Below, one piece after another: positions 1-64,000 of a stretch of DNA of 64,000 bases (within the stretch, counting starts at the first letter, position 1; the number at the start of each line of letters is the position of its first letter). Position numbers and translations under genes: made by a program. Source of the stretch: Bacteroidales bacterium (GTDB lineage: Bacteria; Bacteroidota; Bacteroidia; Bacteroidales; VadinHA17); NCBI GenBank assembly GCA_007132995.1, contig SLNP01000015.1, positions 5,329 to 69,328 of the forward strand. Reading direction: 5' to 3'. Below the pieces are notes generated by a model. It saw only the letters and a program-made list of their open reading frames with translations, was not told the origin of the DNA and ran no database searches.

Positions 1-405
1 AGATTGACTGAAGAGCTCTGCATACTGGTGAGCCACAAGATCAACTCCGAATGAGTCCTCATAGACATAGTCGAAACCGAGCTCACGAATCATACCGACA
101 AACTTCCTGTAATCGGTAATGTCTTCAAATTCGGATGATATACTGGGAGCAATAAGCGCGGCGCACTTGATATCTGAATCGAGCAGCCTTTTAACATCAT
201 CAATTGAATCTCTGAAACTTACAGCTCCGGGGGTGCAGGAGATATAGCAGAGACCGCATCCTATGCATCTGGCGGGGTTGATAAACGGGTGCTCCCGGTC
301 AGAGCGAACTTCTATCGCCTTTACCGGGCATACTCTTATACATGAGTAGCTGTTTCTGCAGCGTTCATCGTTGATATATACCTCAGGGCTTCTCTCCTTG
401 TTCAT
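1..405 (-). CDS. [FeFe]-hydrogenase-like protein, N-terminal part only (the gene continues left of the window). It has two ferredoxin-type Cys motifs followed by a hydrogenase large-subunit-like region.
   Basis: Own reverse translation from the ATG (cat at 403-405): MNKERSPEVYINDERCRNSYSCIRVCPVKAIEV...ARCIGCGLCYISCTPGAV...AALIAPSISSEF...GFDYVYEDSFGVDLVA. It is collinear with the N-terminus of the 5188..7170 protein. It is absent from the ORF track because it runs off the edge. Confidence 0.6.
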   Translation of the reverse strand, partial: MNKERSPEVYINDERCRNSYSCIRVCPVKAIEVRSDREHPFINPARCIGCGLCYISCTPGAVSFRDSIDDVKRLLDSDIKCAALIAPSISSEFEDITDYRKFVGMIRELGFDYVYEDSFGVDLVAHQYAELFSQS

Positions 406-518
406 GCTCTTAAACTTTTATCGTAAATCTTTTGCTCTACCTCCCTTTAATGTTCCGCTCTGCCCTGTGACGGGTAAAAAGCCTGCATTACAGATAGCTG
501 TCTGCTGTGGCGACAGGG

Positions 519-764
519 CTACATAAGATGAGTGTCAAGAATTTTCTCGATGTTCGATACGGAAACATCTTCTATAATGTCTCCGTCTATCATAATTACA
601 GGGCCGCTGCTGCAGCGGTCAAGGCAGCGGGCTCCCCTGAAGTTGACTCGCTCCTCCAGATGCCTCTTTCTCAGGTAATCTTTTATGCTCTTTATCAGAT
701 CTCTGTTTCCGCGCGAGAAACAGGAGCTACCCAGACATACTTCAATCTTATATGTTCTTGCCAT
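519..764 (-). CDS. Small thioredoxin-like [2Fe-2S] ferredoxin (NuoE-fold), 81 aa
   Basis: Track ORF 519..995 trimmed to the internal Met: MARTYKIEVCLGSSCFSRGN...RGARCLDRCSSGPVIMIDG. The Cx4C...Cx3C pattern and 'GPV' are typical of this family. The upstream part of the ORF is AT-rich and looks non-coding. Confidence 0.65.
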   Translation of the reverse strand: MARTYKIEVCLGSSCFSRGNRDLIKSIKDYLRKRHLEERVNFRGARCLDRCSSGPVIMIDGDIIEDVSVSNIEKILDTHLM

Positions 765-909
765 AACGGAGTAATAGAGTGAAAAACGAGCCGCTGCAGA
801 TAACATAACTCTTTGATGACCGCTCTCTTTTTTAATAAGAGATCGGTTAACAACAGCTGACACTTCTGTAAAGTTAAGAAAATGGCAGATAAAACCTGTC
901 TCATGCTTG

Positions 910-917
910 CAAAAATA
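910..917 (-). promoter_or_regulatory. Candidate Bacteroidota -7 promoter box (TAnnTTTG on the minus strand; CAAAAATA on plus) for the minus-strand ferredoxin/hydrogenase-like genes
   Basis: Exact match to the TAnnTTTG consensus when read on the minus strand. It lies in the divergent intergenic region 765..1012. Confidence 0.3.
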
Positions 918-931
918 AGCATATATATTGC

Positions 932-949
932 TTGTTACATAAATAACAA
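932..949. promoter_or_regulatory. Rex-operator-like perfect palindrome TTGTTAcataaaTAACAA in the divergent hydrogenase promoter region
   Basis: The 6-6-6 inverted repeat was read directly. It matches 12 of 14 defined positions of the Clostridial-type Rex box TTGTTAAnnnnTTAACAA (consensus from memory). A third TAACAA hexamer is at 961..966. A rex gene is encoded 8 kb downstream. Confidence 0.4.
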
Positions 950-976
950 TGTTTATTCGGTAACAATAATTATTCA

Positions 977-984
977 TATATTTG
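977..984 (+). promoter_or_regulatory. Candidate -7 promoter box TATATTTG (TAnnTTTG) for the nuoE-like/nuoF-like/hydA-like operon
   Basis: Exact consensus match 29 nt upstream of the ATG at 1013. Confidence 0.4.
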
Positions 985-1012
985 GTCGCACACAATAGTA
1001 ATATGAGTAATA

Positions 1013-1483
1013 ATGACAGATAGCGTTGAGAAAATAGTCTCCTCCTATAAGAGCGGCAGGAGGGAGGATCTTATACCAATTCTTCAAAAGATACAAGAGG
1101 CCGTCGGATATATTCCGGAGGAGGCGATAGTGGCTATCGGGAATAAGCTTAAAATAAGTACCACAAAGATATATGGGCTGGCCACCTTTTATGATCAGTT
1201 CAGGTTTTTCCCACAAGGGAAGATACATATAACTATATGTAATGGTACAACATGCTATATTAACGGAGCCTCAGATGTTATAGAGGCTGTAAGGGAGTTT
1301 GTGGGTACTGAGCCCGGTGATACATCGCGCGATAAGTTGTTCAGCTACGAGGTAACAACCTGTGTCGGCGGGTGCCACTCCTCTCCTGTTATTCTTGTAA
1401 ACGGAGAGTATCACGCCCCTGTAACACCGGAGAGTATTTCCGAGATGCTGAGCAAACTCAGAGTTGTAATCGAAAATGAGTGA
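1013..1483 (+). CDS. nuoE: NuoE-like [2Fe-2S] subunit of a multimeric NAD(P)H-linked [FeFe] hydrogenase (HydC/HndA type)
   Basis: 156 aa. Motifs ICNGTTCYINGA...TTCVGGCHSSPV give the Cx4C...Cx3C pattern of the NuoE family. It overlaps the next gene through a stop/start GTGA. Confidence 0.85.
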   Translation: MTDSVEKIVSSYKSGRREDLIPILQKIQEAVGYIPEEAIVAIGNKLKISTTKIYGLATFYDQFRFFPQGKIHITICNGTTCYINGASDVIEAVREFVGTEPGDTSRDKLFSYEVTTCVGGCHSSPVILVNGEYHAPVTPESISEMLSKLRVVIENE

Positions 1484-3426
1484 TAAGCCCGATGGATGAT
1501 ACTATAAAGAGTTTTTTAACTGAAAAGGTACTGCTTGCCGGTAGTGATACCCTGCCGCCGGAGGTGGAATCGAGACTTGAACTTATAAGGCGCGACAGGG
1601 TCGATAATCCGGTGATATTTGTCTCATATGGAACAGCAGCTGTTATATCGGGTGCCGACAGAACAGTAAGGGCGATAGAAGAGTTCCTGGAAGAGAGCGG
1701 CTCTGATGCCATCACCGTAAAGGCACGGTGCGATGGCCCCGCCGACTACGAACCCATGGTCGGTATTCAGATGCCGGGAAAAAACCGGCTTCTCTTCAGA
1801 AATGTGACTGATGAGAAGGTCGACTCTCTTCTTAACTCAGTATTTCATTCAGATATTCCTGCCGACGACCTTGTGGGACAGGCAGGGGCCAGAGGTTTTG
1901 TGAAATGGCATGGAATCACCTTCCTCTCAGAGCTACTCTGGTATGCCCTGCAGAAAAGAGTGGTTACCGAATCGGAGTGCTGGTACACCCCCGAAAATAT
2001 TGAGGAGTATATAGCAAGAGGAGGTTACCGATCTTTTGTAAAGACAATAAGACACTACACCCTTGAAGAGGTGTGCGACATAATAGAGAAGAGCGGACTG
2101 AGGGGTAGAAGCGGAGGAGGATTCCCGACAGGACAGAAATGGAAGAGTGCCCTCAATACATCTTCCAACACAAAGTACCTTATATGTAACGCAAAAGAGA
2201 GCGATCCGGGGGGATATACAGACAGGGTGCTGATTGAGAATGATCCTCACAGAGTTATAGAGGGAATTGCCATAGCGGCATATGGAACCGGTGCTACATC
2301 GGCCTATATCTATCTGCGAGCAGGCGCCCGGATAGCACAGCGGCGCCTTGAAGAGTCTATCGCAAGGGCCAGGGAGTACGGTCTGCTGGGTCATAACATC
2401 TTTTCCAGTGGCTTTAACCTTGATATCACCGTGGCAATGGAGGCTGGAGCCTTCGTGTGCGGAGAAGAGACAGCCCTGATAGGCAGTCTGAGTGGCAAAA
2501 GGGGCATGCCTGAAATTAAACCGCCATTTCCCGCCCACTCGGGACTCTTCGGAAAGCCAACAGTAATAAACAATGTTGAGACATTGATGAATGTGCCCAA
2601 AATTATGTCTCACGGGCCTGAATGGTTTCGTGAAACCGGATCTGAAAATAGTAGCGGTACCAAGGTTCTGGCTCTCGGAGGCAGAACTGTAAGATCGGGT
2701 ATTGTAGAGGTTGAGATGGGTACTACGCTGAAAACTATATTTGAAGAGATAGCCGGTGGCGTTGCTGACGGAGGTGAGCTGAAGGCCCTGCAACTGGGTG
2801 GTGCCCTTGGATCATTTATTGATCCGGAGATGCTGGAGACTGAACTTGACTTCGAATCTATGGCATCGGCGGGGGCCGGAATAGGCTCAGGCAGCTTTAC
2901 AACAATTGGAGACGATACCTGTGTTGTAGATCTTGTCCGATACTACATGGACTACCTCCATAGCGAGAGCTGTGGTAAATGTATTCCCTGCCGTGAAGGT
3001 ACCGGAAGAATGTCTGAGATTCTGCGTGGCATTACCGAGAAACCGGATGATACCGGAGAGGGAACCCTGGAAAGATTTAAGGGTGTCATGCAGCTTGAAA
3101 CGATAGCAGAGGTTATGAATGAGACCTCCCTTTGCGGACTGGGACAGAATGCCCCGAAACCATTTCTCTCTGCCATTAAAGCTTTCCGCGATGAGTTCGA
3201 ACAACACATCTTCGACCGTAACTGCAGTGCCAATGTTTGCCGGGAACTGAGACGGTTTGTGATCGATGTGGAGAAGTGTACCGGATGCACTGCCTGCGCC
3301 TCCAGGTGCCCGGTAAACGCGATATATGGAACCAGATTGCAGCCATTCTTTATCGTTGAGGATAAATGCATAGGCTGCGGACTATGCTATGAGGTATGTA
3401 AGTTCAGTGCAATATCAGTAAAGTAG
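1480..3426 (+). CDS. nuoF: NuoF-like flavoprotein subunit (HydB/HndC type) with a C-terminal 2x[4Fe-4S] ferredoxin domain
   Basis: 648 aa. FMN/NADH motifs are GRSGGGFPTGQKWKS and CNAKESDPGGYTDR. The NuoF cluster motif is CGKCIPCREG...SLCGLGQ. The C-terminal ferredoxin motifs are CTGCTACASRCP and CIGCGLCYEVC. The start is GTG at 1480; an alternative ATG is at 1492. Confidence 0.85.
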   Translation: MISPMDDTIKSFLTEKVLLAGSDTLPPEVESRLELIRRDRVDNPVIFVSYGTAAVISGADRTVRAIEEFLEESGSDAITVKARCDGPADYEPMVGIQMPGKNRLLFRNVTDEKVDSLLNSVFHSDIPADDLVGQAGARGFVKWHGITFLSELLWYALQKRVVTESECWYTPENIEEYIARGGYRSFVKTIRHYTLEEVCDIIEKSGLRGRSGGGFPTGQKWKSALNTSSNTKYLICNAKESDPGGYTDRVLIENDPHRVIEGIAIAAYGTGATSAYIYLRAGARIAQRRLEESIARAREYGLLGHNIFSSGFNLDITVAMEAGAFVCGEETALIGSLSGKRGMPEIKPPFPAHSGLFGKPTVINNVETLMNVPKIMSHGPEWFRETGSENSSGTKVLALGGRTVRSGIVEVEMGTTLKTIFEEIAGGVADGGELKALQLGGALGSFIDPEMLETELDFESMASAGAGIGSGSFTTIGDDTCVVDLVRYYMDYLHSESCGKCIPCREGTGRMSEILRGITEKPDDTGEGTLERFKGVMQLETIAEVMNETSLCGLGQNAPKPFLSAIKAFRDEFEQHIFDRNCSANVCRELRRFVIDVEKCTGCTACASRCPVNAIYGTRLQPFFIVEDKCIGCGLCYEVCKFSAISVK

Positions 3427-3430
3427 GGCC

Positions 3431-5146
3431 ATGCAGATTACTATAGAGGTGAATAACAGGAAGATAAAGGCTGAAAAAGGTGAGACTATTCTGTCAGCCC
3501 TTAACAGAAACGGAATCCTTATCCCTACACTCTGCCGGATGAGAGACTTTACCCCTACCGGGGCATGCAGGATGTGCGTGGTAGAGGTGGAGGGTAGAGA
3601 TCGCCTCGTAACTGCCTGCTCGCAACCGGTAGAGGAGTGGATGCGTATTATGACCCACTCGCAGAGAGTTATCAGATCAAGGAAGACGATAGTGGAACTT
3701 CTGCTCTCAAATCACCCCGATGACTGCCTCTACTGTAACAGGAATCTTAACTGTGAATTGCAGCGCCTGGCTGAAGAGCTCAATATTAACGAGAGACGCA
3801 TACGGGGTAAGAAGATTCAGATGAGGCTTGACCAGTCGAGTCATTCGGTGGTCAGAGAGCTCTCAAAGTGTATTCTGTGTGGCAGATGTATCAGGGTATG
3901 TGACGAAATTGTAACCGCAACAACCCTCGGATTTCTTAACAGAGGGAAAACTGCGCATGTTGGTACAGCAATGGACAGGGACTTTAACTTCTCCAGCTGC
4001 CTCAACTGCGGGCAGTGTATATTGGTATGCCCTACCGGCGCACTTCATGAGAAGCACAATACCACTGAGGTAATGGAGTCTCTTAACCGCGACAATGTAA
4101 CCAATGTGATATGCTACTCTCCGGCGGTGCCCTGCGCTGTAGCCGAAATAATGGGATTAAAATACTCGAAAGAGTTCGACCTTGTGCTTAATGCGGTGTT
4201 GCGCCAGATAGGATTCGATAAGGTATATAACTGCGGTTTTGCCACCGACCTCTATATAGACAAGGCAGCAAGGTCACTCTATAGCAGTGTAAAGGAGGGC
4301 AGAAGAGAGACAACATACCTCTCTGCATGTCCGGCATGGCTGAAGTATGCCGAACAGAAGCTGCCCGGGGAAATCGGATCTCTCTCAACCCTGAAAATAC
4401 CGCAGCAGATTGCCGGAGCTATTGTTAAGGGTGTTGTTGCAGAAGATATCTCCGGGGGCAATTCAGAGATATTTACTGTCTCTGTTACTCCATGTACCGG
4501 AATGAAGTTTGAATCGCGCCGTGACGGAATGACCAGGAAGGGGGTTAGTGATATTGATGCAGTAATTACTGTTACCGAACTCTCGAGGCTTATAAGACTT
4601 TTCGGTGTTGATATTACCAGCCCCTCCGGAGAGCCGGCCGATGCTCCGATGAATATCAGAAGCTCTTCGGCTCTCCTTACTGAGGTTTCAGGTGGCTATA
4701 CCGAAGCAATTGTACGCTCTCTTATGCACCTGAGTGGTTCAGGTGAACCGGAGAAGAAAATTTTCAGGAAGCTTCGTAATAACCATGGATTCAGAGATTT
4801 GTCGCTTGCTATTGGTGATGAACAGTACAGTTTCGCTATCGTGGATGGTCTGCACTCACTCGAAAGACTCAATGCAGAGATCAGTGGCGGTAAAAGTTAC
4901 GATATTGTTGAGGTCATGGTGTGCCCCTCCGGATGCGTTCACGGTGGGGGGCTGGCCTTTTTCTCTTCCAAAGAGGTTCTCAGAACAAGAGCTAGACAGA
5001 TATATGCCACGGAAGAGTCCGAGGCTGTTAATACCGCCTCGCGCTCACCTGCCCTGCTCTCATTTTATGAGGAGTATGGAGATTTTAGTGATGAGCGGGG
5101 AGAGATACTTCACACCAAATACAATGCACGCGATGTGCTGCTTTAA
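3431..5146 (+). CDS. hydA: [FeFe]-hydrogenase large subunit, M3 architecture ([2Fe-2S] + His-ligated [4Fe-4S] + 2x[4Fe-4S] + H-domain), with a non-canonical L1 motif
   Basis: 571 aa. N-terminal cluster motifs: CRMRDFTPTGACRMC, HPDDCLYCNRNLNC, CILCGRCIRVC and CLNCGQCILVCP. H-domain motifs: LSACPAW (L1), VTPCTGMKFE (L2) and EVMVCPSGCVHGGG (L3). Confidence 0.85.
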   Translation: MQITIEVNNRKIKAEKGETILSALNRNGILIPTLCRMRDFTPTGACRMCVVEVEGRDRLVTACSQPVEEWMRIMTHSQRVIRSRKTIVELLLSNHPDDCLYCNRNLNCELQRLAEELNINERRIRGKKIQMRLDQSSHSVVRELSKCILCGRCIRVCDEIVTATTLGFLNRGKTAHVGTAMDRDFNFSSCLNCGQCILVCPTGALHEKHNTTEVMESLNRDNVTNVICYSPAVPCAVAEIMGLKYSKEFDLVLNAVLRQIGFDKVYNCGFATDLYIDKAARSLYSSVKEGRRETTYLSACPAWLKYAEQKLPGEIGSLSTLKIPQQIAGAIVKGVVAEDISGGNSEIFTVSVTPCTGMKFESRRDGMTRKGVSDIDAVITVTELSRLIRLFGVDITSPSGEPADAPMNIRSSSALLTEVSGGYTEAIVRSLMHLSGSGEPEKKIFRKLRNNHGFRDLSLAIGDEQYSFAIVDGLHSLERLNAEISGGKSYDIVEVMVCPSGCVHGGGLAFFSSKEVLRTRARQIYATEESEAVNTASRSPALLSFYEEYGDFSDERGEILHTKYNARDVLL

Positions 5147-5187
5147 AGGTAAACATCACCGGCAGAACAGTTGTTGATAACTGAAGG

Positions 5188-7170
5188 GTGGTAAAAGAGA
5201 TACAGAGTATGTTGGTATATACAATAAAAGAGCTTTGCAGAACATGCTATACCTGTGTAAGGGAGTGCCCTGCAAAGGCTATTAGAATAGTAGGCGGACA
5301 GGCTGAGGTTATCGAGGACAGGTGTATTGCCTGCGGCAACTGTACCAAAGTATGCAGCCAGGGGGCGAAGGTTTTTCTGAAAACAAACGATAAGGTTGAA
5401 AGGTTGCTCGATTCCGACAGGGAGGTTGCAGCTATTGTTGCACCGAGCTTCCCGGCCGAGTTTCAGGAAGCACCCACCCATAAACATCTGGTTGGAATGG
5501 TTCGTGCCCTGGGTTTCAATTATGTGTCGGAGGTCTCTTTCGGCGCAGATCTGATTGCGGCAAAGTACAGGGAGTTGCTTGCAAAAACTCCCGGGGGAAC
5601 CTATATCAGTTCTGACTGCCCTTCGATAGTGAACTTTATTAGATTCTATCATCCTCATCTGGCACCGAACCTGGTTCCTCTTGTCTCGCCCATGGTTGCC
5701 ATGATGAAGGTTGTGAGAAGCATGTATGGCGAGGATACCCCGGTGGTTTTTATCGGACCCTGCGTGGCAAAAAAATCGGAGAGCAACACTCTCGATGCGG
5801 CTATAACATTTCTGGAGCTGAGAGAGATGTTTGAGGGCAGGGGTATAACCGCCGATAATATTGAACCTTCGGAGTTTGACCCTCCTCTGGGAGGCAAGGG
5901 TGCAATTTTTCCTGTTACCAGAGGCCTGCTTCAGACCGCCGGTATAAGTGATGATGCCATTACAGGAAACATTATTGCGGCCGAAGGCAGAATCGATTTT
6001 CAGGAGGCGATAAAAGAGTATGAGGCAGGAATGATAAGTCAACATCTGGAGCTGCTCTGCTGTGAGGGATGTATAATGGGCCCCGGCCTTTCGAGAAAGG
6101 GGAAGCCCTATAACAGAAGGGTGCTGGTAAGCAAGTATGCTCAGAGCAAAATGGAAGACTTTGACCTAAGGCAGTGGGAAAAGGATATAGAGAGGTTTTC
6201 CGGACTCGATTTCTATATTAAACATCTGCCCGATGACCACAGGAGGCTTATGCCATCGAAGGATGACCTTAAGGAGGTTCTGGAGTCAATGGGCAAATTT
6301 ACAGATAAAGATCACCTTGATTGTGGTGCCTGTGGATATGAAACCTGTATGGAACATGCCGGTGCCATAAAGCATGGCCTTGCCGAGGTGGAGATGTGCC
6401 TGCCTTATATAATTGAGAAGCTGCACAAGTCGGTTGAGGATCTGGCCCTCTCGAACAAAAAACTGACCACAATGCAACAGGCTCTCAAGCAGTCTGAAAA
6501 ACTTGCCCATATGGGTCAGCTATCTGCCGGAATTGCTCATGAACTCAACAATCCTCTTGGGGTTGTAATAATGTACAGCAACCTGCTTCTTGAGGAGGAG
6601 GGAACCAGTGACCAGTTGAAAGAGGATCTTAAACTGATAGTAGAACAGGCCGGAAGGTGCAAGAAGATAGTGGCAGGACTTCTCAATTTCGCCAGAAAGA
6701 GCCAGGTGAACCATCAGTCTATCAATATGAGGGAGTTTATAGAGCAGGGTCTCGATAGCCTTATATTGCCGGAAAATGTGAATGTGGTAATTAACGACCA
6801 TACGACAAATCCAAACCTGATGGTCGACACCGAACAGATGACTCAGGTTGTTACCAATATTATTAAAAATGCCTATGAGGCCATGCCTGATGGTGGTGAT
6901 ATAACCATTACCATTGAGGATAGCTTCGGCGATGTCTCGTTTGTAATAGCCGATACTGGAAGCGGGATAAGACAGGAGGATCTCTCCAAGGTCTTCGAAC
7001 CCTTCTTTACTACCAAACCTATTGGACTGGGTACAGGCCTGGGGCTCGCTACAACATACGGTATAGTAAAGATGCATAAGGGACAGATAACCGTCGAGTC
7101 AAACTGTGACCCGGAGAAAGGGCCAACAGGCACAAGCTTTAAAATAATACTACCCAGAAGAAGAGAGTAG
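5188..7170 (+). CDS. Fusion of a sensory-type [FeFe]-hydrogenase domain with a histidine kinase (group C1-like, putative H2 sensor kinase)
   Basis: 660 aa. Motifs in order: CRTCYTCVRECP and CIACGNCTKVC; SSDCPS / IGPCVAKKSE / LLCCEGCIMGPG; CGACGYETC-x16-C; H-box GIAHELNNPL; N box NIIKNAYEAM; G boxes DTGSGI and GTGLGLA. The start is GTG at 5188 or ATG at 5209. Confidence 0.8.
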   Translation: MVKEIQSMLVYTIKELCRTCYTCVRECPAKAIRIVGGQAEVIEDRCIACGNCTKVCSQGAKVFLKTNDKVERLLDSDREVAAIVAPSFPAEFQEAPTHKHLVGMVRALGFNYVSEVSFGADLIAAKYRELLAKTPGGTYISSDCPSIVNFIRFYHPHLAPNLVPLVSPMVAMMKVVRSMYGEDTPVVFIGPCVAKKSESNTLDAAITFLELREMFEGRGITADNIEPSEFDPPLGGKGAIFPVTRGLLQTAGISDDAITGNIIAAEGRIDFQEAIKEYEAGMISQHLELLCCEGCIMGPGLSRKGKPYNRRVLVSKYAQSKMEDFDLRQWEKDIERFSGLDFYIKHLPDDHRRLMPSKDDLKEVLESMGKFTDKDHLDCGACGYETCMEHAGAIKHGLAEVEMCLPYIIEKLHKSVEDLALSNKKLTTMQQALKQSEKLAHMGQLSAGIAHELNNPLGVVIMYSNLLLEEEGTSDQLKEDLKLIVEQAGRCKKIVAGLLNFARKSQVNHQSINMREFIEQGLDSLILPENVNVVINDHTTNPNLMVDTEQMTQVVTNIIKNAYEAMPDGGDITITIEDSFGDVSFVIADTGSGIRQEDLSKVFEPFFTTKPIGLGTGLGLATTYGIVKMHKGQITVESNCDPEKGPTGTSFKIILPRRRE

Positions 7171-7227
7171 ATAGCGGGCACCGTGCAGGGTTGCCCTTAA
7201 TTACAATAAAATGACAATCTTTGCAGA

Positions 7228-7623
7228 ATGAATAAGAGTGATTACACCATACTGGTCGCCGATGATGATCCCGACTATCTTTTTCAGACCGTTAACGGCC
7301 TGAAAATGGCCGGATACAATACTGTGGCAGTAGAGAGCCAGGCAGAGGCAGAATCTCTGCTAGAGAGACTTAGACCGGATCTTGCCGTCTTTGACCTTAT
7401 GATGGAGAGTGATGACAGTGGCTTTGTTCTCTGTTATAAACTTAAAAGGAAGTACCCCGATGTTCCTGTCATTCTTGCCACCGCAGTTTCACATGAGAGA
7501 GGGCTCTCATTTGCACAGGATTCGGTAGGTGAGAGATCGTGGATAAAGGCCGACAGGTATCTTGAGAAGGGTATAAGGCCTGAGCAGCTGGATCAGGAGA
7601 TAATGAAACTGCTAAAGATTTAA
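7228..7623 (+). CDS. Stand-alone response-regulator receiver (REC only, no output domain)
   Basis: 131 aa. Receiver residues: ILVADDDP, acceptor region LAVFDLMM, ILATAV and LEKG. Confidence 0.8.
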   Translation: MNKSDYTILVADDDPDYLFQTVNGLKMAGYNTVAVESQAEAESLLERLRPDLAVFDLMMESDDSGFVLCYKLKRKYPDVPVILATAVSHERGLSFAQDSVGERSWIKADRYLEKGIRPEQLDQEIMKLLKI

Positions 7624-7624
7624 T

Positions 7625-8767
7625 ATGGCTGTAATAAAGGTTGTTGTTGTAGATGATGAACCCGGAATAAGATCGGGAGTTACCAGAATACTCAGAGACT
7701 TTACGGTAACCTATCCCTTTATGGATGAGGATTTCTCTTTTGAAATAATAGAGGCCTCTACCGGAGAGGAGGGTATTGAGATACTTGAAAGGGATAACCC
7801 GGAGATAATGCTTCTTGATAACAAGCTGCCGGGCATACAGGGTATAGAGGTTCTTGACTACATAAGGAGAAGCGGACATGATACCATGGTGGCGATGATA
7901 ACCTCTTATGCATCTATAGATATTGCAGTTAGAGCCACCAGCGACGGGGCAACCGACTTTATTCCCAAACCTTTCACCCCGCAGGAGCTTAAAGCCTCGG
8001 TCGAGAATATCACAAAGCAGATGTATCTCAGGAACATTACCAATAAACTGAAGAGAGAAGGGGTAAAGGTGCGGTATCAGTTTTTGTCGGTACTTTCTCA
8101 TGAGCTAAAGGCACCACTCTATGCCATAGAGGGCTATCTGCAATCTATGCTCGGGAAGGAGTCGGGAGAAATGGTAGATGACTATGTAACACAGATTGAG
8201 AGGTCAATGCAGCGGATAAAGGGGATGAGAAGCCTTATCATGGACCTGCTCGACTTTTCCAAGACGCGCCTTGAGAAGAGAGAGGATAAGATTGAGCGGG
8301 TAGACCTGAAAAAAATAGCGGAAGAGGCAATAGTTACGGTTCAGCCATATGCTATTCAGAGAGATATAACCTTCAGCCTTGAGTGTAAATGTGAATCGAC
8401 AGTGATGGCCGATCCTGCCGATATGGAGATAATATTCAACAATCTTCTCTCTAACGCTGTTAAGTTTAACAGAGATAAGGGAGAGGTCACTATTGAGATA
8501 GACGGCTGCAGCAAACTCTTTACGGTCAGGGTGTCTGATACAGGTATCGGTATGGCCGAAGAGGAGCTTGATGAGATATTTCAGGAGTTTTACCGCATAA
8601 AGGGTGATGAGACCAAAGAGATAAAGGGCAGCGGACTGGGACTCAGTATTGTAAAGAAGGTAACAGAGCTATATGGTATTGATATAAAGGTCGAGAGCAA
8701 ACCGGGCGAGGGCTCTTGCTTCACCCTTCTCTTTCCGCGCGAAAAGGGTAGGGAACTGCCCGATTGA
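7625..8767 (+). CDS. Hybrid receiver-histidine kinase (N-terminal REC + HisKA + HATPase_c)
   Basis: 380 aa. Motifs: VVVVDDEP, MLLDNKLPG, FIPKPF, H-box LSVLSHELKAPL, N box NNLLSNAVKFN, and G boxes SDTGIGM and GSGLGLSIV. Confidence 0.8.
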   Translation: MAVIKVVVVDDEPGIRSGVTRILRDFTVTYPFMDEDFSFEIIEASTGEEGIEILERDNPEIMLLDNKLPGIQGIEVLDYIRRSGHDTMVAMITSYASIDIAVRATSDGATDFIPKPFTPQELKASVENITKQMYLRNITNKLKREGVKVRYQFLSVLSHELKAPLYAIEGYLQSMLGKESGEMVDDYVTQIERSMQRIKGMRSLIMDLLDFSKTRLEKREDKIERVDLKKIAEEAIVTVQPYAIQRDITFSLECKCESTVMADPADMEIIFNNLLSNAVKFNRDKGEVTIEIDGCSKLFTVRVSDTGIGMAEEELDEIFQEFYRIKGDETKEIKGSGLGLSIVKKVTELYGIDIKVESKPGEGSCFTLLFPREKGRELPD

Positions 8768-8817
8768 AGATTTGGTGCTATAGCCGCCGCAATCCATTTA
8801 CATCAACTTTATACGAG

Positions 8818-9465
8818 ATGGTATCAAAGGGGAATTTACCGGCAAAGACTGTAGAGAGGCTTAGTGAGTACAGGAGAACTCTTCTTGACTCTCTTGAGGA
8901 GAAGAGAAGTTATATATTCTCTCATGAGCTTGCAGCGCTTCTGCATATCACAGCCGTGCAGGTGCGTCGCGACCTTATGCTTATAGGCTACTCCAGTGTG
9001 TTGAAGAAGGGTTATGATGTTCAGGAGCTTATCAATACCATTGGCGAAATTCTGGATTCCGATAAGGGGCTGAATGTAGCGGTAATAGGTATAGGTAATC
9101 TTGGCAGGGCGATAACCTCATACTTCAAGGGTAAAAGGTCTAAACTCAATGTGATTGCATCGTTCGACAACGACCCGGAGAAGATAAACAAGGTTATATC
9201 GGGAGTTAAATGCTATCCGATAAGTGATATGGGAGATGTTGTGAAGACTCTCGATGTATCGATAGTGATTCTTACGGTTCCTCCTGAAGAGGCTGCAGCT
9301 GTTGCAGAGGAGACTATCCGTTACGGAGTGAAGGGCATAATGAATTTTACAACGGTGCCCCTTAATGTGCCTCCCGGTATATTTCTTGAGCAGTACGATA
9401 TGATAACTTCGGTAGAAAAACTTGCCTATTTTGTAAAGGAGAGCAGCTCGCGGCTGAGTGGATGA
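8818..9465 (+). CDS. rex: Redox-sensing transcriptional repressor Rex
   Basis: The track ORF starts at TTG 8764; I prefer ATG 8818 (MVSKGNLPAKTVERLSEYRRTL...). It has a winged-helix N-terminus plus the Rossmann motif VAVIGIGNLGRAI, and the length of 215 aa is typical of Rex. Confidence 0.75.
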   Translation: MVSKGNLPAKTVERLSEYRRTLLDSLEEKRSYIFSHELAALLHITAVQVRRDLMLIGYSSVLKKGYDVQELINTIGEILDSDKGLNVAVIGIGNLGRAITSYFKGKRSKLNVIASFDNDPEKINKVISGVKCYPISDMGDVVKTLDVSIVILTVPPEEAAAVAEETIRYGVKGIMNFTTVPLNVPPGIFLEQYDMITSVEKLAYFVKESSSRLSG

Positions 9466-9531
9466 GATAGTGATGCCAGGGTGGCTTGTGGTCAGAGTAT
9501 GTAATGCCAGCAAAAAAGATTTAAAACTGTA

Positions 9532-10959
9532 GTGATGAAATTTTTTCCGGAAAAGCTGAATATTCCCGACAAAAGGATGAAACCATTTATCGACCCGGGC
9601 GAGATATGGGAACTGATAAGAGGTACCCCGGCCGATAAAGCGAGCGTGAAGGCTGTTATTGCCAAGGCTCTCGATAAAAACCGGCTTACCCTCAAAGAGA
9701 CAGCGATACTGGTAAATGCGACTGACAAAGATCTTATAGAGGAGATTAAGGAGGGTGCACGCGAGCTTAAGGAGAGGGTTTACGGCAACAGAATTGTGCT
9801 GTTTGCACCCCTCTATGTGGGTAACAGGTGCAGTAACGACTGCCGCTATTGCGGCTTTAGGGTTACCAACAGAAACGCCCTGAGAAAGACCCTGTCAGAC
9901 AAGGAGATAGTAACCGAGGTCGAGGCTCTGGAGGATAATGGACAGAAGAGGCTGATACTTGTATATGGAGAGCACCCCGAGTACTCGCCTGAATATATTG
10001 CCCACACCGTAGATCTGGTTTATGGTGTTAAAAAGGGAGCGGGTGAAATACGAAGGGTCAATATAAATGCTGCCCCTTTCGATATCGATGGTTTCAGAAC
10101 CATTGGGAAAGCAGGTATAGGTACATACCAGATATTTCAGGAGACCTACCATCCGGATGCATACAGAGAGTACCACCTGTCGGGCAGGAAGTCCGATTAC
10201 GAATGGCGTCTTACCGCCCTAGACAGGGCCCAGGAGGCTGGTATAGACGATGTTGGCATTGGTGCTCTCTTCGGGCTATACGACTGGCGCTTCGAGGTTC
10301 TTGGCCTTGTCCGGCATACCAACCATCTTGAGGCCTGTTACAATATAGGTCCGCACACCATCAGTTTTCCCCGTATAAAGGATGCTGCCGCCCTCGATAT
10401 TGACGGCAGATACATGGTGAGCGATGAGGAGTTTACCAGGCTGGTTGCCATACTCAGGCTGGCTGTCCCCTATACCGGACTCATACTGACTGCCCGCGAG
10501 GATAGTGATGTGCGCAGAGAGGTTCTTAAATTTGGGGTTTCTCAGATTGACGGAGGAACCAAAATTGAGATAGGCTCCTATTCCGACATAAAAAATGAGC
10601 AGCAGAATCTCAATAAGGAGCAGTTCAAAATTGCTGATGAGCGATCGCTTGCAGAGGTGATAGATGAGCTGCTTTCAACCGGATACCTTCCCTCTTTTTG
10701 TACCTCCTGCTACCGCATGGGAAGGACAGGCGAACACTTTATGGAGTTCTCAGTACCGGGGTTTATCAAGAGGTTCTGTACACCCAACGCCATTATGACG
10801 CTTGCTGAATATATATGCGACTATGCCGGGCCCGGGCTTGCTGAAAAAGGGTGGAAAGCAATAGATAAGGAGATGGAAAAACTCGATCCTCAGGTGGCTG
10901 AAAAGACCAGGGAGAGAGTCGAACTGATAAAAGGGGGGGAGAGAGATCTCTACTTCTGA
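9532..10959 (+). CDS. hydG: [FeFe]-hydrogenase maturase HydG (radical SAM tyrosine lyase)
   Basis: 475 aa. It has the radical-SAM motif CSNDCRYCGF and the C-terminal auxiliary-cluster motif CTSCYRMGRTGEHF...C. It sits in a hydrogenase context. Confidence 0.85.
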   Translation: MMKFFPEKLNIPDKRMKPFIDPGEIWELIRGTPADKASVKAVIAKALDKNRLTLKETAILVNATDKDLIEEIKEGARELKERVYGNRIVLFAPLYVGNRCSNDCRYCGFRVTNRNALRKTLSDKEIVTEVEALEDNGQKRLILVYGEHPEYSPEYIAHTVDLVYGVKKGAGEIRRVNINAAPFDIDGFRTIGKAGIGTYQIFQETYHPDAYREYHLSGRKSDYEWRLTALDRAQEAGIDDVGIGALFGLYDWRFEVLGLVRHTNHLEACYNIGPHTISFPRIKDAAALDIDGRYMVSDEEFTRLVAILRLAVPYTGLILTAREDSDVRREVLKFGVSQIDGGTKIEIGSYSDIKNEQQNLNKEQFKIADERSLAEVIDELLSTGYLPSFCTSCYRMGRTGEHFMEFSVPGFIKRFCTPNAIMTLAEYICDYAGPGLAEKGWKAIDKEMEKLDPQVAEKTRERVELIKGGERDLYF

Positions 10960-10981
10960 ATAGAACAGAGGAGCTGCCATT

Positions 10982-11518
10982 ATGATAAAGATTATTGGAA
11001 TAAAAGTAGTTGACCGGATTAAAGAGACCGGCTTTACCCAGAATGTGCTGACAAAGTATAGCGGAATGATAACCACACGGCTCGGTTTTCATGAGCTTAA
11101 TGACGGGGTATGCAGCCGCGAAGGATATATTCTACTTCATATGAAAGGCGATCCTGCCGACTGGGAGGAGATGGAGAGCGAACTCAGCTCTATCGGTGGT
11201 ATCGAGGTGCTGGAGATGGACTTTAGAGATAAAGCGCCAGATGCCGTTCAGTCGGGCAATGCAGCACAGGGCGGCACCAGAATAATAGGGGTGCTTGTGA
11301 AAAAAGGAGATACTGATATAGCCATGCTGCAGAAGACATTAACAATGTATGGCTGCTCTATAAGAACACGCCTTGGCGTTAATGAGTCTCACTTCGGAGA
11401 GTCCGCGGGCCTCATACTGCTTGAGCTTTTTGGTGATGTGAGTGAGATGGATCGGCTTGAAGCAGACCTCAGGGGGTGCGGTAACTGTATAGTAAGAAGA
11501 ATGACCTTCGGCAGATAG
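10982..11518 (+). CDS. Tandem-duplicated TM1266-like 'iron-only hydrogenase system regulator' (two ACT/NikR-C-like ~80-aa units in one chain)
   Basis: 178 aa. Unit A: IIGIKVVDRIKETGFTQNVLTKYSGMITTRLGFHE...ILLHMKGD. Unit B: IIGVLVKKGDTDIAMLQKTLTMYGCSIRTRLGVNE...ILLELFGD. Its position next to hydG matches the TIGR03959-type family (family recalled from memory). Confidence 0.6.
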   Translation: MIKIIGIKVVDRIKETGFTQNVLTKYSGMITTRLGFHELNDGVCSREGYILLHMKGDPADWEEMESELSSIGGIEVLEMDFRDKAPDAVQSGNAAQGGTRIIGVLVKKGDTDIAMLQKTLTMYGCSIRTRLGVNESHFGESAGLILLELFGDVSEMDRLEADLRGCGNCIVRRMTFGR

Positions 11519-11536
11519 CAATCTGCCTGAAGGTCA
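11502..11536. terminator. Strong hairpin between convergent genes (candidate bidirectional terminator)
   Basis: TGACCTTCGGCAGAT-agca-ATCTGCCTGAAGGTCA forms a 15-16 bp stem with one bulged A. It overlaps the stop codon of the 10982..11518 CDS. Confidence 0.5.
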
Positions 11537-11562
11537 CCTTCCTGTAACATGTTCTGCCGGAG

Positions 11563-14115
11563 CTACCTGATAGTGTGCCCGAAGAAAATCGAGTTCATAA
11601 ATATTCTGTCTGTTCCGTACCAGATGGCCCTGAAGTTGGTGTCCTCATAGAGTGATATAACCCTGCCACCCGAAACATGAGCGGTCGCGAATGCCGCTCC
11701 GGCCACTCTCTCAATGTTCTCATCGGTTACATATCCGCTTAGCAGAGGTGTATCGGTAAACCTTATCGGTGTGTTGAATATATCTCTGCCCGGTTCATAA
11801 AGCGATGCTCCACGCTTGAAAACAGGCAGTTCATCCCTGTAGTATCCGTAGCAGAGAGGGTGTGTCAGATCCATCACCGCATTGAAGATGGTTCCGGGGA
11901 TGTTGTGTGGCGATCTGGACCTGTCACCGTAAACCGGATTTTCCGGGGCGGGATTCCTTACACCCGGTATGGTTGTGGTGGTAATGAAGTTGTTTCTCGC
12001 CAGCCAGCCGTTGCCTCCCTTGTAACCTATTATCACTCCACCGGCACGATTCCACTGTCTGAGCGATTCCACCCCCCGCTCACTGATATTTGGTGAGCCG
12101 GCAATAATAATAACATTGTACCTGTCGGTCGAGATGTTGTTGAATCTCTGCGTTGGCACCAGTGTTACGGGTATATTGTAACGAACATCGAGCAGGTTCC
12201 ATATCTCTCCGGCATCCCTGCTGTTAATGCCAGAGTCAACCATCAGGGCAATTGACGGCCGGCGAAGCAGTGTAAAGCTTGAACTGCCAAGATCAGCCCC
12301 CTGGGTAGGTGTAAGCCCGGTTGTTGTTCCAAATATCTCGGTGTTGTATCTTCCCGCTACCTCACTGAGGTAGTTGTTGAGCTCATCCCTCTCCATCGGC
12401 TGGTCGAAGGCGTGTATCATAATGGTGCCATTGGGAAAACTCCTGCGCAGGCTGCCATCATCGACAGAGAAGGGCTGTGTGGCCACCCTGATAGTCAGGT
12501 CTGCATCGAGAAGCGTGAAGAGGAGAGAGTAGGAGAGGTAGTCGTTCATTTCGAAGAGGTAGGCGTATGTCTCTGCATCTGCGCTTAGCCTGCCTTGGTT
12601 TATTGCTGGGGCAGCGGCTACAACCTCACCCTTCAGGTCGGCGACAGCCCTTGACTCTCTTACCTCTGCGAAGGGTATATTGAACGACATCGCTACATTC
12701 CATGCCGAAATATCGTAGAACCTGGTTCCCTCAAACTCAAAAATCGGCTCGAAAAGAGACTTAACAAACCTGTAGGCAGGCTGTTCGGTCGGTATAAGGT
12801 AGCTCTGCCCTGCCTTAAAGGTTATCCCGTCGACGGTAATGTCTCTCTCAATATTGTGAATTTCAATTTGATGCTGTAGCAGGTGGTCAATAAAGAAGGA
12901 GAGCTTAGATTTATCATCGGGTTCGGTAAAGAGATATCCCTTTACCGGATCTTTCCGGGCCTCTTCAATCGCAGAAATATAGAAATCTCTCTGAAACTCA
13001 AGCAGCCTTGTACCCATCGCAAGGGCAGCATCTGTTGTTGAGAGCGCCATGGTAAACTGATTCCTGATGGCAAAGGGGAATGACAACAATCCCGATGCAA
13101 TTTCACGGAGATGTGACTTCGGCCCTCCCTGCTCTATCAGAATACCGATCGAACCATGAAGGTCAGGATATGAAGAGCCATAACCCGGATACAGGTTGTC
13201 AAAGATCTCCTCCTGAAAGTAGAGGCTACCTATCCTGTCCATATGTTTGGCATGGAATTTTGCGATCTCTGCGGTAAGGTCATAATTCTTTTGGGGAACA
13301 ACAGGGTTGTTGGCCAGAGGATCGCCCGGCTCCCAGAAAAAGGTCGAGTTAGCACCCATCTCATGCTGGTCCATAACAATAGTGGGGAACCACCTGTGAA
13401 ATGCAGCAACCCTTCCCCTGCTCTCGGGGTGCTGAAGCATCAGCCAGTCACGGTTAAGGTCGAACCAGTAGTGGTTAGTCCTTCCTCCCGGCCAGGGCTC
13501 ACTGAATACCCGTGAGTTGGGATCTGCTATCGGATCTACACTCCTGTGCATATTTACCCATGTAGAGTGCCTGTGGTAGCCGTCGGGGTTCATGTTGGGG
13601 TCGATAAGAATTACTGTGTTGGCCAACACCTCGTCAATCTCACTGCCCATACCTGCAACAAAATGGTAAGCCGCAACAAGAGATGCATTCTGTGCACTCG
13701 ACTCATTACCATGAACACCATAAGCCAGTTTGATTATTACCGGCATTTCAGAAATGTTGAGCGATGGCGAAACCTCCGGGTCTCTTAGCTGAAGATGCCG
13801 TTGCCGGATACCCTCAATATTTCTGATGTTTTCCGGAGAGCTTACAATGAGCTTGCCAAGAGCTCTCTGCTGATGACTCCTGGCATACTCCTTCCATACA
13901 GCGCGATCAGAAAGACGCGCCATCTCTTTCATGTAGAGTATAAGGTTGTCATGGGTAGCATGCCACTCGCCCACCTCATGACCGATAATATCTGCCGGAA
14001 CCGGTATGGCCGGATCGTAACTCACATGCTTTGGGAGATAGTAGCTCAGGGATACCTGTGCACCAAGCATTAAGGGGAGCAGCAGCAGCGGAATAGTTGA
14101 AAGAAGTCTCTTCAT
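11563..14115 (-). CDS. Secreted M14-family zinc carboxypeptidase-like protein, paralog A (850 aa)
   Basis: It has a signal peptide. M14 motifs: HGNESS (HxxE), DPNMNPDGY, LNRDW, DQHEMG and GILIEQ. A long C-terminal non-peptidase region follows. Confidence 0.8.
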   Translation of the reverse strand: MKRLLSTIPLLLLPLMLGAQVSLSYYLPKHVSYDPAIPVPADIIGHEVGEWHATHDNLILYMKEMARLSDRAVWKEYARSHQQRALGKLIVSSPENIRNIEGIRQRHLQLRDPEVSPSLNISEMPVIIKLAYGVHGNESSAQNASLVAAYHFVAGMGSEIDEVLANTVILIDPNMNPDGYHRHSTWVNMHRSVDPIADPNSRVFSEPWPGGRTNHYWFDLNRDWLMLQHPESRGRVAAFHRWFPTIVMDQHEMGANSTFFWEPGDPLANNPVVPQKNYDLTAEIAKFHAKHMDRIGSLYFQEEIFDNLYPGYGSSYPDLHGSIGILIEQGGPKSHLREIASGLLSFPFAIRNQFTMALSTTDAALAMGTRLLEFQRDFYISAIEEARKDPVKGYLFTEPDDKSKLSFFIDHLLQHQIEIHNIERDITVDGITFKAGQSYLIPTEQPAYRFVKSLFEPIFEFEGTRFYDISAWNVAMSFNIPFAEVRESRAVADLKGEVVAAAPAINQGRLSADAETYAYLFEMNDYLSYSLLFTLLDADLTIRVATQPFSVDDGSLRRSFPNGTIMIHAFDQPMERDELNNYLSEVAGRYNTEIFGTTTGLTPTQGADLGSSSFTLLRRPSIALMVDSGINSRDAGEIWNLLDVRYNIPVTLVPTQRFNNISTDRYNVIIIAGSPNISERGVESLRQWNRAGGVIIGYKGGNGWLARNNFITTTTIPGVRNPAPENPVYGDRSRSPHNIPGTIFNAVMDLTHPLCYGYYRDELPVFKRGASLYEPGRDIFNTPIRFTDTPLLSGYVTDENIERVAGAAFATAHVSGGRVISLYEDTNFRAIWYGTDRIFMNSIFFGHTIR

Positions 14116-14162
14116 AGTCCGTTAGATTTGTTTTGGTTATAGTTTATTGTTGCGGCTATGCC

Positions 14163-14192
14163 TGCCGGCAATGCAACCTGGCACTGCCGGCA
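14163..14192 (-). terminator. Inter-paralog hairpin (two self-complementary TGCCGGCA octamers separated by 14 nt)
   Basis: Read directly. It lies 11 nt past the stop of the upstream (14203..16752) gene on the minus strand. There is no clear U-tract. Confidence 0.3.
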
Positions 14193-14202
14193 AGTATGCC
14201 TC

Positions 14203-16752
14203 TTATCTTATTATATGCCCGAAGAATATGCTGTTCATAAATATCTTGGTGGTACCATACCATATACCACGGAAGTTGGTGTTGTCATACAGTGATATCA
14301 CTCTTCCTCCTGATGTGTGTGCGGTTGCAAAGGCGGTGCCCGCTATTCTCTCAACATTCTCATCGCTTGCATGCCCGCTAAGCAGTGGCGATCCGGTATA
14401 TCTTACCGGTGTGTTGTAGATACCCGGACCAGGCTCAATGGCCGCGGCACCATGTTTCAGAACCGGTAACTCAGATCGGGTATATCCGTAGCAGAGCGGG
14501 TGGGTGAGGTCCATAACGGTATTGAATATGGTTCCCGGTATGCCATGTGGCGAATCGGGCCTGTCGCCGTATACCGGATTATCAGGTCTGGGCGCACTGA
14601 CTCCCGGAACAGTACTTATGTTTATGAAATCGTTCCTTGCCAGCCATGTGTTACCGCCCTTGTAGCCTATAATGACGCCTCCCCTGCGGTTCCATGTTCT
14701 CAGCGACTCCAGGCCGGCCTGACTCAGCGATGGTGACCCTGCGACTATAATGACATTATAGCGGTCGGGCGATATGAAATTAAATCTTGTAGCCGGAACC
14801 AGTGTTACCGGAATGCCAAACTTAACATCGAGCAGATGCCAAATCTCTCCGGCGTCTCTGCTATTTATTCCGCTATCAACCATAAGCGCTATAGAGGGCT
14901 TGCGTAACAGTGCCATATTACCGCTTCCAAGATCTATGCCCACGGGGGTTAGCCCGGTAGTTGTACCGTAGACATCAACATTGTATCTCTCTGCCAGCCT
15001 TCTCATAAAGCTATACAACTCATCTCTCTCCATTGGCTGGTCAAAGGCGTGTACCATTACGGTGCCGTTGGGGAAATCTCTTCTGAGGGTTCCGTCATCT
15101 ATGGTGAAGGGCTGTTTGGCAACCCTTGTGGTGAGGCCTGCATCAAGAAGCTTGTATAGCATTGAGTATGAGAAGTACTCATTGATTTCAAATAGATACG
15201 CATAGGCATCACGACTCGCTGTCAGACTTCCGCTTTTTACCTCCGGAGCCTGATTTACCTGTGCTCCTCTGAGGGTAGCCGCATCTCTTGCGTTGGTAAC
15301 GGCATCGTAGGGAATGTTGAATGACATGGGGAATATCCATGTAGAGATATCGTAGAAAACATCAGAGTCAAACTCGAAAATAGGCTCAAAAAGAGATCTT
15401 ATAAACCTGAAATTGGGCTGTGCCATTGGTATCATAAAGCTCTCTTCTGAAGTGTATGTGAAGCCGTCTATGGAAATGTCGTTTTCAAGACGGTATACCT
15501 CTATCTGATGTTGCAGCAGGTAGTCGACGAATCGTGAGAGCTTGGTTTTGTCGTCGGTCTCACTAAAAACATAAGCCTTTACCGGGTGGTTTTCAGCCTC
15601 TTCCATGGCTGTGATAAAGAAGTCTCTCTGGAATTCCAGGAGTTTTTCTCTCATCGATATACCCGCTTCCACACTTGAGAGGCCTATGGTGAACTGGTTT
15701 TTTATTGCAAAGGGGAACGATAGAAGTCCTGAGGGAACCTCACGAAGATGAGATTTTGGTCCCGCCTGCTCTATAAGTATTCCGATGGAACCATGAATAT
15801 CGGGATATGAAGAGCCCTTCCCTACATAGAAGTCATCGAAACGCTCCTCCTGGAAATAGAGGCTCCCTATCTGATCAAAAAATTTGGCATGATATTTCGC
15901 TATTTCGCCTGTCAGATCGTAGTTTATCTGCGGAACAAGGGGGTTGTTTCTCGATGGGTCGCCAGGCTGCCAGAAGAAGGTGGTCGCTGCACCCATCTCG
16001 TGCTGGTCACTGAATATAGTGGGAAGCCAGCGGTGAAAGGATTCTACCTTTCCTATTGACTCGGGATGCTGCAGCATAAGATAGTCACGGTTAAGGTCGA
16101 ACCAGTAGTGGTTAGACCTTCCCCCCGGCCAGGGCTCACTGAAAACCCTTGAATTGGGGTCGGGAATGGGATCTGTGCTGCGGTGCATGTTGACCCATGT
16201 TGAGTGGCGATGATAGCCGTCGGGGTTCATGTTAGGGTCTATAAGTATAACGGTATTCCTTAAGGTGTTCTCCATCTCCTCGCCCATGCCGGCAATAAAA
16301 TGGTAGGCAGCAACAAGAGAGGCGTTCTGGGCACTGGACTCGTTACCGTGAACACCGTAGGCCAGCTTAACAACTACCGGCATCTCCGACAGGTTGAGCG
16401 ATGGTGATACCGCGGGATCCCTTAGCTTGAGATGTCGCTCACGGATGCTCTCTATATTTCTTATGTTCTCCGGAGAGCTGATTATAAGCTCACCAAGGGC
16501 CCTCTGCTCATGACTCCTGGCATACTCCTGCCATATAGCACGGTCAGAGATGCGTGCCAGCTCTTTCATGTAAAGTATCAGGTTGTCGTGGGTGGCATGC
16601 CACTCGCCAACCTCGTGACCTATTATGTCGGCAGGTACAGGTATTGCCGGATTGTAACTCATATGGTCCGGCAGGTAGTAGCTGAGAGGCTTCTGGCAAA
16701 AAAGAAGTGCCGGTATGGCAAGCAGTGCAACAGTAAAAAGTAATCTTCTCAT
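14203..16752 (-). CDS. Secreted M14-family zinc carboxypeptidase-like protein, paralog B (849 aa)
   Basis: Same motif set as paralog A and collinear over its full length. By eye it is roughly three quarters identical, with stretches such as AIPVPADIIGHEVGEWHATHDNLILYMKE fully identical. Confidence 0.8.
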   Translation of the reverse strand: MRRLLFTVALLAIPALLFCQKPLSYYLPDHMSYNPAIPVPADIIGHEVGEWHATHDNLILYMKELARISDRAIWQEYARSHEQRALGELIISSPENIRNIESIRERHLKLRDPAVSPSLNLSEMPVVVKLAYGVHGNESSAQNASLVAAYHFIAGMGEEMENTLRNTVILIDPNMNPDGYHRHSTWVNMHRSTDPIPDPNSRVFSEPWPGGRSNHYWFDLNRDYLMLQHPESIGKVESFHRWLPTIFSDQHEMGAATTFFWQPGDPSRNNPLVPQINYDLTGEIAKYHAKFFDQIGSLYFQEERFDDFYVGKGSSYPDIHGSIGILIEQAGPKSHLREVPSGLLSFPFAIKNQFTIGLSSVEAGISMREKLLEFQRDFFITAMEEAENHPVKAYVFSETDDKTKLSRFVDYLLQHQIEVYRLENDISIDGFTYTSEESFMIPMAQPNFRFIRSLFEPIFEFDSDVFYDISTWIFPMSFNIPYDAVTNARDAATLRGAQVNQAPEVKSGSLTASRDAYAYLFEINEYFSYSMLYKLLDAGLTTRVAKQPFTIDDGTLRRDFPNGTVMVHAFDQPMERDELYSFMRRLAERYNVDVYGTTTGLTPVGIDLGSGNMALLRKPSIALMVDSGINSRDAGEIWHLLDVKFGIPVTLVPATRFNFISPDRYNVIIVAGSPSLSQAGLESLRTWNRRGGVIIGYKGGNTWLARNDFINISTVPGVSAPRPDNPVYGDRPDSPHGIPGTIFNTVMDLTHPLCYGYTRSELPVLKHGAAAIEPGPGIYNTPVRYTGSPLLSGHASDENVERIAGTAFATAHTSGGRVISLYDNTNFRGIWYGTTKIFMNSIFFGHIIR

Positions 16753-16933
16753 AACAGATAATTCATTTATTGTTTTGGTTATACATAATGTAATGCCTGT
16801 TGTTCACAGATTATTCATAGTTACTGAGGGAGCAAAAGATATAAAAAAGGGCATAATGGATGGGAGTCACTATGCCGGAAAGAGGCCTATTTAACATTTT
16901 TTACACACGCCGCCTGCCCGCCTGCACCTCCGG

Positions 16934-18031
16934 TTAGCCCCCTATAGCCTCTTTCCTTCTCTTGTAGTGTAGCGAGTCGCCCCACTCTCCGTAACCTATT
17001 TCGGCATTGGTAATGCCAAGCCTTGCCTCAAGGCACATCTTACAATCTTCGGCAGAGTCGTCGGTGCATGGTTTGTTGTCATACAGTTTATAACTGTCAC
17101 GATACTTTCCGGGAGTTATGTTGGGCATCACAATATTGGCTCCCACCATGATTCCCTTCTCCCTGCCAACCGGGTCTATCGCCTGCAGGGCGGTTGCTGC
17201 CGCTATGTTGATGTCTTTCATGACTATTCTCAGCACAGCAATCATTTTGAGGGTAAGATCAAACCTGTCGGGTAGCGGCATCAATGATGTGGTCTCGTCT
17301 ATTAATGGGGTGTCGGCATGTTCAATGTAGGGTCCCATTCCGCACATATCTATATCCATGTCGCGCATAAAGATGATATCATTTGCCAGATGAGATATCT
17401 TTTGCCACGGCAGCCCAATCATAACCCCTGTTCCGGTCTGATAATCAAGCTCCTTTAGTGTGTTAAGCGATTCAACTCTTCTCTTGAAAAGGTGGTGGCC
17501 GTCGTCGGGGTGCAGCCTTTTGTAAAGGGACGGATCGGAGGCCTCTATCCTCAGCAGATACCTTCTGGCACCGGCCTCTCTCCACCTCCTGTAAACCGCG
17601 GGCTCCTGCTCTCCCAGCGAAATGGTTATGCCAAGACTGTTATCGGTGGCCTCCATAACTCTTTTAAGCAGCCCCTCAACCCTGTCGGCAAAGGTATCAC
17701 TCTCAATCTCGCCCGACTGCAGAGCGATTGACCCGTAATCATTCCTGTATGCAAAGAGTGCCGCCTCTACTATCTCATCATCTGTAAGGTTGTAGCGCTC
17801 CAGATTACGGTTACCTCTCCTGATTCCGCAATAGAGACAGTTTTTACCGCAAACATTCGAAAATTCGATAAGCCCGCGGTAATATACCTTCTTGCCAACA
17901 TACCTCTCTTTTATCTCTGATGCCGCCTTGAAAAGCATCTTCTTCTCCTCGCCATTGGATGAGAGCATGGTCTCTATCTGTTCTCTTGTGTGGTTGTCGC
18001 CCCTGATAATATCTCTGAAAAAACTACTCAT
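16934..18031 (-). CDS. hydE: [FeFe]-hydrogenase maturase HydE (radical SAM)
   Basis: 365 aa. It has the radical-SAM motif CGKNCLYCGIRRGN, BioB/HydE-like length and layout, and lies near hydG and the hydrogenase genes. Confidence 0.75.
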   Translation of the reverse strand: MSSFFRDIIRGDNHTREQIETMLSSNGEEKKMLFKAASEIKERYVGKKVYYRGLIEFSNVCGKNCLYCGIRRGNRNLERYNLTDDEIVEAALFAYRNDYGSIALQSGEIESDTFADRVEGLLKRVMEATDNSLGITISLGEQEPAVYRRWREAGARRYLLRIEASDPSLYKRLHPDDGHHLFKRRVESLNTLKELDYQTGTGVMIGLPWQKISHLANDIIFMRDMDIDMCGMGPYIEHADTPLIDETTSLMPLPDRFDLTLKMIAVLRIVMKDINIAAATALQAIDPVGREKGIMVGANIVMPNITPGKYRDSYKLYDNKPCTDDSAEDCKMCLEARLGITNAEIGYGEWGDSLHYKRRKEAIGG

Positions 18032-18214
18032 CGTAAAATAGTTGGTGTGCTATACAGTGGTGACAAAATTAGCAAAAAGTTTATCCCTCCACTTACCATA
18101 TGATATATATAGCTCTGCCCTTTAGCTTAACCTGGCAGGCATTCTTCCCTGTCAGACGGTGAATGCCGTTTCGCTCGCTGCCTTTGTGCCGCTTGTCAAT
18201 ATCTGCAGATAGGC

Positions 18215-18222
18215 TATTTTTG
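18215..18222 (+). promoter_or_regulatory. Candidate -7 box TATTTTTG upstream of the DUF454 gene
   Basis: Exact TAnnTTTG match. It overlaps the track's GTG start at 18222, which argues for a downstream start at GTG 18252. Confidence 0.3.
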
Positions 18223-18671
18223 TGCCGGAAACCGATAGCAGCAGACTGGAAGTGAATTTGCTCTACAAAACAGCTTTTATAATTGCCGGAACGGTAACGC
18301 TACTGTTGGGCGTTCTGGGTATTGTGATACCCGGCCTGCCAACAACCCCCTTTCTTCTTCTGACAGCATGGCTCTATGTAAGAAGCTCTCCCCGGCTTTA
18401 CAGAATGGTTATCTCAACCCGCTATATCGGCCCCTATATTCTCAGGTTTCAGGAGCGAAGGGCTATGACCGTTTCGGAGAAGGCCTACTCGCTCGCCGTT
18501 ATGTGGATAATGATAACCGTATCAGTTGTTTTTTTGATTGAAACTGATTGGATAAGGCTGCTGGTGCTGGCCCTGGGGTTGGTCGGCACCCTGAATATGG
18601 CTTTTATAATCAAAACTTACCGGAAGGTGCCGGAAAATTGCGAGCGCCCTGAAAAGCCGGCTGACAATTGA
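18222..18671 (+). CDS. YbaN/DUF454-family inner-membrane protein
   Basis: It carries the family signature GIVIPGLPTTPFLLLTAWLYVRSSPR and has 3-4 TM segments. The likely true start is GTG 18252 (MNLLYKTAFIIAG...). Confidence 0.65.
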   Translation: MPETDSSRLEVNLLYKTAFIIAGTVTLLLGVLGIVIPGLPTTPFLLLTAWLYVRSSPRLYRMVISTRYIGPYILRFQERRAMTVSEKAYSLAVMWIMITVSVVFLIETDWIRLLVLALGLVGTLNMAFIIKTYRKVPENCERPEKPADN

Positions 18672-18864
18672 GGTTTGTCTTTTTTCTTATTCTTTCTATA
18701 TTGCTCATGCGGGGAAGTCCCTGTGATGTTGTTTTAAATTGTTGTTTGCCAGGACATAAGCTCCTGTCTGAATACCTTGATGAGGGAGCCCTCCCTGAAG
18801 AGACAAGCGGCATTAACCGCCCGGCCTCCCTCTCCTTTTAGTAAATTCATTAAATGTAAAAATT

Positions 18865-20925
18865 ATGATTAACAGCAAGTTACATGATCCTTCAAGCATA
18901 GTGGTAATAGGCGGGTCTGATGATATAACGAAACCGGGAGGGAAGGTTCTTAAAAACCTTATAGACGGTGATTTTGGAGGCAAGCTATATGTTGTTAACC
19001 CAAAGCTCGACTCGGTTCAGGGTATAGATTCATACCGCGATGCCGCCCTTCTGCCCCGGACAGATCTGGCTATTATTGCCATTGCCGCAAGGCACTGTCC
19101 CGCTACTGTATCACTGCTTGCCCGCGACAAGGGCACCCGGGCCTTCATAATTCTCTCTGCCGGCTTCAGCGAAGAGGGAGAAGAGGGAGCACAGCTTGAG
19201 AGAGAGGTGGTGTCAATAATTGATTCTGTCGGAGGAACCCTGATAGGTCCGAACTGTATCGGTTTTCTCAACAGCAATTACAGCGGACTGTTTACAACCC
19301 CAATACCCAGACTGGATCCAAAGGGTGTTCAGTTTATTTCAGGCTCGGGAGCCACAGCGGTCTTTATAATGGAGGCTGCCATGCCCAACGGCCTTACATT
19401 CTCATCTGTCTGCTCTGTTGGTAACAGCGCACAGACCGGAGTGGAAGATATTCTTAAGCATCTGGATACCACATTCGATCCTGAAAAGGATTCGAGATCA
19501 ATACTGCTGTATATAGAGAGCATAAATAAACCTGATATGCTGCTAAGGCATGCATCATCACTTGTCAGGAAGGGTTGCCGGATAGCGGCGGTGAAAGCTG
19601 GCAGCTCTGAGGCCGGCAGTCGTGCAGCATCGTCTCATACCGGTGCACTGGCAACCAGTGATGTGGCCGTAGATGCCCTGCTGAAGAAGGCAGGTGTAGT
19701 AAGATGCTATAGCAGGACAGAGCTTGCGGCGGTAGGCTCTCTATTCCTGCATCCGCTGCCCGTGGGGCGCAGGATGGCGATAATAACACATGCCGGTGGT
19801 CCCGCTGTTATGCTTACAGACGCTCTTGCAGAGGCAGAATTTGAGGTTCCACCAATAGAGGGAGAGGCAGCCGGCAAACTTCTGGAGAAGCTGCACCCCG
19901 GATCATCAGTTGCCAACCCGATAGATTTTCTTGCCACAGGAACGGCCGAACATATGGGTCATATAATAGATGCATGTGAGAATGACTTCGATAATATCGA
20001 CGCCATGGTTGTAATCTTCGGCAGCCCTGGCCTGTTTCCTGTCTATGAGGTGTATGAGCTGCTTCATGAAAAGATGCAAAGCTGTAAAAAGCCTATATAT
20101 CCGGTCTTGCCCTCGGTAATAAATGTTAAGGATGAAATAGACCTCTTCCTCTCAAAGGGAAGGATAAACTTTCCCGATGAAGTTGTTTTTGCCAGAGCTT
20201 TCGGTGCTGTGATGAATACACCCCGGCCGTGGGAAGATGAGGAGAGATACGGAGTCAATGATTACTATGCTATAAGGGAGTGTGTCGACAGGGCTTCTGA
20301 CGGATATCTCTCTCCCGATGAGGTCTCCTGCCTGCTCGATGCCGCAGGAATACCGAGGGCAGAGGAGAAGAGTGTCACCTCGGAAGGTGAGGCTCTGGAT
20401 GCGGCTCTTGGAGTGGGTTTTCCGGTTGCCATGAAGGTTGTCGGGCCCCTTCACAAGTCTGACTCGGGAGGGGTGATTCTTAATGTCACTACCGGAAGCC
20501 AGGTTAAGGATAACTATGACCACCTTATGGGTATTGAGGGAGCGGTGGCGGTACTGGTGCAAAAGATGCATTCAGGTACCGAGCTTTTTGCCGGGGCTTT
20601 CTATGAGCCCGGATTTGGCCATCTGGTTATGGCCGGTATCGGTGGAATATTTATAGAGGTGCTGAGAGACTTTGGCACAATGATGGTTCCTGTTACAAGG
20701 GCTGAGGCTGAAAGGGCCGTGACAGGCCTCAGGTGCTACGACCTTATTAAGGGAGTAAGGGGAGAAGAGGGTGTAAACCAGGATGAGTTCATTAAGGTTA
20801 TAACGGCTCTCTCTTCACTTCTTGAGGTGGCACCCGAAATAGTTGAGATGGACCTCAATCCGCTTCTTGGAACAGCAGAGAGAGTCGTTGCAGTAGATGC
20901 ACGAATCAGGATAGAGAAGAGGTGA
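18865..20925 (+). CDS. ADP-forming acetyl/acyl-CoA synthetase (fused alpha-beta: CoA-binding + CoA-ligase + ATP-grasp)
   Basis: 686 aa. Motifs: GPNCIGF, phosphohistidine loop SSHTGALA, and a C-terminal ATP-grasp region (VAMKVVGPLHKSDSGGV). Confidence 0.8.
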   Translation: MINSKLHDPSSIVVIGGSDDITKPGGKVLKNLIDGDFGGKLYVVNPKLDSVQGIDSYRDAALLPRTDLAIIAIAARHCPATVSLLARDKGTRAFIILSAGFSEEGEEGAQLEREVVSIIDSVGGTLIGPNCIGFLNSNYSGLFTTPIPRLDPKGVQFISGSGATAVFIMEAAMPNGLTFSSVCSVGNSAQTGVEDILKHLDTTFDPEKDSRSILLYIESINKPDMLLRHASSLVRKGCRIAAVKAGSSEAGSRAASSHTGALATSDVAVDALLKKAGVVRCYSRTELAAVGSLFLHPLPVGRRMAIITHAGGPAVMLTDALAEAEFEVPPIEGEAAGKLLEKLHPGSSVANPIDFLATGTAEHMGHIIDACENDFDNIDAMVVIFGSPGLFPVYEVYELLHEKMQSCKKPIYPVLPSVINVKDEIDLFLSKGRINFPDEVVFARAFGAVMNTPRPWEDEERYGVNDYYAIRECVDRASDGYLSPDEVSCLLDAAGIPRAEEKSVTSEGEALDAALGVGFPVAMKVVGPLHKSDSGGVILNVTTGSQVKDNYDHLMGIEGAVAVLVQKMHSGTELFAGAFYEPGFGHLVMAGIGGIFIEVLRDFGTMMVPVTRAEAERAVTGLRCYDLIKGVRGEEGVNQDEFIKVITALSSLLEVAPEIVEMDLNPLLGTAERVVAVDARIRIEKR

Positions 20926-20986
20926 GGTGAGGAATATCATGTGAGTTAAGGTTGGTTAAGGGTACCTTTAGCCTCTCTTTATTGAC

Positions 20987-20994
20987 TATATTTG
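20987..20994 (+). promoter_or_regulatory. Candidate -7 box TATATTTG, implying a ~150-nt leader for the aminotransferase gene
   Basis: Exact consensus match 160 nt upstream of the ATG at 21154. Confidence 0.3.
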
Positions 20995-21153
20995 ACATAC
21001 GGTGTGGTAAATGAGCCTGAAACAGGCATCTTTGCCCCCTGTATGATTTAGCGGATAAAAGAGTTTTGGGCCGCCATAGCCCGGGACGGTTTCCGGACCT
21101 TTCAGCGGAGATACCCGGATTTTGGCATTCCAATCTTTGGAAACATAGCTGTT

Positions 21154-22476
21154 ATGAATACACCAGTAAATTATGAAGTTGTAAGATCGAAGCTCGATGA
21201 GATTATCGGTGAAGCCGATATTGGAAGGGCTAGTATCAGGGAGATTGTAAAGCTGGTCAACCACATTGAACGCGAGACCGGTATAGAGTATATACGGATG
21301 GAGATGGGGGTGCCCGGTCTTCCGCCAGCCGCAATAGCAACAGAGGCTGAAAAGAGAGCCCTTGACAAGGGAGTTGCCTCTCTCTATCCCAATATAGAAG
21401 GGATATATGAACTTAAGAGTGAGACATCGCGCTTTGTCAAGCTCTTTATGGATCTCGATGTTGATCCCCGTGGATGTATACCTTCGGTAGGTTCTATGAT
21501 GGGTTCTATGGCCTGCTTTATGGTTGCCAACAGGAACAACGCTGACCGCGAGGGTACCCTTTTTATTGATCCGGGCTTCCCTGTTCAGAAGTCTCAGATA
21601 GAGATGCTGGGTCAGGAGTTTATGACCTTTGATGTTTACAATTACAGGGGTGACAAGCTAAGGCCTAAACTTGAATCGATACTTGCCGGTGGCAAGGTTT
21701 CAACCATTCTCTACTCAAACCCCAATAACCCTGCATGGATATGCTTTACCGAAGAGGAGCTTAAGACAATAGGCGAACTGGCTAACAGGTACGATGCGAT
21801 TGTGATAGAAGATCTGGCCTATTTCGGAATGGATTTCAGAAAAGACTACTCTGTTCCGGGGTCACCGCCATTTCAGCCCACAGTAGGTAAATATTGCGAT
21901 AACTATATTTTGCTCATATCCAGCTCAAAGGTCTTCAGTTATGCAGGGCAGAGGGCAGGTATGATAGTTATTTCCGATACTCTCTATAACAGACAATACC
22001 CCGATCTGCTCCGTTACTTTACCTCAGACCGTTTTGGGCACTGTATAGTTTTCGGTGCTCTCTACGGACTCTCGGCGGGGGTTACCCATACCGTGCAGTA
22101 CGGGCTGGCCGCTGTTCTGAAGGCGGTTAATGACGGAGGTTATAAATTTCTTGAAGAGGTGAGGGAGTATGGCCATAAGGCTGAAATTATGAAGAGACTC
22201 TTTACATCTAACGGATTCGGTATTGTGTACGACAGGGATCTTGATGAGCCTATAGCTGACGGATTCTACTTCACCATCAGCTATCCCGGCTTTACCGGCT
22301 CTCAGCTTCTTGAGAGGCTAATATTTTACGGTATAAGCGCAATAACCCTTGGTATAACAGGAAGCGAAAGGGGCGAAGGGCTAAGGGCCTGTGTCTCCCT
22401 TATAAGGAGAGACCAGTTTCCGGATCTTGAGCAGAGGCTTAAGAAGTTTGCAGAGGACCACCCGACAGCCTCTTAG
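21154..22476 (+). CDS. PLP-dependent aminotransferase, class I/II
   Basis: 440 aa. It has the PLP-lysine region SSSKVFSYAGQRAG and the NPNNPA motif. Confidence 0.75.
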   Translation: MNTPVNYEVVRSKLDEIIGEADIGRASIREIVKLVNHIERETGIEYIRMEMGVPGLPPAAIATEAEKRALDKGVASLYPNIEGIYELKSETSRFVKLFMDLDVDPRGCIPSVGSMMGSMACFMVANRNNADREGTLFIDPGFPVQKSQIEMLGQEFMTFDVYNYRGDKLRPKLESILAGGKVSTILYSNPNNPAWICFTEEELKTIGELANRYDAIVIEDLAYFGMDFRKDYSVPGSPPFQPTVGKYCDNYILLISSSKVFSYAGQRAGMIVISDTLYNRQYPDLLRYFTSDRFGHCIVFGALYGLSAGVTHTVQYGLAAVLKAVNDGGYKFLEEVREYGHKAEIMKRLFTSNGFGIVYDRDLDEPIADGFYFTISYPGFTGSQLLERLIFYGISAITLGITGSERGEGLRACVSLIRRDQFPDLEQRLKKFAEDHPTAS

Positions 22477-22562
22477 TGGTTAAGATCGGGGCAGGGTAGT
22501 TTGATTACCGCTGCTCTGAACATTATGAGAAGATAGTAAACAACAGATAATATATAACAGAA

Positions 22563-22787
22563 ATGGCGAAGATCAGAGGAACAATAGTTGTAGACATCGA
22601 GAGATGTAAAGGCTGTGAGGTTTGTGTTGTTAACTGCCCCACAAAGACAATTGCACTTGCAAAGGAGGTTAACAGTAAGGGTTACCACTACGCTTATGAG
22701 GCGGTAGATGATACCTGTATCGGATGCGCAAACTGTGCTATGGTATGTCCCGACGGTGTAATAACGGTCTATAAAAAGCGTTTGTAA
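22563..22787 (+). CDS. 2x[4Fe-4S] ferredoxin subunit (delta) of 2-oxoacid:ferredoxin oxidoreductase
   Basis: 74 aa with CKGCEVCVVNCP and CIGCANCAMVCP. It leads the alpha/beta/gamma genes. Confidence 0.8.
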   Translation: MAKIRGTIVVDIERCKGCEVCVVNCPTKTIALAKEVNSKGYHYAYEAVDDTCIGCANCAMVCPDGVITVYKKRL

Positions 22788-23001
22788 CACCAAATTCAGC
22801 TGCGACCTTTTCCGGAGGGGGTGGCCTTATGGCTTACACAATAGCGCGGTAGTGAGAGAACAGATATTGAAATAATAAACCCAACATGAGAACAGAGGGC
22901 ATAGATTATTGCAGAGAGGTTGGCGCCGAGGCTATCGGAAAGTAACTGTTTCAGTATGCAAACAGTGATATGCCTGTTTTCATGAGAAAAAATTTAAACC
23001 A

Positions 23002-24072
23002 ATGAAAAGGGAACTACGATTAATGAAGGGCAACGAGGCTATTGCCGAGGCTGCTATCCGTGCTGGCTGCGATGGCTATTTCGGATATCCCATCACCCCT
23101 CAGAGTGAGATACTTGAGTATCTGATGGAGGAGAAGCCCCACGAGCGTACGGGTATGGTGGTGTTGCAGGCTGAGAGTGAAGTGGCGGCCATCAATATGG
23201 TTTATGGAGGTGCCGGTTGCGGTAAGAAGGTTATGACCTCTTCCTCTTCACCAGGTATAAGCCTTAAACAAGAGGGGCTAAGCTATATTGCAGGAGCAGA
23301 GCTCCCCTGCCTCGTGGTCAATATAGTGCGCGGTGGGCCGGGGCTTGGCACCATACAGCCTGCGCAGTCTGACTACTTTCAGGCTGTAAAAGGTGGCGGC
23401 CATGGTGATTACAAGCTCCTTGTACTGGCGCCGGCCTCTGTCCAGGAGATGGCAGATTTTGTCGAACTGGGCTTTGAGCTAGCCTTTAAATACAGGAATC
23501 CCGTTATGATCCTTTCAGACGGGATTATAGGTCAGATGATGGAGAAGGTCTACCTGAATCCCCAGAAAGAGAGGTCGTCTGAAAACCTTGAGTGGGCTAC
23601 AACAGGTAAACCGGCAGGTAGTGAGAGAACCATCATTACATCTCTTGAGCTTGACTCTGCCAAACAGGAGGTTTTTAATCAGAAGCTGATTGATAAATAC
23701 AGAGAGATGGAGAGGAGTGAGGTGAGGGTCGAGGAGTTTCAGACCGAAGATGCCGACTACCTTCTTGTATCGTATGGCAGCAGCGCCCGTATCTGCCAGA
23801 GGGCAGTAGATCTGGCCAGGGCGGAAGGTCTTAAGGTGGGTCTTATAAGATTGATAACCCTATTCCCGTTTCCCAAAAAGAGGCTTGAAGAGCTTGCAGG
23901 GAGCGTAAAGGGGATGATGGCTGTAGAGATGAGTGCAGGACAGATGGTAGAAGATGTTATGCTCTCAGTATGCGGAAAAGTGCCGGTGGTACATTTTGGT
24001 AGAATGGGAGGTATTATACCTACACCGGAAGAGGTGATAGAGAACCTCAAAACAAAAATTATAGGAGGCTAA
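23002..24072 (+). CDS. 2-oxoacid:ferredoxin oxidoreductase alpha subunit (KorA/VorB type)
   Basis: 356 aa. The N-terminus MKGNEAIAEAAIRAGCDGYFGYPITPQSEI is typical of the family. Confidence 0.85.
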   Translation: MKRELRLMKGNEAIAEAAIRAGCDGYFGYPITPQSEILEYLMEEKPHERTGMVVLQAESEVAAINMVYGGAGCGKKVMTSSSSPGISLKQEGLSYIAGAELPCLVVNIVRGGPGLGTIQPAQSDYFQAVKGGGHGDYKLLVLAPASVQEMADFVELGFELAFKYRNPVMILSDGIIGQMMEKVYLNPQKERSSENLEWATTGKPAGSERTIITSLELDSAKQEVFNQKLIDKYREMERSEVRVEEFQTEDADYLLVSYGSSARICQRAVDLARAEGLKVGLIRLITLFPFPKKRLEELAGSVKGMMAVEMSAGQMVEDVMLSVCGKVPVVHFGRMGGIIPTPEEVIENLKTKIIGG

Positions 24073-24076
24073 TATT

Positions 24077-24856
24077 ATGTCAGAAAGTTTCGATAAAAAG
24101 AGCATGATAGATGAAGCTAACCTCGCTTATAAGAAGTCTGAGGTTATGACAGAGAATGTTCTCAGCTACTGCCCGGGTTGTGGTCATGGAACCGCACACA
24201 GGCTTATCGCTGAGGTTATTGAGGAGGGCGACCTTCAGGACAAGACAATAGGTGTTTGTCCAGTCGGATGTTCGGTACTGATGTACAATTCTCTCGATAT
24301 AGATATGCAGCAGGCAGCTCACGGAAGAGCTCCCGCGGTGGCTACGGCTGTAAAGAGGCTTATGCCGGAAAAATTTGTCTTCACCTATCAGGGTGACGGC
24401 GACCTGGCTGCCATTGGAACAGCAGAAACCCTGCATGCATGCAATAGAGGTGAAAACTTCCTGATAGTCTTTATAAATAACGCTATCTATGGAATGACAG
24501 GAGGCCAGATGGCTCCGACCACACTGCCCGGCATGAGGTCTTCAACCTCACCTCACGGAAGAGATACCATACTTATGGGTAACCCCCTTAAGATGACAGA
24601 ACTGGTTGCCAAACTGCCCGGTACATACTTTGTAACAAGGCAGAGCGTACATACCCCTGCCGCTGTCAGGAAGACCAAGAAGGCGTTAAGGAAGGCCGTC
24701 GAGTATCAGCAGCAATCCAAAGGGACCTGCTTTATTGAGATAGTATCCAACTGCCCTTCCGGATGGAAAATGACAGCGCTGCAGTCCAATGAATGGATGG
24801 AGGAGAATATGTTTCCCTTCTACCCTTTGGGTGATATTAAGGTGCCGGAGGAGTAG
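24077..24856 (+). CDS. 2-oxoacid:ferredoxin oxidoreductase beta subunit (TPP-binding)
   Basis: 259 aa with CPGCGHG and the TPP motif YQGDGDLAAIG...NN. Confidence 0.85.
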   Translation: MSESFDKKSMIDEANLAYKKSEVMTENVLSYCPGCGHGTAHRLIAEVIEEGDLQDKTIGVCPVGCSVLMYNSLDIDMQQAAHGRAPAVATAVKRLMPEKFVFTYQGDGDLAAIGTAETLHACNRGENFLIVFINNAIYGMTGGQMAPTTLPGMRSSTSPHGRDTILMGNPLKMTELVAKLPGTYFVTRQSVHTPAAVRKTKKALRKAVEYQQQSKGTCFIEIVSNCPSGWKMTALQSNEWMEENMFPFYPLGDIKVPEE

Positions 24857-24887
24857 AAATTTTAATGACCAGGTAAACTAAATAGTT

Positions 24888-25439
24888 ATGACAGAAGAGA
24901 TTATTATAGCCGGATTTGGTGGTCAGGGTGTTTTATCCATGGGTAAAATAATGGCCTATTCAGGTGTTATGCAGGATATGGAGGTGAGCTGGATGCCCTC
25001 TTACGGTCCCGAGATGCGGGGTGGTACAGCGAATGTGATTGTTATCCTGAGTGAAAATAGGATAAGCTCGCCCATAATACGGGAATTTGATACCGCCATA
25101 ATACTCAATCAACAGTCGCTGGACAAGTTTGAAAATGATATCAAACCCGGCGGTACGCTGATATATGATGGTAATGGTATAACCCGTCATCCTGAGCGCA
25201 AAGATATTACCGTGTACCGTATCGATGCCATGGACGAGGCTACCAGTATGGAGATGTCGAAAGTGTTTAATATGGTTGTTCTGGGTGGCTATCTTAAAGT
25301 CAAGCCGATACTGAAACTTGACAATGTGGTAGAGGGACTGAAGAAGTCTCTGCCGGAGCGCTACCACAAGCTTATTCCTGCCAACGAGAAGGCACTTCAT
25401 CGTGGTATGGAGATAATATCTGAGGTTGAGCAGAACTAA
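24888..25439 (+). CDS. 2-oxoacid:ferredoxin oxidoreductase gamma subunit
   Basis: 183 aa. It has IIAGFGGQGVLSMGK and SYGPEMRGG. Confidence 0.85.
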   Translation: MTEEIIIAGFGGQGVLSMGKIMAYSGVMQDMEVSWMPSYGPEMRGGTANVIVILSENRISSPIIREFDTAIILNQQSLDKFENDIKPGGTLIYDGNGITRHPERKDITVYRIDAMDEATSMEMSKVFNMVVLGGYLKVKPILKLDNVVEGLKKSLPERYHKLIPANEKALHRGMEIISEVEQN

Positions 25440-25488
25440 ACTTAAACCGGGGTATATCTTAAATATGGGTGGCCGGTGCCAGGCAGGG

Positions 25489-26109
25489 TTATTCAACATC
25501 CTCCCGGTGCCGGCCTCTGTATAGATTCATTCTCCTTATGTAGCTCCATACTTCAGCAGGGAGCAGATGGCTGGCGTCACGCCCCTCTGCAATACTCCTT
25601 CTTATATCGGATGCCGATACCTCCATAAGTGGAGCCTTAAGCAGAGTTATGTCGGCATGGCGCAGCAGCGATTCAACGGTCTTGCTTCGGGGGGGCTTTT
25701 TAAAACCGCTTCTGGGGTAGGCATATATCTGGCATGTAGCTGTCAGCTCTTCAAGCCCCTTCCATTTGTCGAGCGAATAGAGATTATCCTCCCCCATTAT
25801 TATGGTGAAACGATTATCGGGCTCTGCTTTTCTGATCTCCCTGATTGTGTCGATAGTGTAGCTGGGCAGGGGCAGGGATAGCTCAATGGCAGATATCCTT
25901 ATGTTTTCGTCAACACCACGGAGTGCCCTCCTGGCCATCTCCAGTCTTGTTTCACCCGGCAGAAGACCCGATCCGCTCTTAAGAGGGTTAAGAGCGCTTA
26001 TAATAAGGCGTACCTCATCAATTGGTGTGTTGTTGCATATCCACCTTGCAACCGCCAGATGCCCGTTATGTATCGGATTAAACGATCCGAAATAGAGGCC
26101 TGTTTCCAT
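25489..26109 (-). CDS. nadD: Nicotinate-nucleotide adenylyltransferase
   Basis: 206 aa with the GSFNPIHNGHL (HxGH) motif and ISASDIR. Confidence 0.85.
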   Translation of the reverse strand: METGLYFGSFNPIHNGHLAVARWICNNTPIDEVRLIISALNPLKSGSGLLPGETRLEMARRALRGVDENIRISAIELSLPLPSYTIDTIREIRKAEPDNRFTIIMGEDNLYSLDKWKGLEELTATCQIYAYPRSGFKKPPRSKTVESLLRHADITLLKAPLMEVSASDIRRSIAEGRDASHLLPAEVWSYIRRMNLYRGRHREDVE

Positions 26110-26111
26110 CT

Positions 26112-26681
26112 CTAAATGGTTTCGATAAATCTTTTGGTAACACTCAATGCCCTATCGCAGGCCATATCGAGGTCGTCATTTACTATTACCTCATCAAACC
26201 TGTTGGCGTACTCTATCTCGGTGGCAGCCTTGGATGTTCGCATCCTGATGGTTTCCTCCTTCTCGGTTCCTCGTGCAGTAAGCCTTCTTTCCAGCTCATC
26301 TACAGATGGAGGCATAATGAAAATTGCCAATGCCTCATCACCAAATCTCTCTTTGAGGTTAATACCCCCCTTTACATCAACATCGAAAATTACACTTCTA
26401 CCACTATTTCGCACCCTGTTAACATCACTCTCAACCGTGCCGTACAGCAGTCCGGGATATACCTCTTCCCACTCAATAAAAATCCCCTCATCTATCCCCC
26501 TTCTGAACTGACTCTCTGTGAGGAAATGGTAGTGTTCTCCATCGATCTCACCCGGCCTCGGCGACCTGCTTGTTGCCGAAACCGAGAAGGCGAGATTGGG
26601 AATCTTTCCGGTCAGATATTTTACTATGGTACTTTTGCCTGCACCTGAGGGAGCCGATACAATTATTACTTTGCCTTTCAT
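26112..26681 (-). CDS. gmk: Guanylate kinase
   Basis: P-loop SAPSGAGKST and SATSRSPRPGE. The start is trimmed to MKGKVIIV; the track ORF extends to 26702. Confidence 0.85.
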   Translation of the reverse strand: MKGKVIIVSAPSGAGKSTIVKYLTGKIPNLAFSVSATSRSPRPGEIDGEHYHFLTESQFRRGIDEGIFIEWEEVYPGLLYGTVESDVNRVRNSGRSVIFDVDVKGGINLKERFGDEALAIFIMPPSVDELERRLTARGTEKEETIRMRTSKAATEIEYANRFDEVIVNDDLDMACDRALSVTKRFIETI

Positions 26682-26802
26682 ACAGATATATTCTTGATTC
26701 AATACCGGGAACCAGTCGGTCTGATCTCTCTCTGCGCCCCTGTTGGTATCCCGCCTTTAATACGCCGGAGGGCGCATGGCTGAAAGATTCTATGCCACAA
26801 GA

Positions 26803-27678
26803 TTACAGAACATTGAATAACTGCTCTCTTATCTTCTCTGCATGCTCCTTCATGTCAACCACAACGCGCTGTATGTCAGCGTCATTAGCCTTTGATCCTA
26901 TTGTGTTTATTTCACGGCTCATCTCCTGCGCAATAAACTGAAGCCTCTTGCCGCCGGAACTCTCGCTGTTCAGGGTCTCTAAAAAATAGTCGCAATGCTT
27001 TTTCAGCCTCACTTTCTCTTCATTGATATCGTACCTCTCTACATAGAAAAGTATCTCCTGCTCCAGCCTGTTCTGATCTATCGGCGGTTTCGCCCCCTGA
27101 CCTCCCATTAATTCAGTAAGCTTATCCCTTATCCGGAGTCGTCTGTTTTCTTCCCTGGGTTCAATATCATCAAGTCTGCCGGTAATATGATGCACAGCCT
27201 CTCTTATATCTGCCTCAAGAGAGCTGCCCTCTTCCAGGCGGTATTCCTTAACCCTCTCCAGGGCGAGTGTAAGTGCCTCCATAAGGTCACTCCACTCCTG
27301 ATCACTAATAGATACAGCATCATTGCCCACCGAGTCGGGAAGCCTGAGTATAGCAGGCATTATTGAGCTGTCGAGCGGTATATCAAGGCTCTCAGATATC
27401 TCTTTTATCTGCCTGAAATACCCCGAAACAATTGAACTGTTAACGGAAGCCGGAGGCTCTTCGCCGGTTTGTTCACAATTTATATAGACATCTATTTTAC
27501 CTCTCTCAAGCGCCTGTGCTGTAACATTCCGTATCTCATGCTCCCTGTCACGATAGAACCATGGGAGCCTGGTGTTAATGTCGAGCTGCTTGCTGTTCAG
27601 CGATCTTATCTCAACTGTAATAATTCGTTCTCTGGCATGGGCTGTTGCCTTGCCAAATCCGGTCATGGAAACAATCAT
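26803..27678 (-). CDS. yicC: YicC/YloC-family protein
   Basis: 291 aa. N-terminus MIVSMTGFG. The C-terminus carries the EMSREINTIGSKAND signature. Confidence 0.8.
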   Translation of the reverse strand: MIVSMTGFGKATAHARERIITVEIRSLNSKQLDINTRLPWFYRDREHEIRNVTAQALERGKIDVYINCEQTGEEPPASVNSSIVSGYFRQIKEISESLDIPLDSSIMPAILRLPDSVGNDAVSISDQEWSDLMEALTLALERVKEYRLEEGSSLEADIREAVHHITGRLDDIEPREENRRLRIRDKLTELMGGQGAKPPIDQNRLEQEILFYVERYDINEEKVRLKKHCDYFLETLNSESSGGKRLQFIAQEMSREINTIGSKANDADIQRVVVDMKEHAEKIREQLFNVL

Positions 27679-27746
27679 TTTATCACTATTATTGGCTACT
27701 GTTTAAATCAACCCAATATAGTGCTTTTATCAGAAAGGATAAAACA

Positions 27747-29123
27747 TCAGACCCTCTCCAGTCCTACTGTGAAGTGGCGCATAATTGGTGCCTCCTTAAC
27801 GATCCTAAAGCCCTTTTTTATGGAATCTCTTCTTTCGGATATGTTGGCGAAAACGGCGGCCACATAGTCCATATGGCTTGACGAGTATACCCTTCGTGGA
27901 ATCGCCAGCCTTAAGAGCTCAAGTTTCGGATATCTGTTCTTGCGGGTTACGGGATCGCGGTCTGCCAGCAGGGCGCCTATCTCTACACCCCTCACACCAC
28001 CCTCAGTATAGGCTTCAATGGCAAGGGTCTGCGCAGGGAATTGCTCTCTGGGAACCTCTCTCAGAAAGCCTGTAGCATCAATGAAAATGGCATGGCCACC
28101 AAAGGGCTCCTGGACAGTTACTCCCGCCTCCTTAAGCTTTGATCCCAGATATTCCACCTGCCTTAGCCTGCTTATCAGGTATCGCTCTTCAGTACCCTCA
28201 TAGAGGCCGGCGGCAAGGGCGTTCATATCCCTTCCCGACATACCGCCGTAGGTGATATATCCTTCAAACATAATATTAAAGATGGAGGCCTTGTTATAGA
28301 GCTCCTCGCTTTTCATGGCAATAAAACCTCCCATATTGACTATGGCATCTTTTTTTGAGCTCATTGTCATTGCGTCTGCCAGCGAGAAGGTCTCTCTTAC
28401 TATCTCACTTATACTACTGTTTTCATATCCCTTCTCCCGCATTTTGATAAATGCCGCATTCTCTGCAAATCTTGCCGAGTCGAAAACCAGGGGTATGCCG
28501 TAGCTATCTGCCATCTCTTTCAATTCCCGCATATTCTTCATGCTTACCGGCTGACCTCCGGCGGTATTGTTGGTGATGGTGAGCAGAATGAAGGGAATCT
28601 TGCCGGTGCCGTTTTTATCAATTACCCTCTCCAGCTTTCGAAGGTCGACATTGCCCTTGAAGGGGTGGTTAGCCGATGTATCGCCAGCCTCATCTATAGT
28701 ACAGTCTATGGCCAGAGCCTTACGGAACTCTATATGCCCCTTAGTTGTATCGAAGTGAGAGTTACCCGGAACAATATCGCCCTCCTTTACAAGCAGTGAG
28801 AAGAGAACATTCTCTGCTGCCCTGCCCTGGTGCACAGGGAGGAAAAATTCAAATCCGGTAATATCTGTTACAGCACTCTTAAGCTTGTAGTAAGAGGAGG
28901 CTCCTGCGTAACTCTCATCGCCCAGCATGATCTCTGACCATTGAGTGTCGCTCATGGCTCCTGTTCCCGAGTCGGTAAGAAGATCAATGATTACCTGGTC
29001 GGAGCGCAGGTTGAAGAGGTTGTAGCCGGCCTCTCTGATCCATGCGGCTCTCTCTTTCGGAGTGGAGAGATTTACGGGTTCAACTACTTTTGTCTTATAG
29101 GGTTCAATATATGGCAGCTTCAT
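27747..29123 (-). CDS. tnaA: Tryptophanase / tyrosine phenol-lyase family beta-eliminating lyase (probably tryptophanase)
   Basis: Motifs DSGTGAMS, HQGRAAEN and the PLP lysine in SSKKDAIVNMGG. The start is trimmed to MKLPYIEPYKTKVVEP; the track ORF extends to 29180. Confidence 0.7.
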   Translation of the reverse strand: MKLPYIEPYKTKVVEPVNLSTPKERAAWIREAGYNLFNLRSDQVIIDLLTDSGTGAMSDTQWSEIMLGDESYAGASSYYKLKSAVTDITGFEFFLPVHQGRAAENVLFSLLVKEGDIVPGNSHFDTTKGHIEFRKALAIDCTIDEAGDTSANHPFKGNVDLRKLERVIDKNGTGKIPFILLTITNNTAGGQPVSMKNMRELKEMADSYGIPLVFDSARFAENAAFIKMREKGYENSSISEIVRETFSLADAMTMSSKKDAIVNMGGFIAMKSEELYNKASIFNIMFEGYITYGGMSGRDMNALAAGLYEGTEERYLISRLRQVEYLGSKLKEAGVTVQEPFGGHAIFIDATGFLREVPREQFPAQTLAIEAYTEGGVRGVEIGALLADRDPVTRKNRYPKLELLRLAIPRRVYSSSHMDYVAAVFANISERRDSIKKGFRIVKEAPIMRHFTVGLERV

Positions 29124-29300
29124 ACAGTTGTCAGATAATTTATGTGAATGATTTATTAGTTGGTAGCCGGAAATGGCCATAGGGGTGGCAGGGAGTGCCT
29201 CCGGTGATTACAAGGGCAAAGAGTCCCTTCTTTTAATGTTGCGGTATACCGAAGTGGCAAGAAAATCCGTTGTTATAGAATAAACCATTAATAAAACCGG

Positions 29301-29308
29301 TATTTTTG
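29301..29308 (+). promoter_or_regulatory. Candidate -7 box TATTTTTG
   Basis: Exact TAnnTTTG match 78 nt upstream of the ATG at 29386. Confidence 0.3.
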
Positions 29309-29385
29309 CAAAAATAGAATCTATTTTCCAAAAGAGGAAGCGATTCAATGATGATATAACCCCACATAAAAGAGCCCTTAATAAT

Positions 29386-31509
29386 ATGAAGCCGATCACT
29401 TTCATTATCACTTTACTCTTATTTCAGTGTTCACTCTTCTCACAGGTCGCACCCCCTGTGGCTGATACCCTGGGTTCAGACAGGAGCTTTAACATGGTGA
29501 CCGACACGGTTCCTCCATCTGATGCCCGGCGCATAACCCTCTCAGCCCTTGAGGCTGCCGAATTCCTTAAGAGGCTCTATAATGAGGGTAACTGGCGAAG
29601 TGAAGATGAGCCGCTGCGCAACTACATAGGAGATCTGATTGCTCATGCTGAGGCGGAGCATCAGAACAGGGTAATAGGGTTTCTGGAGGGCTTCCCCTTT
29701 GAGGTTGTCAGGATCGCCCCCGAACTATATGTAAGAACAGATACAGTAAGGATACCGCTTTCCCCGCTAAGGGACAGAGATATTACCGAAATTAACGAGT
29801 ATATAGTCTTTGAGGGCGATACAGTATTCCTGCCCGACCCATCTGTAATATACGACCTGAGGAGGTATCTTGACTCACTGCTTTCACCGCCCGATACCAT
29901 CCCCGAAATTGAGTCTGATACCCTTATAGACAGAGTTGCCGACACCATTGTTGTCGATGACACCCTATATATCCATACGACCGATACTGCCGATCGTGGC
30001 ATCGATACCCTGGCAATAGTGCCTGTAGGTGTATCGGCAAGAATTGATAGTGCCATTTTGGTCAGGGATGTCAGGGCAGTTGACATAGTAGACATGCTGG
30101 ACGATTCGCTGATTGTCGCAGCTGGTCTTGACAGGGATCTGCTTGAGGATGTTCCTCTCTATGATGTTGTTACTGACCATTCAGACACCCTCGAACAGCC
30201 CTCTCCGGTCAAATTGGGTAAAAACCTGTACCTTGACCGCGATACGCTTCTGCTCATATTCCATGATACACTTAGGCAGGCTGTCTCTCCCGACCCTGCC
30301 TTCCCGTTTGCCTACTACGACTATCCATTTACCGGAGATACCATTGAGAGTGCAGTAAACGAACTGGTGGCACTTCTTGAGCGCAGAGACTCAACCCTTA
30401 TAGAGTTTACAAGTGTTGACGGCAACATAGTGCCGGTATGGATTAACAGTCAGAATCAGCGCGTCAGAAGATTCTGGCTCAGAAACGAGTTTGAAGATTC
30501 GGTAACTGTATGGATAGGTAATCCCTACAGGAACGCCGTGGGGCTCTATCTTGAGAATGGTATTCAGTTCAGGAGGCCCATCAGAGCTACCACTCCTGCC
30601 GATCCTTCAATCAGGCCCGTTCCTACAGAGAGGATGACACTGGGGCAGGTCTCAACACTTGATGTGAAGCACAACCTCTGGCGGTATCACTCCGATGTCT
30701 CCCTTATGCTCAATCAGGTATTCCTGAGCAACTGGGCAAGGGGAGGAGAGAGCAGTCTGTCAGGTTCGTTGGATATTCAGGGTAATGCAAACTATGTAGA
30801 TGATGACCGCGATTTTGAGTTTATAAACAGTGCCAGAATAAGGCATGGATTTGTATATGGCGAGGAGACAGGGCTTAGACGCAACATGGACCGGCTCGAT
30901 ATTAACTCAAGACTCAATTCTGAGGCGTTCGGCGAATTCGATTTCAGCAGCACAGCTCATTTCCAGACTCAGCTGGCCAAAGGATACAGATACCCCAATG
31001 ATTCCGTAGCTATATCGCGTTTTCTGAATCCGGGTAGAATGACAATCGGTACCGGTCTCGATTACAGACCTAACCGGGAGACATCTGTAAATCTCTCACC
31101 GCTCTCTTACAGGGTAACCTTTATGACCGATACGGCAAACTTTAATCAGCGCCGTCAGGGTATTGAGGAGGACAGGAAGTCAAGGCATCAGTTGGGAGCT
31201 AATCTTAGGGCGAGTTACCGTTTCGATCTCTTCGACAATATCCGCATAACCAATCGCCTGGAACTCTATTCCAACTATCTGGATAAACCAAAGAATATAG
31301 ATATTGACTGGGAGTTGATACTGACCACCAGCCTTAACTGGTTTACCGATGTAAGAATAAATATCAACCTTATATATGATGACGATGTGAAATTCCCTGT
31401 CGAGGACAGCGAGGGTAATCCTGTTCTTGATGATGAAGGAAACGAGAGAGAGGTGCCTCGCATTCAGCTCAGGGAGGTGATGGGTTTCACCCTTGTATTC
31501 CGGTTCTGA
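29386..31509 (+). CDS. Predicted outer-membrane beta-barrel protein: an Asp/Thr-rich N-terminal extension followed by a C-terminal DUF3078-like barrel
   Basis: 707 aa. It has a signal peptide MKPITFIITLLLFQCSLFSQ. The C-terminal half shows an alternating beta-strand pattern (LSNWARGGESS...) and ends ...GFTLVFRF with an aromatic terminus. The DUF3078 assignment is from memory and tentative. Confidence 0.5.
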   Translation: MKPITFIITLLLFQCSLFSQVAPPVADTLGSDRSFNMVTDTVPPSDARRITLSALEAAEFLKRLYNEGNWRSEDEPLRNYIGDLIAHAEAEHQNRVIGFLEGFPFEVVRIAPELYVRTDTVRIPLSPLRDRDITEINEYIVFEGDTVFLPDPSVIYDLRRYLDSLLSPPDTIPEIESDTLIDRVADTIVVDDTLYIHTTDTADRGIDTLAIVPVGVSARIDSAILVRDVRAVDIVDMLDDSLIVAAGLDRDLLEDVPLYDVVTDHSDTLEQPSPVKLGKNLYLDRDTLLLIFHDTLRQAVSPDPAFPFAYYDYPFTGDTIESAVNELVALLERRDSTLIEFTSVDGNIVPVWINSQNQRVRRFWLRNEFEDSVTVWIGNPYRNAVGLYLENGIQFRRPIRATTPADPSIRPVPTERMTLGQVSTLDVKHNLWRYHSDVSLMLNQVFLSNWARGGESSLSGSLDIQGNANYVDDDRDFEFINSARIRHGFVYGEETGLRRNMDRLDINSRLNSEAFGEFDFSSTAHFQTQLAKGYRYPNDSVAISRFLNPGRMTIGTGLDYRPNRETSVNLSPLSYRVTFMTDTANFNQRRQGIEEDRKSRHQLGANLRASYRFDLFDNIRITNRLELYSNYLDKPKNIDIDWELILTTSLNWFTDVRININLIYDDDVKFPVEDSEGNPVLDDEGNEREVPRIQLREVMGFTLVFRF

Positions 31510-31526
31510 TCGTTTTTTCCCGGGGG

Positions 31527-32399
31527 TTACTGCAGTGGGACCATTATGTCTGCAATAGTGAGGGCGCCGTACAGAACCCCTCCCGGCCCGTTTAACTTTC
31601 CAAAGGCCATATTTACCCTGCTAATATTACCCGGGGTAACAATTAAGTGTTGCACTGTAAGTAGCAGCAGAAAGATAATTGCACCCGCAATGTAGAGATA
31701 GCCTGCCGTTTGCACCAAGCCTGCAGCCACTACAAGCAGAGCCGTGACGGTGTGCGAGGCGGCTGACACAGTGAGCGCTGTACGCCGGCCATAAGATGAT
31801 GGTATTGATAATAGCCCGTTATCTCTGTCGAATATCTCGTCCTGCAGTGAATATATAATGTCGAAGCCAGCTACCCACGTCAATACTATTGCCGAGTATA
31901 TCAGAGGGAGTATGCCGATGGTTTCGGTTACGGCGATATATGCGCCTGCAGGGGCGAGGGCAAGTCCCAGCCCCAGAATGAAATGGCACAGTGCAGTGAA
32001 CCTTTTGGTGTAGCTGTATCCCAGTGTAATTATGAGTGCCACAGGTGACAGAATAAGGGTAACCCTGTTTATAAGCCCCGCGGCAATTATGAATATCACC
32101 ATACTTATTATTGTAAACCAAAGCGCACCCCTGCTGCTGACCTTACCTGATGGCAGCTCCCTCTCGCTTGTTCGTGGGTTTATCGCGTCAAACCTTCTGT
32201 CAGCATACCTGTTGAAGGCCATGGCTGCACTTCTTGCCGACACCATACAGATGACTATCAGTAAGAGGGTTTTTAGGGAGAAGTCGTAGGCCTCTTTCGA
32301 TGTGGCCAGGAAAAAGGCGACGAATGCAAAAGGCAGTGCGAAGATGGTGTGGCTGAATTTTATCAGGGAGAGATAACGGGAAAAAGGTCGGATGTCCAT
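31527..32399 (-). CDS. UbiA-family polyprenyltransferase (likely quinone/menaquinone prenyltransferase)
   Basis: 290 aa with about 8 TM segments. It has the Asp-rich motifs NRYADRRFDAINPRT and YSLQDEIFDRDNG. Confidence 0.75.
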   Translation of the reverse strand: MDIRPFSRYLSLIKFSHTIFALPFAFVAFFLATSKEAYDFSLKTLLLIVICMVSARSAAMAFNRYADRRFDAINPRTSERELPSGKVSSRGALWFTIISMVIFIIAAGLINRVTLILSPVALIITLGYSYTKRFTALCHFILGLGLALAPAGAYIAVTETIGILPLIYSAIVLTWVAGFDIIYSLQDEIFDRDNGLLSIPSSYGRRTALTVSAASHTVTALLVVAAGLVQTAGYLYIAGAIIFLLLLTVQHLIVTPGNISRVNMAFGKLNGPGGVLYGALTIADIMVPLQ

Positions 32400-32467
32400 T
32401 ACTAAAAGATATTACCTGCCTGCATAAATGGTTCTGTAGCGTTGCGGTTCTCTGTATGCCTGGACTT

Positions 32468-34924
32468 TCAGGACCTTACCGTGGCACCGAGGTTCTGCTC
32501 CAGGGCCCTCTCTATTTGGCTCATCGCCTTTCTGATTCTCTCTTCATTCAATGTCTTGTCATCATCTCTCAGAATAAAGCTGACAGCGTACGATTTTTTC
32601 CCCTTGCCAAGTGATGTATGCCTGTAGAGATCGAACAGATCAACCGAGCGGAGAATCCCGGTTTCAGCCTCTGAAGCGACCCTTCTGATATCCCGGAAGG
32701 TGACACCCTCCTCAATAAGAAGGGCCAGATCTCTCCTTACCGAAGGGTACCTGGGCAAGCTTTTATGGCGGGTCTCTGTACGGCCTGCAAGCAGGAGAGC
32801 CCTGTCCCACTCAATATTTACCCAGAATACATCCTGCTCTATTCCAAATCTTTGTCTGTAATTAACCCCAACCCTGCATATTGTGGCAATGATCTCATTG
32901 TTGAATGAGTATTCCAGACCCTCTGCCCGGCTGTTACAGGGCTCAAGATCACTCTCATCGAGAAGCTCTTCAATTCCCAGCCTGCCAAGAATCATCCCGA
33001 GGTACGCTTTGGCATGGAAGAAGTTGCTTCTTACTATCGGAGAGTTCCACCTTTCACTCCAGAGTGCGCCGGTAAGAAAAAGTGAGAGGCAGCTCTTCTC
33101 AATGAAGTTCTCTACGGCTGGCTCTTCTCTCCCGGCTGCCTTTACAGAATAACATCTGCCAAATTCAAAGAGCCTCAGATCACTGTTCTGCCGGTTTATA
33201 TTGTAGGCGATGGCATTTAGTCCTCCCGGCAGAAGCGAGCATCTGAGCTGATTAAGGTCACTGCTAAGGGGATTTACCAGTTTGACGGCAGACCCCCTGT
33301 CAGAAATAGTTCCGGCCTTCTCAAACCATGTGTCGGGAACCAGCGAGTTTGACATCATCTCGTGAAAACCGTTAGATGTCAGCATGTCTGCAATCATATT
33401 TGTTACCCTCTCTGTGTCGGTTTCGGGTCCGATGGTGATACTTGATGTAAACTTCGATCCTACATCGATATTGTTATACCCGTATATGCGCAGTATCTCT
33501 TCAGCGATATCGGCCTCGCCTGCTATCTCCTCCTTCGAAGTGGGAATAGCTATAGTTAAGACTCCTTCCGCCTCCTCAATAATGCTAAAGCCGAGAGAGG
33601 AGAGTATTCCTCTTATTGTGGCGGGCTCAATCCTCTTTCCTATAAGAGAGCAGACCCTTGCTGTGCTAACGGTTAAATACCTCTCTTCATGAACAACAGG
33701 GTATATGTCGGTCATCCTGGTTGATATATCTCCTCCGGCAATCTCCCTGATAAGAAGGGCTGCCCTTTTCAGGGCATAGGGTGCCATACCGACATCTGCC
33801 CCCCTTTCAAACCTGAATGATGCATCTGTCGATATTCCATGCCTTTTGGCTGTTCTTCTGACACTTACCGGATTAAACCATGCCGATTCAAGGAAGATGG
33901 TGGTTGTTGAACCGGTCACTCCCGTAGATAAACCTCCCAGCACCCCTGCTATACAGAGGGGCTCACCCCCACAGCATATCATCAGATCTTTGCTGCTCAA
34001 TTTTCTTGTTACACCATCAAGGGTTGTGAACTCTGTGTCGTCGGCAAGATTACCTACAGTTATAGCTTTACCACCCAGTTTGTCGGCATCGAAGGCATGT
34101 AGTGGCTGGCCAAGTTCCATCAGAACAAAGTTGGTGATATCTACTATGTTGTTGACAGGTTCTAATCCTATTGATGAGAGGCGGTTTTTGAGCCAGGTGG
34201 GAGACTCCCCAACCCTGACATTACTGATTGTGATACCGCAATATCTGTGACAATCTCTGCTGTTCTCTATAATGACTTCTATTGGAGCATCACCTTTTGC
34301 GGTACGGAGGGTATCTGCCGGGGGCATTACTGCCGTGGCCTTCCCTTTGAGATTGATAAAAGCAGCAAGATCTCTTCCCGCTCCGTAGTGATAGCCGCTC
34401 TCAATCCTGTTCGGAGTGAGTCCTATGCTGTATATGTGGTCACTGTGGATTTCAAAAAGCTCAGTAGCTGCTGTTCCCGGCTTAATATTCTCTCCGGGCA
34501 GCATTATTGTATCACTGCGGTTGCCCAGTCCCAACTCGGCCTCGGAGCATATCATGCCGGCAGAGGTTACTCCTCTTATCTCTGACTCTCTGATGATTAT
34601 TCTCTTGCCCTGGGAAACAACTACAGAGCCGGGGCCTGCAACCAGTACGATCTGCCCTGCTTCTATATTTGGTGCTCCGCACACTATTTGAACATTACTG
34701 TCACCTCCGGTATTAACCTCGGCCACTTTTAGCCTGTCTGCGGCAGGATGCTCACTGCAGGTAAGAACCTTGCCTGCAACAACACCACTGAGTCCTCCCG
34801 GATGCGACTCCCAGACCTCTATCTCTTCCACCTCAAGGCCGATATCGGTCAGTATCTCTCCGACCCTCTCAGGTGAAAGATCAACCGCAACATACTCTCT
34901 GAGCCAGTTATAGGATAACTTCAT
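32468..34924 (-). CDS. pheT: Phenylalanine--tRNA ligase beta subunit
   Basis: 818 aa. N-terminus MKLSYNWLREYV, with tRNA-binding, B3/4, B5 and FDX-ACB domain order. Confidence 0.9.
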   Translation of the reverse strand: MKLSYNWLREYVAVDLSPERVGEILTDIGLEVEEIEVWESHPGGLSGVVAGKVLTCSEHPAADRLKVAEVNTGGDSNVQIVCGAPNIEAGQIVLVAGPGSVVVSQGKRIIIRESEIRGVTSAGMICSEAELGLGNRSDTIMLPGENIKPGTAATELFEIHSDHIYSIGLTPNRIESGYHYGAGRDLAAFINLKGKATAVMPPADTLRTAKGDAPIEVIIENSRDCHRYCGITISNVRVGESPTWLKNRLSSIGLEPVNNIVDITNFVLMELGQPLHAFDADKLGGKAITVGNLADDTEFTTLDGVTRKLSSKDLMICCGGEPLCIAGVLGGLSTGVTGSTTTIFLESAWFNPVSVRRTAKRHGISTDASFRFERGADVGMAPYALKRAALLIREIAGGDISTRMTDIYPVVHEERYLTVSTARVCSLIGKRIEPATIRGILSSLGFSIIEEAEGVLTIAIPTSKEEIAGEADIAEEILRIYGYNNIDVGSKFTSSITIGPETDTERVTNMIADMLTSNGFHEMMSNSLVPDTWFEKAGTISDRGSAVKLVNPLSSDLNQLRCSLLPGGLNAIAYNINRQNSDLRLFEFGRCYSVKAAGREEPAVENFIEKSCLSLFLTGALWSERWNSPIVRSNFFHAKAYLGMILGRLGIEELLDESDLEPCNSRAEGLEYSFNNEIIATICRVGVNYRQRFGIEQDVFWVNIEWDRALLLAGRTETRHKSLPRYPSVRRDLALLIEEGVTFRDIRRVASEAETGILRSVDLFDLYRHTSLGKGKKSYAVSFILRDDDKTLNEERIRKAMSQIERALEQNLGATVRS

Positions 34925-35036
34925 ATACTAAACAGATTATAATACAGATGTGACATAAGGAGAGGGCAAAAGTACGAAATAATTGAAAAAAGAGGCCGAC
35001 ACCGCATACCCTTTACCCATGTTAACCCTAAATAGC

Positions 35037-35044
35037 TATATTTG
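35037..35044 (+). promoter_or_regulatory. Candidate -7 box TATATTTG inside the inverted repeat AGCTATatttgcATAGCT
   Basis: Exact consensus match 86 nt upstream of the surE ATG. Confidence 0.3.
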
Positions 35045-35129
35045 CATAGCTCTCCAGCAATATAAGCGCTAAAGAAGGGGGACACAATACTACTTATTAA
35101 ATCAGGAATCTCTATATCAGTATATCAAT

Positions 35130-35930
35130 ATGGCAGGCGAAAATAAAGAGAGACTTATACTTGTAACCAATGACGACGGGCTGTATGCTGCCGGGTTAAG
35201 AAGCCTTCTGAATGTGATGGAGGAGTTCGGAAGGGTCTTGTTGATATCCTCGACAGAGAGCATGTCCGGTATGTCTCAGGCACTCACTATTAAAAGCCCT
35301 CTGAGGGTCAAGTTACTGGAGCAGACCGACAGCCGTACAGTCTATGCATGCAGCGGCACACCTGCAGATGGTGTTAAGATAGCAATGAATAAGCTGCTTG
35401 AGAGAGAGCCCGACTGGGTTGTCTCTGGTATCAACCACGGCGCAAACTCATCTGTAAGCGTACTATACTCCGGCACCATGGCTGCCGCCATTGAGGGGAC
35501 TCTTAACGGAATAGATTCGGTTGGGTTCTCACTTGGCAACTTTAGTCCCGCTGCTGACTTTACCGCCTCAGAACACTATGTCAGGATGATAATGAATATG
35601 CTGGCAGAGAACCGGCTGCCACGGGGGGTTTGTCTAAATGTCAATATTCCACCTTTGCCTCTGGAAATGATTAAGGGGGTAAAGGTGTGCAGACAGTCAG
35701 ACGGCAACTGGAGGGAGGAGTTTGATAAGCGCAAAGACCCGATGGGCAGAACCTATTACTGGCTTACCGGTTCATTCTTTAATCATGAGCCGGAGGCCTC
35801 AGATACCGATGAGTGGGCTCTTAAAAATGGCTTTGTATCGGTAGTGCCGGTTGCAGTAGATATGACGGCTCACACTTTTATTCCGACACTCAAATCGAAG
35901 CTGAAAAGTGAAGAGGTCCGCCAAAATTAA
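35130..35930 (+). CDS. surE: 5'/3'-nucleotidase SurE
   Basis: 266 aa with LVTNDDGLYAAGL and GINHGANSS. Confidence 0.85.
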   Translation: MAGENKERLILVTNDDGLYAAGLRSLLNVMEEFGRVLLISSTESMSGMSQALTIKSPLRVKLLEQTDSRTVYACSGTPADGVKIAMNKLLEREPDWVVSGINHGANSSVSVLYSGTMAAAIEGTLNGIDSVGFSLGNFSPAADFTASEHYVRMIMNMLAENRLPRGVCLNVNIPPLPLEMIKGVKVCRQSDGNWREEFDKRKDPMGRTYYWLTGSFFNHEPEASDTDEWALKNGFVSVVPVAVDMTAHTFIPTLKSKLKSEEVRQN

Positions 35931-36210
35931 CACCCATACCTTTGGGGCTGTCATTGGCATAGGAGTACCGGTTTTCCTGATGCTGGCGTTCTGGATATGG
36001 CAGTCGGATGGCGAAGGTCTTATCACTTTTTTTGTAAGGGAACTTGTTGCGAAGGGAGTGCTTACCAATGTTATAAGCGCTTCTATCTTTTTTGGCAACC
36101 TCCCACCTTTTATGATACTCTGCAGAACCGATAATCTGAAAGCTGCCAGAGGTATGCTGGGTGTCACTATAGTTTGGGCCATAGCGGTATTTATAATAAA
36201 GCTTACCTGA
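35908..36210 (+). CDS. Small hypothetical membrane protein (about 3 TM)
   Basis: 100-aa ORF with hydrophobic segments and coding-like composition, located between surE and lpxB. No family was recognised. Confidence 0.4.
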   Translation: MKRSAKINTHTFGAVIGIGVPVFLMLAFWIWQSDGEGLITFFVRELVAKGVLTNVISASIFFGNLPPFMILCRTDNLKAARGMLGVTIVWAIAVFIIKLT

Positions 36211-36269
36211 CAGGCATGCCTGCTGCATGCAACATGACAAGATGAGGCACCCTGCAGCAGTCTGTGTGA

Positions 36270-37475
36270 TTGATTAATATGAGATACTTTATAATAGCAG
36301 GAGAGGCATCGGGCGATCTTCACGGATCGAATCTTATAAGAGGACTGCTCAAGGCTGACAAGGATGCAGAGATCTTTTTCTATGGCGGTGACAGAATGAG
36401 AGAGGCCGGAGGCACTCTGCTATCTCACTATCGCAATACTGCGGTTATGGGGTATGTTGAGGTTGTTATGCGTCTTGGCACTGTTCTGGGTAGTTTAAGG
36501 CGATGCCGCAGAGATATAAGGTCGCTGTGTCCCGATATGATCATACTTATTGACTTCCCCGGGTTCAACATGAAGATGGCCAAATTTGCCCGTACCCTCG
36601 GCATTCCTGTTGTTTACTACATATCTCCGAAAATATGGGCATGGAAGCGGTGGCGTATTAAAGCGATCAGGAGAGATGTCTCGCGTATGTATATAATTCT
36701 TCCTTTTGAGAAGGATTTTTATGACTCTTACAATTTCGATACTCACTATTTTGGTAATCCACTGGTAGATGAGATTGACAGATACCACAGAAGCGCACCT
36801 TCCGGGGTACGGCTCAGAGAGTCGCTGGGCCTTGATGAACGGCCTGTTATATCGCTCTTTCCCGGCAGCAGGAGAGATGAGGTGAGGCGAATACTTCCCC
36901 CAATGCTTTCGGTCATTAAGTACTATCCCGACTACCAGTTCCTTATAGCAGCCTCTGATAGCGTTGCCTCTGATCTCTACCAGTCAATTGCCGGCAGCTA
37001 TGATGTTAAGCCCGTCTTCAACAGAAGTTACGATCTTCTGGCACTCTCTGAGGTGGCCGTTGTTAAATCGGGTACCTCTACACTTGAAGCTGCCCTTATG
37101 AATGTCCCCCAGATTGTATGCTACAAGGTATCTCCCATCTCTTTTCTTATTGGAAAGATGCTTATAAGGGGTATTAGGTTTGTGTCTCTTGTTAATCTGC
37201 TTATGGACAAACAGGTTGTAAAAGAGCTGTTGCAGGGGCAGATGAAAGAGAGAAATCTGGTTAACGAGATCAACTCCATTATTACCGGTGGATGGAAACG
37301 GCATATTATGAAAAATAACTACGCCACCATCTCGTCTATGATGTGTAAACCGGGTGTCTCTGATCGTGTGGCCGGTGACATTGTGAAATATGGCAACTCT
37401 CTGCAGGGCGTTTCCACGCGGGAAGAGGGCCGGCGTAGCAGATCAGACGGGTTTTCCGGTAATGATAGTTTTTAG
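36270..37475 (+). CDS. lpxB: Lipid-A-disaccharide synthase
   Basis: 401 aa. It has IIAGEASGDLHGSNLI and the PGSR region of the GT19 family. Confidence 0.85.
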   Translation: MINMRYFIIAGEASGDLHGSNLIRGLLKADKDAEIFFYGGDRMREAGGTLLSHYRNTAVMGYVEVVMRLGTVLGSLRRCRRDIRSLCPDMIILIDFPGFNMKMAKFARTLGIPVVYYISPKIWAWKRWRIKAIRRDVSRMYIILPFEKDFYDSYNFDTHYFGNPLVDEIDRYHRSAPSGVRLRESLGLDERPVISLFPGSRRDEVRRILPPMLSVIKYYPDYQFLIAASDSVASDLYQSIAGSYDVKPVFNRSYDLLALSEVAVVKSGTSTLEAALMNVPQIVCYKVSPISFLIGKMLIRGIRFVSLVNLLMDKQVVKELLQGQMKERNLVNEINSIITGGWKRHIMKNNYATISSMMCKPGVSDRVAGDIVKYGNSLQGVSTREEGRRSRSDGFSGNDSF

Positions 37476-37479
37476 ATAT

Positions 37480-38640
37480 ATGGTATTAAGCCTCTTGATG
37501 GTTGTGCCAGCCCTGTTTGTCACGGGCGAAACACTCCCGGCCGATGATCATACCATCAGAATAAGGCTCTTTTCAGAACTGAAACCGGAACGGCTCATCT
37601 TTACTCCGGCAGATGGCGACTACCTGATTGAGGTCGATGGAGAGGAGAAGGGGTTTGTACGAACGGCAGAACCGCTTCTTGTTTTCAGATATGGAGACAG
37701 GCTTGCTGTGAAGGGAGGAACCCTCTCCGGGATACTATCTGACTCAATATCCATTATTCCGGATGGAGGCACCCGTTTTTCACTTGAGATACCGGGTGTT
37801 GAAGATAGCAGAAGGTACTATGATGACAGGTTGATGGTTAATCTCGACGGCAATCTCTTTTTTATCGTAAATAAAACATCTGTAGAGAGATATCTTCCGG
37901 GAGTAGTGGAGGCCGAAGGTGGCAACGGCATAGAGGATGAGTTTTTCAGGGTTCAGGCAGTTATTGCAAGAACCTATGCCTACAGGAACCTTGACCGACA
38001 CATAAGTGACAACTATAATTTATGTGATGGTGTGCATTGCCAGGCATATTATGGTAAAACAGGAATGGCAGTCATTAAGAGTGCAGTAGAGGCGACCAGA
38101 GGATTGGTACTTACCGATAGTGATACGATTCTGGTAAATGCCCTGTTTCACTCAAACTGTGGGGGAGAGACACTCTCTTCCGGCCAGGTCTGGCTTGCTC
38201 AGGGTAGTCATCTGGTATCGGTAAGGGACCCCTATTGCAGGGAGATGTCCAACTCGATCTGGAGAACCACCATCCCCCTTCAGGAGTGGATAACATATAT
38301 TTATCAGTTCAGGGAGAGTGGCCGGGGATCTGAAGGTGATATATTCCGGTTTGAACAACCGGACCGACAGGAAATGCTGGCAATATCAGGATATCGCCCC
38401 ATCCCCCTCAGGGAGATAAGGGAGCGCTTTATGCTGAGGTCTGCTTTTTTCTCTTTTGTCAAAGAGGGTGATACATTACTGGTTTCGGGCAGGGGCTTTG
38501 GGCATGGAGTCGGCCTCTGCCAGCAGGGGGCGATGGTTATGGCGGCAAGAGGCTACAATTACCGCCAGATTGCTTCGTTCTACTATAACGGGGTAATGGT
38601 CGTCCATATCGATGATGCCCGCTATCCGGAGACCTTTTGA
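37480..38640 (+). CDS. SpoIID/LytB-domain protein
   Basis: Motifs QAVIARTYA, CDGVHCQAY, FHSNCGGET and GHGVGLCQ. The start is trimmed to ATG 37480 (MVLSLLMVVPALF signal), which removes the 86-nt overlap with lpxB. Confidence 0.75.
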   Translation: MVLSLLMVVPALFVTGETLPADDHTIRIRLFSELKPERLIFTPADGDYLIEVDGEEKGFVRTAEPLLVFRYGDRLAVKGGTLSGILSDSISIIPDGGTRFSLEIPGVEDSRRYYDDRLMVNLDGNLFFIVNKTSVERYLPGVVEAEGGNGIEDEFFRVQAVIARTYAYRNLDRHISDNYNLCDGVHCQAYYGKTGMAVIKSAVEATRGLVLTDSDTILVNALFHSNCGGETLSSGQVWLAQGSHLVSVRDPYCREMSNSIWRTTIPLQEWITYIYQFRESGRGSEGDIFRFEQPDRQEMLAISGYRPIPLREIRERFMLRSAFFSFVKEGDTLLVSGRGFGHGVGLCQQGAMVMAARGYNYRQIASFYYNGVMVVHIDDARYPETF

Positions 38641-38701
38641 CCCTATCTTATCTGGTAATTATGTCGCCAATCAATATATTTGCCCAAAAGCAGTTTGATA
38701 T

Positions 38702-39442
38702 ATGTATCCGATCTACATTAAAGAGTTGAAGGGCTTTTTCAGCAGCCTGACCGGCTATATTGTTATTGCTGTATTCCTGACAGTAAATTCACTGTTTATG
38801 TGGGTTTTCCCCGGAGAGCTTAATGTTTTATCAGGCGGTCATGCCACACTCGACACACTCTTTATCATCTCTCCCTGGGTATTCCTGTTTCTTGTGCCGG
38901 CTGTTACCATGCGTATGATATCAGAAGAGAAGCGGCTTGGTACCATAGAGCTGCTCTACTCAAAACCTGTCTCTGAGATGCATATAGTTACCGGAAAGTA
39001 TTTGGCAGCGGTATCGCTTGTGTTTCTGGCTCTTCTGCCCGGTCTGGTCTACTATGCGACCATATGGTCTCTTGGCGATCCTCAGGGTAATCTTGATGTG
39101 GGCGGAACCGCCGGTTCGGTGGCAGGGCTCTTCTTTCTGGCTGCAGTATATGCCGCAGCCGGACTATTTGCCTCATCTCTGACACAGAATCAGGTTGTCG
39201 CCTTCATTATAGCTGTACTTATATCATTTTTCCTCTTTACAGGATTCGATTCAATAGCGATGCTTCCCGGCCTCAGAAATATCGATGAGTATGTGGTGAT
39301 GCTCGGAATAAATGAGCACTACAGATCTATGAGCAGGGGAGTTATTGATATATCGGACATAGTCTATTTTGTTGTAGTGATTACAATATTCATTGAGGGC
39401 ACAAGGGTAGTACTAACTTCCAGGAAATGGAAAAAAGGTTGA
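38702..39442 (+). CDS. gldF: Gliding-motility-associated ABC transporter permease GldF
   Basis: 246 aa, ABC-2 permease. The N-terminus IKELKGFFSSLTGYIVIAVFL is typical of GldF, and gldG is immediately downstream. Confidence 0.75.
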   Translation: MYPIYIKELKGFFSSLTGYIVIAVFLTVNSLFMWVFPGELNVLSGGHATLDTLFIISPWVFLFLVPAVTMRMISEEKRLGTIELLYSKPVSEMHIVTGKYLAAVSLVFLALLPGLVYYATIWSLGDPQGNLDVGGTAGSVAGLFFLAAVYAAAGLFASSLTQNQVVAFIIAVLISFFLFTGFDSIAMLPGLRNIDEYVVMLGINEHYRSMSRGVIDISDIVYFVVVITIFIEGTRVVLTSRKWKKG

Positions 39443-39445
39443 TCT

Positions 39446-41149
39446 ATGGGGAATCAGATGTCTGAAATAAAGAGAGCTAATATAATACGCTTTGTGACAG
39501 TAGCTGTGGTGGCCATTGCGGGTGGACTGATAGTCTCATCCATTAATTTACGGCTCGATCTTACAGAAGACAGAAGATACACCCTATCGCCTGAGACAAG
39601 AGAGATACTCACCTCTCTTGAAAACGATGTCTACATACAGGTCTTCCTCGATGGTGACATGCCTGTAGCATTCAAAAGGCTCAGGAGATCAGTGAGGGAG
39701 ATACTCGACGAGTTCAGGGTTGTGTCGGGCAGAAGGGTAGGTTATGCCTTTATCAATCCTGCAGCCGGATCCGATTCGCGTGAGAGGAATCGTCGTCAGC
39801 AGGAACTTCTGGAGAAGGGGCTTGAAGCCGTCGATGTTCAGGCCGGCGATGATGAGGGTGGAACTACAGTAAGAACATTGTTTCCCGGCATGATAGTGAA
39901 CTATGATGGGGTGGAGATACCGGTCAATTTCCTGAAGAATAATCCCGCTCTTCCCGCAGAGCAGAACCTGCTTCACTCTGTCGAGGCTCTCGAGTATGAA
40001 TTGATTCAGACAATATATACCCTGACAGCCGATACTGTTTTGAAGGTTGCCTTTATTGAAGGGTATGGCGTGCCTGATGAGCTGCAGGTGGCTGATATAA
40101 CGCTCTCTATGGCAAGATTCTTTACCATAGACAGGGGCAGGATCGGTGGATTATACGGAGCTCTTGACGACTACGCTGCCATCATTGTGGCCAGACCCAC
40201 AGAGCCTTTCAGTGATGAAGACAAGTTTGTAATAGACCAGTATATAATGAATGGAGGAAGGGTGCTTTGGCTCTATCAGGAGGTACTTGTAGATGCAGAT
40301 TCTCTTCAGCGGGGGGAGGCGGTTGCCGTTTATGAGCCACTCGATATTGCCGATCAGCTCTTCAGGTACGGGGCCAGGGTAAACCCCGTGCTGTTGCAGG
40401 ATATGGAGTGTCTTCCCATTCCGCTTCAACTTGTCAGGTCTGACCGCCCTCAGATAGTGCCAACCCCCTGGCCGTACTATCCGCTTCTTGTTCCCTCACC
40501 AGATCACCCTGTTACAAGGAATGTAAACCGTGTGAAGGGGCGGTTCGTCAGCTCTGTAGATACTGTTGGGCTCGACCCTGAAGTGCGGAAGAGTATTCTT
40601 CTTACAACATCACGCCGCTCCCGTGTAGTAAATCCGCCAATAATCATAGCACTGGCCGATGCTACCAGACCTCCCGTAGAGCAGGAATTTGGCAGGTCAT
40701 CTGTTCCGGTTGCCGTGCTTCTTGAGGGGCGTTTCGAGTCTGCTTTCCGAAACCGGATGATACCCTCTGATGTTATCAATCCGCCCGGCTCTGCACACTC
40801 AAGGAGTAAAGAGACCCGAATGATTGTGATCTCTGACGCCGATATGATAATAAATGAGGTGTCGCTTTCACGACAGGGATATCCGTCACCTTTACCCCTT
40901 GGGAAAGACAGGCTTACCGGGCAGACTTTTGGCAACAGCGATTTTTTAATTAACTCTCTCAACTATCTGGTAGATGAGGCAGGGCTGCTGGAGTTGAGGT
41001 CAAGGGAGATAAGGCTAAGGCTTCTGAACCGGCAGAGAGTAAGGGATAACCTTTTTGTAATACAGCTTATCAATATAGTTGGTCCCCTGCTTATTCTATC
41101 GCTTTCAGGTGTGCTCTTTGCACAGATAAGGGGAAGGAGGTACCGGTGA
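39446..41149 (+). CDS. gldG: Gliding-associated ABC transporter auxiliary component GldG
   Basis: 567 aa with N- and C-terminal TM anchors. The size and its position after gldF fit GldG. Confidence 0.7.
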   Translation: MGNQMSEIKRANIIRFVTVAVVAIAGGLIVSSINLRLDLTEDRRYTLSPETREILTSLENDVYIQVFLDGDMPVAFKRLRRSVREILDEFRVVSGRRVGYAFINPAAGSDSRERNRRQQELLEKGLEAVDVQAGDDEGGTTVRTLFPGMIVNYDGVEIPVNFLKNNPALPAEQNLLHSVEALEYELIQTIYTLTADTVLKVAFIEGYGVPDELQVADITLSMARFFTIDRGRIGGLYGALDDYAAIIVARPTEPFSDEDKFVIDQYIMNGGRVLWLYQEVLVDADSLQRGEAVAVYEPLDIADQLFRYGARVNPVLLQDMECLPIPLQLVRSDRPQIVPTPWPYYPLLVPSPDHPVTRNVNRVKGRFVSSVDTVGLDPEVRKSILLTTSRRSRVVNPPIIIALADATRPPVEQEFGRSSVPVAVLLEGRFESAFRNRMIPSDVINPPGSAHSRSKETRMIVISDADMIINEVSLSRQGYPSPLPLGKDRLTGQTFGNSDFLINSLNYLVDEAGLLELRSREIRLRLLNRQRVRDNLFVIQLINIVGPLLILSLSGVLFAQIRGRRYR

Positions 41150-42123
41150 AACTCAGAGATTACCTCTATATCTCACTCTTTCTTGTACTTATCTCAACAA
41201 TAGTTGTATATCTTAACAGCAGTGGCTCTTTCTCTGCGCGTCATACCGGCTTTGCCGTTGAGAGCGCAGATATTACCTCCATAGAGATGAGCAGGGGTGA
41301 GGAGAGTATTACTCTTACCCTTGACAATGGCACATGGCTTGTCAACGGGGTGGATGAAGCCCGCCAGGGGGCTGTCAATCTGCTGCTCAAAACGGTTGGC
41401 ACAATGGAGATCAAGTCTCCTGTGTCAGAAGATCACTTCACAGAACATATTACGCAAAAGGGCATAGAGCCGGTCCGGGTACGCATCTTTTCCGGGAGAA
41501 GGGTTATAAGGAGTTTTCTGGTCTACAGCACCGGCTCTAATCAGTACGGAAATATTATGAGAAAGGGCAAGGGAAGAAGTGCATTCATTCTCACTGTTCC
41601 CGGCTACCAGTGGCAAATAGCCTCCCATTTCAATATGGATAAAAGGTTCTGGTTGCCTCTCTCTCTCTTCTCTATAGATCCCCTGACTATAAGCGCCGTA
41701 TCGGTTGATTATCGTGACTCGCCCGATGACTCCTTTCTGATTGTCAGTGGAGGTACTGAAATGGCTGACACTCTTTTTGATCACCCCCGGCTGCTAAGAG
41801 ATGTGGAGAGAAGAGTTGCCGACCGTTACTTCTCATACTTTATGTGGGTTCCCATTGAGCGATATGATCTCAATCTCTCTGCTCAGGAAGCTATGGAAAT
41901 CAGAGATAGTTCACCGACGGCTGTTATTACGGTTATCCTTAGGGATGGCGATGTAAGAGAGGTCAAACTGTGGGATATCTATACAGGAGAGGGTGATGAG
42001 CGCAGAAGAGATCCCTATCGGGTAAGGGGAGTAACCGATCAGCGTGATGACCTTTTTATTGTAAGGTACTTCGATCTTGATCCTCTCTTGAGGAGGAGAT
42101 CATATTTTACCAGAGAGAAATAA
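41146..42123 (+). CDS. Hypothetical membrane-anchored protein (DUF4340-like, commonly follows gldG)
   Basis: 325 aa with an N-terminal TM segment and a 4-nt overlap with gldG. The family assignment is tentative. Confidence 0.45.
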   Translation: MKLRDYLYISLFLVLISTIVVYLNSSGSFSARHTGFAVESADITSIEMSRGEESITLTLDNGTWLVNGVDEARQGAVNLLLKTVGTMEIKSPVSEDHFTEHITQKGIEPVRVRIFSGRRVIRSFLVYSTGSNQYGNIMRKGKGRSAFILTVPGYQWQIASHFNMDKRFWLPLSLFSIDPLTISAVSVDYRDSPDDSFLIVSGGTEMADTLFDHPRLLRDVERRVADRYFSYFMWVPIERYDLNLSAQEAMEIRDSSPTAVITVILRDGDVREVKLWDIYTGEGDERRRDPYRVRGVTDQRDDLFIVRYFDLDPLLRRRSYFTREK

Positions 42124-42355
42124 TAGTTTGTAAGAGAGATTTTTTTTTTCTATTATTGGTATCTGTATTTGTCTTAACATGAGGCCTCTTTACCAGTGTT
42201 TTATCAGGCTGGTGCCCGTGCTTTTATACGCCTCCCGTTAAGATAACCGGTCGTTATACCGGTCCGGTGCTTTCGATCCGGGTGCCCACCGTAATGAGAG
42301 GGCTTCCCGATTGAGTTCCGGGACAGGTAACTGTAAACAACTAATATCTGCCAAT

Positions 42356-43486
42356 ATGAAATTTGTAGTATCCAGTACGGAATTATTAGACCATCTTCAG
42401 GCAATAAGTCGTGTTATAAGTTCCAAGAATACGCTGCCTATACTTGACAATTTCCTTTTTGACCTTAAAGGGAACGATTTGGAGATAACCGCATCTGATC
42501 TGGAGTCTACCCTTATAACGAGACTGCATATTGAGAACACGGAAGGGGAGGGTAGTATCGCTATTCCTGCTAAGAGGCTTCTGGATACCCTTAAGGAGTT
42601 TCCCGAGCAACCTCTCACATTTGATATCGACAGCTCTTCAATGTCGGTATCCATAAGCTCTGAAAATGGCAAATACAATGTGGCAGGATACAGCGGTGCA
42701 GATTTTCCAAGGCTGCCGGTACTTAAGCCCGAGGGGAGCTTTGCCTTCACTATCGACTCTCCGGCTCTTCTTACCGGAATAAGCAGGACACTCTTTGCAA
42801 CCGCAGATGATGAGCTAAGGCCTGTCATGGGTGGAGTCTATATAGAGGCCTCCGGCGATGGGATTACATTTGTTGCCAGTGACGCCCACAAGCTTGTCCG
42901 TTACAGAAGGAGTGATTTTTCTGCCGGTGAGGAGCTCTCATTCATATTACCAAAAAAACCTGCCTCGCTTCTGAAGAATATCCTCCCCAGAGAGGAGGGG
43001 GCTGTCAAGGTTGAGTGCGATGAAAAGAATGCCTTCTTCGAGCTTGCCGGATATAAGGTGGTTTGCCGTCTGGTTGAGGGCAACTACCCTAATTACAATT
43101 CGGTTATACCAAATGACAATCCCAGGAAAATAGCAGTCGACAGACTCGACCTATACAACGCCCTGAAAAGGGTGTCGGTATACTCCAGCCAGGCCAGTAA
43201 TCTGGTGAAGTTGCAGCTTAACGCGAACCAGATGGTGGTGTCGGCTCAGGATCTTGATTTTTCAATATCTGCATATGAGCGGGTTAAGTGCCGCTATGAC
43301 GGTGAAGATATGGAGATAGGTTTTAAATCGCTGTTTTTGATTGAGATTCTGGCAAATCTTGCCAGCCAGGAGGTGCAGGTTGAGCTGGCCGATCCTGGCA
43401 GGGCAGGGCTCTTTTTACCTGCCGATGGCGATAGCGATGCCGAAGATCTGCTGATGTTGCTGATGCCCATGATGATTAACGCATAG
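42356..43486 (+). CDS. dnaN: DNA polymerase III beta sliding clamp
   Basis: The start is trimmed to ATG 42356 (MKFVVSSTELLDHLQAISRVI...). The protein is 376 aa with the typical three-domain length. Confidence 0.85.
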   Translation: MKFVVSSTELLDHLQAISRVISSKNTLPILDNFLFDLKGNDLEITASDLESTLITRLHIENTEGEGSIAIPAKRLLDTLKEFPEQPLTFDIDSSSMSVSISSENGKYNVAGYSGADFPRLPVLKPEGSFAFTIDSPALLTGISRTLFATADDELRPVMGGVYIEASGDGITFVASDAHKLVRYRRSDFSAGEELSFILPKKPASLLKNILPREEGAVKVECDEKNAFFELAGYKVVCRLVEGNYPNYNSVIPNDNPRKIAVDRLDLYNALKRVSVYSSQASNLVKLQLNANQMVVSAQDLDFSISAYERVKCRYDGEDMEIGFKSLFLIEILANLASQEVQVELADPGRAGLFLPADGDSDAEDLLMLLMPMMINA

Positions 43487-43504
43487 CAACCCTCCCATAT
43501 CTGT

Positions 43505-44116
43505 ATGAAAATAATTTGTGTGGGGCTTAACTATGGTGAGCATATCCGCGAGATGGGTGGTTCTCCGCCTTCCGAGCCCCTCTTCTTTCTTAAAGCTGAC
43601 TCTTCACTCCTTAAGGGGGGAAAACCCCTCTTCCTTCCCTCGTTCTCCGATTCTGTTGAGTATGAAGCCGAGCTGGTATACAGGATATGCAGGGTTGGTA
43701 AATCGATCCCTGCCCGCTTCGCGTACCGCTACTACGATGCGGTTACCGTTGGGATAGATGTAACCGCCCGCGATATTCAGAAGAGACAGATGGAGAGAGG
43801 GCTGCCATGGGAAATATCAAAATCTTTTGACTTTGCGGCCCCCATCGGAGATTTCATACCGACTGAAGAACTCTGCGAAACGGGCGGGATAGGCTTCCGG
43901 CTTGAGAAGAATGGAGTCGTTGTACAGAGGGGCAGCAGCGCTGAGATGATCTTTGGTGTCGACTCACTGATATCTTACCTCTCACAATTCTTTACCCTGA
44001 AAATAGGAGACATGATATTTACCGGAACCCCCTCAGGTGTTGGGCCAATGAGATGTAATGACCATTTTACCGGTTACATTGGCGAGAGGAAGGTTCTGGA
44101 TCTGCACATCAGGTAA
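43505..44116 (+). CDS. Fumarylacetoacetate hydrolase (FAH) family protein
   Basis: 203 aa. Motifs: MKIICVGLNYGEH, EAELV and FTGTPSGVG. Confidence 0.75.
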   Translation: MKIICVGLNYGEHIREMGGSPPSEPLFFLKADSSLLKGGKPLFLPSFSDSVEYEAELVYRICRVGKSIPARFAYRYYDAVTVGIDVTARDIQKRQMERGLPWEISKSFDFAAPIGDFIPTEELCETGGIGFRLEKNGVVVQRGSSAEMIFGVDSLISYLSQFFTLKIGDMIFTGTPSGVGPMRCNDHFTGYIGERKVLDLHIR

Positions 44117-45587
44117 CAATATCTTCAGGCTGGTCGTCCTGAATCGCACAGGCAACATCACTGATGTACATAAGTAGAGAGCACAGAACTTCAGCCGAAG
44201 TGAGCGGATTGATAATGGTCACTCTCAACCATATCTTATCAGCCAACTCCGCTTCAACTATGTAGAATCTGCCCGATTTTACAACCCGCTCTCTTATTTT
44301 ACTGTTGAGGCTGTTGAGATAATTGTCATCCGATTGGTCATGATATCTGAAACAGACAATATTGGCCTGCGGTTCGGTGGCAAGCTCAAAGTTGTCACTT
44401 TGATTTACCATTGCGGCAAACTCCTTTGCAAGATCATATCTGCTCTCAATGTACTCGCCGTAATACTCCTTTCCGTAGTATTTAAGAGCGGTGAAAGCTA
44501 TAAGTCCGAGAGAACTCTTTGTACACTCAAGTGTCCTCTTTGCTCCATTATACCACTCATTATCATTCTCTTTTCGGCGGTCGAAAAGATATCTTGCCTT
44601 TTGGGCAAAGGTCTCGTATGAGTGGTTTCCGTTACGGAACAGAACCATGGTGTTGAGTGCGGGCACCAGAAGCATTTTGTGGAAATCTATGACCAATGAG
44701 TCTGCGTACTCTATCCCTTTGAGCAGGTGCCGGTATCTGTCAGATAAAAGCGCTGCCATACCATGAGCACCATCCACATGAAGCCAGAGGTTGTTATCGC
44801 GACAAAAACTACCTATAGTCTCAAGATCATCGTAAGATCCTGTTGCCGTTGAACAGGAGTTGGCAATAACGGCCACCACCCTTACCCCCTGCGACTCAGC
44901 CTTCTGTAATGCACCTGCCAGTTTTCCTGTATCCATTCTGTACCGGTTGTCTTGAGGCACAGTTATCAACGATCCGGATCCCAGACCCATTATCTTGACA
45001 TTCCTTGCAATACAGTAGTGAGACTCCCCCGTAACTATAAAGCCTATTTTACGATCACTCCTGACGCCCTCTTCCCATATGTTGTAATCTGAACCAATCT
45101 GTCTTGCTGCCAGCATCGCAGTAAGGTTACCGGCGCTGCCACCATGGGTGAAGATGCCGTCTGCATCATCTCCAAAGCCGGCGAGAGCCGAGAAATATTG
45201 TATCACATTGCGCTCCATAGCCATAGCTACAGGCCCCATCTCAAATATAGCGGCTCCGTTGTTTAGGAGTGAGGTTGCAAGATGGGTAATGGCAAGCTGA
45301 GGCAGGGGTGAGGTGACCTGATGACCGATATAAGATGGATGATGAAGATGGTTGGACTCTTTGACCGCCTTGTGCAGGAAGTCTGTAAAGGGCTCCGCAG
45401 CACCTCTTTTAAGAGAGATATAGTACTCTTCTGCCAGAGCGTTTGGGTCATGATCGGGAAGAACGGCCATATCTTCACTTCTCTCCATAGCGGCTTCCAG
45501 ATAGTCCGCAAGCATGTCAATCACGGCATATCCCTCTTTTTTGAATACCTGTGTGTTGAAAGGATTTTTCTTATCCGGATATCTCAT
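44109..45587 (-). CDS. Group II pyridoxal-dependent amino-acid decarboxylase
   Basis: 492 aa. Motifs: THGGSAGNL, HVDGAHG and the PLP lysine in DFHKMLLVP. Confidence 0.75.
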   Translation of the reverse strand: MRYPDKKNPFNTQVFKKEGYAVIDMLADYLEAAMERSEDMAVLPDHDPNALAEEYYISLKRGAAEPFTDFLHKAVKESNHLHHPSYIGHQVTSPLPQLAITHLATSLLNNGAAIFEMGPVAMAMERNVIQYFSALAGFGDDADGIFTHGGSAGNLTAMLAARQIGSDYNIWEEGVRSDRKIGFIVTGESHYCIARNVKIMGLGSGSLITVPQDNRYRMDTGKLAGALQKAESQGVRVVAVIANSCSTATGSYDDLETIGSFCRDNNLWLHVDGAHGMAALLSDRYRHLLKGIEYADSLVIDFHKMLLVPALNTMVLFRNGNHSYETFAQKARYLFDRRKENDNEWYNGAKRTLECTKSSLGLIAFTALKYYGKEYYGEYIESRYDLAKEFAAMVNQSDNFELATEPQANIVCFRYHDQSDDNYLNSLNSKIRERVVKSGRFYIVEAELADKIWLRVTIINPLTSAEVLCSLLMYISDVACAIQDDQPEDIVT

Positions 45588-45733
45588 CTCTCTGCTTTAA
45601 TGTTGTGACTCATTTTTCCTCTTCTGATTAGAGCACTTTGTTTAATAATGTGATATACCAATAGTGGCACATCCGGTCCGACATCTCATTACCTGCAGGG
45701 CTGGGTATGTTAGCATATTTAACGCATCGGTCT

Positions 45734-47506
45734 CTATCTGCCACTGATCAGTCTCGCTACAGGATAGATGTTTGAAGAGGTAATAACATCTGACTGGGGA
45801 ACCTGATCATATATGAACTGAAGCTGGGCCACGGGGTCGTTGGCAAAATCTTCATCCTGCTCCATACGCCTTTCAAACAGCTCTCTCAGCTCTTCACTAT
45901 CCTGTAGCATATCGTAAGCGTGGCTTTCAAAGCCCCATATTGAGAAGAACTCTCCACCCTCTAGCGAGGAGGTGAAAAACCCCCATCTGAAAAATGAAGC
46001 AGGAGCCTCCGGCTCAAGCATATGGACAATATAGTTGTTTGATCTCTGGTTAACATATATTACCGCATCTCCTCTGTAAAACTGTCTTGCACCAAACTCT
46101 TTATCAAAATTGGCGTTATTGATTAGAAATCTTCCCTGAGTGGGTCTCTGAGAATACTGCGGATTGGAGACTAAAATAGACTCAACATTGATAACAGTAT
46201 CTCTTTCAAGATAGTGAACCTCTACTCCGTTGGCGATCATCCGTTCTGTAATATCTCCCCAGGCATGTGGTATTATATAGGCGTCGGGAGCCTCTACCTC
46301 AATACGGGGGGTGAAATAGTTGTAGAATGGTATAGTGTCACTCCACTTCCTGTCATAATGGTAGTGAGTTGTTAAACGGTTGGTTATAGGTGAGCGCACC
46401 TGCTCGGTTTCGTATCCTTTGAAAAGGATGTTGTCATAACTGGTCCTGTCAAGGCTCCAGTCGAGCACAAAGCTCTTTTTGGTTTTTGTGTATTCTATGC
46501 CCTCTCTCCTGAGCTCTGTTATCTTCCGGCTGTTCTCATTTGTATACGCTGCCAGAAACCGCATGAAATCAAGAGTAGATCTTACCCTGTCGGGGAAAGG
46601 CTTATGTACCAGATTCTCTGTCATAAAGCCGAATGTATTGAACAAGACGGTGTATCCGGTCGAGTAGTATGGGTGATCGTTAAAGGCGGTAATGCCGGAA
46701 CGGATACCCCTTCTTCCAGCTGTCTGAACATAGGGTACCATGCCCCATGGAGTTTCATTATTCATCCTTTCATACAGGCTGGCAACCATCTCCTCTCTGA
46801 AAAAGCTATCCATACCAGTTGGTAGCTTCTGATGCATGGTGGGAATGAGGGTCATAGTGAACTGGTGATCGGAGCCATTTGTGGTATGGGTGTCAAGGAA
46901 TACATCGGGGTCGAGGTAATGAAATATTTCGGCGAATGAGAAGGCGTTTCTTGAATCCTTCTTTACGAAGTCACGGTTGAGGTCCAGATTTCTGGCGTTC
47001 CTTCTGGCCCCTTTGTAGATAGGCCCGTCCTGGTTAAGGCGATAAAACCTGCTCCTGTTGAGCGAACCTCCAATGTTGTATAGAGGAATAATTGCAATTA
47101 CCGTGTTCTCAAGCACCCTGCCTACTCCCTCTTTATCCTGAAGAACCTCCATGGCAAACTCAATGGAGGCGTCTATACCTACCGGCTCACCCGAATGAAT
47201 ACCATTGTTTATTAGCAAGATACTCTTACCTCTTCTCTTAATGGTCTCCGGATCAAATATCCGGTTGCCCGATATCATGAAGAGATGAAGAGGCTTCCCA
47301 ACATCTGTCATGCCCATCTCGAATAGTTCTGCCCTGCTGTAGTGATCTGCCAGCTTACTGTAGGCCTCTATAACCTCATGGTAATCAAGGCTTATGTTCT
47401 CGTCATAACGGAGCTCTATTACCGGCTCTCCCTTTTTGCCGCAGGATACCACTGCCATTAAGGTGGCCGCTATCGCCAATATTTTTATTCTGCCTGCCAT
47501 ATCCAT
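45734..47506 (-). CDS. M14-family metallocarboxypeptidase-like lipoprotein (third M14 gene in the window, distinct subfamily)
   Basis: 590 aa. It has a lipobox VVSCGK and the motifs HSGEPVG (HxxE), LNRDF, DTHTTNG and FMTE. Confidence 0.7.
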   Translation of the reverse strand: MDMAGRIKILAIAATLMAVVSCGKKGEPVIELRYDENISLDYHEVIEAYSKLADHYSRAELFEMGMTDVGKPLHLFMISGNRIFDPETIKRRGKSILLINNGIHSGEPVGIDASIEFAMEVLQDKEGVGRVLENTVIAIIPLYNIGGSLNRSRFYRLNQDGPIYKGARRNARNLDLNRDFVKKDSRNAFSFAEIFHYLDPDVFLDTHTTNGSDHQFTMTLIPTMHQKLPTGMDSFFREEMVASLYERMNNETPWGMVPYVQTAGRRGIRSGITAFNDHPYYSTGYTVLFNTFGFMTENLVHKPFPDRVRSTLDFMRFLAAYTNENSRKITELRREGIEYTKTKKSFVLDWSLDRTSYDNILFKGYETEQVRSPITNRLTTHYHYDRKWSDTIPFYNYFTPRIEVEAPDAYIIPHAWGDITERMIANGVEVHYLERDTVINVESILVSNPQYSQRPTQGRFLINNANFDKEFGARQFYRGDAVIYVNQRSNNYIVHMLEPEAPASFFRWGFFTSSLEGGEFFSIWGFESHAYDMLQDSEELRELFERRMEQDEDFANDPVAQLQFIYDQVPQSDVITSSNIYPVARLISGR

Positions 47507-47597
47507 CTATTTTTTATTATAAAGATACTACTGCCTCTACAGGATTTTTGCTGCGCAAATTAAACAAAAAGAGGTTGCGTGGTAACCATTATGTATC

Positions 47598-48458
47598 TTA
47601 AACATATTTATTTTTGGCGGTTATGTTGGCTGCCAACTCCTCCCTTAAATAGTCTGAAAAGGAGGCTTTGTGATCTGATATTATACCAGCCAATCTGTTT
47701 GTGAGGCTGTAAAGATTGTCCGGTTCAGATAGCAGCCAGCCTCTTATCATTTCGATCACCTCCCTGCGCCTGATCCTGTCGGGATTGCGGTTGCCTGAAA
47801 AGAAGCGTTCTGTTATAAGATATCTCTCTCTTTGTTGCCTGGCGAACTCCCCCATATATCCATAAACCCTCTGCAGGTTACTGTGGCGTAAACTTGCGTT
47901 TATTAAGATCTGGTCGCGGTCGCTCTCCGGGTCCAGCCCTCTTTTAAGGCTTATTGCAATATGCCTGCATATGCCTGTGTAGCCGAATGAGTCGACATCG
48001 TCGGCTACCGACACAACTGACGCCAGTGAAGAAGGGGGGTGGTGCTCTAAATACCTTTTATCATCATGATACCTGATAGCCTCGGCCACCTGCCCTGCGA
48101 TCTTCTCATTTACCCCTTCGGCTTCCATGAATTTGAGGGATATACGGGCTCCCTCCTCTCCATGCATCTTACCTATAACATTGGTGAGTCCAGTGTCGTG
48201 AAAGAGGGAGGCTATGATAAGGCTTATAATAAAATGGGATTCGAAACTGACCCCTCTCCCGGCCATAAGCAGAGCCAGATTGAGCGAATTGAAGCAGACC
48301 CTCTCGTGATGATCGAAGCCATGCGAAGGTATGCCCCTGCATAAATCTTCGTTCCGGTAGTATAGGTACGCTCTCTCTCTGTAGCGTGGATATTGTCTGG
48401 AAAAGAGCTCTGCCATGGCGCCGGCAGACATACCCTGTCCCAGCCCCTGTGTGATCAT
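47598..48458 (-). CDS. HD-domain phosphohydrolase-family protein
   Basis: 286 aa with GFDHHERV...LFHDTG...YHDD...ADDVD. Confidence 0.6.
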   Translation of the reverse strand: MITQGLGQGMSAGAMAELFSRQYPRYRERAYLYYRNEDLCRGIPSHGFDHHERVCFNSLNLALLMAGRGVSFESHFIISLIIASLFHDTGLTNVIGKMHGEEGARISLKFMEAEGVNEKIAGQVAEAIRYHDDKRYLEHHPPSSLASVVSVADDVDSFGYTGICRHIAISLKRGLDPESDRDQILINASLRHSNLQRVYGYMGEFARQQRERYLITERFFSGNRNPDRIRRREVIEMIRGWLLSEPDNLYSLTNRLAGIISDHKASFSDYLREELAANITAKNKYV

Positions 48459-48826
48459 GGAATCATACTTTCAGCAATCTCTAGTATCGTAGTGTCATCG
48501 AAAGTTACAAGTCCCCCTCCCGGACCCTGCTGAATGTGAATACCGGCACTTTTGCCCCGGTCAAAATTCCATCCTCCAAAATAGTTCCTTACTGTATCTT
48601 CTTCAATTTTAAGCCGGTCAGCGATTATCTTCACGCTGCCGGCAGGTAAGCTGTCTTTGATCTTGCGCAGCTCATTAAAGGTCATTGTCCTGGCCATATC
48701 GTCAATTCTGTTAAACATATACTGAGTAAAAAATGTACACTCCCAAAGATAGTAAAACCGCAGATCGAAAAAAAGTTTAACCTCCTTTTGAGAGACCATA
48801 AAAGATTCCATGTTGCTCTGTTGCAC
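48455..48826 (-). CDS. Small hypothetical protein with an HTH-like segment; start uncertain
   Basis: The conserved-looking part is MARTMTFNELRKIKDSLPAGSVKIIADRLKIEEDTVRNYFGG... An alternative start is ATG 48697. It has a 4-nt overlap with the HD gene. Confidence 0.4.
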   Translation of the reverse strand: MQQSNMESFMVSQKEVKLFFDLRFYYLWECTFFTQYMFNRIDDMARTMTFNELRKIKDSLPAGSVKIIADRLKIEEDTVRNYFGGWNFDRGKSAGIHIQQGPGGGLVTFDDTTILEIAESMIP

Positions 48827-50247
48827 TATTTTTTTCCCTGCTCCCCTCTCACCACATCCACATATAGCTGGCCGGTCTCTTCCCTTCGTACTTTTATGTC
48901 AGAACCCTTGTCGATAAAACCATACTCTGCCTTTGCATCATATATCTGATTGTCAATAATTACCTTTCCTGATGGCCTGAGAGATGTATGCGCGGTTCCA
49001 ACCATTCCAACCACAGAGCTCTGTCGCCCTTTGTCGAAGCTTATGTAGCCCTTGTCGGTCTCCTGAATTGTCTGTAGTGTCAGGGTTCCCAGTATGCTGC
49101 TGGGGCCCAGTAATCTGCGTGTAAGCCACAGGCTGCCGATAAAGGCCACTATCATAGATGAGAGGACTATTGAAAGTGCCATAAACATCTCGGTAATTCC
49201 GGTGTCTATCCGGTCGGTGTTCCAGGTTATCTTATCGGCCATACTGATGGTTAGCCCAGTGATTATGGCTACAATACCTGCCACGCCCGAAACTCCAAAT
49301 CCCGGAATAGCAAATAGCTCAATGGCCAGCAGGATAATACCTGCCACAAAAAGCACTATTGGCCAGTTGGAGGCGATACCTTCAAGGTAGAGTGGAGCGA
49401 AATAGAGAATGGCTGCCGCAATGGCTGCCATGATGGGAAATCCCACACCGGGCGATTGCAATTCAAAATAGATCCCCCCCACAATCAGTATAATGAGTAG
49501 CCCGGAGACAATCGGGTTGAGAAAGAAGAGAATAACATTCTCGAGAGTGGTGGGTGTATACCTGACTATAGTGTAGTCTCTTATACCCGCCTTTTCAAGT
49601 AGTTCTGAAATACTGAGAGCTTCGCCTTCGCAAAAACCGTATCTGATAGCCTCTCCGGTTGTAAGGGTAAGAACCTCTCCTGTGTCAGTAATACCCTCAA
49701 TATATACCCTTGGGTCTACCATGGCCTGAGCTATGTTCGGATCCCGGTGCCAGACCATGAGAGTATCTTCATCGGTTATTCTGATCTTTTTGCCATGAGC
49801 CTCTGCGGTAGATCTCATAACACTTCTCATGAATGACTGATACTTGTCGGGCACCTCTTGCCCCACTCCGTCAACTACAGTGGCGGCCCCTATCGAAGCT
49901 CCCGGTCTCATGTATATGCTGTCGGCGGCTATTGATATCAGAGCACCGGCCGATATAGCCTGATTATCTATAAATACAAATACCGGGATGTCTGAGTTAA
50001 GAATCTTTGTGCGTATAGAGTCGGCAATATCAACCTGGCCTCCATAGGTGTTCATGTGAACCACTATGTAGTCTGCCCCCACCTCTTCAGCCTCCTCAAA
50101 GGCTTTCTGAGTTGTTCTCCATATCGGGTTCGCTATCATTCTCTTAATGTCAAAAACATATACGGTGCCTGTTCCCTCATCTCCGCGCGACTCGTGATGG
50201 AATACCGTTGCGAATAAAAGAATCGTCAATAGTTTTATCAGCCTCAT
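48826..50247 (-). CDS. NfeD-family membrane protein (ClpP-like protease domain + TM region + C-terminal OB/NfeD domain)
   Basis: The start is trimmed to MRLIKLLTILLFATVF. The ClpP-like region contains NTYGGQVD...AISAGALI. It has 4-5 TM helices and the C-terminal segment GTAHTSLRPSGKVIIDNQIYDA. Confidence 0.7.
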   Translation of the reverse strand: MRLIKLLTILLFATVFHHESRGDEGTGTVYVFDIKRMIANPIWRTTQKAFEEAEEVGADYIVVHMNTYGGQVDIADSIRTKILNSDIPVFVFIDNQAISAGALISIAADSIYMRPGASIGAATVVDGVGQEVPDKYQSFMRSVMRSTAEAHGKKIRITDEDTLMVWHRDPNIAQAMVDPRVYIEGITDTGEVLTLTTGEAIRYGFCEGEALSISELLEKAGIRDYTIVRYTPTTLENVILFFLNPIVSGLLIILIVGGIYFELQSPGVGFPIMAAIAAAILYFAPLYLEGIASNWPIVLFVAGIILLAIELFAIPGFGVSGVAGIVAIITGLTISMADKITWNTDRIDTGITEMFMALSIVLSSMIVAFIGSLWLTRRLLGPSSILGTLTLQTIQETDKGYISFDKGRQSSVVGMVGTAHTSLRPSGKVIIDNQIYDAKAEYGFIDKGSDIKVRREETGQLYVDVVRGEQGKK

Positions 50248-50291
50248 AACATATATTTTAAAGGTGAACGGGATCTCTCCACTCAAGCTCT

Positions 50292-51047
50292 TTATAGTCT
50301 GCCAAGATAGTCGAAAAAGAGTTTCATGGCCTCCATCTTTATGCTATCCAGCGAATAATCAATATTCTCTCTTATATATCGTGTAACTTCACTGTCACTA
50401 ACACCGGGCAAGTTGTTCAACTCACTTACTGCCTGTTCACTATTCTCTATGCCCCTTGCAATATCATTGATGAACTCCTTTATGAATTGTTTCTCCGGTC
50501 TCTCTGCAGATACCCAGCAGGCATAGATAAACGGGAGCCCTGTAAGGTCAGTCCACTCTTCACCGAGGTCATAGCTGTATTGAAATTTCCCCTCCATGCT
50601 GAAGCAACTGTCACCAATAATCAATACACCATCTCTATCTGAAATATCGAGCGGATTAAAGCCCGGCTCTGTATTCATCCATTCATATTTGCGTTTCCAG
50701 TGGTGTTTTGCAATTACCTTTATCAGCCTTACCGAAGTTACAGACCTGTAGTCAAGATATATTCGCTCTATTTTATCGGCCGGTAAAGCTGAGAACAGGG
50801 TTACCGTTCTCACCTTTCCGTAAGATCCTATACAGTGCTCTCCAAAGATGTGGTAAGTTGGCAGTCCCGGAATTGCAGCAATGGGAAGCAGCCCGGCAAA
50901 TGCCCTCCCGCTCCTTACCGCTTGGGGAATGGCTGAAGGATGAGTGAGCCGGAGATCTGAATATTTTGATGTCTCACCATTCATTATGCCCCAGTTCAGC
51001 GGATAGCTGTTGGCAAAAGAGACGCTGTATATGGAGACCCTTTTCAT
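50292..51047 (-). CDS. mqnA: Chorismate dehydratase MqnA (futalosine pathway, step 1)
   Basis: 251 aa. The N-terminus VSIYSVSFANSYPLNWGI and the periplasmic-binding-protein-like layout are typical of MqnA (from memory). Confidence 0.6.
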   Translation of the reverse strand: MKRVSIYSVSFANSYPLNWGIMNGETSKYSDLRLTHPSAIPQAVRSGRAFAGLLPIAAIPGLPTYHIFGEHCIGSYGKVRTVTLFSALPADKIERIYLDYRSVTSVRLIKVIAKHHWKRKYEWMNTEPGFNPLDISDRDGVLIIGDSCFSMEGKFQYSYDLGEEWTDLTGLPFIYACWVSAERPEKQFIKEFINDIARGIENSEQAVSELNNLPGVSDSEVTRYIRENIDYSLDSIKMEAMKLFFDYLGRL

Positions 51048-51220
51048 ATGCTTAGCCAGTTGTACCGAGATAAAAAAGGTGAAGCATAATGGTTGTCTGC
51101 TACATCTTGTTTGGCAAAAATGACCCTGCTAAATTACTTCTTAATTTTTTTACACCTGCTTAAAAAGAGTATTTTTGTCAAATATTTAAGCTGTTGCATC
51201 GTCAACCAAAGAGTGCTTTT

Positions 51221-52564
51221 ATGGATATCTGCAATTTGACAGCAATCTCCCCGATAGACGGAAGATACAGGGGTAAAACGGCCGGTTTGAGCCGTTATTT
51301 TTCAGAGTATGCCCTTATAAAATATAGAATACATGTTGAGGTGGAGTATTTTATTTCGCTTTGCGAAACCGGACTGCCGGGAGTTGACGATTTTGACAGG
51401 GAGTCATACCCAATTTTGAGGGATATCGTCTCCGGCTTCTCTGTCGGAGATGCCGAACGGGTAAAGGAGATAGAGAGAAGAACCAATCATGATATAAAGG
51501 CTGTAGAATACTACCTTAAAGATCTGTTCAGAGAGCATGGACTGGGTAGCTGGGTTGAGTTTATTCACTTTGGCCTTACCTCGCAGGACATCAATAATAC
51601 CGCTGTTCCGCTTTCGCTTATGGAGTATATGGAAGAGCACTATAAACCTCAGCTGTTTGAGGTGAGGGAGCGGCTGGCCACCCTGGCAGATGAGTGGAAA
51701 GATGTTCCGATGCTTTCCCGTACCCACGGACAGCCCGCTTCCCCTACGCGGGTAGGAAAGGAGATTGCTGTATTTGTTTCCCGCATTGATGAACAGCTGA
51801 GACAACTGAATACCGTCCCTTTCTCAGCCAAGTTTGGTGGTGCTTCGGGCAATATGAATGCCCATGTGGCAGCCTATCCTCAATATGACTGGAATGGTTT
51901 TGCCAACCGATTCGTTAATGACACCCTGGGGCTGCATCGCTCATATCCGACTACACAGATTGAACATTACGATAATCTGGCTTCACTTTTCGATTGTATG
52001 CGGCGAATAAACACCATTATGACCGATATGGCAAGAGATTTCTGGACCTATATCTCTCTTGACTATTTTGGCCAGAAGATAAAGGCCGGTGAAGTGGGAT
52101 CTTCCGCTATGCCTCATAAGGTTAATCCGATAGATTTTGAAAATGCAGAGGGTAATCTTGGCGTCGCCAATTCACTTCTCTCGTTTATGGCAGATAAGCT
52201 TCCCGTATCGAGGCTTCAGAGAGACCTTACCGATTCTACGGTGTTGCGCAATATCGGTGTTCCTGCCGCACATATCACGGTGGCCTTCGGTTCATTGCTT
52301 CGTGGGCTCAATAAGATTACCCTCAATATTGAAAGGCTTGAGCATGATCTTGAGAGTAACTGGGCCGTTGTGGCTGAAGCGCTGCAAACTATTTTGAGAA
52401 GGGAGAGGTATCCCGAACCATATGAAGCGCTCAAGGCGCTTACCAGAACCGGTGACAGGATTGACGAAACTACAATTGCCAACTTTATAGATAGTATAGA
52501 AGTCAGCGAGAGGGTTAAGGAGGAGATGATGTCTGTTACCCCTTTCAACTATACGGGCATCTGA
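51221..52564 (+). CDS. purB: Adenylosuccinate lyase
   Basis: Motifs ISPIDGRYR, TSQDINN and the signature GSSAMPHKVNP. The start is trimmed from TTG 51194 to ATG 51221. Confidence 0.9.
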   Translation: MDICNLTAISPIDGRYRGKTAGLSRYFSEYALIKYRIHVEVEYFISLCETGLPGVDDFDRESYPILRDIVSGFSVGDAERVKEIERRTNHDIKAVEYYLKDLFREHGLGSWVEFIHFGLTSQDINNTAVPLSLMEYMEEHYKPQLFEVRERLATLADEWKDVPMLSRTHGQPASPTRVGKEIAVFVSRIDEQLRQLNTVPFSAKFGGASGNMNAHVAAYPQYDWNGFANRFVNDTLGLHRSYPTTQIEHYDNLASLFDCMRRINTIMTDMARDFWTYISLDYFGQKIKAGEVGSSAMPHKVNPIDFENAEGNLGVANSLLSFMADKLPVSRLQRDLTDSTVLRNIGVPAAHITVAFGSLLRGLNKITLNIERLEHDLESNWAVVAEALQTILRRERYPEPYEALKALTRTGDRIDETTIANFIDSIEVSERVKEEMMSVTPFNYTGI

Positions 52565-52657
52565 ATAACTTACCTCCTGAACAGATCATATCCGGAATTT
52601 ATCGGCTTCAGGATGTGATTTTTAATATCACTGTTATAACATAAATCTGAGAGTCCT

Positions 52658-54478
52658 GTGGGAAACATAAAGACACTTCTGAGGTTCATAAAGCCATACA
52701 GGCTGGCAGTATTTAATAATTTTGCCTTTAATATCCTGAGCGCTCTTTTTTCGCTATTTACCCTTACGCTTGTTCTCCCCTTCCTCAATATTCTCTTTCA
52801 GCGCGTTGAACCTGCCCTGCATCCGGGTAGCTTTAATCTTTCAGTAGAGTATCTGGGAAGCTATGTAAACTACCTTCTTCACACAATTGTGGTACGATAT
52901 GGTCCGGCAGGATCGCTGCTCTTTGTGGGTCTTATCGTTATGGTGGCAAGTCTCTTTAAAAACGGGTTTATATTCCTTGCCAATAACAATATGGCCTATG
53001 TCAGGTCTGCAACAGTAAGAGATCTGCGTGAAAAGCTTTACTGCAAGGTGTTGAAACTCCCGCTGAGCTACTTCACCGAGGCAAGGAAGGGAGATGTTAT
53101 GACAAGAGTCTCTAATGATGTTCAGGAGATAGAGACCTCCGTCATGGCTTCACTAACTATGCTTTTCAGAGATCCGTTCTACATTATTGTTTACCTGACC
53201 TTCCTCTTTACCCAGAGCTATCAGCTTACCCTCTTTGCCCTTATGTTGTTGCCGGTCAGTGGCTGGTTTATAGGTAAAATAACCAGAAAGCTCAGAATGG
53301 CCAGCTTCGAGGGGCAACAAAATCTGGGCAGACTGCTCTCTGTCATCGAAGAGACCCTGAGCGGTCTCCGCATAGTTAAGGGCTTTAATGCGGAAAACCG
53401 GATGAAGGCGAAATTCAGTACCATCAACGAAAGATATTCCAAAATATTCAGGCGCGTTATCAGGAAGAACTACCTGGCATCACCCCTTAGTGAGTTTTTA
53501 AGTACCACAGTCGTTATGCTGCTGATGTATACAGGAGGAACCCTCGTACTCAGCAGCGCAGACAGAATGACTCCTGAAACGCTTATACTCTTTATTCTGG
53601 TGTTTTCACAAATTATTCCCCATGCCAAAGCCTTAACAACAGGTTGGTTCGCCATACAGAAAGGGATGGCCTCTGTTGACCGTATCGACAAGCTGCTTGA
53701 GGCCGACGACAGAATATTTGAGAAACCCGATGCAGTTACCCTCAATGGGTTCAACAATAGCATAGAGTTCAGGGATGTGTGGTTTGCATATAACCACGAA
53801 CCTGTACTTAAAGATGTAAAGCTTCGTATCGGTAAGGGCGAAACGGTGGCTCTGGTTGGAAGATCGGGGGGTGGGAAATCGACCCTTGTAGACCTTATTC
53901 CCAGGTTTATTGATGTTCAGAGAGGCTCTGTCATGATAGATGGCATTGATGTAAGAGATCTTAAAATAAGGGGGCTGCGCTCAATGATGGGTATAGTTAG
54001 CCAGACTCCCATACTCTTTAATGCATCGTTTGCAGAAAACATCGCTTTCAGCGTCGATTCGGCTACCATGGAAGAGGTTGAAAGGGCGGCCAGAATAGCC
54101 AATGCGCATAATTTTATTATGGAGAGTGAACAAGGCTACGAGACAGCAGTGGGAGAGGGGGGTAGCAAACTTAGTGGCGGCCAGCGTCAGCGCATAAGTA
54201 TAGCCAGAGCGATACTTGCAAACCCGCCGATCCTAATTCTTGATGAGGCCACCTCCTCGCTCGATACCGAGTCGGAAAAGCTGGTACAGGAGGCAATAAT
54301 AAACCTTATGGCCAACAGGACATCGGTAGTTATAGCACACCGCCTCTCTACAGTACAGCACGCAGACAACATTGTCGTTATTGAAGAGGGAAGGATAGAA
54401 GAGAGAGGCACCCACAGTGAACTTATGAAGATAGAGAACGGCCTCTACCGAAAACTGCACGATATGCAAATCCTGTAG
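52658..54478 (+). CDS. ABC exporter, fused permease/ATPase (MsbA-like)
   Basis: 606 aa. A 6-TM domain is followed by Walker A GRSGGGKST, the signature LSGGQRQR and Walker B ILILDEATS. Confidence 0.85.
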   Translation: MGNIKTLLRFIKPYRLAVFNNFAFNILSALFSLFTLTLVLPFLNILFQRVEPALHPGSFNLSVEYLGSYVNYLLHTIVVRYGPAGSLLFVGLIVMVASLFKNGFIFLANNNMAYVRSATVRDLREKLYCKVLKLPLSYFTEARKGDVMTRVSNDVQEIETSVMASLTMLFRDPFYIIVYLTFLFTQSYQLTLFALMLLPVSGWFIGKITRKLRMASFEGQQNLGRLLSVIEETLSGLRIVKGFNAENRMKAKFSTINERYSKIFRRVIRKNYLASPLSEFLSTTVVMLLMYTGGTLVLSSADRMTPETLILFILVFSQIIPHAKALTTGWFAIQKGMASVDRIDKLLEADDRIFEKPDAVTLNGFNNSIEFRDVWFAYNHEPVLKDVKLRIGKGETVALVGRSGGGKSTLVDLIPRFIDVQRGSVMIDGIDVRDLKIRGLRSMMGIVSQTPILFNASFAENIAFSVDSATMEEVERAARIANAHNFIMESEQGYETAVGEGGSKLSGGQRQRISIARAILANPPILILDEATSSLDTESEKLVQEAIINLMANRTSVVIAHRLSTVQHADNIVVIEEGRIEERGTHSELMKIENGLYRKLHDMQIL

Positions 54479-54539
54479 AGGCCGCTTCCCTGCTTTTTGC
54501 CTGTCCACCACTATAATTAGTGGCAGAGTTCAGTTGCCC

Positions 54540-64000: not shown

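Follow-up and report, generated by a model that had tools for sequence, protein, structure and literature searches.

A putative one-polypeptide H2 sensor kinase, with an [FeFe]-hydrogenase-type H-domain fused directly to a histidine kinase, encoded in a hydrogenase operon of Bacteroidales

Whether the 'sensory' [FeFe]-hydrogenases sense H2, and how the signal leaves their metal site, are questions as old as the name of these proteins. To our knowledge, biochemical work has so far dealt only with PAS-type or output-less sensory proteins, for which no signalling output could be measured. The locus analysed here, within a 64,000-nucleotide stretch of Bacteroidales DNA (the window), raises both questions for a single gene, in which a preliminary description had read an H-domain fused directly to a histidine kinase. 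That reading is borne out by the Pfam domains, the motifs and the architecture of the homologues, and the motifs then quoted were all located at checked coordinates (Table 1). The order along the protein is two [4Fe-4S] motifs, the H-domain, a Cx2Cx4Cx16C cluster, a Leu-heptad helix of 47 residues, HisKA and HATPase_c; in the 660-residue numbering that starts from GTG 5188, Pfam places Fe_hyd_lg_C at residues 79-299 (4e-41), PF04060 'FeS' at 377-406, HisKA at 442-504 and HATPase_c at 547-658. At E<=1e-10 the protein has more than 7,400 database matches, of which the best 120 all show the full architecture, so that, judged from the sequences, the fusion is not due to chance. The open reading frame proposed at 5188..7170 (+) is present, but its GTG start did not stand: since nearly all of the best 120 homologues have 653 residues and begin with MLVYTIKE, the true start is almost certainly the ATG at 5209, seven codons further in. 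Moreover, no transmembrane segment was found in the protein (maximum Kyte-Doolittle value over 19 residues, 1.51). An AlphaFold2 model built on a shallow alignment (36 sequences, 69-81% identity), with a mean pLDDT of 66.8 and a poor N-terminus and linker, was used for secondary structure and fold class only, with cysteine geometry left aside.

Table 1. Positions of the features in the window
Feature	Position	Strand	Evidence or remark
Palindrome TTGTTAcataaaTAACAA, probable Rex-type operator	932..949	.	64 nt upstream of hydC
hydC, NuoE-like	1013-1483	+	domain models, synteny
hydB, NuoF-like	1492-3426	+	domain models, synteny
hydA, M3-type group A-like H-domain subunit	3431-5146	+	domain models, synteny
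Whole fusion gene: H-domain/histidine-kinase fusion, soluble, 653 aa	5209..7170 (including stop codon)	+	homologue lengths and starts, Pfam
Two ferredoxin-type [4Fe-4S] motifs, CRTCYTCVRECP...CIACGNCTKVC	5236..5355	+	Pfam Fer4 families; CpI alignment
H-domain (Fe_hyd_lg_C)	5422..6084	+	Pfam E=4e-41; phmmer; MAFFT; Foldseek
L1 SSDCPS	5608-5625	+	Asp136 (5614-5616) at CpI Cys299 position
L2 IGPCVAKKSE	5752-5781	+	H-domain motif
L3 ELLCCEGCIMGPG	6049-6087	+	ends 3 nt beyond Pfam H-domain boundary
Accessory cluster motif Cx2Cx4Cx16C (CGACGYETC-x16-C; Cys372, 375, 380, 397)	6322..6399	+	PF04060 'FeS' 2.6e-8 and 2.3e-9
Signalling helix, last cluster ligand to phospho-acceptor His	6400..6537	+	Leu heptad; helical in AlphaFold2 model, low confidence
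HisKA/DHp, H-box AHELNNPL, His444 (6538-6540)	6511..6699	+	Pfam 2.5e-14
HATPase_c with N, G1, F, G2 boxes	6826..7161	+	Pfam 9.2e-23
Stand-alone receiver, probable signalling partner	7228-7623	+	Pfam; 65-82% identity in related loci
REC-HisKA-HATPase_c hybrid kinase, probable signalling partner	7625-8767	+	Pfam; 58-69% identity in related loci
rex	8818-9465	+	NCBIfam Rex, 195 bits vs cutoff 126
hydG maturase	9535-10959	+	NCBIfam HydG, 487 bits vs cutoff 312
TM1266/CPF_0552-like protein	10982-11518	+	NCBIfam CPF_0552

At the N-terminus, both ferredoxin motifs were confirmed by the Pfam Fer4 families, and all eight cysteines (Cys10, 13, 16, 20 and Cys39, 42, 45, 49) align with the F-cluster cysteines of CpI (147/150/153/157 and 190/193/196/200). 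The H-domain aligns by phmmer to CpI and bifurcating HydA structures, and Foldseek matched the same region of the model to 8a6t, 7p8n and 8zqd. MAFFT mapping onto CpI, whose reference sequence was verified only at the landmarks C299/C300/M353/C355/K358/E361/M497/C499/C503 and by agreement with the PDB alignments, replaces Cys299 by Asp, Met353 by Gly and Met497 by Leu, as had been guessed, and keeps Cys300, Cys355, Lys358, Glu361, Cys499 and Cys503. Thus the four H-cluster ligands (CpI Cys300, 355, 499 and 503; here Cys137, 185, 285 and 288), on whose alignment the preliminary description had staked its reading, are all present and are kept in 80/80 orthologues. The residues that hold the [2Fe] subcluster align as well, namely Lys188 (Lys358), Ala78-Pro79-Ser80 (230-232), Pro161 (Pro324) and Glu191 (Glu361), and the equivalent of Phe417 is also kept. 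The pocket and ligand positions D, C, G, C, K, E, L, C and C are invariant in 80/80 orthologues, in a tabulation that excluded CpI positions 230-232, 324 and 417. The motifs L1, L2 and L3 and their alterations were therefore rightly noted, with the spacing of L3 in need of correction: it reads CxGC (ELLCCEGC, Cx2C) vs CxxGC in group A. With one residue fewer in L3 than in the group A motif, the Cys499 equivalent is, by alignment, the second Cys of 'CC'. A gapless alignment would take the first one as the ligand; this was ruled out, because Phe-Cys stands there in the PAS-type paralogue and in most other lineages, and Ala-Cys in four orthologues. The first position is Ala in 4/80 orthologues, and among the other sampled lineages of group-C-like type it is usually Phe.

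Which kind of [FeFe]-hydrogenase the module belongs to follows from several marks taken together. Prototypical group A enzymes carry TSCCPxW, MPCxxKxxE, ExMxCxxGCxxGGG and the Cys299/Glu279/Ser319 pathway, which the fusion lacks; past the Asp, the canonical proton pathway is lost (Glu279->Lys, Ser319->Val), and the fusion scores far under the cutoffs of the NCBIfam models for groups A and B1. The sensory-type marks, namely two N-terminal [4Fe-4S] motifs, divergent residues at 299/353/497 and a C-terminal Cx2Cx4Cx16C motif, are all found, and the gene lies beside a group A (bifurcating-type) hydrogenase, directly 3' of hydCBA, both in the window and in almost all related loci of sufficient extent. 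Group D (M2e) does not fit, with Gly and not Ser/Thr at 353 in 80/80 and a kinase fused, and neither does the strict definition of M2f, since the C-terminal PAS domain is absent and a kinase stands in its place.

The passage from metal site to kinase is the part of the protein that bears most directly on how a signal could leave. The extra Cx2Cx4Cx16C motif noted earlier is present, with its cysteines invariant in 36 homologues, and matches the motif that has been described, together with a proposed signalling role, for HydS-type (M2e/M2f) enzymes (PMC8163306). After Cys397 a conserved Leu, Ile or Val recurs every 7 residues (+1, +8, +15, +22 and +29), and the phospho-acceptor His lies 47 residues beyond that Cys. 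Across lineages this distance is 33, 40, 47, 54 or 68 residues (7n+5) in 43/52 cases (P about 4e-28 against a uniform register), and among the lengths other than 47 the heptad register holds in 16/25 (P about 2e-8). Thus the length of the linker is quantised in heptads. The coiled coil had been said to run straight into HisKA with no PAS or GAF module, and this was upheld: Pfam on residues 295-445 at E<=10 yields PF04060 only, while in the PAS-type paralogue the same scan picks up weak PAS matches below the threshold (E 0.011-0.019), and the AlphaFold2 model is all-helical over residues 300-500. The kinase itself has the H-box His in its DHp domain and all HATPase_c boxes of a HisKA-type sensor kinase. 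His444 and the residues N550/N554, D582/G584/G586, F596/F599 and G608/G610/G612 are invariant in 36 homologues, and sequence or fold matches include the structures of ZraS, KinB, CckA and HK853.

The genes around the fusion are ordered hydC-hydB-hydA-[fusion gene]-REC-[REC-HK]-rex-hydG, and this order is kept in nearly all of the 80 Bacteroidales loci that reach far enough; the neighbours are also supported by gene calls in a near-identical contig. Receivers are thus at hand, since the REC and the hybrid kinase always lie directly downstream of the fusion gene in related loci. The adjacent HydA has a non-canonical pocket, with Ala299 (68/71), Thr/Ser353 and Met358 (70/71) among related loci and Ala299/Thr353/Met358 here. 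Furthermore, a PAS-type paralogue of the fusion, of the TmHydS-like kind, is also encoded in the window. The palindrome upstream of hydC, first spotted by eye and then tested, is the sole match in 64 kb (0.07 expected), and all of the related loci (61/61) have TGTTA-N6-TAACA ahead of hydC, in most cases at -74 to -88. It thus seems that Rex (NADH/NAD+) controls the operon through this conserved element. For the canonical Rex box TTGTGAA-N4-TTCACAA the one match, with three mismatches, lies well away from the operon and does not exceed the chance expectation. A scan for sigma-70 promoters and intrinsic terminators returned counts below the shuffled expectation and is uninformative for Bacteroidota, so the operon structure rests on spacing and synteny. 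No DNA-binding response regulator was found in the operon or among the large ORFs at about 1-29 kb of the window.

The fusion is by no means confined to this locus. At 50% identity it spans at least 40 lineages, and the N-terminal peptide patterns of this clade are matched by 248 species-level genomes. This kind of protein is already catalogued, as HydDB group C1 and, in 2024, as the 'BfuT' sensor with a His-kinase domain. The earlier statement that a kinase-linked C1 class had been predicted bioinformatically is correct, since HydDB defines a putative 'histidine kinase-linked' [FeFe] class C1 (PMC5037454), but the novelty of the direct fusion was overstated, given its spread and the comparative genomics of 2024, which includes a two-sensor Bacteroidota layout (PMC11406978). 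In that study BfuT is a group C hydrogenase with a His-kinase domain that Hydrogenedentota and Caldithrix abyssi (WP_006928132.1) encode in bfu clusters of sub-type V, and Perlabentimonas, Tenuifilum and Williamwhitmania carry two such genes, the first 3' of bfuA and the other 5' of bfuC (PMC11406978), the same layout as in the window. A C1 gene adjoining hnd is likewise mentioned for a Bacteroidales isolate (PMC7768429). The labels in these sources differ, the Bacteroidales homologue-like gene being C1 (PMC7768429) and the kinase fusions of Hydrogenedentota and Caldithrix C3 (PMC11406978). BfuT and HydDB C1 proteins such as Petrimonas mucosa ING2E5A_0849 resemble the fusion in having an H-domain sensor fused or linked to a kinase beside HydABC/BfuABC; the reports are genome surveys, and the fusion is likened to their accessions by description only. 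A literature search of limited reach (few subscription journals) found no biochemical work on any H-domain/kinase fusion, in agreement with what had been claimed. The sensory role of group C enzymes is called putative throughout the literature (PMC8924675), and H2 sensing is an inference for every one of them.

Among the characterised proteins, TmHydS of Thermotoga maritima (group C, M2f) shares with the fusion two N-terminal [4Fe-4S] motifs, an altered H-domain pocket with Gly353 and, towards the C-terminus, a cluster of four Cys that leads into a helix (PMC8163306, PMC10055695). However, it ends in a PAS domain without a kinase, whereas the helix of the fusion enters HisKA directly, and it has Ala299 and Ser497 in place of Asp299 and Leu497. 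TamHydS of Thermoanaerobacter mathranii (group D, M2e) also has no PAS domain and shares Cx2Cx4Cx16C and Leu497; its gene adjoins that of a group A enzyme of the bifurcating type, and a histidine kinase-like ATPase is encoded by a separate gene nearby (PMC8163306). It differs in having no fused output domain and in Ala299, and group D has Ser/Thr353 where the fusion has Gly353. The [NiFe] group 2b systems HoxBC-HoxJ and HupUV-HupT also lead from a slow hydrogenase-derived H2 sensor through a histidine kinase to hydrogenase genes (PMC5037454, PMC8163306), but their metal site and fold are unrelated to those of the fusion; in HoxBC-HoxJ a separate sensor and kinase are joined via the PAS-like domain of HoxJ, while here one polypeptide is joined by a coiled coil. 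In a neighbour-joining tree of 120 N-terminal modules including fragments, kinase-type and PAS-type proteins seem to interleave with 18 parsimony changes, and the tree is too rough for a claim.

Considering these results together, we regard it as fairly probable that the fusion belongs to the putative sensory (group C, HydS-like) [FeFe]-hydrogenases and acts in the cytoplasm as a sensor kinase made of one polypeptide, in the following way. HydG would act with HydE and HydF to install the [2Fe] subcluster in the H-domain; the presence of this subcluster is predicted from the kept ligands, and hydG in the same cluster is circumstantial. H2 would then bind the H-cluster and be split slowly, and its electrons would set the redox state of the [4Fe-4S] clusters, including that of Cx2Cx4Cx16C. 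Cys397 is at once the fourth ligand of this cluster and the first residue of the Leu-heptad coiled coil leading to His444, an anatomy seen in the protein itself, through which a redox-linked change at the cluster could travel along the helix and shift the balance of autokinase and phosphatase, with either sign. The phosphate would pass to the stand-alone receiver and/or the REC of the hybrid kinase, as their conserved adjacency suggests, and the final output would probably control the hydCBA-...-rex-hydG operon, which is also apparently Rex-controlled. The Asp/Gly/Leu pocket resembles those of TmHydS (Ala/Gly/Ser at 299/353/497) and TamHydS (Ala/Ser/Leu), both of which bind the H-cluster (PMC8163306, PMC10055695), and the complete set of ligands, the heptad linker, the kinase boxes and the conserved operon with hydG speak for the same mechanism. 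Against it are the loss of Glu279 and Ser319, the lack of a DNA-binding regulator within ~1-29 kb and the finding that the M497L exchange made a prototypical enzyme poorer at taking up its cofactor (PMC10055695), although Leu is native at this position in TamHydS.

The same protein could be read in other ways. Its Fe-S chain might equilibrate with reduced ferredoxin or HydABC, so that the kinase reports reductant pressure as a redox sensor of electron flux and the H-cluster is a vent or irrelevant. Two surface-type ferredoxin clusters at the N-terminus would suit this role, as would the constant position directly 3' of hydA, the co-location with the redox regulator rex and the treatment of the homologue, in one report, as a 'T subunit' of the BfuABC complex (PMC11406978). 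We nevertheless think it unlikely, because a full H-domain would then be superfluous, while four ligands, Lys358 and the pocket are under strong constraint (80/80) and hydG stands in the same cluster. It is very unlikely that the protein has no H-cluster at all (like Nar1/NARF-type proteins) or senses O2 or CO, with cluster damage or ligand binding and not H2 as the signal. The pocket does depart from that of catalytic enzymes at 299, 353 and 497, M497L impaired [2Fe] insertion (PMC10055695), and HydS-type enzymes show unusual reactivity with CO and O2 (PMC8163306); yet Lys358, Ser232, Pro231, Pro324 and Glu361 are conserved, TmHydS and TamHydS bind a functional H-cluster in similar pockets (PMC8163306, PMC10055695), and the linkage to hydG and hydCBA is conserved.

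The substitutions in HydA raise another thought, that the fusion is a catalytic or structural fourth subunit of HydABC whose Asp299 and Lys358 provide the H2 site for a HydA devoid of Cys299 and Lys358, the kinase being secondary. The residues found in HydA among related loci would agree with it, as would the Lys358 and the proton-capable Asp retained in the fusion, and in CpI the variant C299A is inactive and C299D active (PMC6226526). But conservation within the fusion is highest in the kinase boxes and the linker, 40 other lineages that share this architecture carry Pro, Thr, Ala, Ser or His at position 299, and TamHydS is active with Ala299 (PMC8163306), so that a HydA with Ala299 need not be dead; such a fourth subunit is highly improbable.

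For the favoured sensor kinase, there is still the question of whether it turns over H2, which the preliminary description had suggested from the Asp. The precedent cited for it is correct, since Cys->Asp exchanges in catalytic enzymes (C299D/C169D) retain 30-80% of H2-release activity (PMC6226526). Asp at 299 is present in 80/80 orthologues of this Bacteroidales clade and in 0/120 other lineages, and this clade-specific Asp136 could be a first proton acceptor allowing some turnover. However, the H2-uptake activity of C169D is only 1-2% (PMC6226526) and Glu279 and Ser319 are replaced by Lys and Val; therefore turnover of H2 by the fusion is plausible but weak. Among the three H-domain proteins at the locus, only the fusion combines a proton-capable residue at 299 (Asp) with Lys358. 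A bolder proposal is a turnover-competent sensor whose kinase reads the real H2/H+ flux, in its extreme version docking on HydABC and supplying the working H2 site. We hold this to be distinctly unlikely; if the extreme version were true, catalysis and signalling would be tied together in one polypeptide.

What is new here is the heptad-quantised linker, the restriction of Asp299 to one clade, the pocket variants of the adjacent HydA and the conserved Rex-like palindrome; the available passages of the BfuT and C1 reports make no mention of the first three. A single-chain, soluble H-cluster module joined to a standard kinase by a rigid coiled coil would allow a direct autophosphorylation readout with and without H2, and Asp136, Cys397 and the heptad register offer handles for mutation. 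Furthermore, since members of the family abound in anaerobic Bacteroidales and are found in other phyla too, the fusion would bear on the way in which fermenters adjust H2 production to the back-pressure of H2.

The open reading frame at 5188..7170 on the forward strand comprises 660 codons if GTG is the start. The 120 best database relatives (69–99% identity), nearly all of which have 653 aa and begin with MLVYTIKE, place their first Met at ATG 5209, so 5209-7170 is taken as the gene of the H-domain kinase; the ORF reported in the preliminary description exists, with its start moved from GTG 5188. Residues are numbered here from the Met at ATG 5209, and the Pfam ranges in the table from GTG 5188 (660 aa). 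All motif strings quoted in the preliminary description were found at verified coordinates, which confirms its observation, and its interpretation as a one-polypeptide H2 sensor kinase is supported by the analysis. No transmembrane segment was found in the protein, which is thus predicted to be soluble and cytoplasmic.

Features of the hydrogenase and sensor region (window positions, or residues in the 660-aa numbering)
Feature	Position	Strand	Evidence or remark
Second H-domain sensor, divergent	405..1 (full gene: 3290-5197 in related contig L081, 1503-3386 in L002)	-	runs off left edge
Thioredoxin-like [2Fe-2S] ferredoxin	519-806	-	PF01257, 7.8e-13; between PAS-type sensor and hydC
Perfect palindrome TTGTTAcataaaTAACAA	932-949		64 nt upstream of hydC; one occurrence in 64 kb
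hydA (M3-type)	3431-5146	+	closest: T. kivui bifurcating HydA1, E = 5e-114
H-domain kinase	5209-7170	+	
Fer4 motifs, two	N-terminal part of H-domain kinase		Pfam
Fe_hyd_lg_C	residues 79-299		Pfam, E = 4e-41
PF04060 'FeS'	residues 377-406		Pfam
HisKA	residues 442-504		Pfam
HATPase_c	residues 547-658		Pfam
Stand-alone receiver (131 aa), then 1 nt on REC-HisKA-HATPase_c hybrid kinase (380 aa)	7228-8767	+	directly downstream of H-domain kinase
CPF_0552-family protein, 178 aa	10982-11518	+	NF052672 (131 bits), family matched twice; weak TM1266 'iron-only hydrogenase system regulator' match
Two tandem paralogues, ~850 aa each	11563-14115 and 14203-16752	-	N-terminal M14 zinc-carboxypeptidase domain in each
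Radical-SAM protein, 365 aa	16934-18031	-	near hyd cluster

In a phmmer search against PDB sequences, the N-terminal 250 residues align with the catalytic reference CpI as well as with 7p5h and 8a6t, both bifurcating HydA subunits; the top CpI entry, 6glz, is the C299D variant (chain reading FTSDCPGW). The protein was also aligned by MAFFT with the HydA of the window, a PAS-type paralogue and a CpI sequence verified by landmark residues. The H-cluster ligands Cys300, Cys355, Cys499 and Cys503 of CpI align with Cys137, Cys185, Cys285 and Cys288, and Cys299, Met353 and Met497 are replaced by Asp136, Gly183 and Leu283, as the preliminary description had proposed to verify; Lys358, Glu361, Ala498 and Ala-Pro-Ser230-232 correspond to Lys188, Glu191, Cys284 and Ala-Pro-Ser78-80, and all eight F-cluster cysteines are kept. 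The altered L3 motif is present, with the last two ligands one residue closer than described (CxGC versus CxxGC), a deletion common to every group-C-like sequence examined. In 4 of the 80 orthologues the first Cys of its 'CC' is replaced by Ala, and in the other sampled lineages Phe predominates there, which rules this Cys out as an H-cluster ligand. The rest of the canonical proton pathway is lost (Glu279 to Lys, Ser319 to Val). The Asp at position 299 occurs in 80/80 orthologues and in 0/120 other lineage representatives, where Pro, Thr, Ala, Ser, His, Asn or Cys takes its place; the Asp thus characterises this Bacteroidales clade, not kinase fusions generally. Since mean column identity inside this clade is high (80–81%), the invariance alone is no proof of selection on Asp136. 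In catalytic enzymes, C299D (CpI) and C169D (CrHydA1) retain 30–80% of H2-release activity, in line with the partial activity mentioned in the preliminary description, and Ala or Ser less than 1%; H2 uptake by C169D is just 1–2% of wild type (PMC6226526).

Residues 372-397 match Cx2Cx4Cx16C exactly, the motif that Land et al. found in M2e/M2f 'HydS' enzymes, with a suggested involvement in signalling (PMC8163306), so that its earlier assignment as HydS-type holds. For residues 295-445, which span the junction of metallodomain and kinase, Pfam at E ≤ 10 gives PF04060 alone and no PAS or GAF domain, and this includes the stretch around 390-440; a 627-aa paralogue from locus L002, run alongside, gave weak, sub-threshold PAS matches (E 0.011-0.019). 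Consistent with this, an AlphaFold2 model of moderate quality shows nothing but helices between residues 300 and 500, and the Foldseek matches are either cytoplasmic domains of histidine kinases or [FeFe]-hydrogenases. An exhaustive HMMER search covered 1.84 billion representatives (50% identity); among its best 150 proteins, 120 had enough H-domain to be classified: the H-domain is fused directly to the kinase in 40, 140–415 extra residues lie between the two in nine, and 71 (PAS-type and others) have no kinase. The linker from the last cluster-motif Cys to the phospho-acceptor His was measured in 52 sequences: 27 linkers have 47 residues, six have 40, four each have 33 and 54, and two have 68. 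If lineages are taken as independent, which holds only in part, 43/52 lengths fall on 7n+5 (P ~4e-28 against a random register), as do 16 of the 25 linkers of other lengths than 47 (P ~2e-8, with the same proviso). Moreover, in the 47-residue class, 89–100% of sequences have Leu, Ile or Val at positions +1, +8, +15, +22 and +29 counted from the Cys. Register and heptad pattern together indicate that the fourth accessory-cluster ligand heads a leucine-heptad helix running into DHp helix 1, so the coiled coil predicted to lead straight into HisKA is, judged from sequence, register-constrained. We found no description of this constraint in the literature searched and count it as new evidence.

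A scan with one genome per species gave 248 genomes encoding a relative, and the retained loci are all from Bacteroidales/Bacteroidota MAGs (80/80). By tblastn with the window proteins, the order hydC-hydB-hydA-[H-domain kinase]-REC-[REC-HK]-rex is kept in nearly all loci of sufficient length, mostly with hydG and a TM1266-like gene after it, and near-identical contigs (GCA_007118335.1, GCA_003557255.1 and one ENA assembly) confirm the gene calls. The rex-hydG gap is about 1 kb in most relatives versus only 69 nt here, and in some hydG is on the opposite strand or missing; the 178-aa gene comes after hydG in most related loci retaining it. The radical-SAM protein could be a HydE maturase, and the M14 pair also occurs in the near-identical contigs. 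The neighbouring HydA is unusual: its motifs read LSACPAW and TPCTGMKFE, Cys299 is Ala in 68/71 orthologues, Met353 is Thr or Ser, Lys358 is Met in 70/71, and Lys359 is kept. The Ala at 299 is the substitution that leaves CpI with <1% of its H2-release activity (PMC6226526). HydA also scores under the NCBIfam group A cutoffs. In 61/61 related loci, hydC is preceded by the core of the palindrome, TGTTA-N6-TAACA. With rex inside the operon, and judged by the Rex consensus, the palindrome is probably a variant Rex operator.

Leftward, on the opposite strand, the near-identical contigs, which reach past the left edge of the window, carry the ferredoxin, a 635-aa H-domain protein with Cx2Cx4Cx16C and a SpoIIE-type phosphatase, whose gene also comes after the second sensor in relatives; gene calls in these contigs give the ferredoxin 95 or 152 aa. 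The window holds the first 135 codons of this sensor, which has two [4Fe-4S] motifs, an H-domain, the accessory motif, a coiled coil and, in relatives, a weak PAS match; its pocket has Asn at 299 (in relatives), Gly at 353 and a replaced Lys358. Thus, two different putative H2 sensors flank one HydABC.

For these observed parts in their observed order, with conserved ligands, heptad constraint and conserved operon, an H2-dependent redox switch is the reading with the best support. Through slow activation of H2, the H-cluster would control the accessory cluster's redox state, the coiled coil would pass this change on to the DHp/CA domains, and phosphate would move to the adjacent receivers; here we infer cofactor insertion, H2 responsiveness and its sign, as well as partners and targets. 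The rivals would make the protein a sensor of ferredoxin or electron flux, an H-cluster-less or inhibitor-sensing protein, or a subunit of the HydABC encoded upstream. On the kinase side, an alignment of 36 homologues shows no variation in the H-box AHELNNPL (His444) or in the N, G1, F and G2 boxes, and the nearest solved relatives are ZraS, KinB and CckA. Neither the cluster nor the large ORFs scanned to ~29 kb yielded a DNA-binding response regulator, which, with two receiver proteins next to the kinase, suggests a multi-step or branched phosphorelay.

HydDB defines the histidine-kinase-linked group C1 anticipated in the preliminary description as 'histidine kinase-linked (putative)' (PMC5037454), a C1 gene is reported beside hnd genes in the Bacteroidales isolate Petrimonas mucosa (PMC7768429), and the group C hydrogenase named 'BfuT' in a 2024 Hydrogenedentota survey carries a His-kinase domain and has its gene adjacent to bfuA (database match Caldithrix abyssi WP_006928132.1; PMC11406978). 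According to that survey, another bfuT lies upstream of bfuC in three Bacteroidota genomes, which is the layout of the window. Reviews treat the sensory role of such hydrogenases as still putative, arguing from PAS (PMC8924675, PMC11216029). A literature search combining autophosphorylation with [FeFe]-hydrogenase found no paper, in agreement with the earlier remark on kinase fusions; as far as this search reached, the fusion is catalogued and biochemically untouched. Since architecture and two-sensor layout are already published, the novelty is modest. The interest of the H-domain kinase lies in its testability, its clade-specific Asp, the odd neighbouring HydA and the linker register, which is direct sequence evidence for a possible route of the signal out of the metal module.

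What the first reader, a model, noticed from the sequence alone, without database searches (positions are those of the whole stretch)
7228..11518. H2/redox regulatory island with no DNA-binding response regulator, wedged between hydrogenase structural genes and maturases
These genes sit directly downstream of the sensor-kinase fusion, on the same strand, with gaps of 1-66 nt or overlaps:
- a REC-only protein (131 aa);
- a REC-HisKA-HATPase hybrid (380 aa);
- Rex (an NADH/NAD+ sensor);
- hydG;
- a doubled TM1266-like 'hydrogenase system regulator'.

Neither receiver carries an HTH, GGDEF, CheY-partner or other recognisable output domain. The transcriptional or enzymatic output of the putative H2 signal is therefore not evident.

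Inference: the arrangement suggests a branched or multi-step relay (kinase -> REC-kinase -> ?), possibly converging with Rex or the ACT-like TM1266 protein. That would integrate H2 partial pressure with NADH/NAD+ ratio to control hydrogenase expression or maturation. I do not know of a characterised system with this composition.
Basis: inference. Interest (0 to 1): 0.8.

Follow-up and report, generated by a model that had tools for sequence, protein, structure and literature searches.

The report
Hydrogen-sensing phosphorelay inside a Rex-controlled hydrogenase operon
These genes form a widely conserved but uncharacterised signalling module: a hydrogenase-like sensor fused to a kinase, a bare receiver protein and a receiver-kinase, all inside a hydrogenase operon that the NADH sensor Rex appears to repress, which makes the open question of how [FeFe] hydrogen sensors pass on their signal testable.

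Summary
REC-only (7228-7623), REC-HisKA-HATPase (7625-8767), Rex, HydG and a doubled TM1266-like protein follow hydCBA and a HydS-histidine-kinase fusion on one strand.

- **Conservation.** In Bacteroidales loci with enough flank, REC is present in 73/73, REC-HK in 68/68 and Rex in 65/65. HydG and TM1266x2 are an optional add-on (40/58 and 36/57).
- **Wider spread.** The triad HydS-HK1 / REC1 / REC2-HK2 recurs at about 45-57% identity in Acidobacteriota, Planctomycetota, Hydrogenedentota and unassigned contigs. No DNA-binding response regulator lies next to it in any of them.
- **DNA-binding regulator.** The island does encode one: Rex. Twin Rex boxes at 932-966 sit on the Bacteroidota-type promoter upstream of hydC and are conserved in 54/54 loci. 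The operon therefore looks Rex-repressed and autoregulated.
- **Signal order.** One lineage joins HydS directly to HK2 and keeps only a stand-alone REC1 paralog. Another fuses REC1 onto HydS-HK1. This suggests HydS -> HK1 -> REC2-HK2 -> a REC1-family receiver.

The output of the phosphorelay is probably protein-protein rather than a missing HTH regulator, but its target is unknown. The fusion is HydDB group C1 and the Rex neighbourhood has been noted before. The relay itself is uncharacterised.

The parts
932..966 (.). Two tandem candidate Rex operators: TTGTTAcataaaTAACAA (932-949, a perfect palindrome) and aTGTTTattcggTAACAA (949-966). They share one base, so they are 17 nt apart.
   Evidence: The perfect match is unique in the 64 kb; 8 matches at up to 2 mismatches were found and none of 100 shuffles reached that number. 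A position weight matrix built from orthologous sites ranks these two as the top hits in the window, at 17.2 and 14.6, with the next at 9.0. A twin-box pair is present in 54/54 related loci at the same distance from hydC. The consensus equals the Clostridiaceae-type Rex box TTGTTAANNNNTTAACAA, which was validated by DAP-seq and EMSA (PMC8457756).
977..984 (+). TATATTTG, a Bacteroidota-type -7 promoter element (TAnnTTTG) 10 nt downstream of the second Rex box.
   Evidence: Read directly from the sequence. TAnnTTTG occurs within 120 nt upstream of hydC in 51/54 related loci, always just after the Rex boxes. The consensus itself is from my own knowledge of Bacteroides promoters.
1013..5146 (+). 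hydC (1013-1483), hydB (1480-3426) and hydA (3431-5146): an electron-bifurcating-type [FeFe] hydrogenase (HydABC / BfuABC).
   Evidence: Pfam and NCBIfam matches. The best solved relative of HydA is T. kivui HydA1, 8a6t, E = 5e-114.
5209..7170 (+). HydS-HK1: two [4Fe-4S] motifs, an H-cluster domain, a Cx2Cx4Cx16C motif, a helix of about 35 residues, then HisKA (H444) and HATPase. There is no PAS domain.
   Evidence: Pfam. 7,410 homologs have E <= 1e-20, and all 120 listed have the same fused architecture. H-cluster cysteines, H444 and the N/G boxes are invariant. Asp136 sits at the position of CpI C299 in 81/81 orthologs.
7228..7623 (+). REC1: a stand-alone receiver of 131 aa (D12/D13, D56, T85, K114).
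   Evidence: Pfam Response_reg only. The catalytic residues are invariant in 72 orthologs, which are 65-81% identical to the window's protein. About 46-50% identity is retained across phyla. All stand-alone and HydS-fused receivers in related systems fall in this family.
7625..8767 (+). REC2-HK2: an N-terminal receiver (D65, K115) followed by HisKA (H159) and HATPase.
   Evidence: Pfam. Motifs are invariant in 66 orthologs. The gap to REC1 is 1 nt here and has a median of 1 nt in 72 loci.
8764..9465 (+). rex: a redox-sensing repressor. The ORF runs from a TTG at 8764; the likely start is the ATG at 8818.
   Evidence: NCBIfam Rex, 195 bits against a cut-off of 126. Pfam finds Put_DNA-bind_N plus CoA_binding. 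The GIGNLG motif and the recognition-helix region are conserved in 67 orthologs.
9532..10959 (+). hydG: the radical-SAM H-cluster maturase. It is a variable add-on to the operon.
   Evidence: TIGR03955, 487 bits. It follows rex in 40/58 related loci.
10982..11518 (+). A tandem-duplicated TM1266-like (CPF_0552 family) protein. It travels with hydG and its function is unknown.
   Evidence: NCBIfam NF052672 matches in two stretches, 131 bits. The halves are 34% identical. It is present in 36/57 loci. No match by sequence in the PDB.

Best explanation
The region is the regulatory half of one long operon: hydC-hydB-hydA-hydS/HK1-REC1-REC2/HK2-rex, here extended by hydG and a doubled TM1266-like gene. 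Two independent sensing modules meet on it.

**1. Rex (shown by sequence and conservation).** Rex is the DNA-binding regulator. Two tandem Rex boxes overlap the -33/spacer region of the hydC promoter. When NADH/NAD+ is low, Rex should repress the whole operon, including its own gene. When NADH rises, it should release the promoter.

**2. The phosphorelay.** The HydS domain is an H-cluster protein whose terminal 4-Cys cluster is wired through a single helix to a histidine kinase. It starts a phosphorelay made only of transmitter and receiver domains.

**Most likely order (inferred).** HydS sets HK1 autophosphorylation. HK1 phosphorylates REC2, which gates HK2. A stand-alone REC1-family receiver is the terminal acceptor, fed by HK2 and probably also directly by HK1.

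**Output (inferred).** REC1~P has no effector domain in any lineage, so it most likely acts by binding a protein. Candidates are the HydABC enzyme, Rex, or the transcription machinery. A DNA-binding partner that was overlooked is less likely.

**Net logic (inferred).** NADH/NAD+ sets transcription, and H2 feeds back through the relay.

hydG and the TM1266-like gene are maturation cargo of the operon, not part of the relay.
For: **Operon and Rex**
- All genes lie on the same strand with short or overlapping junctions. The median REC1 to REC2-HK2 gap is 1 nt.
- The perfect palindrome at 932-949 plus an adjacent box are the only strong sites in the 64 kb.
- The twin boxes are present in 54/54 loci and the -7 box in 51/54. 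Together they are the only strongly conserved block at the hydC end of the intergenic region.
- The motif equals the validated Rex consensus. Rex regulons elsewhere include the hydrogenase operon, hydG and the TM1266-like gene.
- In Hydrogenedentota, rex is the first gene of the equivalent operon and is again preceded by two TGTGA-type boxes 17 nt apart.

**The relay as a unit**
- REC is present in 73/73, REC-HK in 68/68 and Rex in 65/65 loci, while the genes after rex vary.
- The triad is retained with each part about 39-57% identical in Acidobacteriota, Planctomycetota, Hydrogenedentota and unassigned contigs.
- All phospho-acceptor and catalytic residues are invariant.

**Signal order**
- P0143/L087/L088 is a natural deletion. 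HydS is joined directly to HK2: its last 251 aa are 78% identical to residues 125-375 of the REC-HK of a sister lineage. It is followed only by REC3, which is 77% identical to that lineage's REC3 and is a REC1 paralog.
- True one-ORF hybrids HydS-HK1-REC1 exist (P0142, L089, L090), as does an N-terminal REC1-HydS fusion (P0252).
- The REC2 family occurs only in front of HK2.
- Weak family-level support: HK1 is most like AtoS and REC2 most like LuxO/NtrX/AtoC receivers. HK2 is most like PnpS/PhoR and REC1 most like RpaB/OmpR receivers.
Against: - No experiment shows H2 sensing, phosphotransfer or Rex binding for any member.
- The two kinds of natural variant point to different donors for REC1 (HK1 in the hybrids, HK2 in the deletion derivative). 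The wiring is therefore not uniquely determined.
- Rex is absent from the operon in several phyla that keep the triad, so the relay does not depend on an operon-encoded Rex.
- An orphan DNA-binding regulator elsewhere in the genome cannot be excluded from a 64-kb window or from 20-kb loci.
- HydS carries Asp at the proton-relay position, and the CpI C299D variant is catalytically active (my recollection). The domain may therefore turn over H2 rather than only sense it.
- The intergenic regions are AT-rich, and a short second operator could be hidden in them.
Confidence: 0.6

Rival explanations
1. The relay ends on an orphan DNA-binding response regulator encoded elsewhere in the genome. HK2 phosphorylates that regulator, and REC1 is only a phosphate sink or a modulator.
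For: HK2 has every catalytic motif. Neither the window nor the 20-kb loci can show the rest of the genome. Single-domain receivers acting as sinks are well known (my knowledge, for example LovR and CheY2).
Against: None of the ~65 Bacteroidales loci with enough flank (screened only by similarity to the window's proteins), nor the more distant loci examined, has a DNA-binding RR next to the system. The minimal natural system, HydS-HK2, is followed only by a stand-alone REC1-family receiver. REC1 is among the most conserved genes of the cluster at 65-81% identity, which is unusual for a mere sink. Only Rex boxes are conserved at the promoter.
Confidence: 0.2
2. The wiring is RedCDEF-like and incoherent. 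HK1 phosphorylates REC1, which is the output. HK1 also phosphorylates REC2, which switches HK2 into a phosphatase for REC1~P. The system then works as a timer or adaptation device rather than a cascade.
For: The domain composition mirrors Myxococcus RedC / RedF / RedD-RedE, where the second kinase-like protein dephosphorylates the stand-alone receiver (PMC2755868). The hybrid HydS-HK1-REC1 proteins point to direct HK1 to REC1 transfer.
Against: HK2 keeps intact N, G1 and G2 boxes. It must be the phosphodonor in the HydS-HK2 + REC3 lineage. Its H-box reads HELKA or HELKS, so it lacks the Thr/Asn at H+4 that HisKA phosphatase activity usually needs (the sequence is; the rule is from my knowledge).
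Confidence: 0.13
3. HydS-HK is mainly a structural or catalytic subunit of the hydrogenase complex ('BfuT'). The kinase and receivers adjust enzyme activity or assembly, not gene expression.
For: The gene always follows hydA directly, and PMC11406978 treats it as a T subunit. In Bacteroidales, HydS has Asp at the relay position while HydA has Ala there.
Against: There is no biochemical evidence for a T subunit; this rests on annotation only. Solved HydABC complexes consist of A, B and C (my knowledge). HydS-HK variants also occur away from hydABC (L087-L090). This rival overlaps the main explanation, which also allows a post-translational target.
Confidence: 0.07

Closest known systems
Putative sensory [FeFe] hydrogenases, group C/D (T. 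maritima HydS, T. mathranii HydS); HydDB subgroup C1, 'histidine kinase-linked'
   Same: Two N-terminal [4Fe-4S] motifs. An H-domain with all cluster-ligating cysteines. The proton-relay Cys is lost and M353/M497 are replaced (Gly and Leu here). A C-terminal Cx2Cx4Cx16C motif is present. The gene sits in the same operon as a bifurcating group A hydrogenase. The Petrimonas mucosa homolog is already classified as C1.
   Different: There is no PAS domain; the 4-Cys domain is joined by one helix to HisKA-HATPase. Asp is invariant at the relay position in Bacteroidales, where other phyla have Ser or Thr. The characterised HydS proteins are not kinase fusions, and their signalling partners are unknown.
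[NiFe] regulatory hydrogenase systems (HoxBC-HoxJ-HoxA of Cupriavidus necator; HupUV-HupT-HupR of Rhodobacter capsulatus)
   Same: A hydrogenase-like H2 sensor coupled to a histidine kinase that controls hydrogenase genes. The comparison is from my knowledge; PMC8163306 mentions HoxJ.
   Different: The sensor is a non-homologous [FeFe] protein, and it is fused to the kinase rather than bound to it. The receiver is not an NtrC-type DNA-binding activator. A second receiver-kinase is interposed.
Rex regulons of anaerobes (Clostridia, Caldicellulosiruptor, Thermotogales)
   Same: The same repressor family and the same box, TTGTTAANNNNTTAACAA. The same kinds of target: the bifurcating hydrogenase operon, hydG, the TM1266-like gene and rex itself.
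   Different: Here rex lies inside the hydrogenase operon, next to a two-component relay. Twin boxes 17 nt apart sit on a Bacteroidota-type promoter. I found no description of a Rex regulon for this Bacteroidota clade.
Myxococcus xanthus RedCDEF 'four-component' system
   Same: It is built only of kinases and receivers, with no effector domain. A stand-alone receiver is the output, and a receiver feeds a second kinase-like protein.
   Different: It is not orthologous. RedE cannot autophosphorylate, whereas HK2 looks fully competent. RedD is a separate dual receiver, whereas REC2 is fused to HK2. The input is unrelated.

Membership tests
[FeFe] hydrogenase group C (putative sensory; HydDB C1) | An H-cluster binding domain with the four ligating cysteines (P1, P2, P3 motifs) | tested here: met
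   SSDCP, GPCVAKK and LLCCEGC are present. The cysteines are invariant in 81 orthologs.
[FeFe] hydrogenase group C (putative sensory; HydDB C1) | Loss of the proton-relay Cys (CpI C299) and replacement of M353 and M497 | tested here: met
   C299 becomes Asp (81/81 orthologs), M353 becomes Gly and M497 becomes Leu, by alignment to CpI and HydA structures. The criteria are taken from PMC8163306.
[FeFe] hydrogenase group C (putative sensory; HydDB C1) | A C-terminal four-Cys motif, Cx2Cx4Cx16C | tested here: met
   The sequence reads CGACGYETC-x16-C, and Pfam FeS (PF04060) matches at 2.6e-08.
[FeFe] hydrogenase group C (putative sensory; HydDB C1) | A PAS domain after the H-domain (the M2f type, as in T. 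maritima HydS) | tested here: not met
   Pfam finds no PAS domain. Only about 35 residues separate the FeS motif from HisKA.
[FeFe] hydrogenase group C (putative sensory; HydDB C1) | H2-dependent signalling | not testable with these tools
   This needs the maturated protein and kinase assays with and without H2.
Rex redox-sensing repressor | A family model above the curated cut-off, with winged-helix and Rossmann domains | tested here: met
   NF003995 scores 195 bits against a cut-off of 126. PF06971 and PF02629 both match. GIGNLG is conserved.
Rex redox-sensing repressor | A cognate palindromic operator at a regulated promoter | tested here: met
   Twin boxes at 932-966 are conserved in 54/54 loci and overlap the promoter.
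Rex redox-sensing repressor | NADH-sensitive DNA binding | not testable with these tools
   This needs an EMSA with NADH and NAD+.
Classical two-component system (kinase plus DNA-binding response regulator) | A receiver fused to a DNA-binding or enzymatic output domain | tested here: not met
   REC1 is a receiver only. REC2 is followed by a kinase. No other REC gene turned up among the window's ORFs of about 120 aa or more, and none carrying an output domain lies next to the system in the related loci.
Hybrid-kinase / Hpt multistep phosphorelay | A histidine phosphotransfer (Hpt) domain or protein | tested here: not met
   No Hpt family hit in any gene of the operon. The only related hit is a sub-threshold PF10090 match that lies inside the HATPase domain.
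RedCDEF-type four-component system | A second kinase-like protein that cannot autophosphorylate and acts as a phosphatase | tested here: inconclusive
   HK2 keeps its H, N, G1 and G2 boxes and is the only kinase in the HydS-HK2 lineage. Its activity has not been measured.
HydG maturase | The equivalog model above its cut-off | tested here: met
   TIGR03955 scores 487 bits against a cut-off of 312.
TM1266 family 'hydrogenase system regulator' | The equivalog model TIGR03959 above its cut-off | tested here: not met
   It scores 27.6 bits against a cut-off of 60.8, and Pfam TM1266-like scores 26.2 against 27. The related CPF_0552 family model is met twice, at 131 bits against 85.

The most novel reading that the evidence does not exclude
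The triad HydS-HK1 / REC1 / REC2-HK2 is an ancient H2-responsive phosphorelay found in several phyla. Its terminal stand-alone receiver acts after translation, on the bifurcating hydrogenase itself or on Rex, so that H2 partial pressure and NADH/NAD+ are combined without any DNA-binding response regulator. This would be the first defined signal path for a sensory [FeFe] hydrogenase. In Bacteroidales it may also come with a swap of active-site chemistry between 'HydA' (Ala at the relay position) and 'HydS' (Asp).
Probability: 0.3. Interest if true: 0.8.

Novelty: new variant of a known kind. Interest (0 to 1): 0.58.

Why it matters
How putative sensory [FeFe] hydrogenases pass on an H2 signal is unknown. 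The two that have been characterised have no defined partner.

Here the sensor is fused directly to a histidine kinase, so H2 sensing would have a simple biochemical read-out: autophosphorylation. The sensor also sits next to its likely partners in thousands of genomes.

The natural 'short-circuit' and fusion variants give a testable order for the relay. The conserved Rex boxes give a testable promoter.

These organisms are Bacteroidales and other fermenters from digesters, sediments and guts. The system probably governs when they release or take up H2, which is a key control point of anaerobic food webs.

Tried and rejected
- **Sigma-70 promoter and terminator scans.** Across 400-12000 they gave no more sites than shuffles. 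A strict Bacteroidota two-box pattern (TTTG...TAnnTTTG) had no match. Only the -7 element is recognisable.
- **phmmer with single REC domains** against all window ORFs was too insensitive; it did not even link REC1 to REC2. I used Pfam scans instead.
- **Rfam:** no RNA family in the window.
- **PDB by sequence.** Nothing for the TM1266x2 protein. Only generic receivers for REC1.
- **Partner assignment from best family matches** (AtoS/AtoC-like against PhoR/OmpR-like) separates the candidates by only a few bits and partly conflicts with the fusion evidence. I kept it as weak support only.
- **Rex boxes in the distant loci.** Found only in the Hydrogenedentota locus. The Acidobacteriota and other loci had no convincing site.
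- **Other Rex-like sites in the window.** None lies before hydG or hydE. The sites at 29268 and 22627 fall within the range of shuffles.
- **Organism name.** The cluster look-up returned no names. The nearest named relatives are uncultured Rikenellaceae/Bacteroidales MAGs at 78-81% identity.
- **Structure prediction** was not run. Orthologs taken from loci may not be submitted, and single-chain models would not test partner binding.

Full report
**1. What is in the window**

ORF listing and Pfam/NCBIfam scans give a single + strand array:
- hydC, 1013-1483 (NuoE-like)
- hydB, 1480-3426 (NuoF-like)
- hydA, 3431-5146 (bifurcating-type [FeFe] hydrogenase; best solved relative T. kivui HydA1)
- a HydS-histidine-kinase fusion, 5209-7170 (orthologs are 653 aa, so 5209 is the start)
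- a receiver-only protein, 7228-7623 (REC1)
- a receiver-HisKA-HATPase protein, 7625-8767 (REC2-HK2)
- Rex (ORF from 8764, likely ATG at 8818, to 9465)
- HydG, 9532-10959
- a tandem-duplicated TM1266-like protein of the CPF_0552 family, 10982-11518 (halves 34% identical)

Junctions are -4, 4, 41-62, 57, 1, -4/50, 66 and 22 nt.

Diverging from hydC are a small 2Fe-2S thioredoxin-like ferredoxin (519-764, minus strand) and a further [FeFe] hydrogenase gene that runs off the window start.

Downstream lie two M14 peptidase paralogs and hydE (16934-18031, minus strand). There is no hydF. No other receiver or response-regulator gene appeared among the ORFs of about 120 aa or more scanned across the 64 kb.

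**2. The gene order is conserved**

A scan of one genome per species found 248 genomes with a relative of the fusion. The 80 best are all Bacteroidales MAGs, several labelled Rikenellaceae or Rikenella, at 69-81% identity.

I mapped the window's proteins onto these loci. Among loci with enough flank:

| Gene | Present |
|---|---|
| HydA | 69/69 |
| HydB | 63/63 |
| HydC | 62/62 |
| REC1 | 73/73 |
| REC2-HK2 | 68/68 |
| Rex | 65/65 |

All are in the same order and on the same strand. The synteny breaks right after rex. HydG follows in 40/58 loci and the TM1266-like gene in 36/57. Otherwise peptidase, hydE or acetyl-CoA synthetase genes follow.

The conserved regulatory core is therefore HydS-HK1 / REC1 / REC2-HK2 / Rex. 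HydG and TM1266x2 are an optional maturation cassette. The same pair sits together and belongs to the Rex regulon in Clostridium thermocellum and C. bescii (PMC8457756).

The REC1 to REC2-HK2 junction has a median of 1 nt over 72 loci, which suggests translational coupling.

**3. The island does contain a DNA-binding regulator, and its operator is visible**

A perfect palindrome, TTGTTAcataaaTAACAA, lies at 932-949. A second box at 949-966 shares one base with it. A matrix built from orthologous sites ranks these two as the only strong sites in the window.

In 54 of 54 related loci where the fdx-hydC intergenic region could be extracted, the same twin boxes occur. They are 17 nt apart and usually about 55-90 nt upstream of hydC.

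They are followed after about 10 nt by TAnnTTTG in 51/54 loci (977-984 in the window). TAnnTTTG is the -7 element of Bacteroidota promoters (my knowledge).

In a multiple alignment of 51 intergenic regions, these elements are the only strongly conserved block near hydC.

The consensus is the Rex box TTGTTAANNNNTTAACAA, defined by Ravcheev et al. 2012 and validated by DAP-seq and EMSA (PMC8457756).

In a Hydrogenedentota locus, rex is the first gene of the equivalent operon. It is preceded by two TGTGA-type boxes, again 17 nt apart.

The straightforward reading is a Rex-repressed, autoregulated operon. It cannot be shown here that Rex binds the boxes or responds to NADH.

**4. The kinase/receiver triad is much older than Bacteroidales**

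A search of representatives at 50% identity found dozens of full-length HydS-kinase fusions at 36-50% identity. A second homolog search showed them in Planctomycetota, Acidobacteriota, Hydrogenedentota, Latescibacteria, Fermentibacteria, Marinimicrobia and Margulisbacteria.

Neighbourhoods examined:

| Lineage | Gene order |
|---|---|
| Thermoanaerobaculaceae | hydCBA - HydS-HK1 - REC(133) - REC-HK(373) - radical SAM |
| Planctomycetota | HydS-HK1 - REC(128) - REC-HK(393) - radical SAM - hydG - lyase - hydF |
| Hydrogenedentota | rex - hydCBA - HydS-HK1 - REC(130) - REC-HK(394) |
| Unassigned lineage | hydC - hydB(GltD-fused) - hydA - HydS-HK1 - REC(129) - REC-HK(375-384) - a third REC(127) - formate dehydrogenase |
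| Several metagenome contigs | the same triad, with a longer REC2-X-HK2 |

Each part is about 39-57% identical to the window's counterpart. No locus has a DNA-binding response regulator beside the system.

**5. Natural variants suggest the order of the relay**

- **(a) A deletion derivative.** P0143 and its relative P0271 (loci L087, L088) encode HydS joined directly to an HK2-type core. Residues 409-659 are 78% identical to residues 125-375 of the REC-HK in the sister lineage L083. The next gene is a 127-aa receiver, 77% identical to that lineage's third receiver. HK1, REC1 and REC2 have been deleted in one step. What remains is sensor - HK2 - stand-alone receiver. This places HK2 downstream of HydS and shows that its acceptor is a stand-alone receiver.
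- **(b) REC3 is a REC1 paralog.** In a tree of 26 receivers, all stand-alone and HydS-fused receivers form one family (REC1/REC3). REC2 forms a separate family found only in front of HK2.
- **(c) Fusions.** True one-ORF hybrids HydS-HK1-REC1 exist (P0142; L089 5246-7690; L090 ending at 10454). One protein carries a REC1-type receiver N-terminal to HydS (P0252). This argues for direct contact between HK1 and REC1-type receivers.
- **(d) Family-level matches.** HK1 is most like AtoS and REC2 most like LuxO/NtrX/AtoC receivers. HK2 is most like PnpS/PhoR and REC1 most like RpaB/OmpR receivers. This is weak support for HK1 to REC2 and HK2 to REC1.

Taken together, the model that fits all variants is: HydS -> HK1 -> REC2 (gating HK2) -> HK2 -> REC1, with HK1 probably also reaching REC1 directly. 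This is inference.

All phospho-acceptor and catalytic residues are invariant in 66-81 orthologs:
- REC1: D12, D13, D56, T85, K114
- REC2: D10, D11, D65, K115
- the phospho-acceptor histidines H444 (HK1) and H159 (HK2), plus the N, G1 and G2 boxes

HK2's H-box reads HELKA, lacking the Thr/Asn at H+4 usually needed for phosphatase activity in HisKA kinases (my knowledge). HK1 reads HELNN.

**6. The sensor domain**

HydS-HK1 has the features used to define putative sensory group C/D enzymes (PMC8163306):
- two N-terminal [4Fe-4S] motifs
- all H-cluster cysteines
- no relay cysteine
- M353 replaced by Gly and M497 by Leu
- the Cx2Cx4Cx16C motif

It lacks a PAS domain. About 35 residues link the 4-Cys motif to the HisKA H-box.

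The position of CpI C299 holds Asp in 81/81 Bacteroidales orthologs. The third-best PDB hit is the CpI chain 6glz, which reads TSDCP at this motif (I recall it as the C299D variant). Other phyla have Ser or Thr there.

HydDB already classifies the Petrimonas mucosa homolog as [FeFe] group C1, 'histidine kinase-linked', with its role unclear (PMC7768429). PMC11406978 describes the gene as a T subunit of BfuABC clusters in Hydrogenedentota, Calditrichota and Bacteroidota. Meheust et al. noted a kinase-fused group C hydrogenase with Rex nearby in Elusimicrobia.

None of these papers discusses the REC / REC-HK pair, the operators or the variants described here.

**7. How it most likely works, and what remains open**

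Shown by sequence and conservation:
- one operon
- a Rex family member, with conserved twin operators on the promoter
- an intact, deeply conserved kinase / receiver / receiver-kinase triad with no effector domain

Inferred:
- Rex represses at low NADH/NAD+.
- HydS modulates HK1 according to H2.
- The relay order is as given in section 5.
- REC1~P works by binding a protein.

The target of REC1 is unknown. HydABC, Rex and the transcription machinery are all candidates. The triad persists in lineages whose operon lacks rex, so Rex cannot be its only possible target.

Rivals, weighed in the rival list:
- an orphan DNA-binding regulator elsewhere in the genome
- RedCDEF-like wiring in which HK2 removes phosphate from REC1 (PMC2755868)
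- a mainly structural or catalytic role for HydS-HK

**8. Verdict**

The system is a new variant of known kinds: a group C1 sensory [FeFe] hydrogenase, a Rex regulon and a multi-kinase two-component network. It is very widespread but uncharacterised. Parts of it have been noted in the literature, so it is not categorically new.

Its value is that it turns the question 'how does a sensory [FeFe] hydrogenase signal?' into a set of direct experiments.

Noticed in passing
window 3431-5146 (HydA), residues 297-303: The bifurcating-type HydA has L-S-A-C-P-A-W. Ala sits at the position of the proton-relay Cys (CpI C299) in 68/71 Bacteroidales orthologs, and Thr replaces M353. HydA in the other phyla that carry the same triad has the canonical TSC[SC]PGW and MPC motifs. 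This would be expected to cripple the classical proton path.
   Followed up: partly
window 5209-7170 (HydS-HK), residue D136: The putative sensor has an invariant Asp (81/81) at that same relay position, where other phyla have Ser or Thr. Within Bacteroidales, the 'catalytic' and 'sensory' proteins thus appear to have exchanged relay chemistry. CpI C299D is reported to be active (my recollection).
   Followed up: partly
window 1-764 (minus strand): A small 2Fe-2S thioredoxin-like ferredoxin (519-764) and another [FeFe] hydrogenase (starting at 405 and running off the window) diverge from hydC. Both are conserved in nearly all related loci. Many orthologous intergenic regions carry a TACTTTTG -7 box and a TGTT-N8-AACA element on that side, which may be a third, weaker Rex site. 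I did not find it in the window itself.
   Followed up: partly
L087 714-3101; L088 1234-3621: A natural 'short-circuit' variant: HydS fused directly to the HK2-type kinase and followed by a single stand-alone receiver. In L087 the next gene looks RnfC-like from its N-terminus. This is the smallest version of the system and a convenient one for experiments.
   Followed up: yes
L089 5246-7690; L090 about 8001-10454, 10845-12251: A one-ORF hybrid HydS-HK1-REC1 in a high-GC lineage, not next to hydABC. In L090 it is followed by a GGDEF-domain protein and another stand-alone receiver, which hints at a c-di-GMP output in that lineage.
   Followed up: partly
L081 4842-8108, 14416-17145; L083 4957-7686: In one unassigned lineage HydB is fused to a GltD-like flavoprotein (1088 aa), and the triad plus a third receiver is followed by split formate dehydrogenase genes. 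The same relay may control a formate/H2 module there.
   Followed up: no
L085 10168-11225: The Planctomycetota locus carries a second HydS-like gene with HATPase domains N-terminal to the Fe-S and H-cluster domains. This is a further, different kinase-hydrogenase fusion.
   Followed up: no
window 11563-16752 (minus strand): Two adjacent paralogous M14 zinc-carboxypeptidase-domain proteins of 850 and 849 aa lie between the operon and hydE. A third M14 gene is at 45734-47506.
   Followed up: no
window 57001-64000 (plus strand): An open reading frame of more than 2,300 codons runs off the 3' end of the window. It was not characterised.
   Followed up: no
window 22627-22644 and 29268-29289: Weak Rex-like sites lie upstream of a 2-oxoacid:ferredoxin oxidoreductase cluster (TTGTTAACTGCCCCACAA) and of a DUF3078 gene. 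Their scores fall within the range of shuffled sequence, so they may be chance matches.
   Followed up: partly
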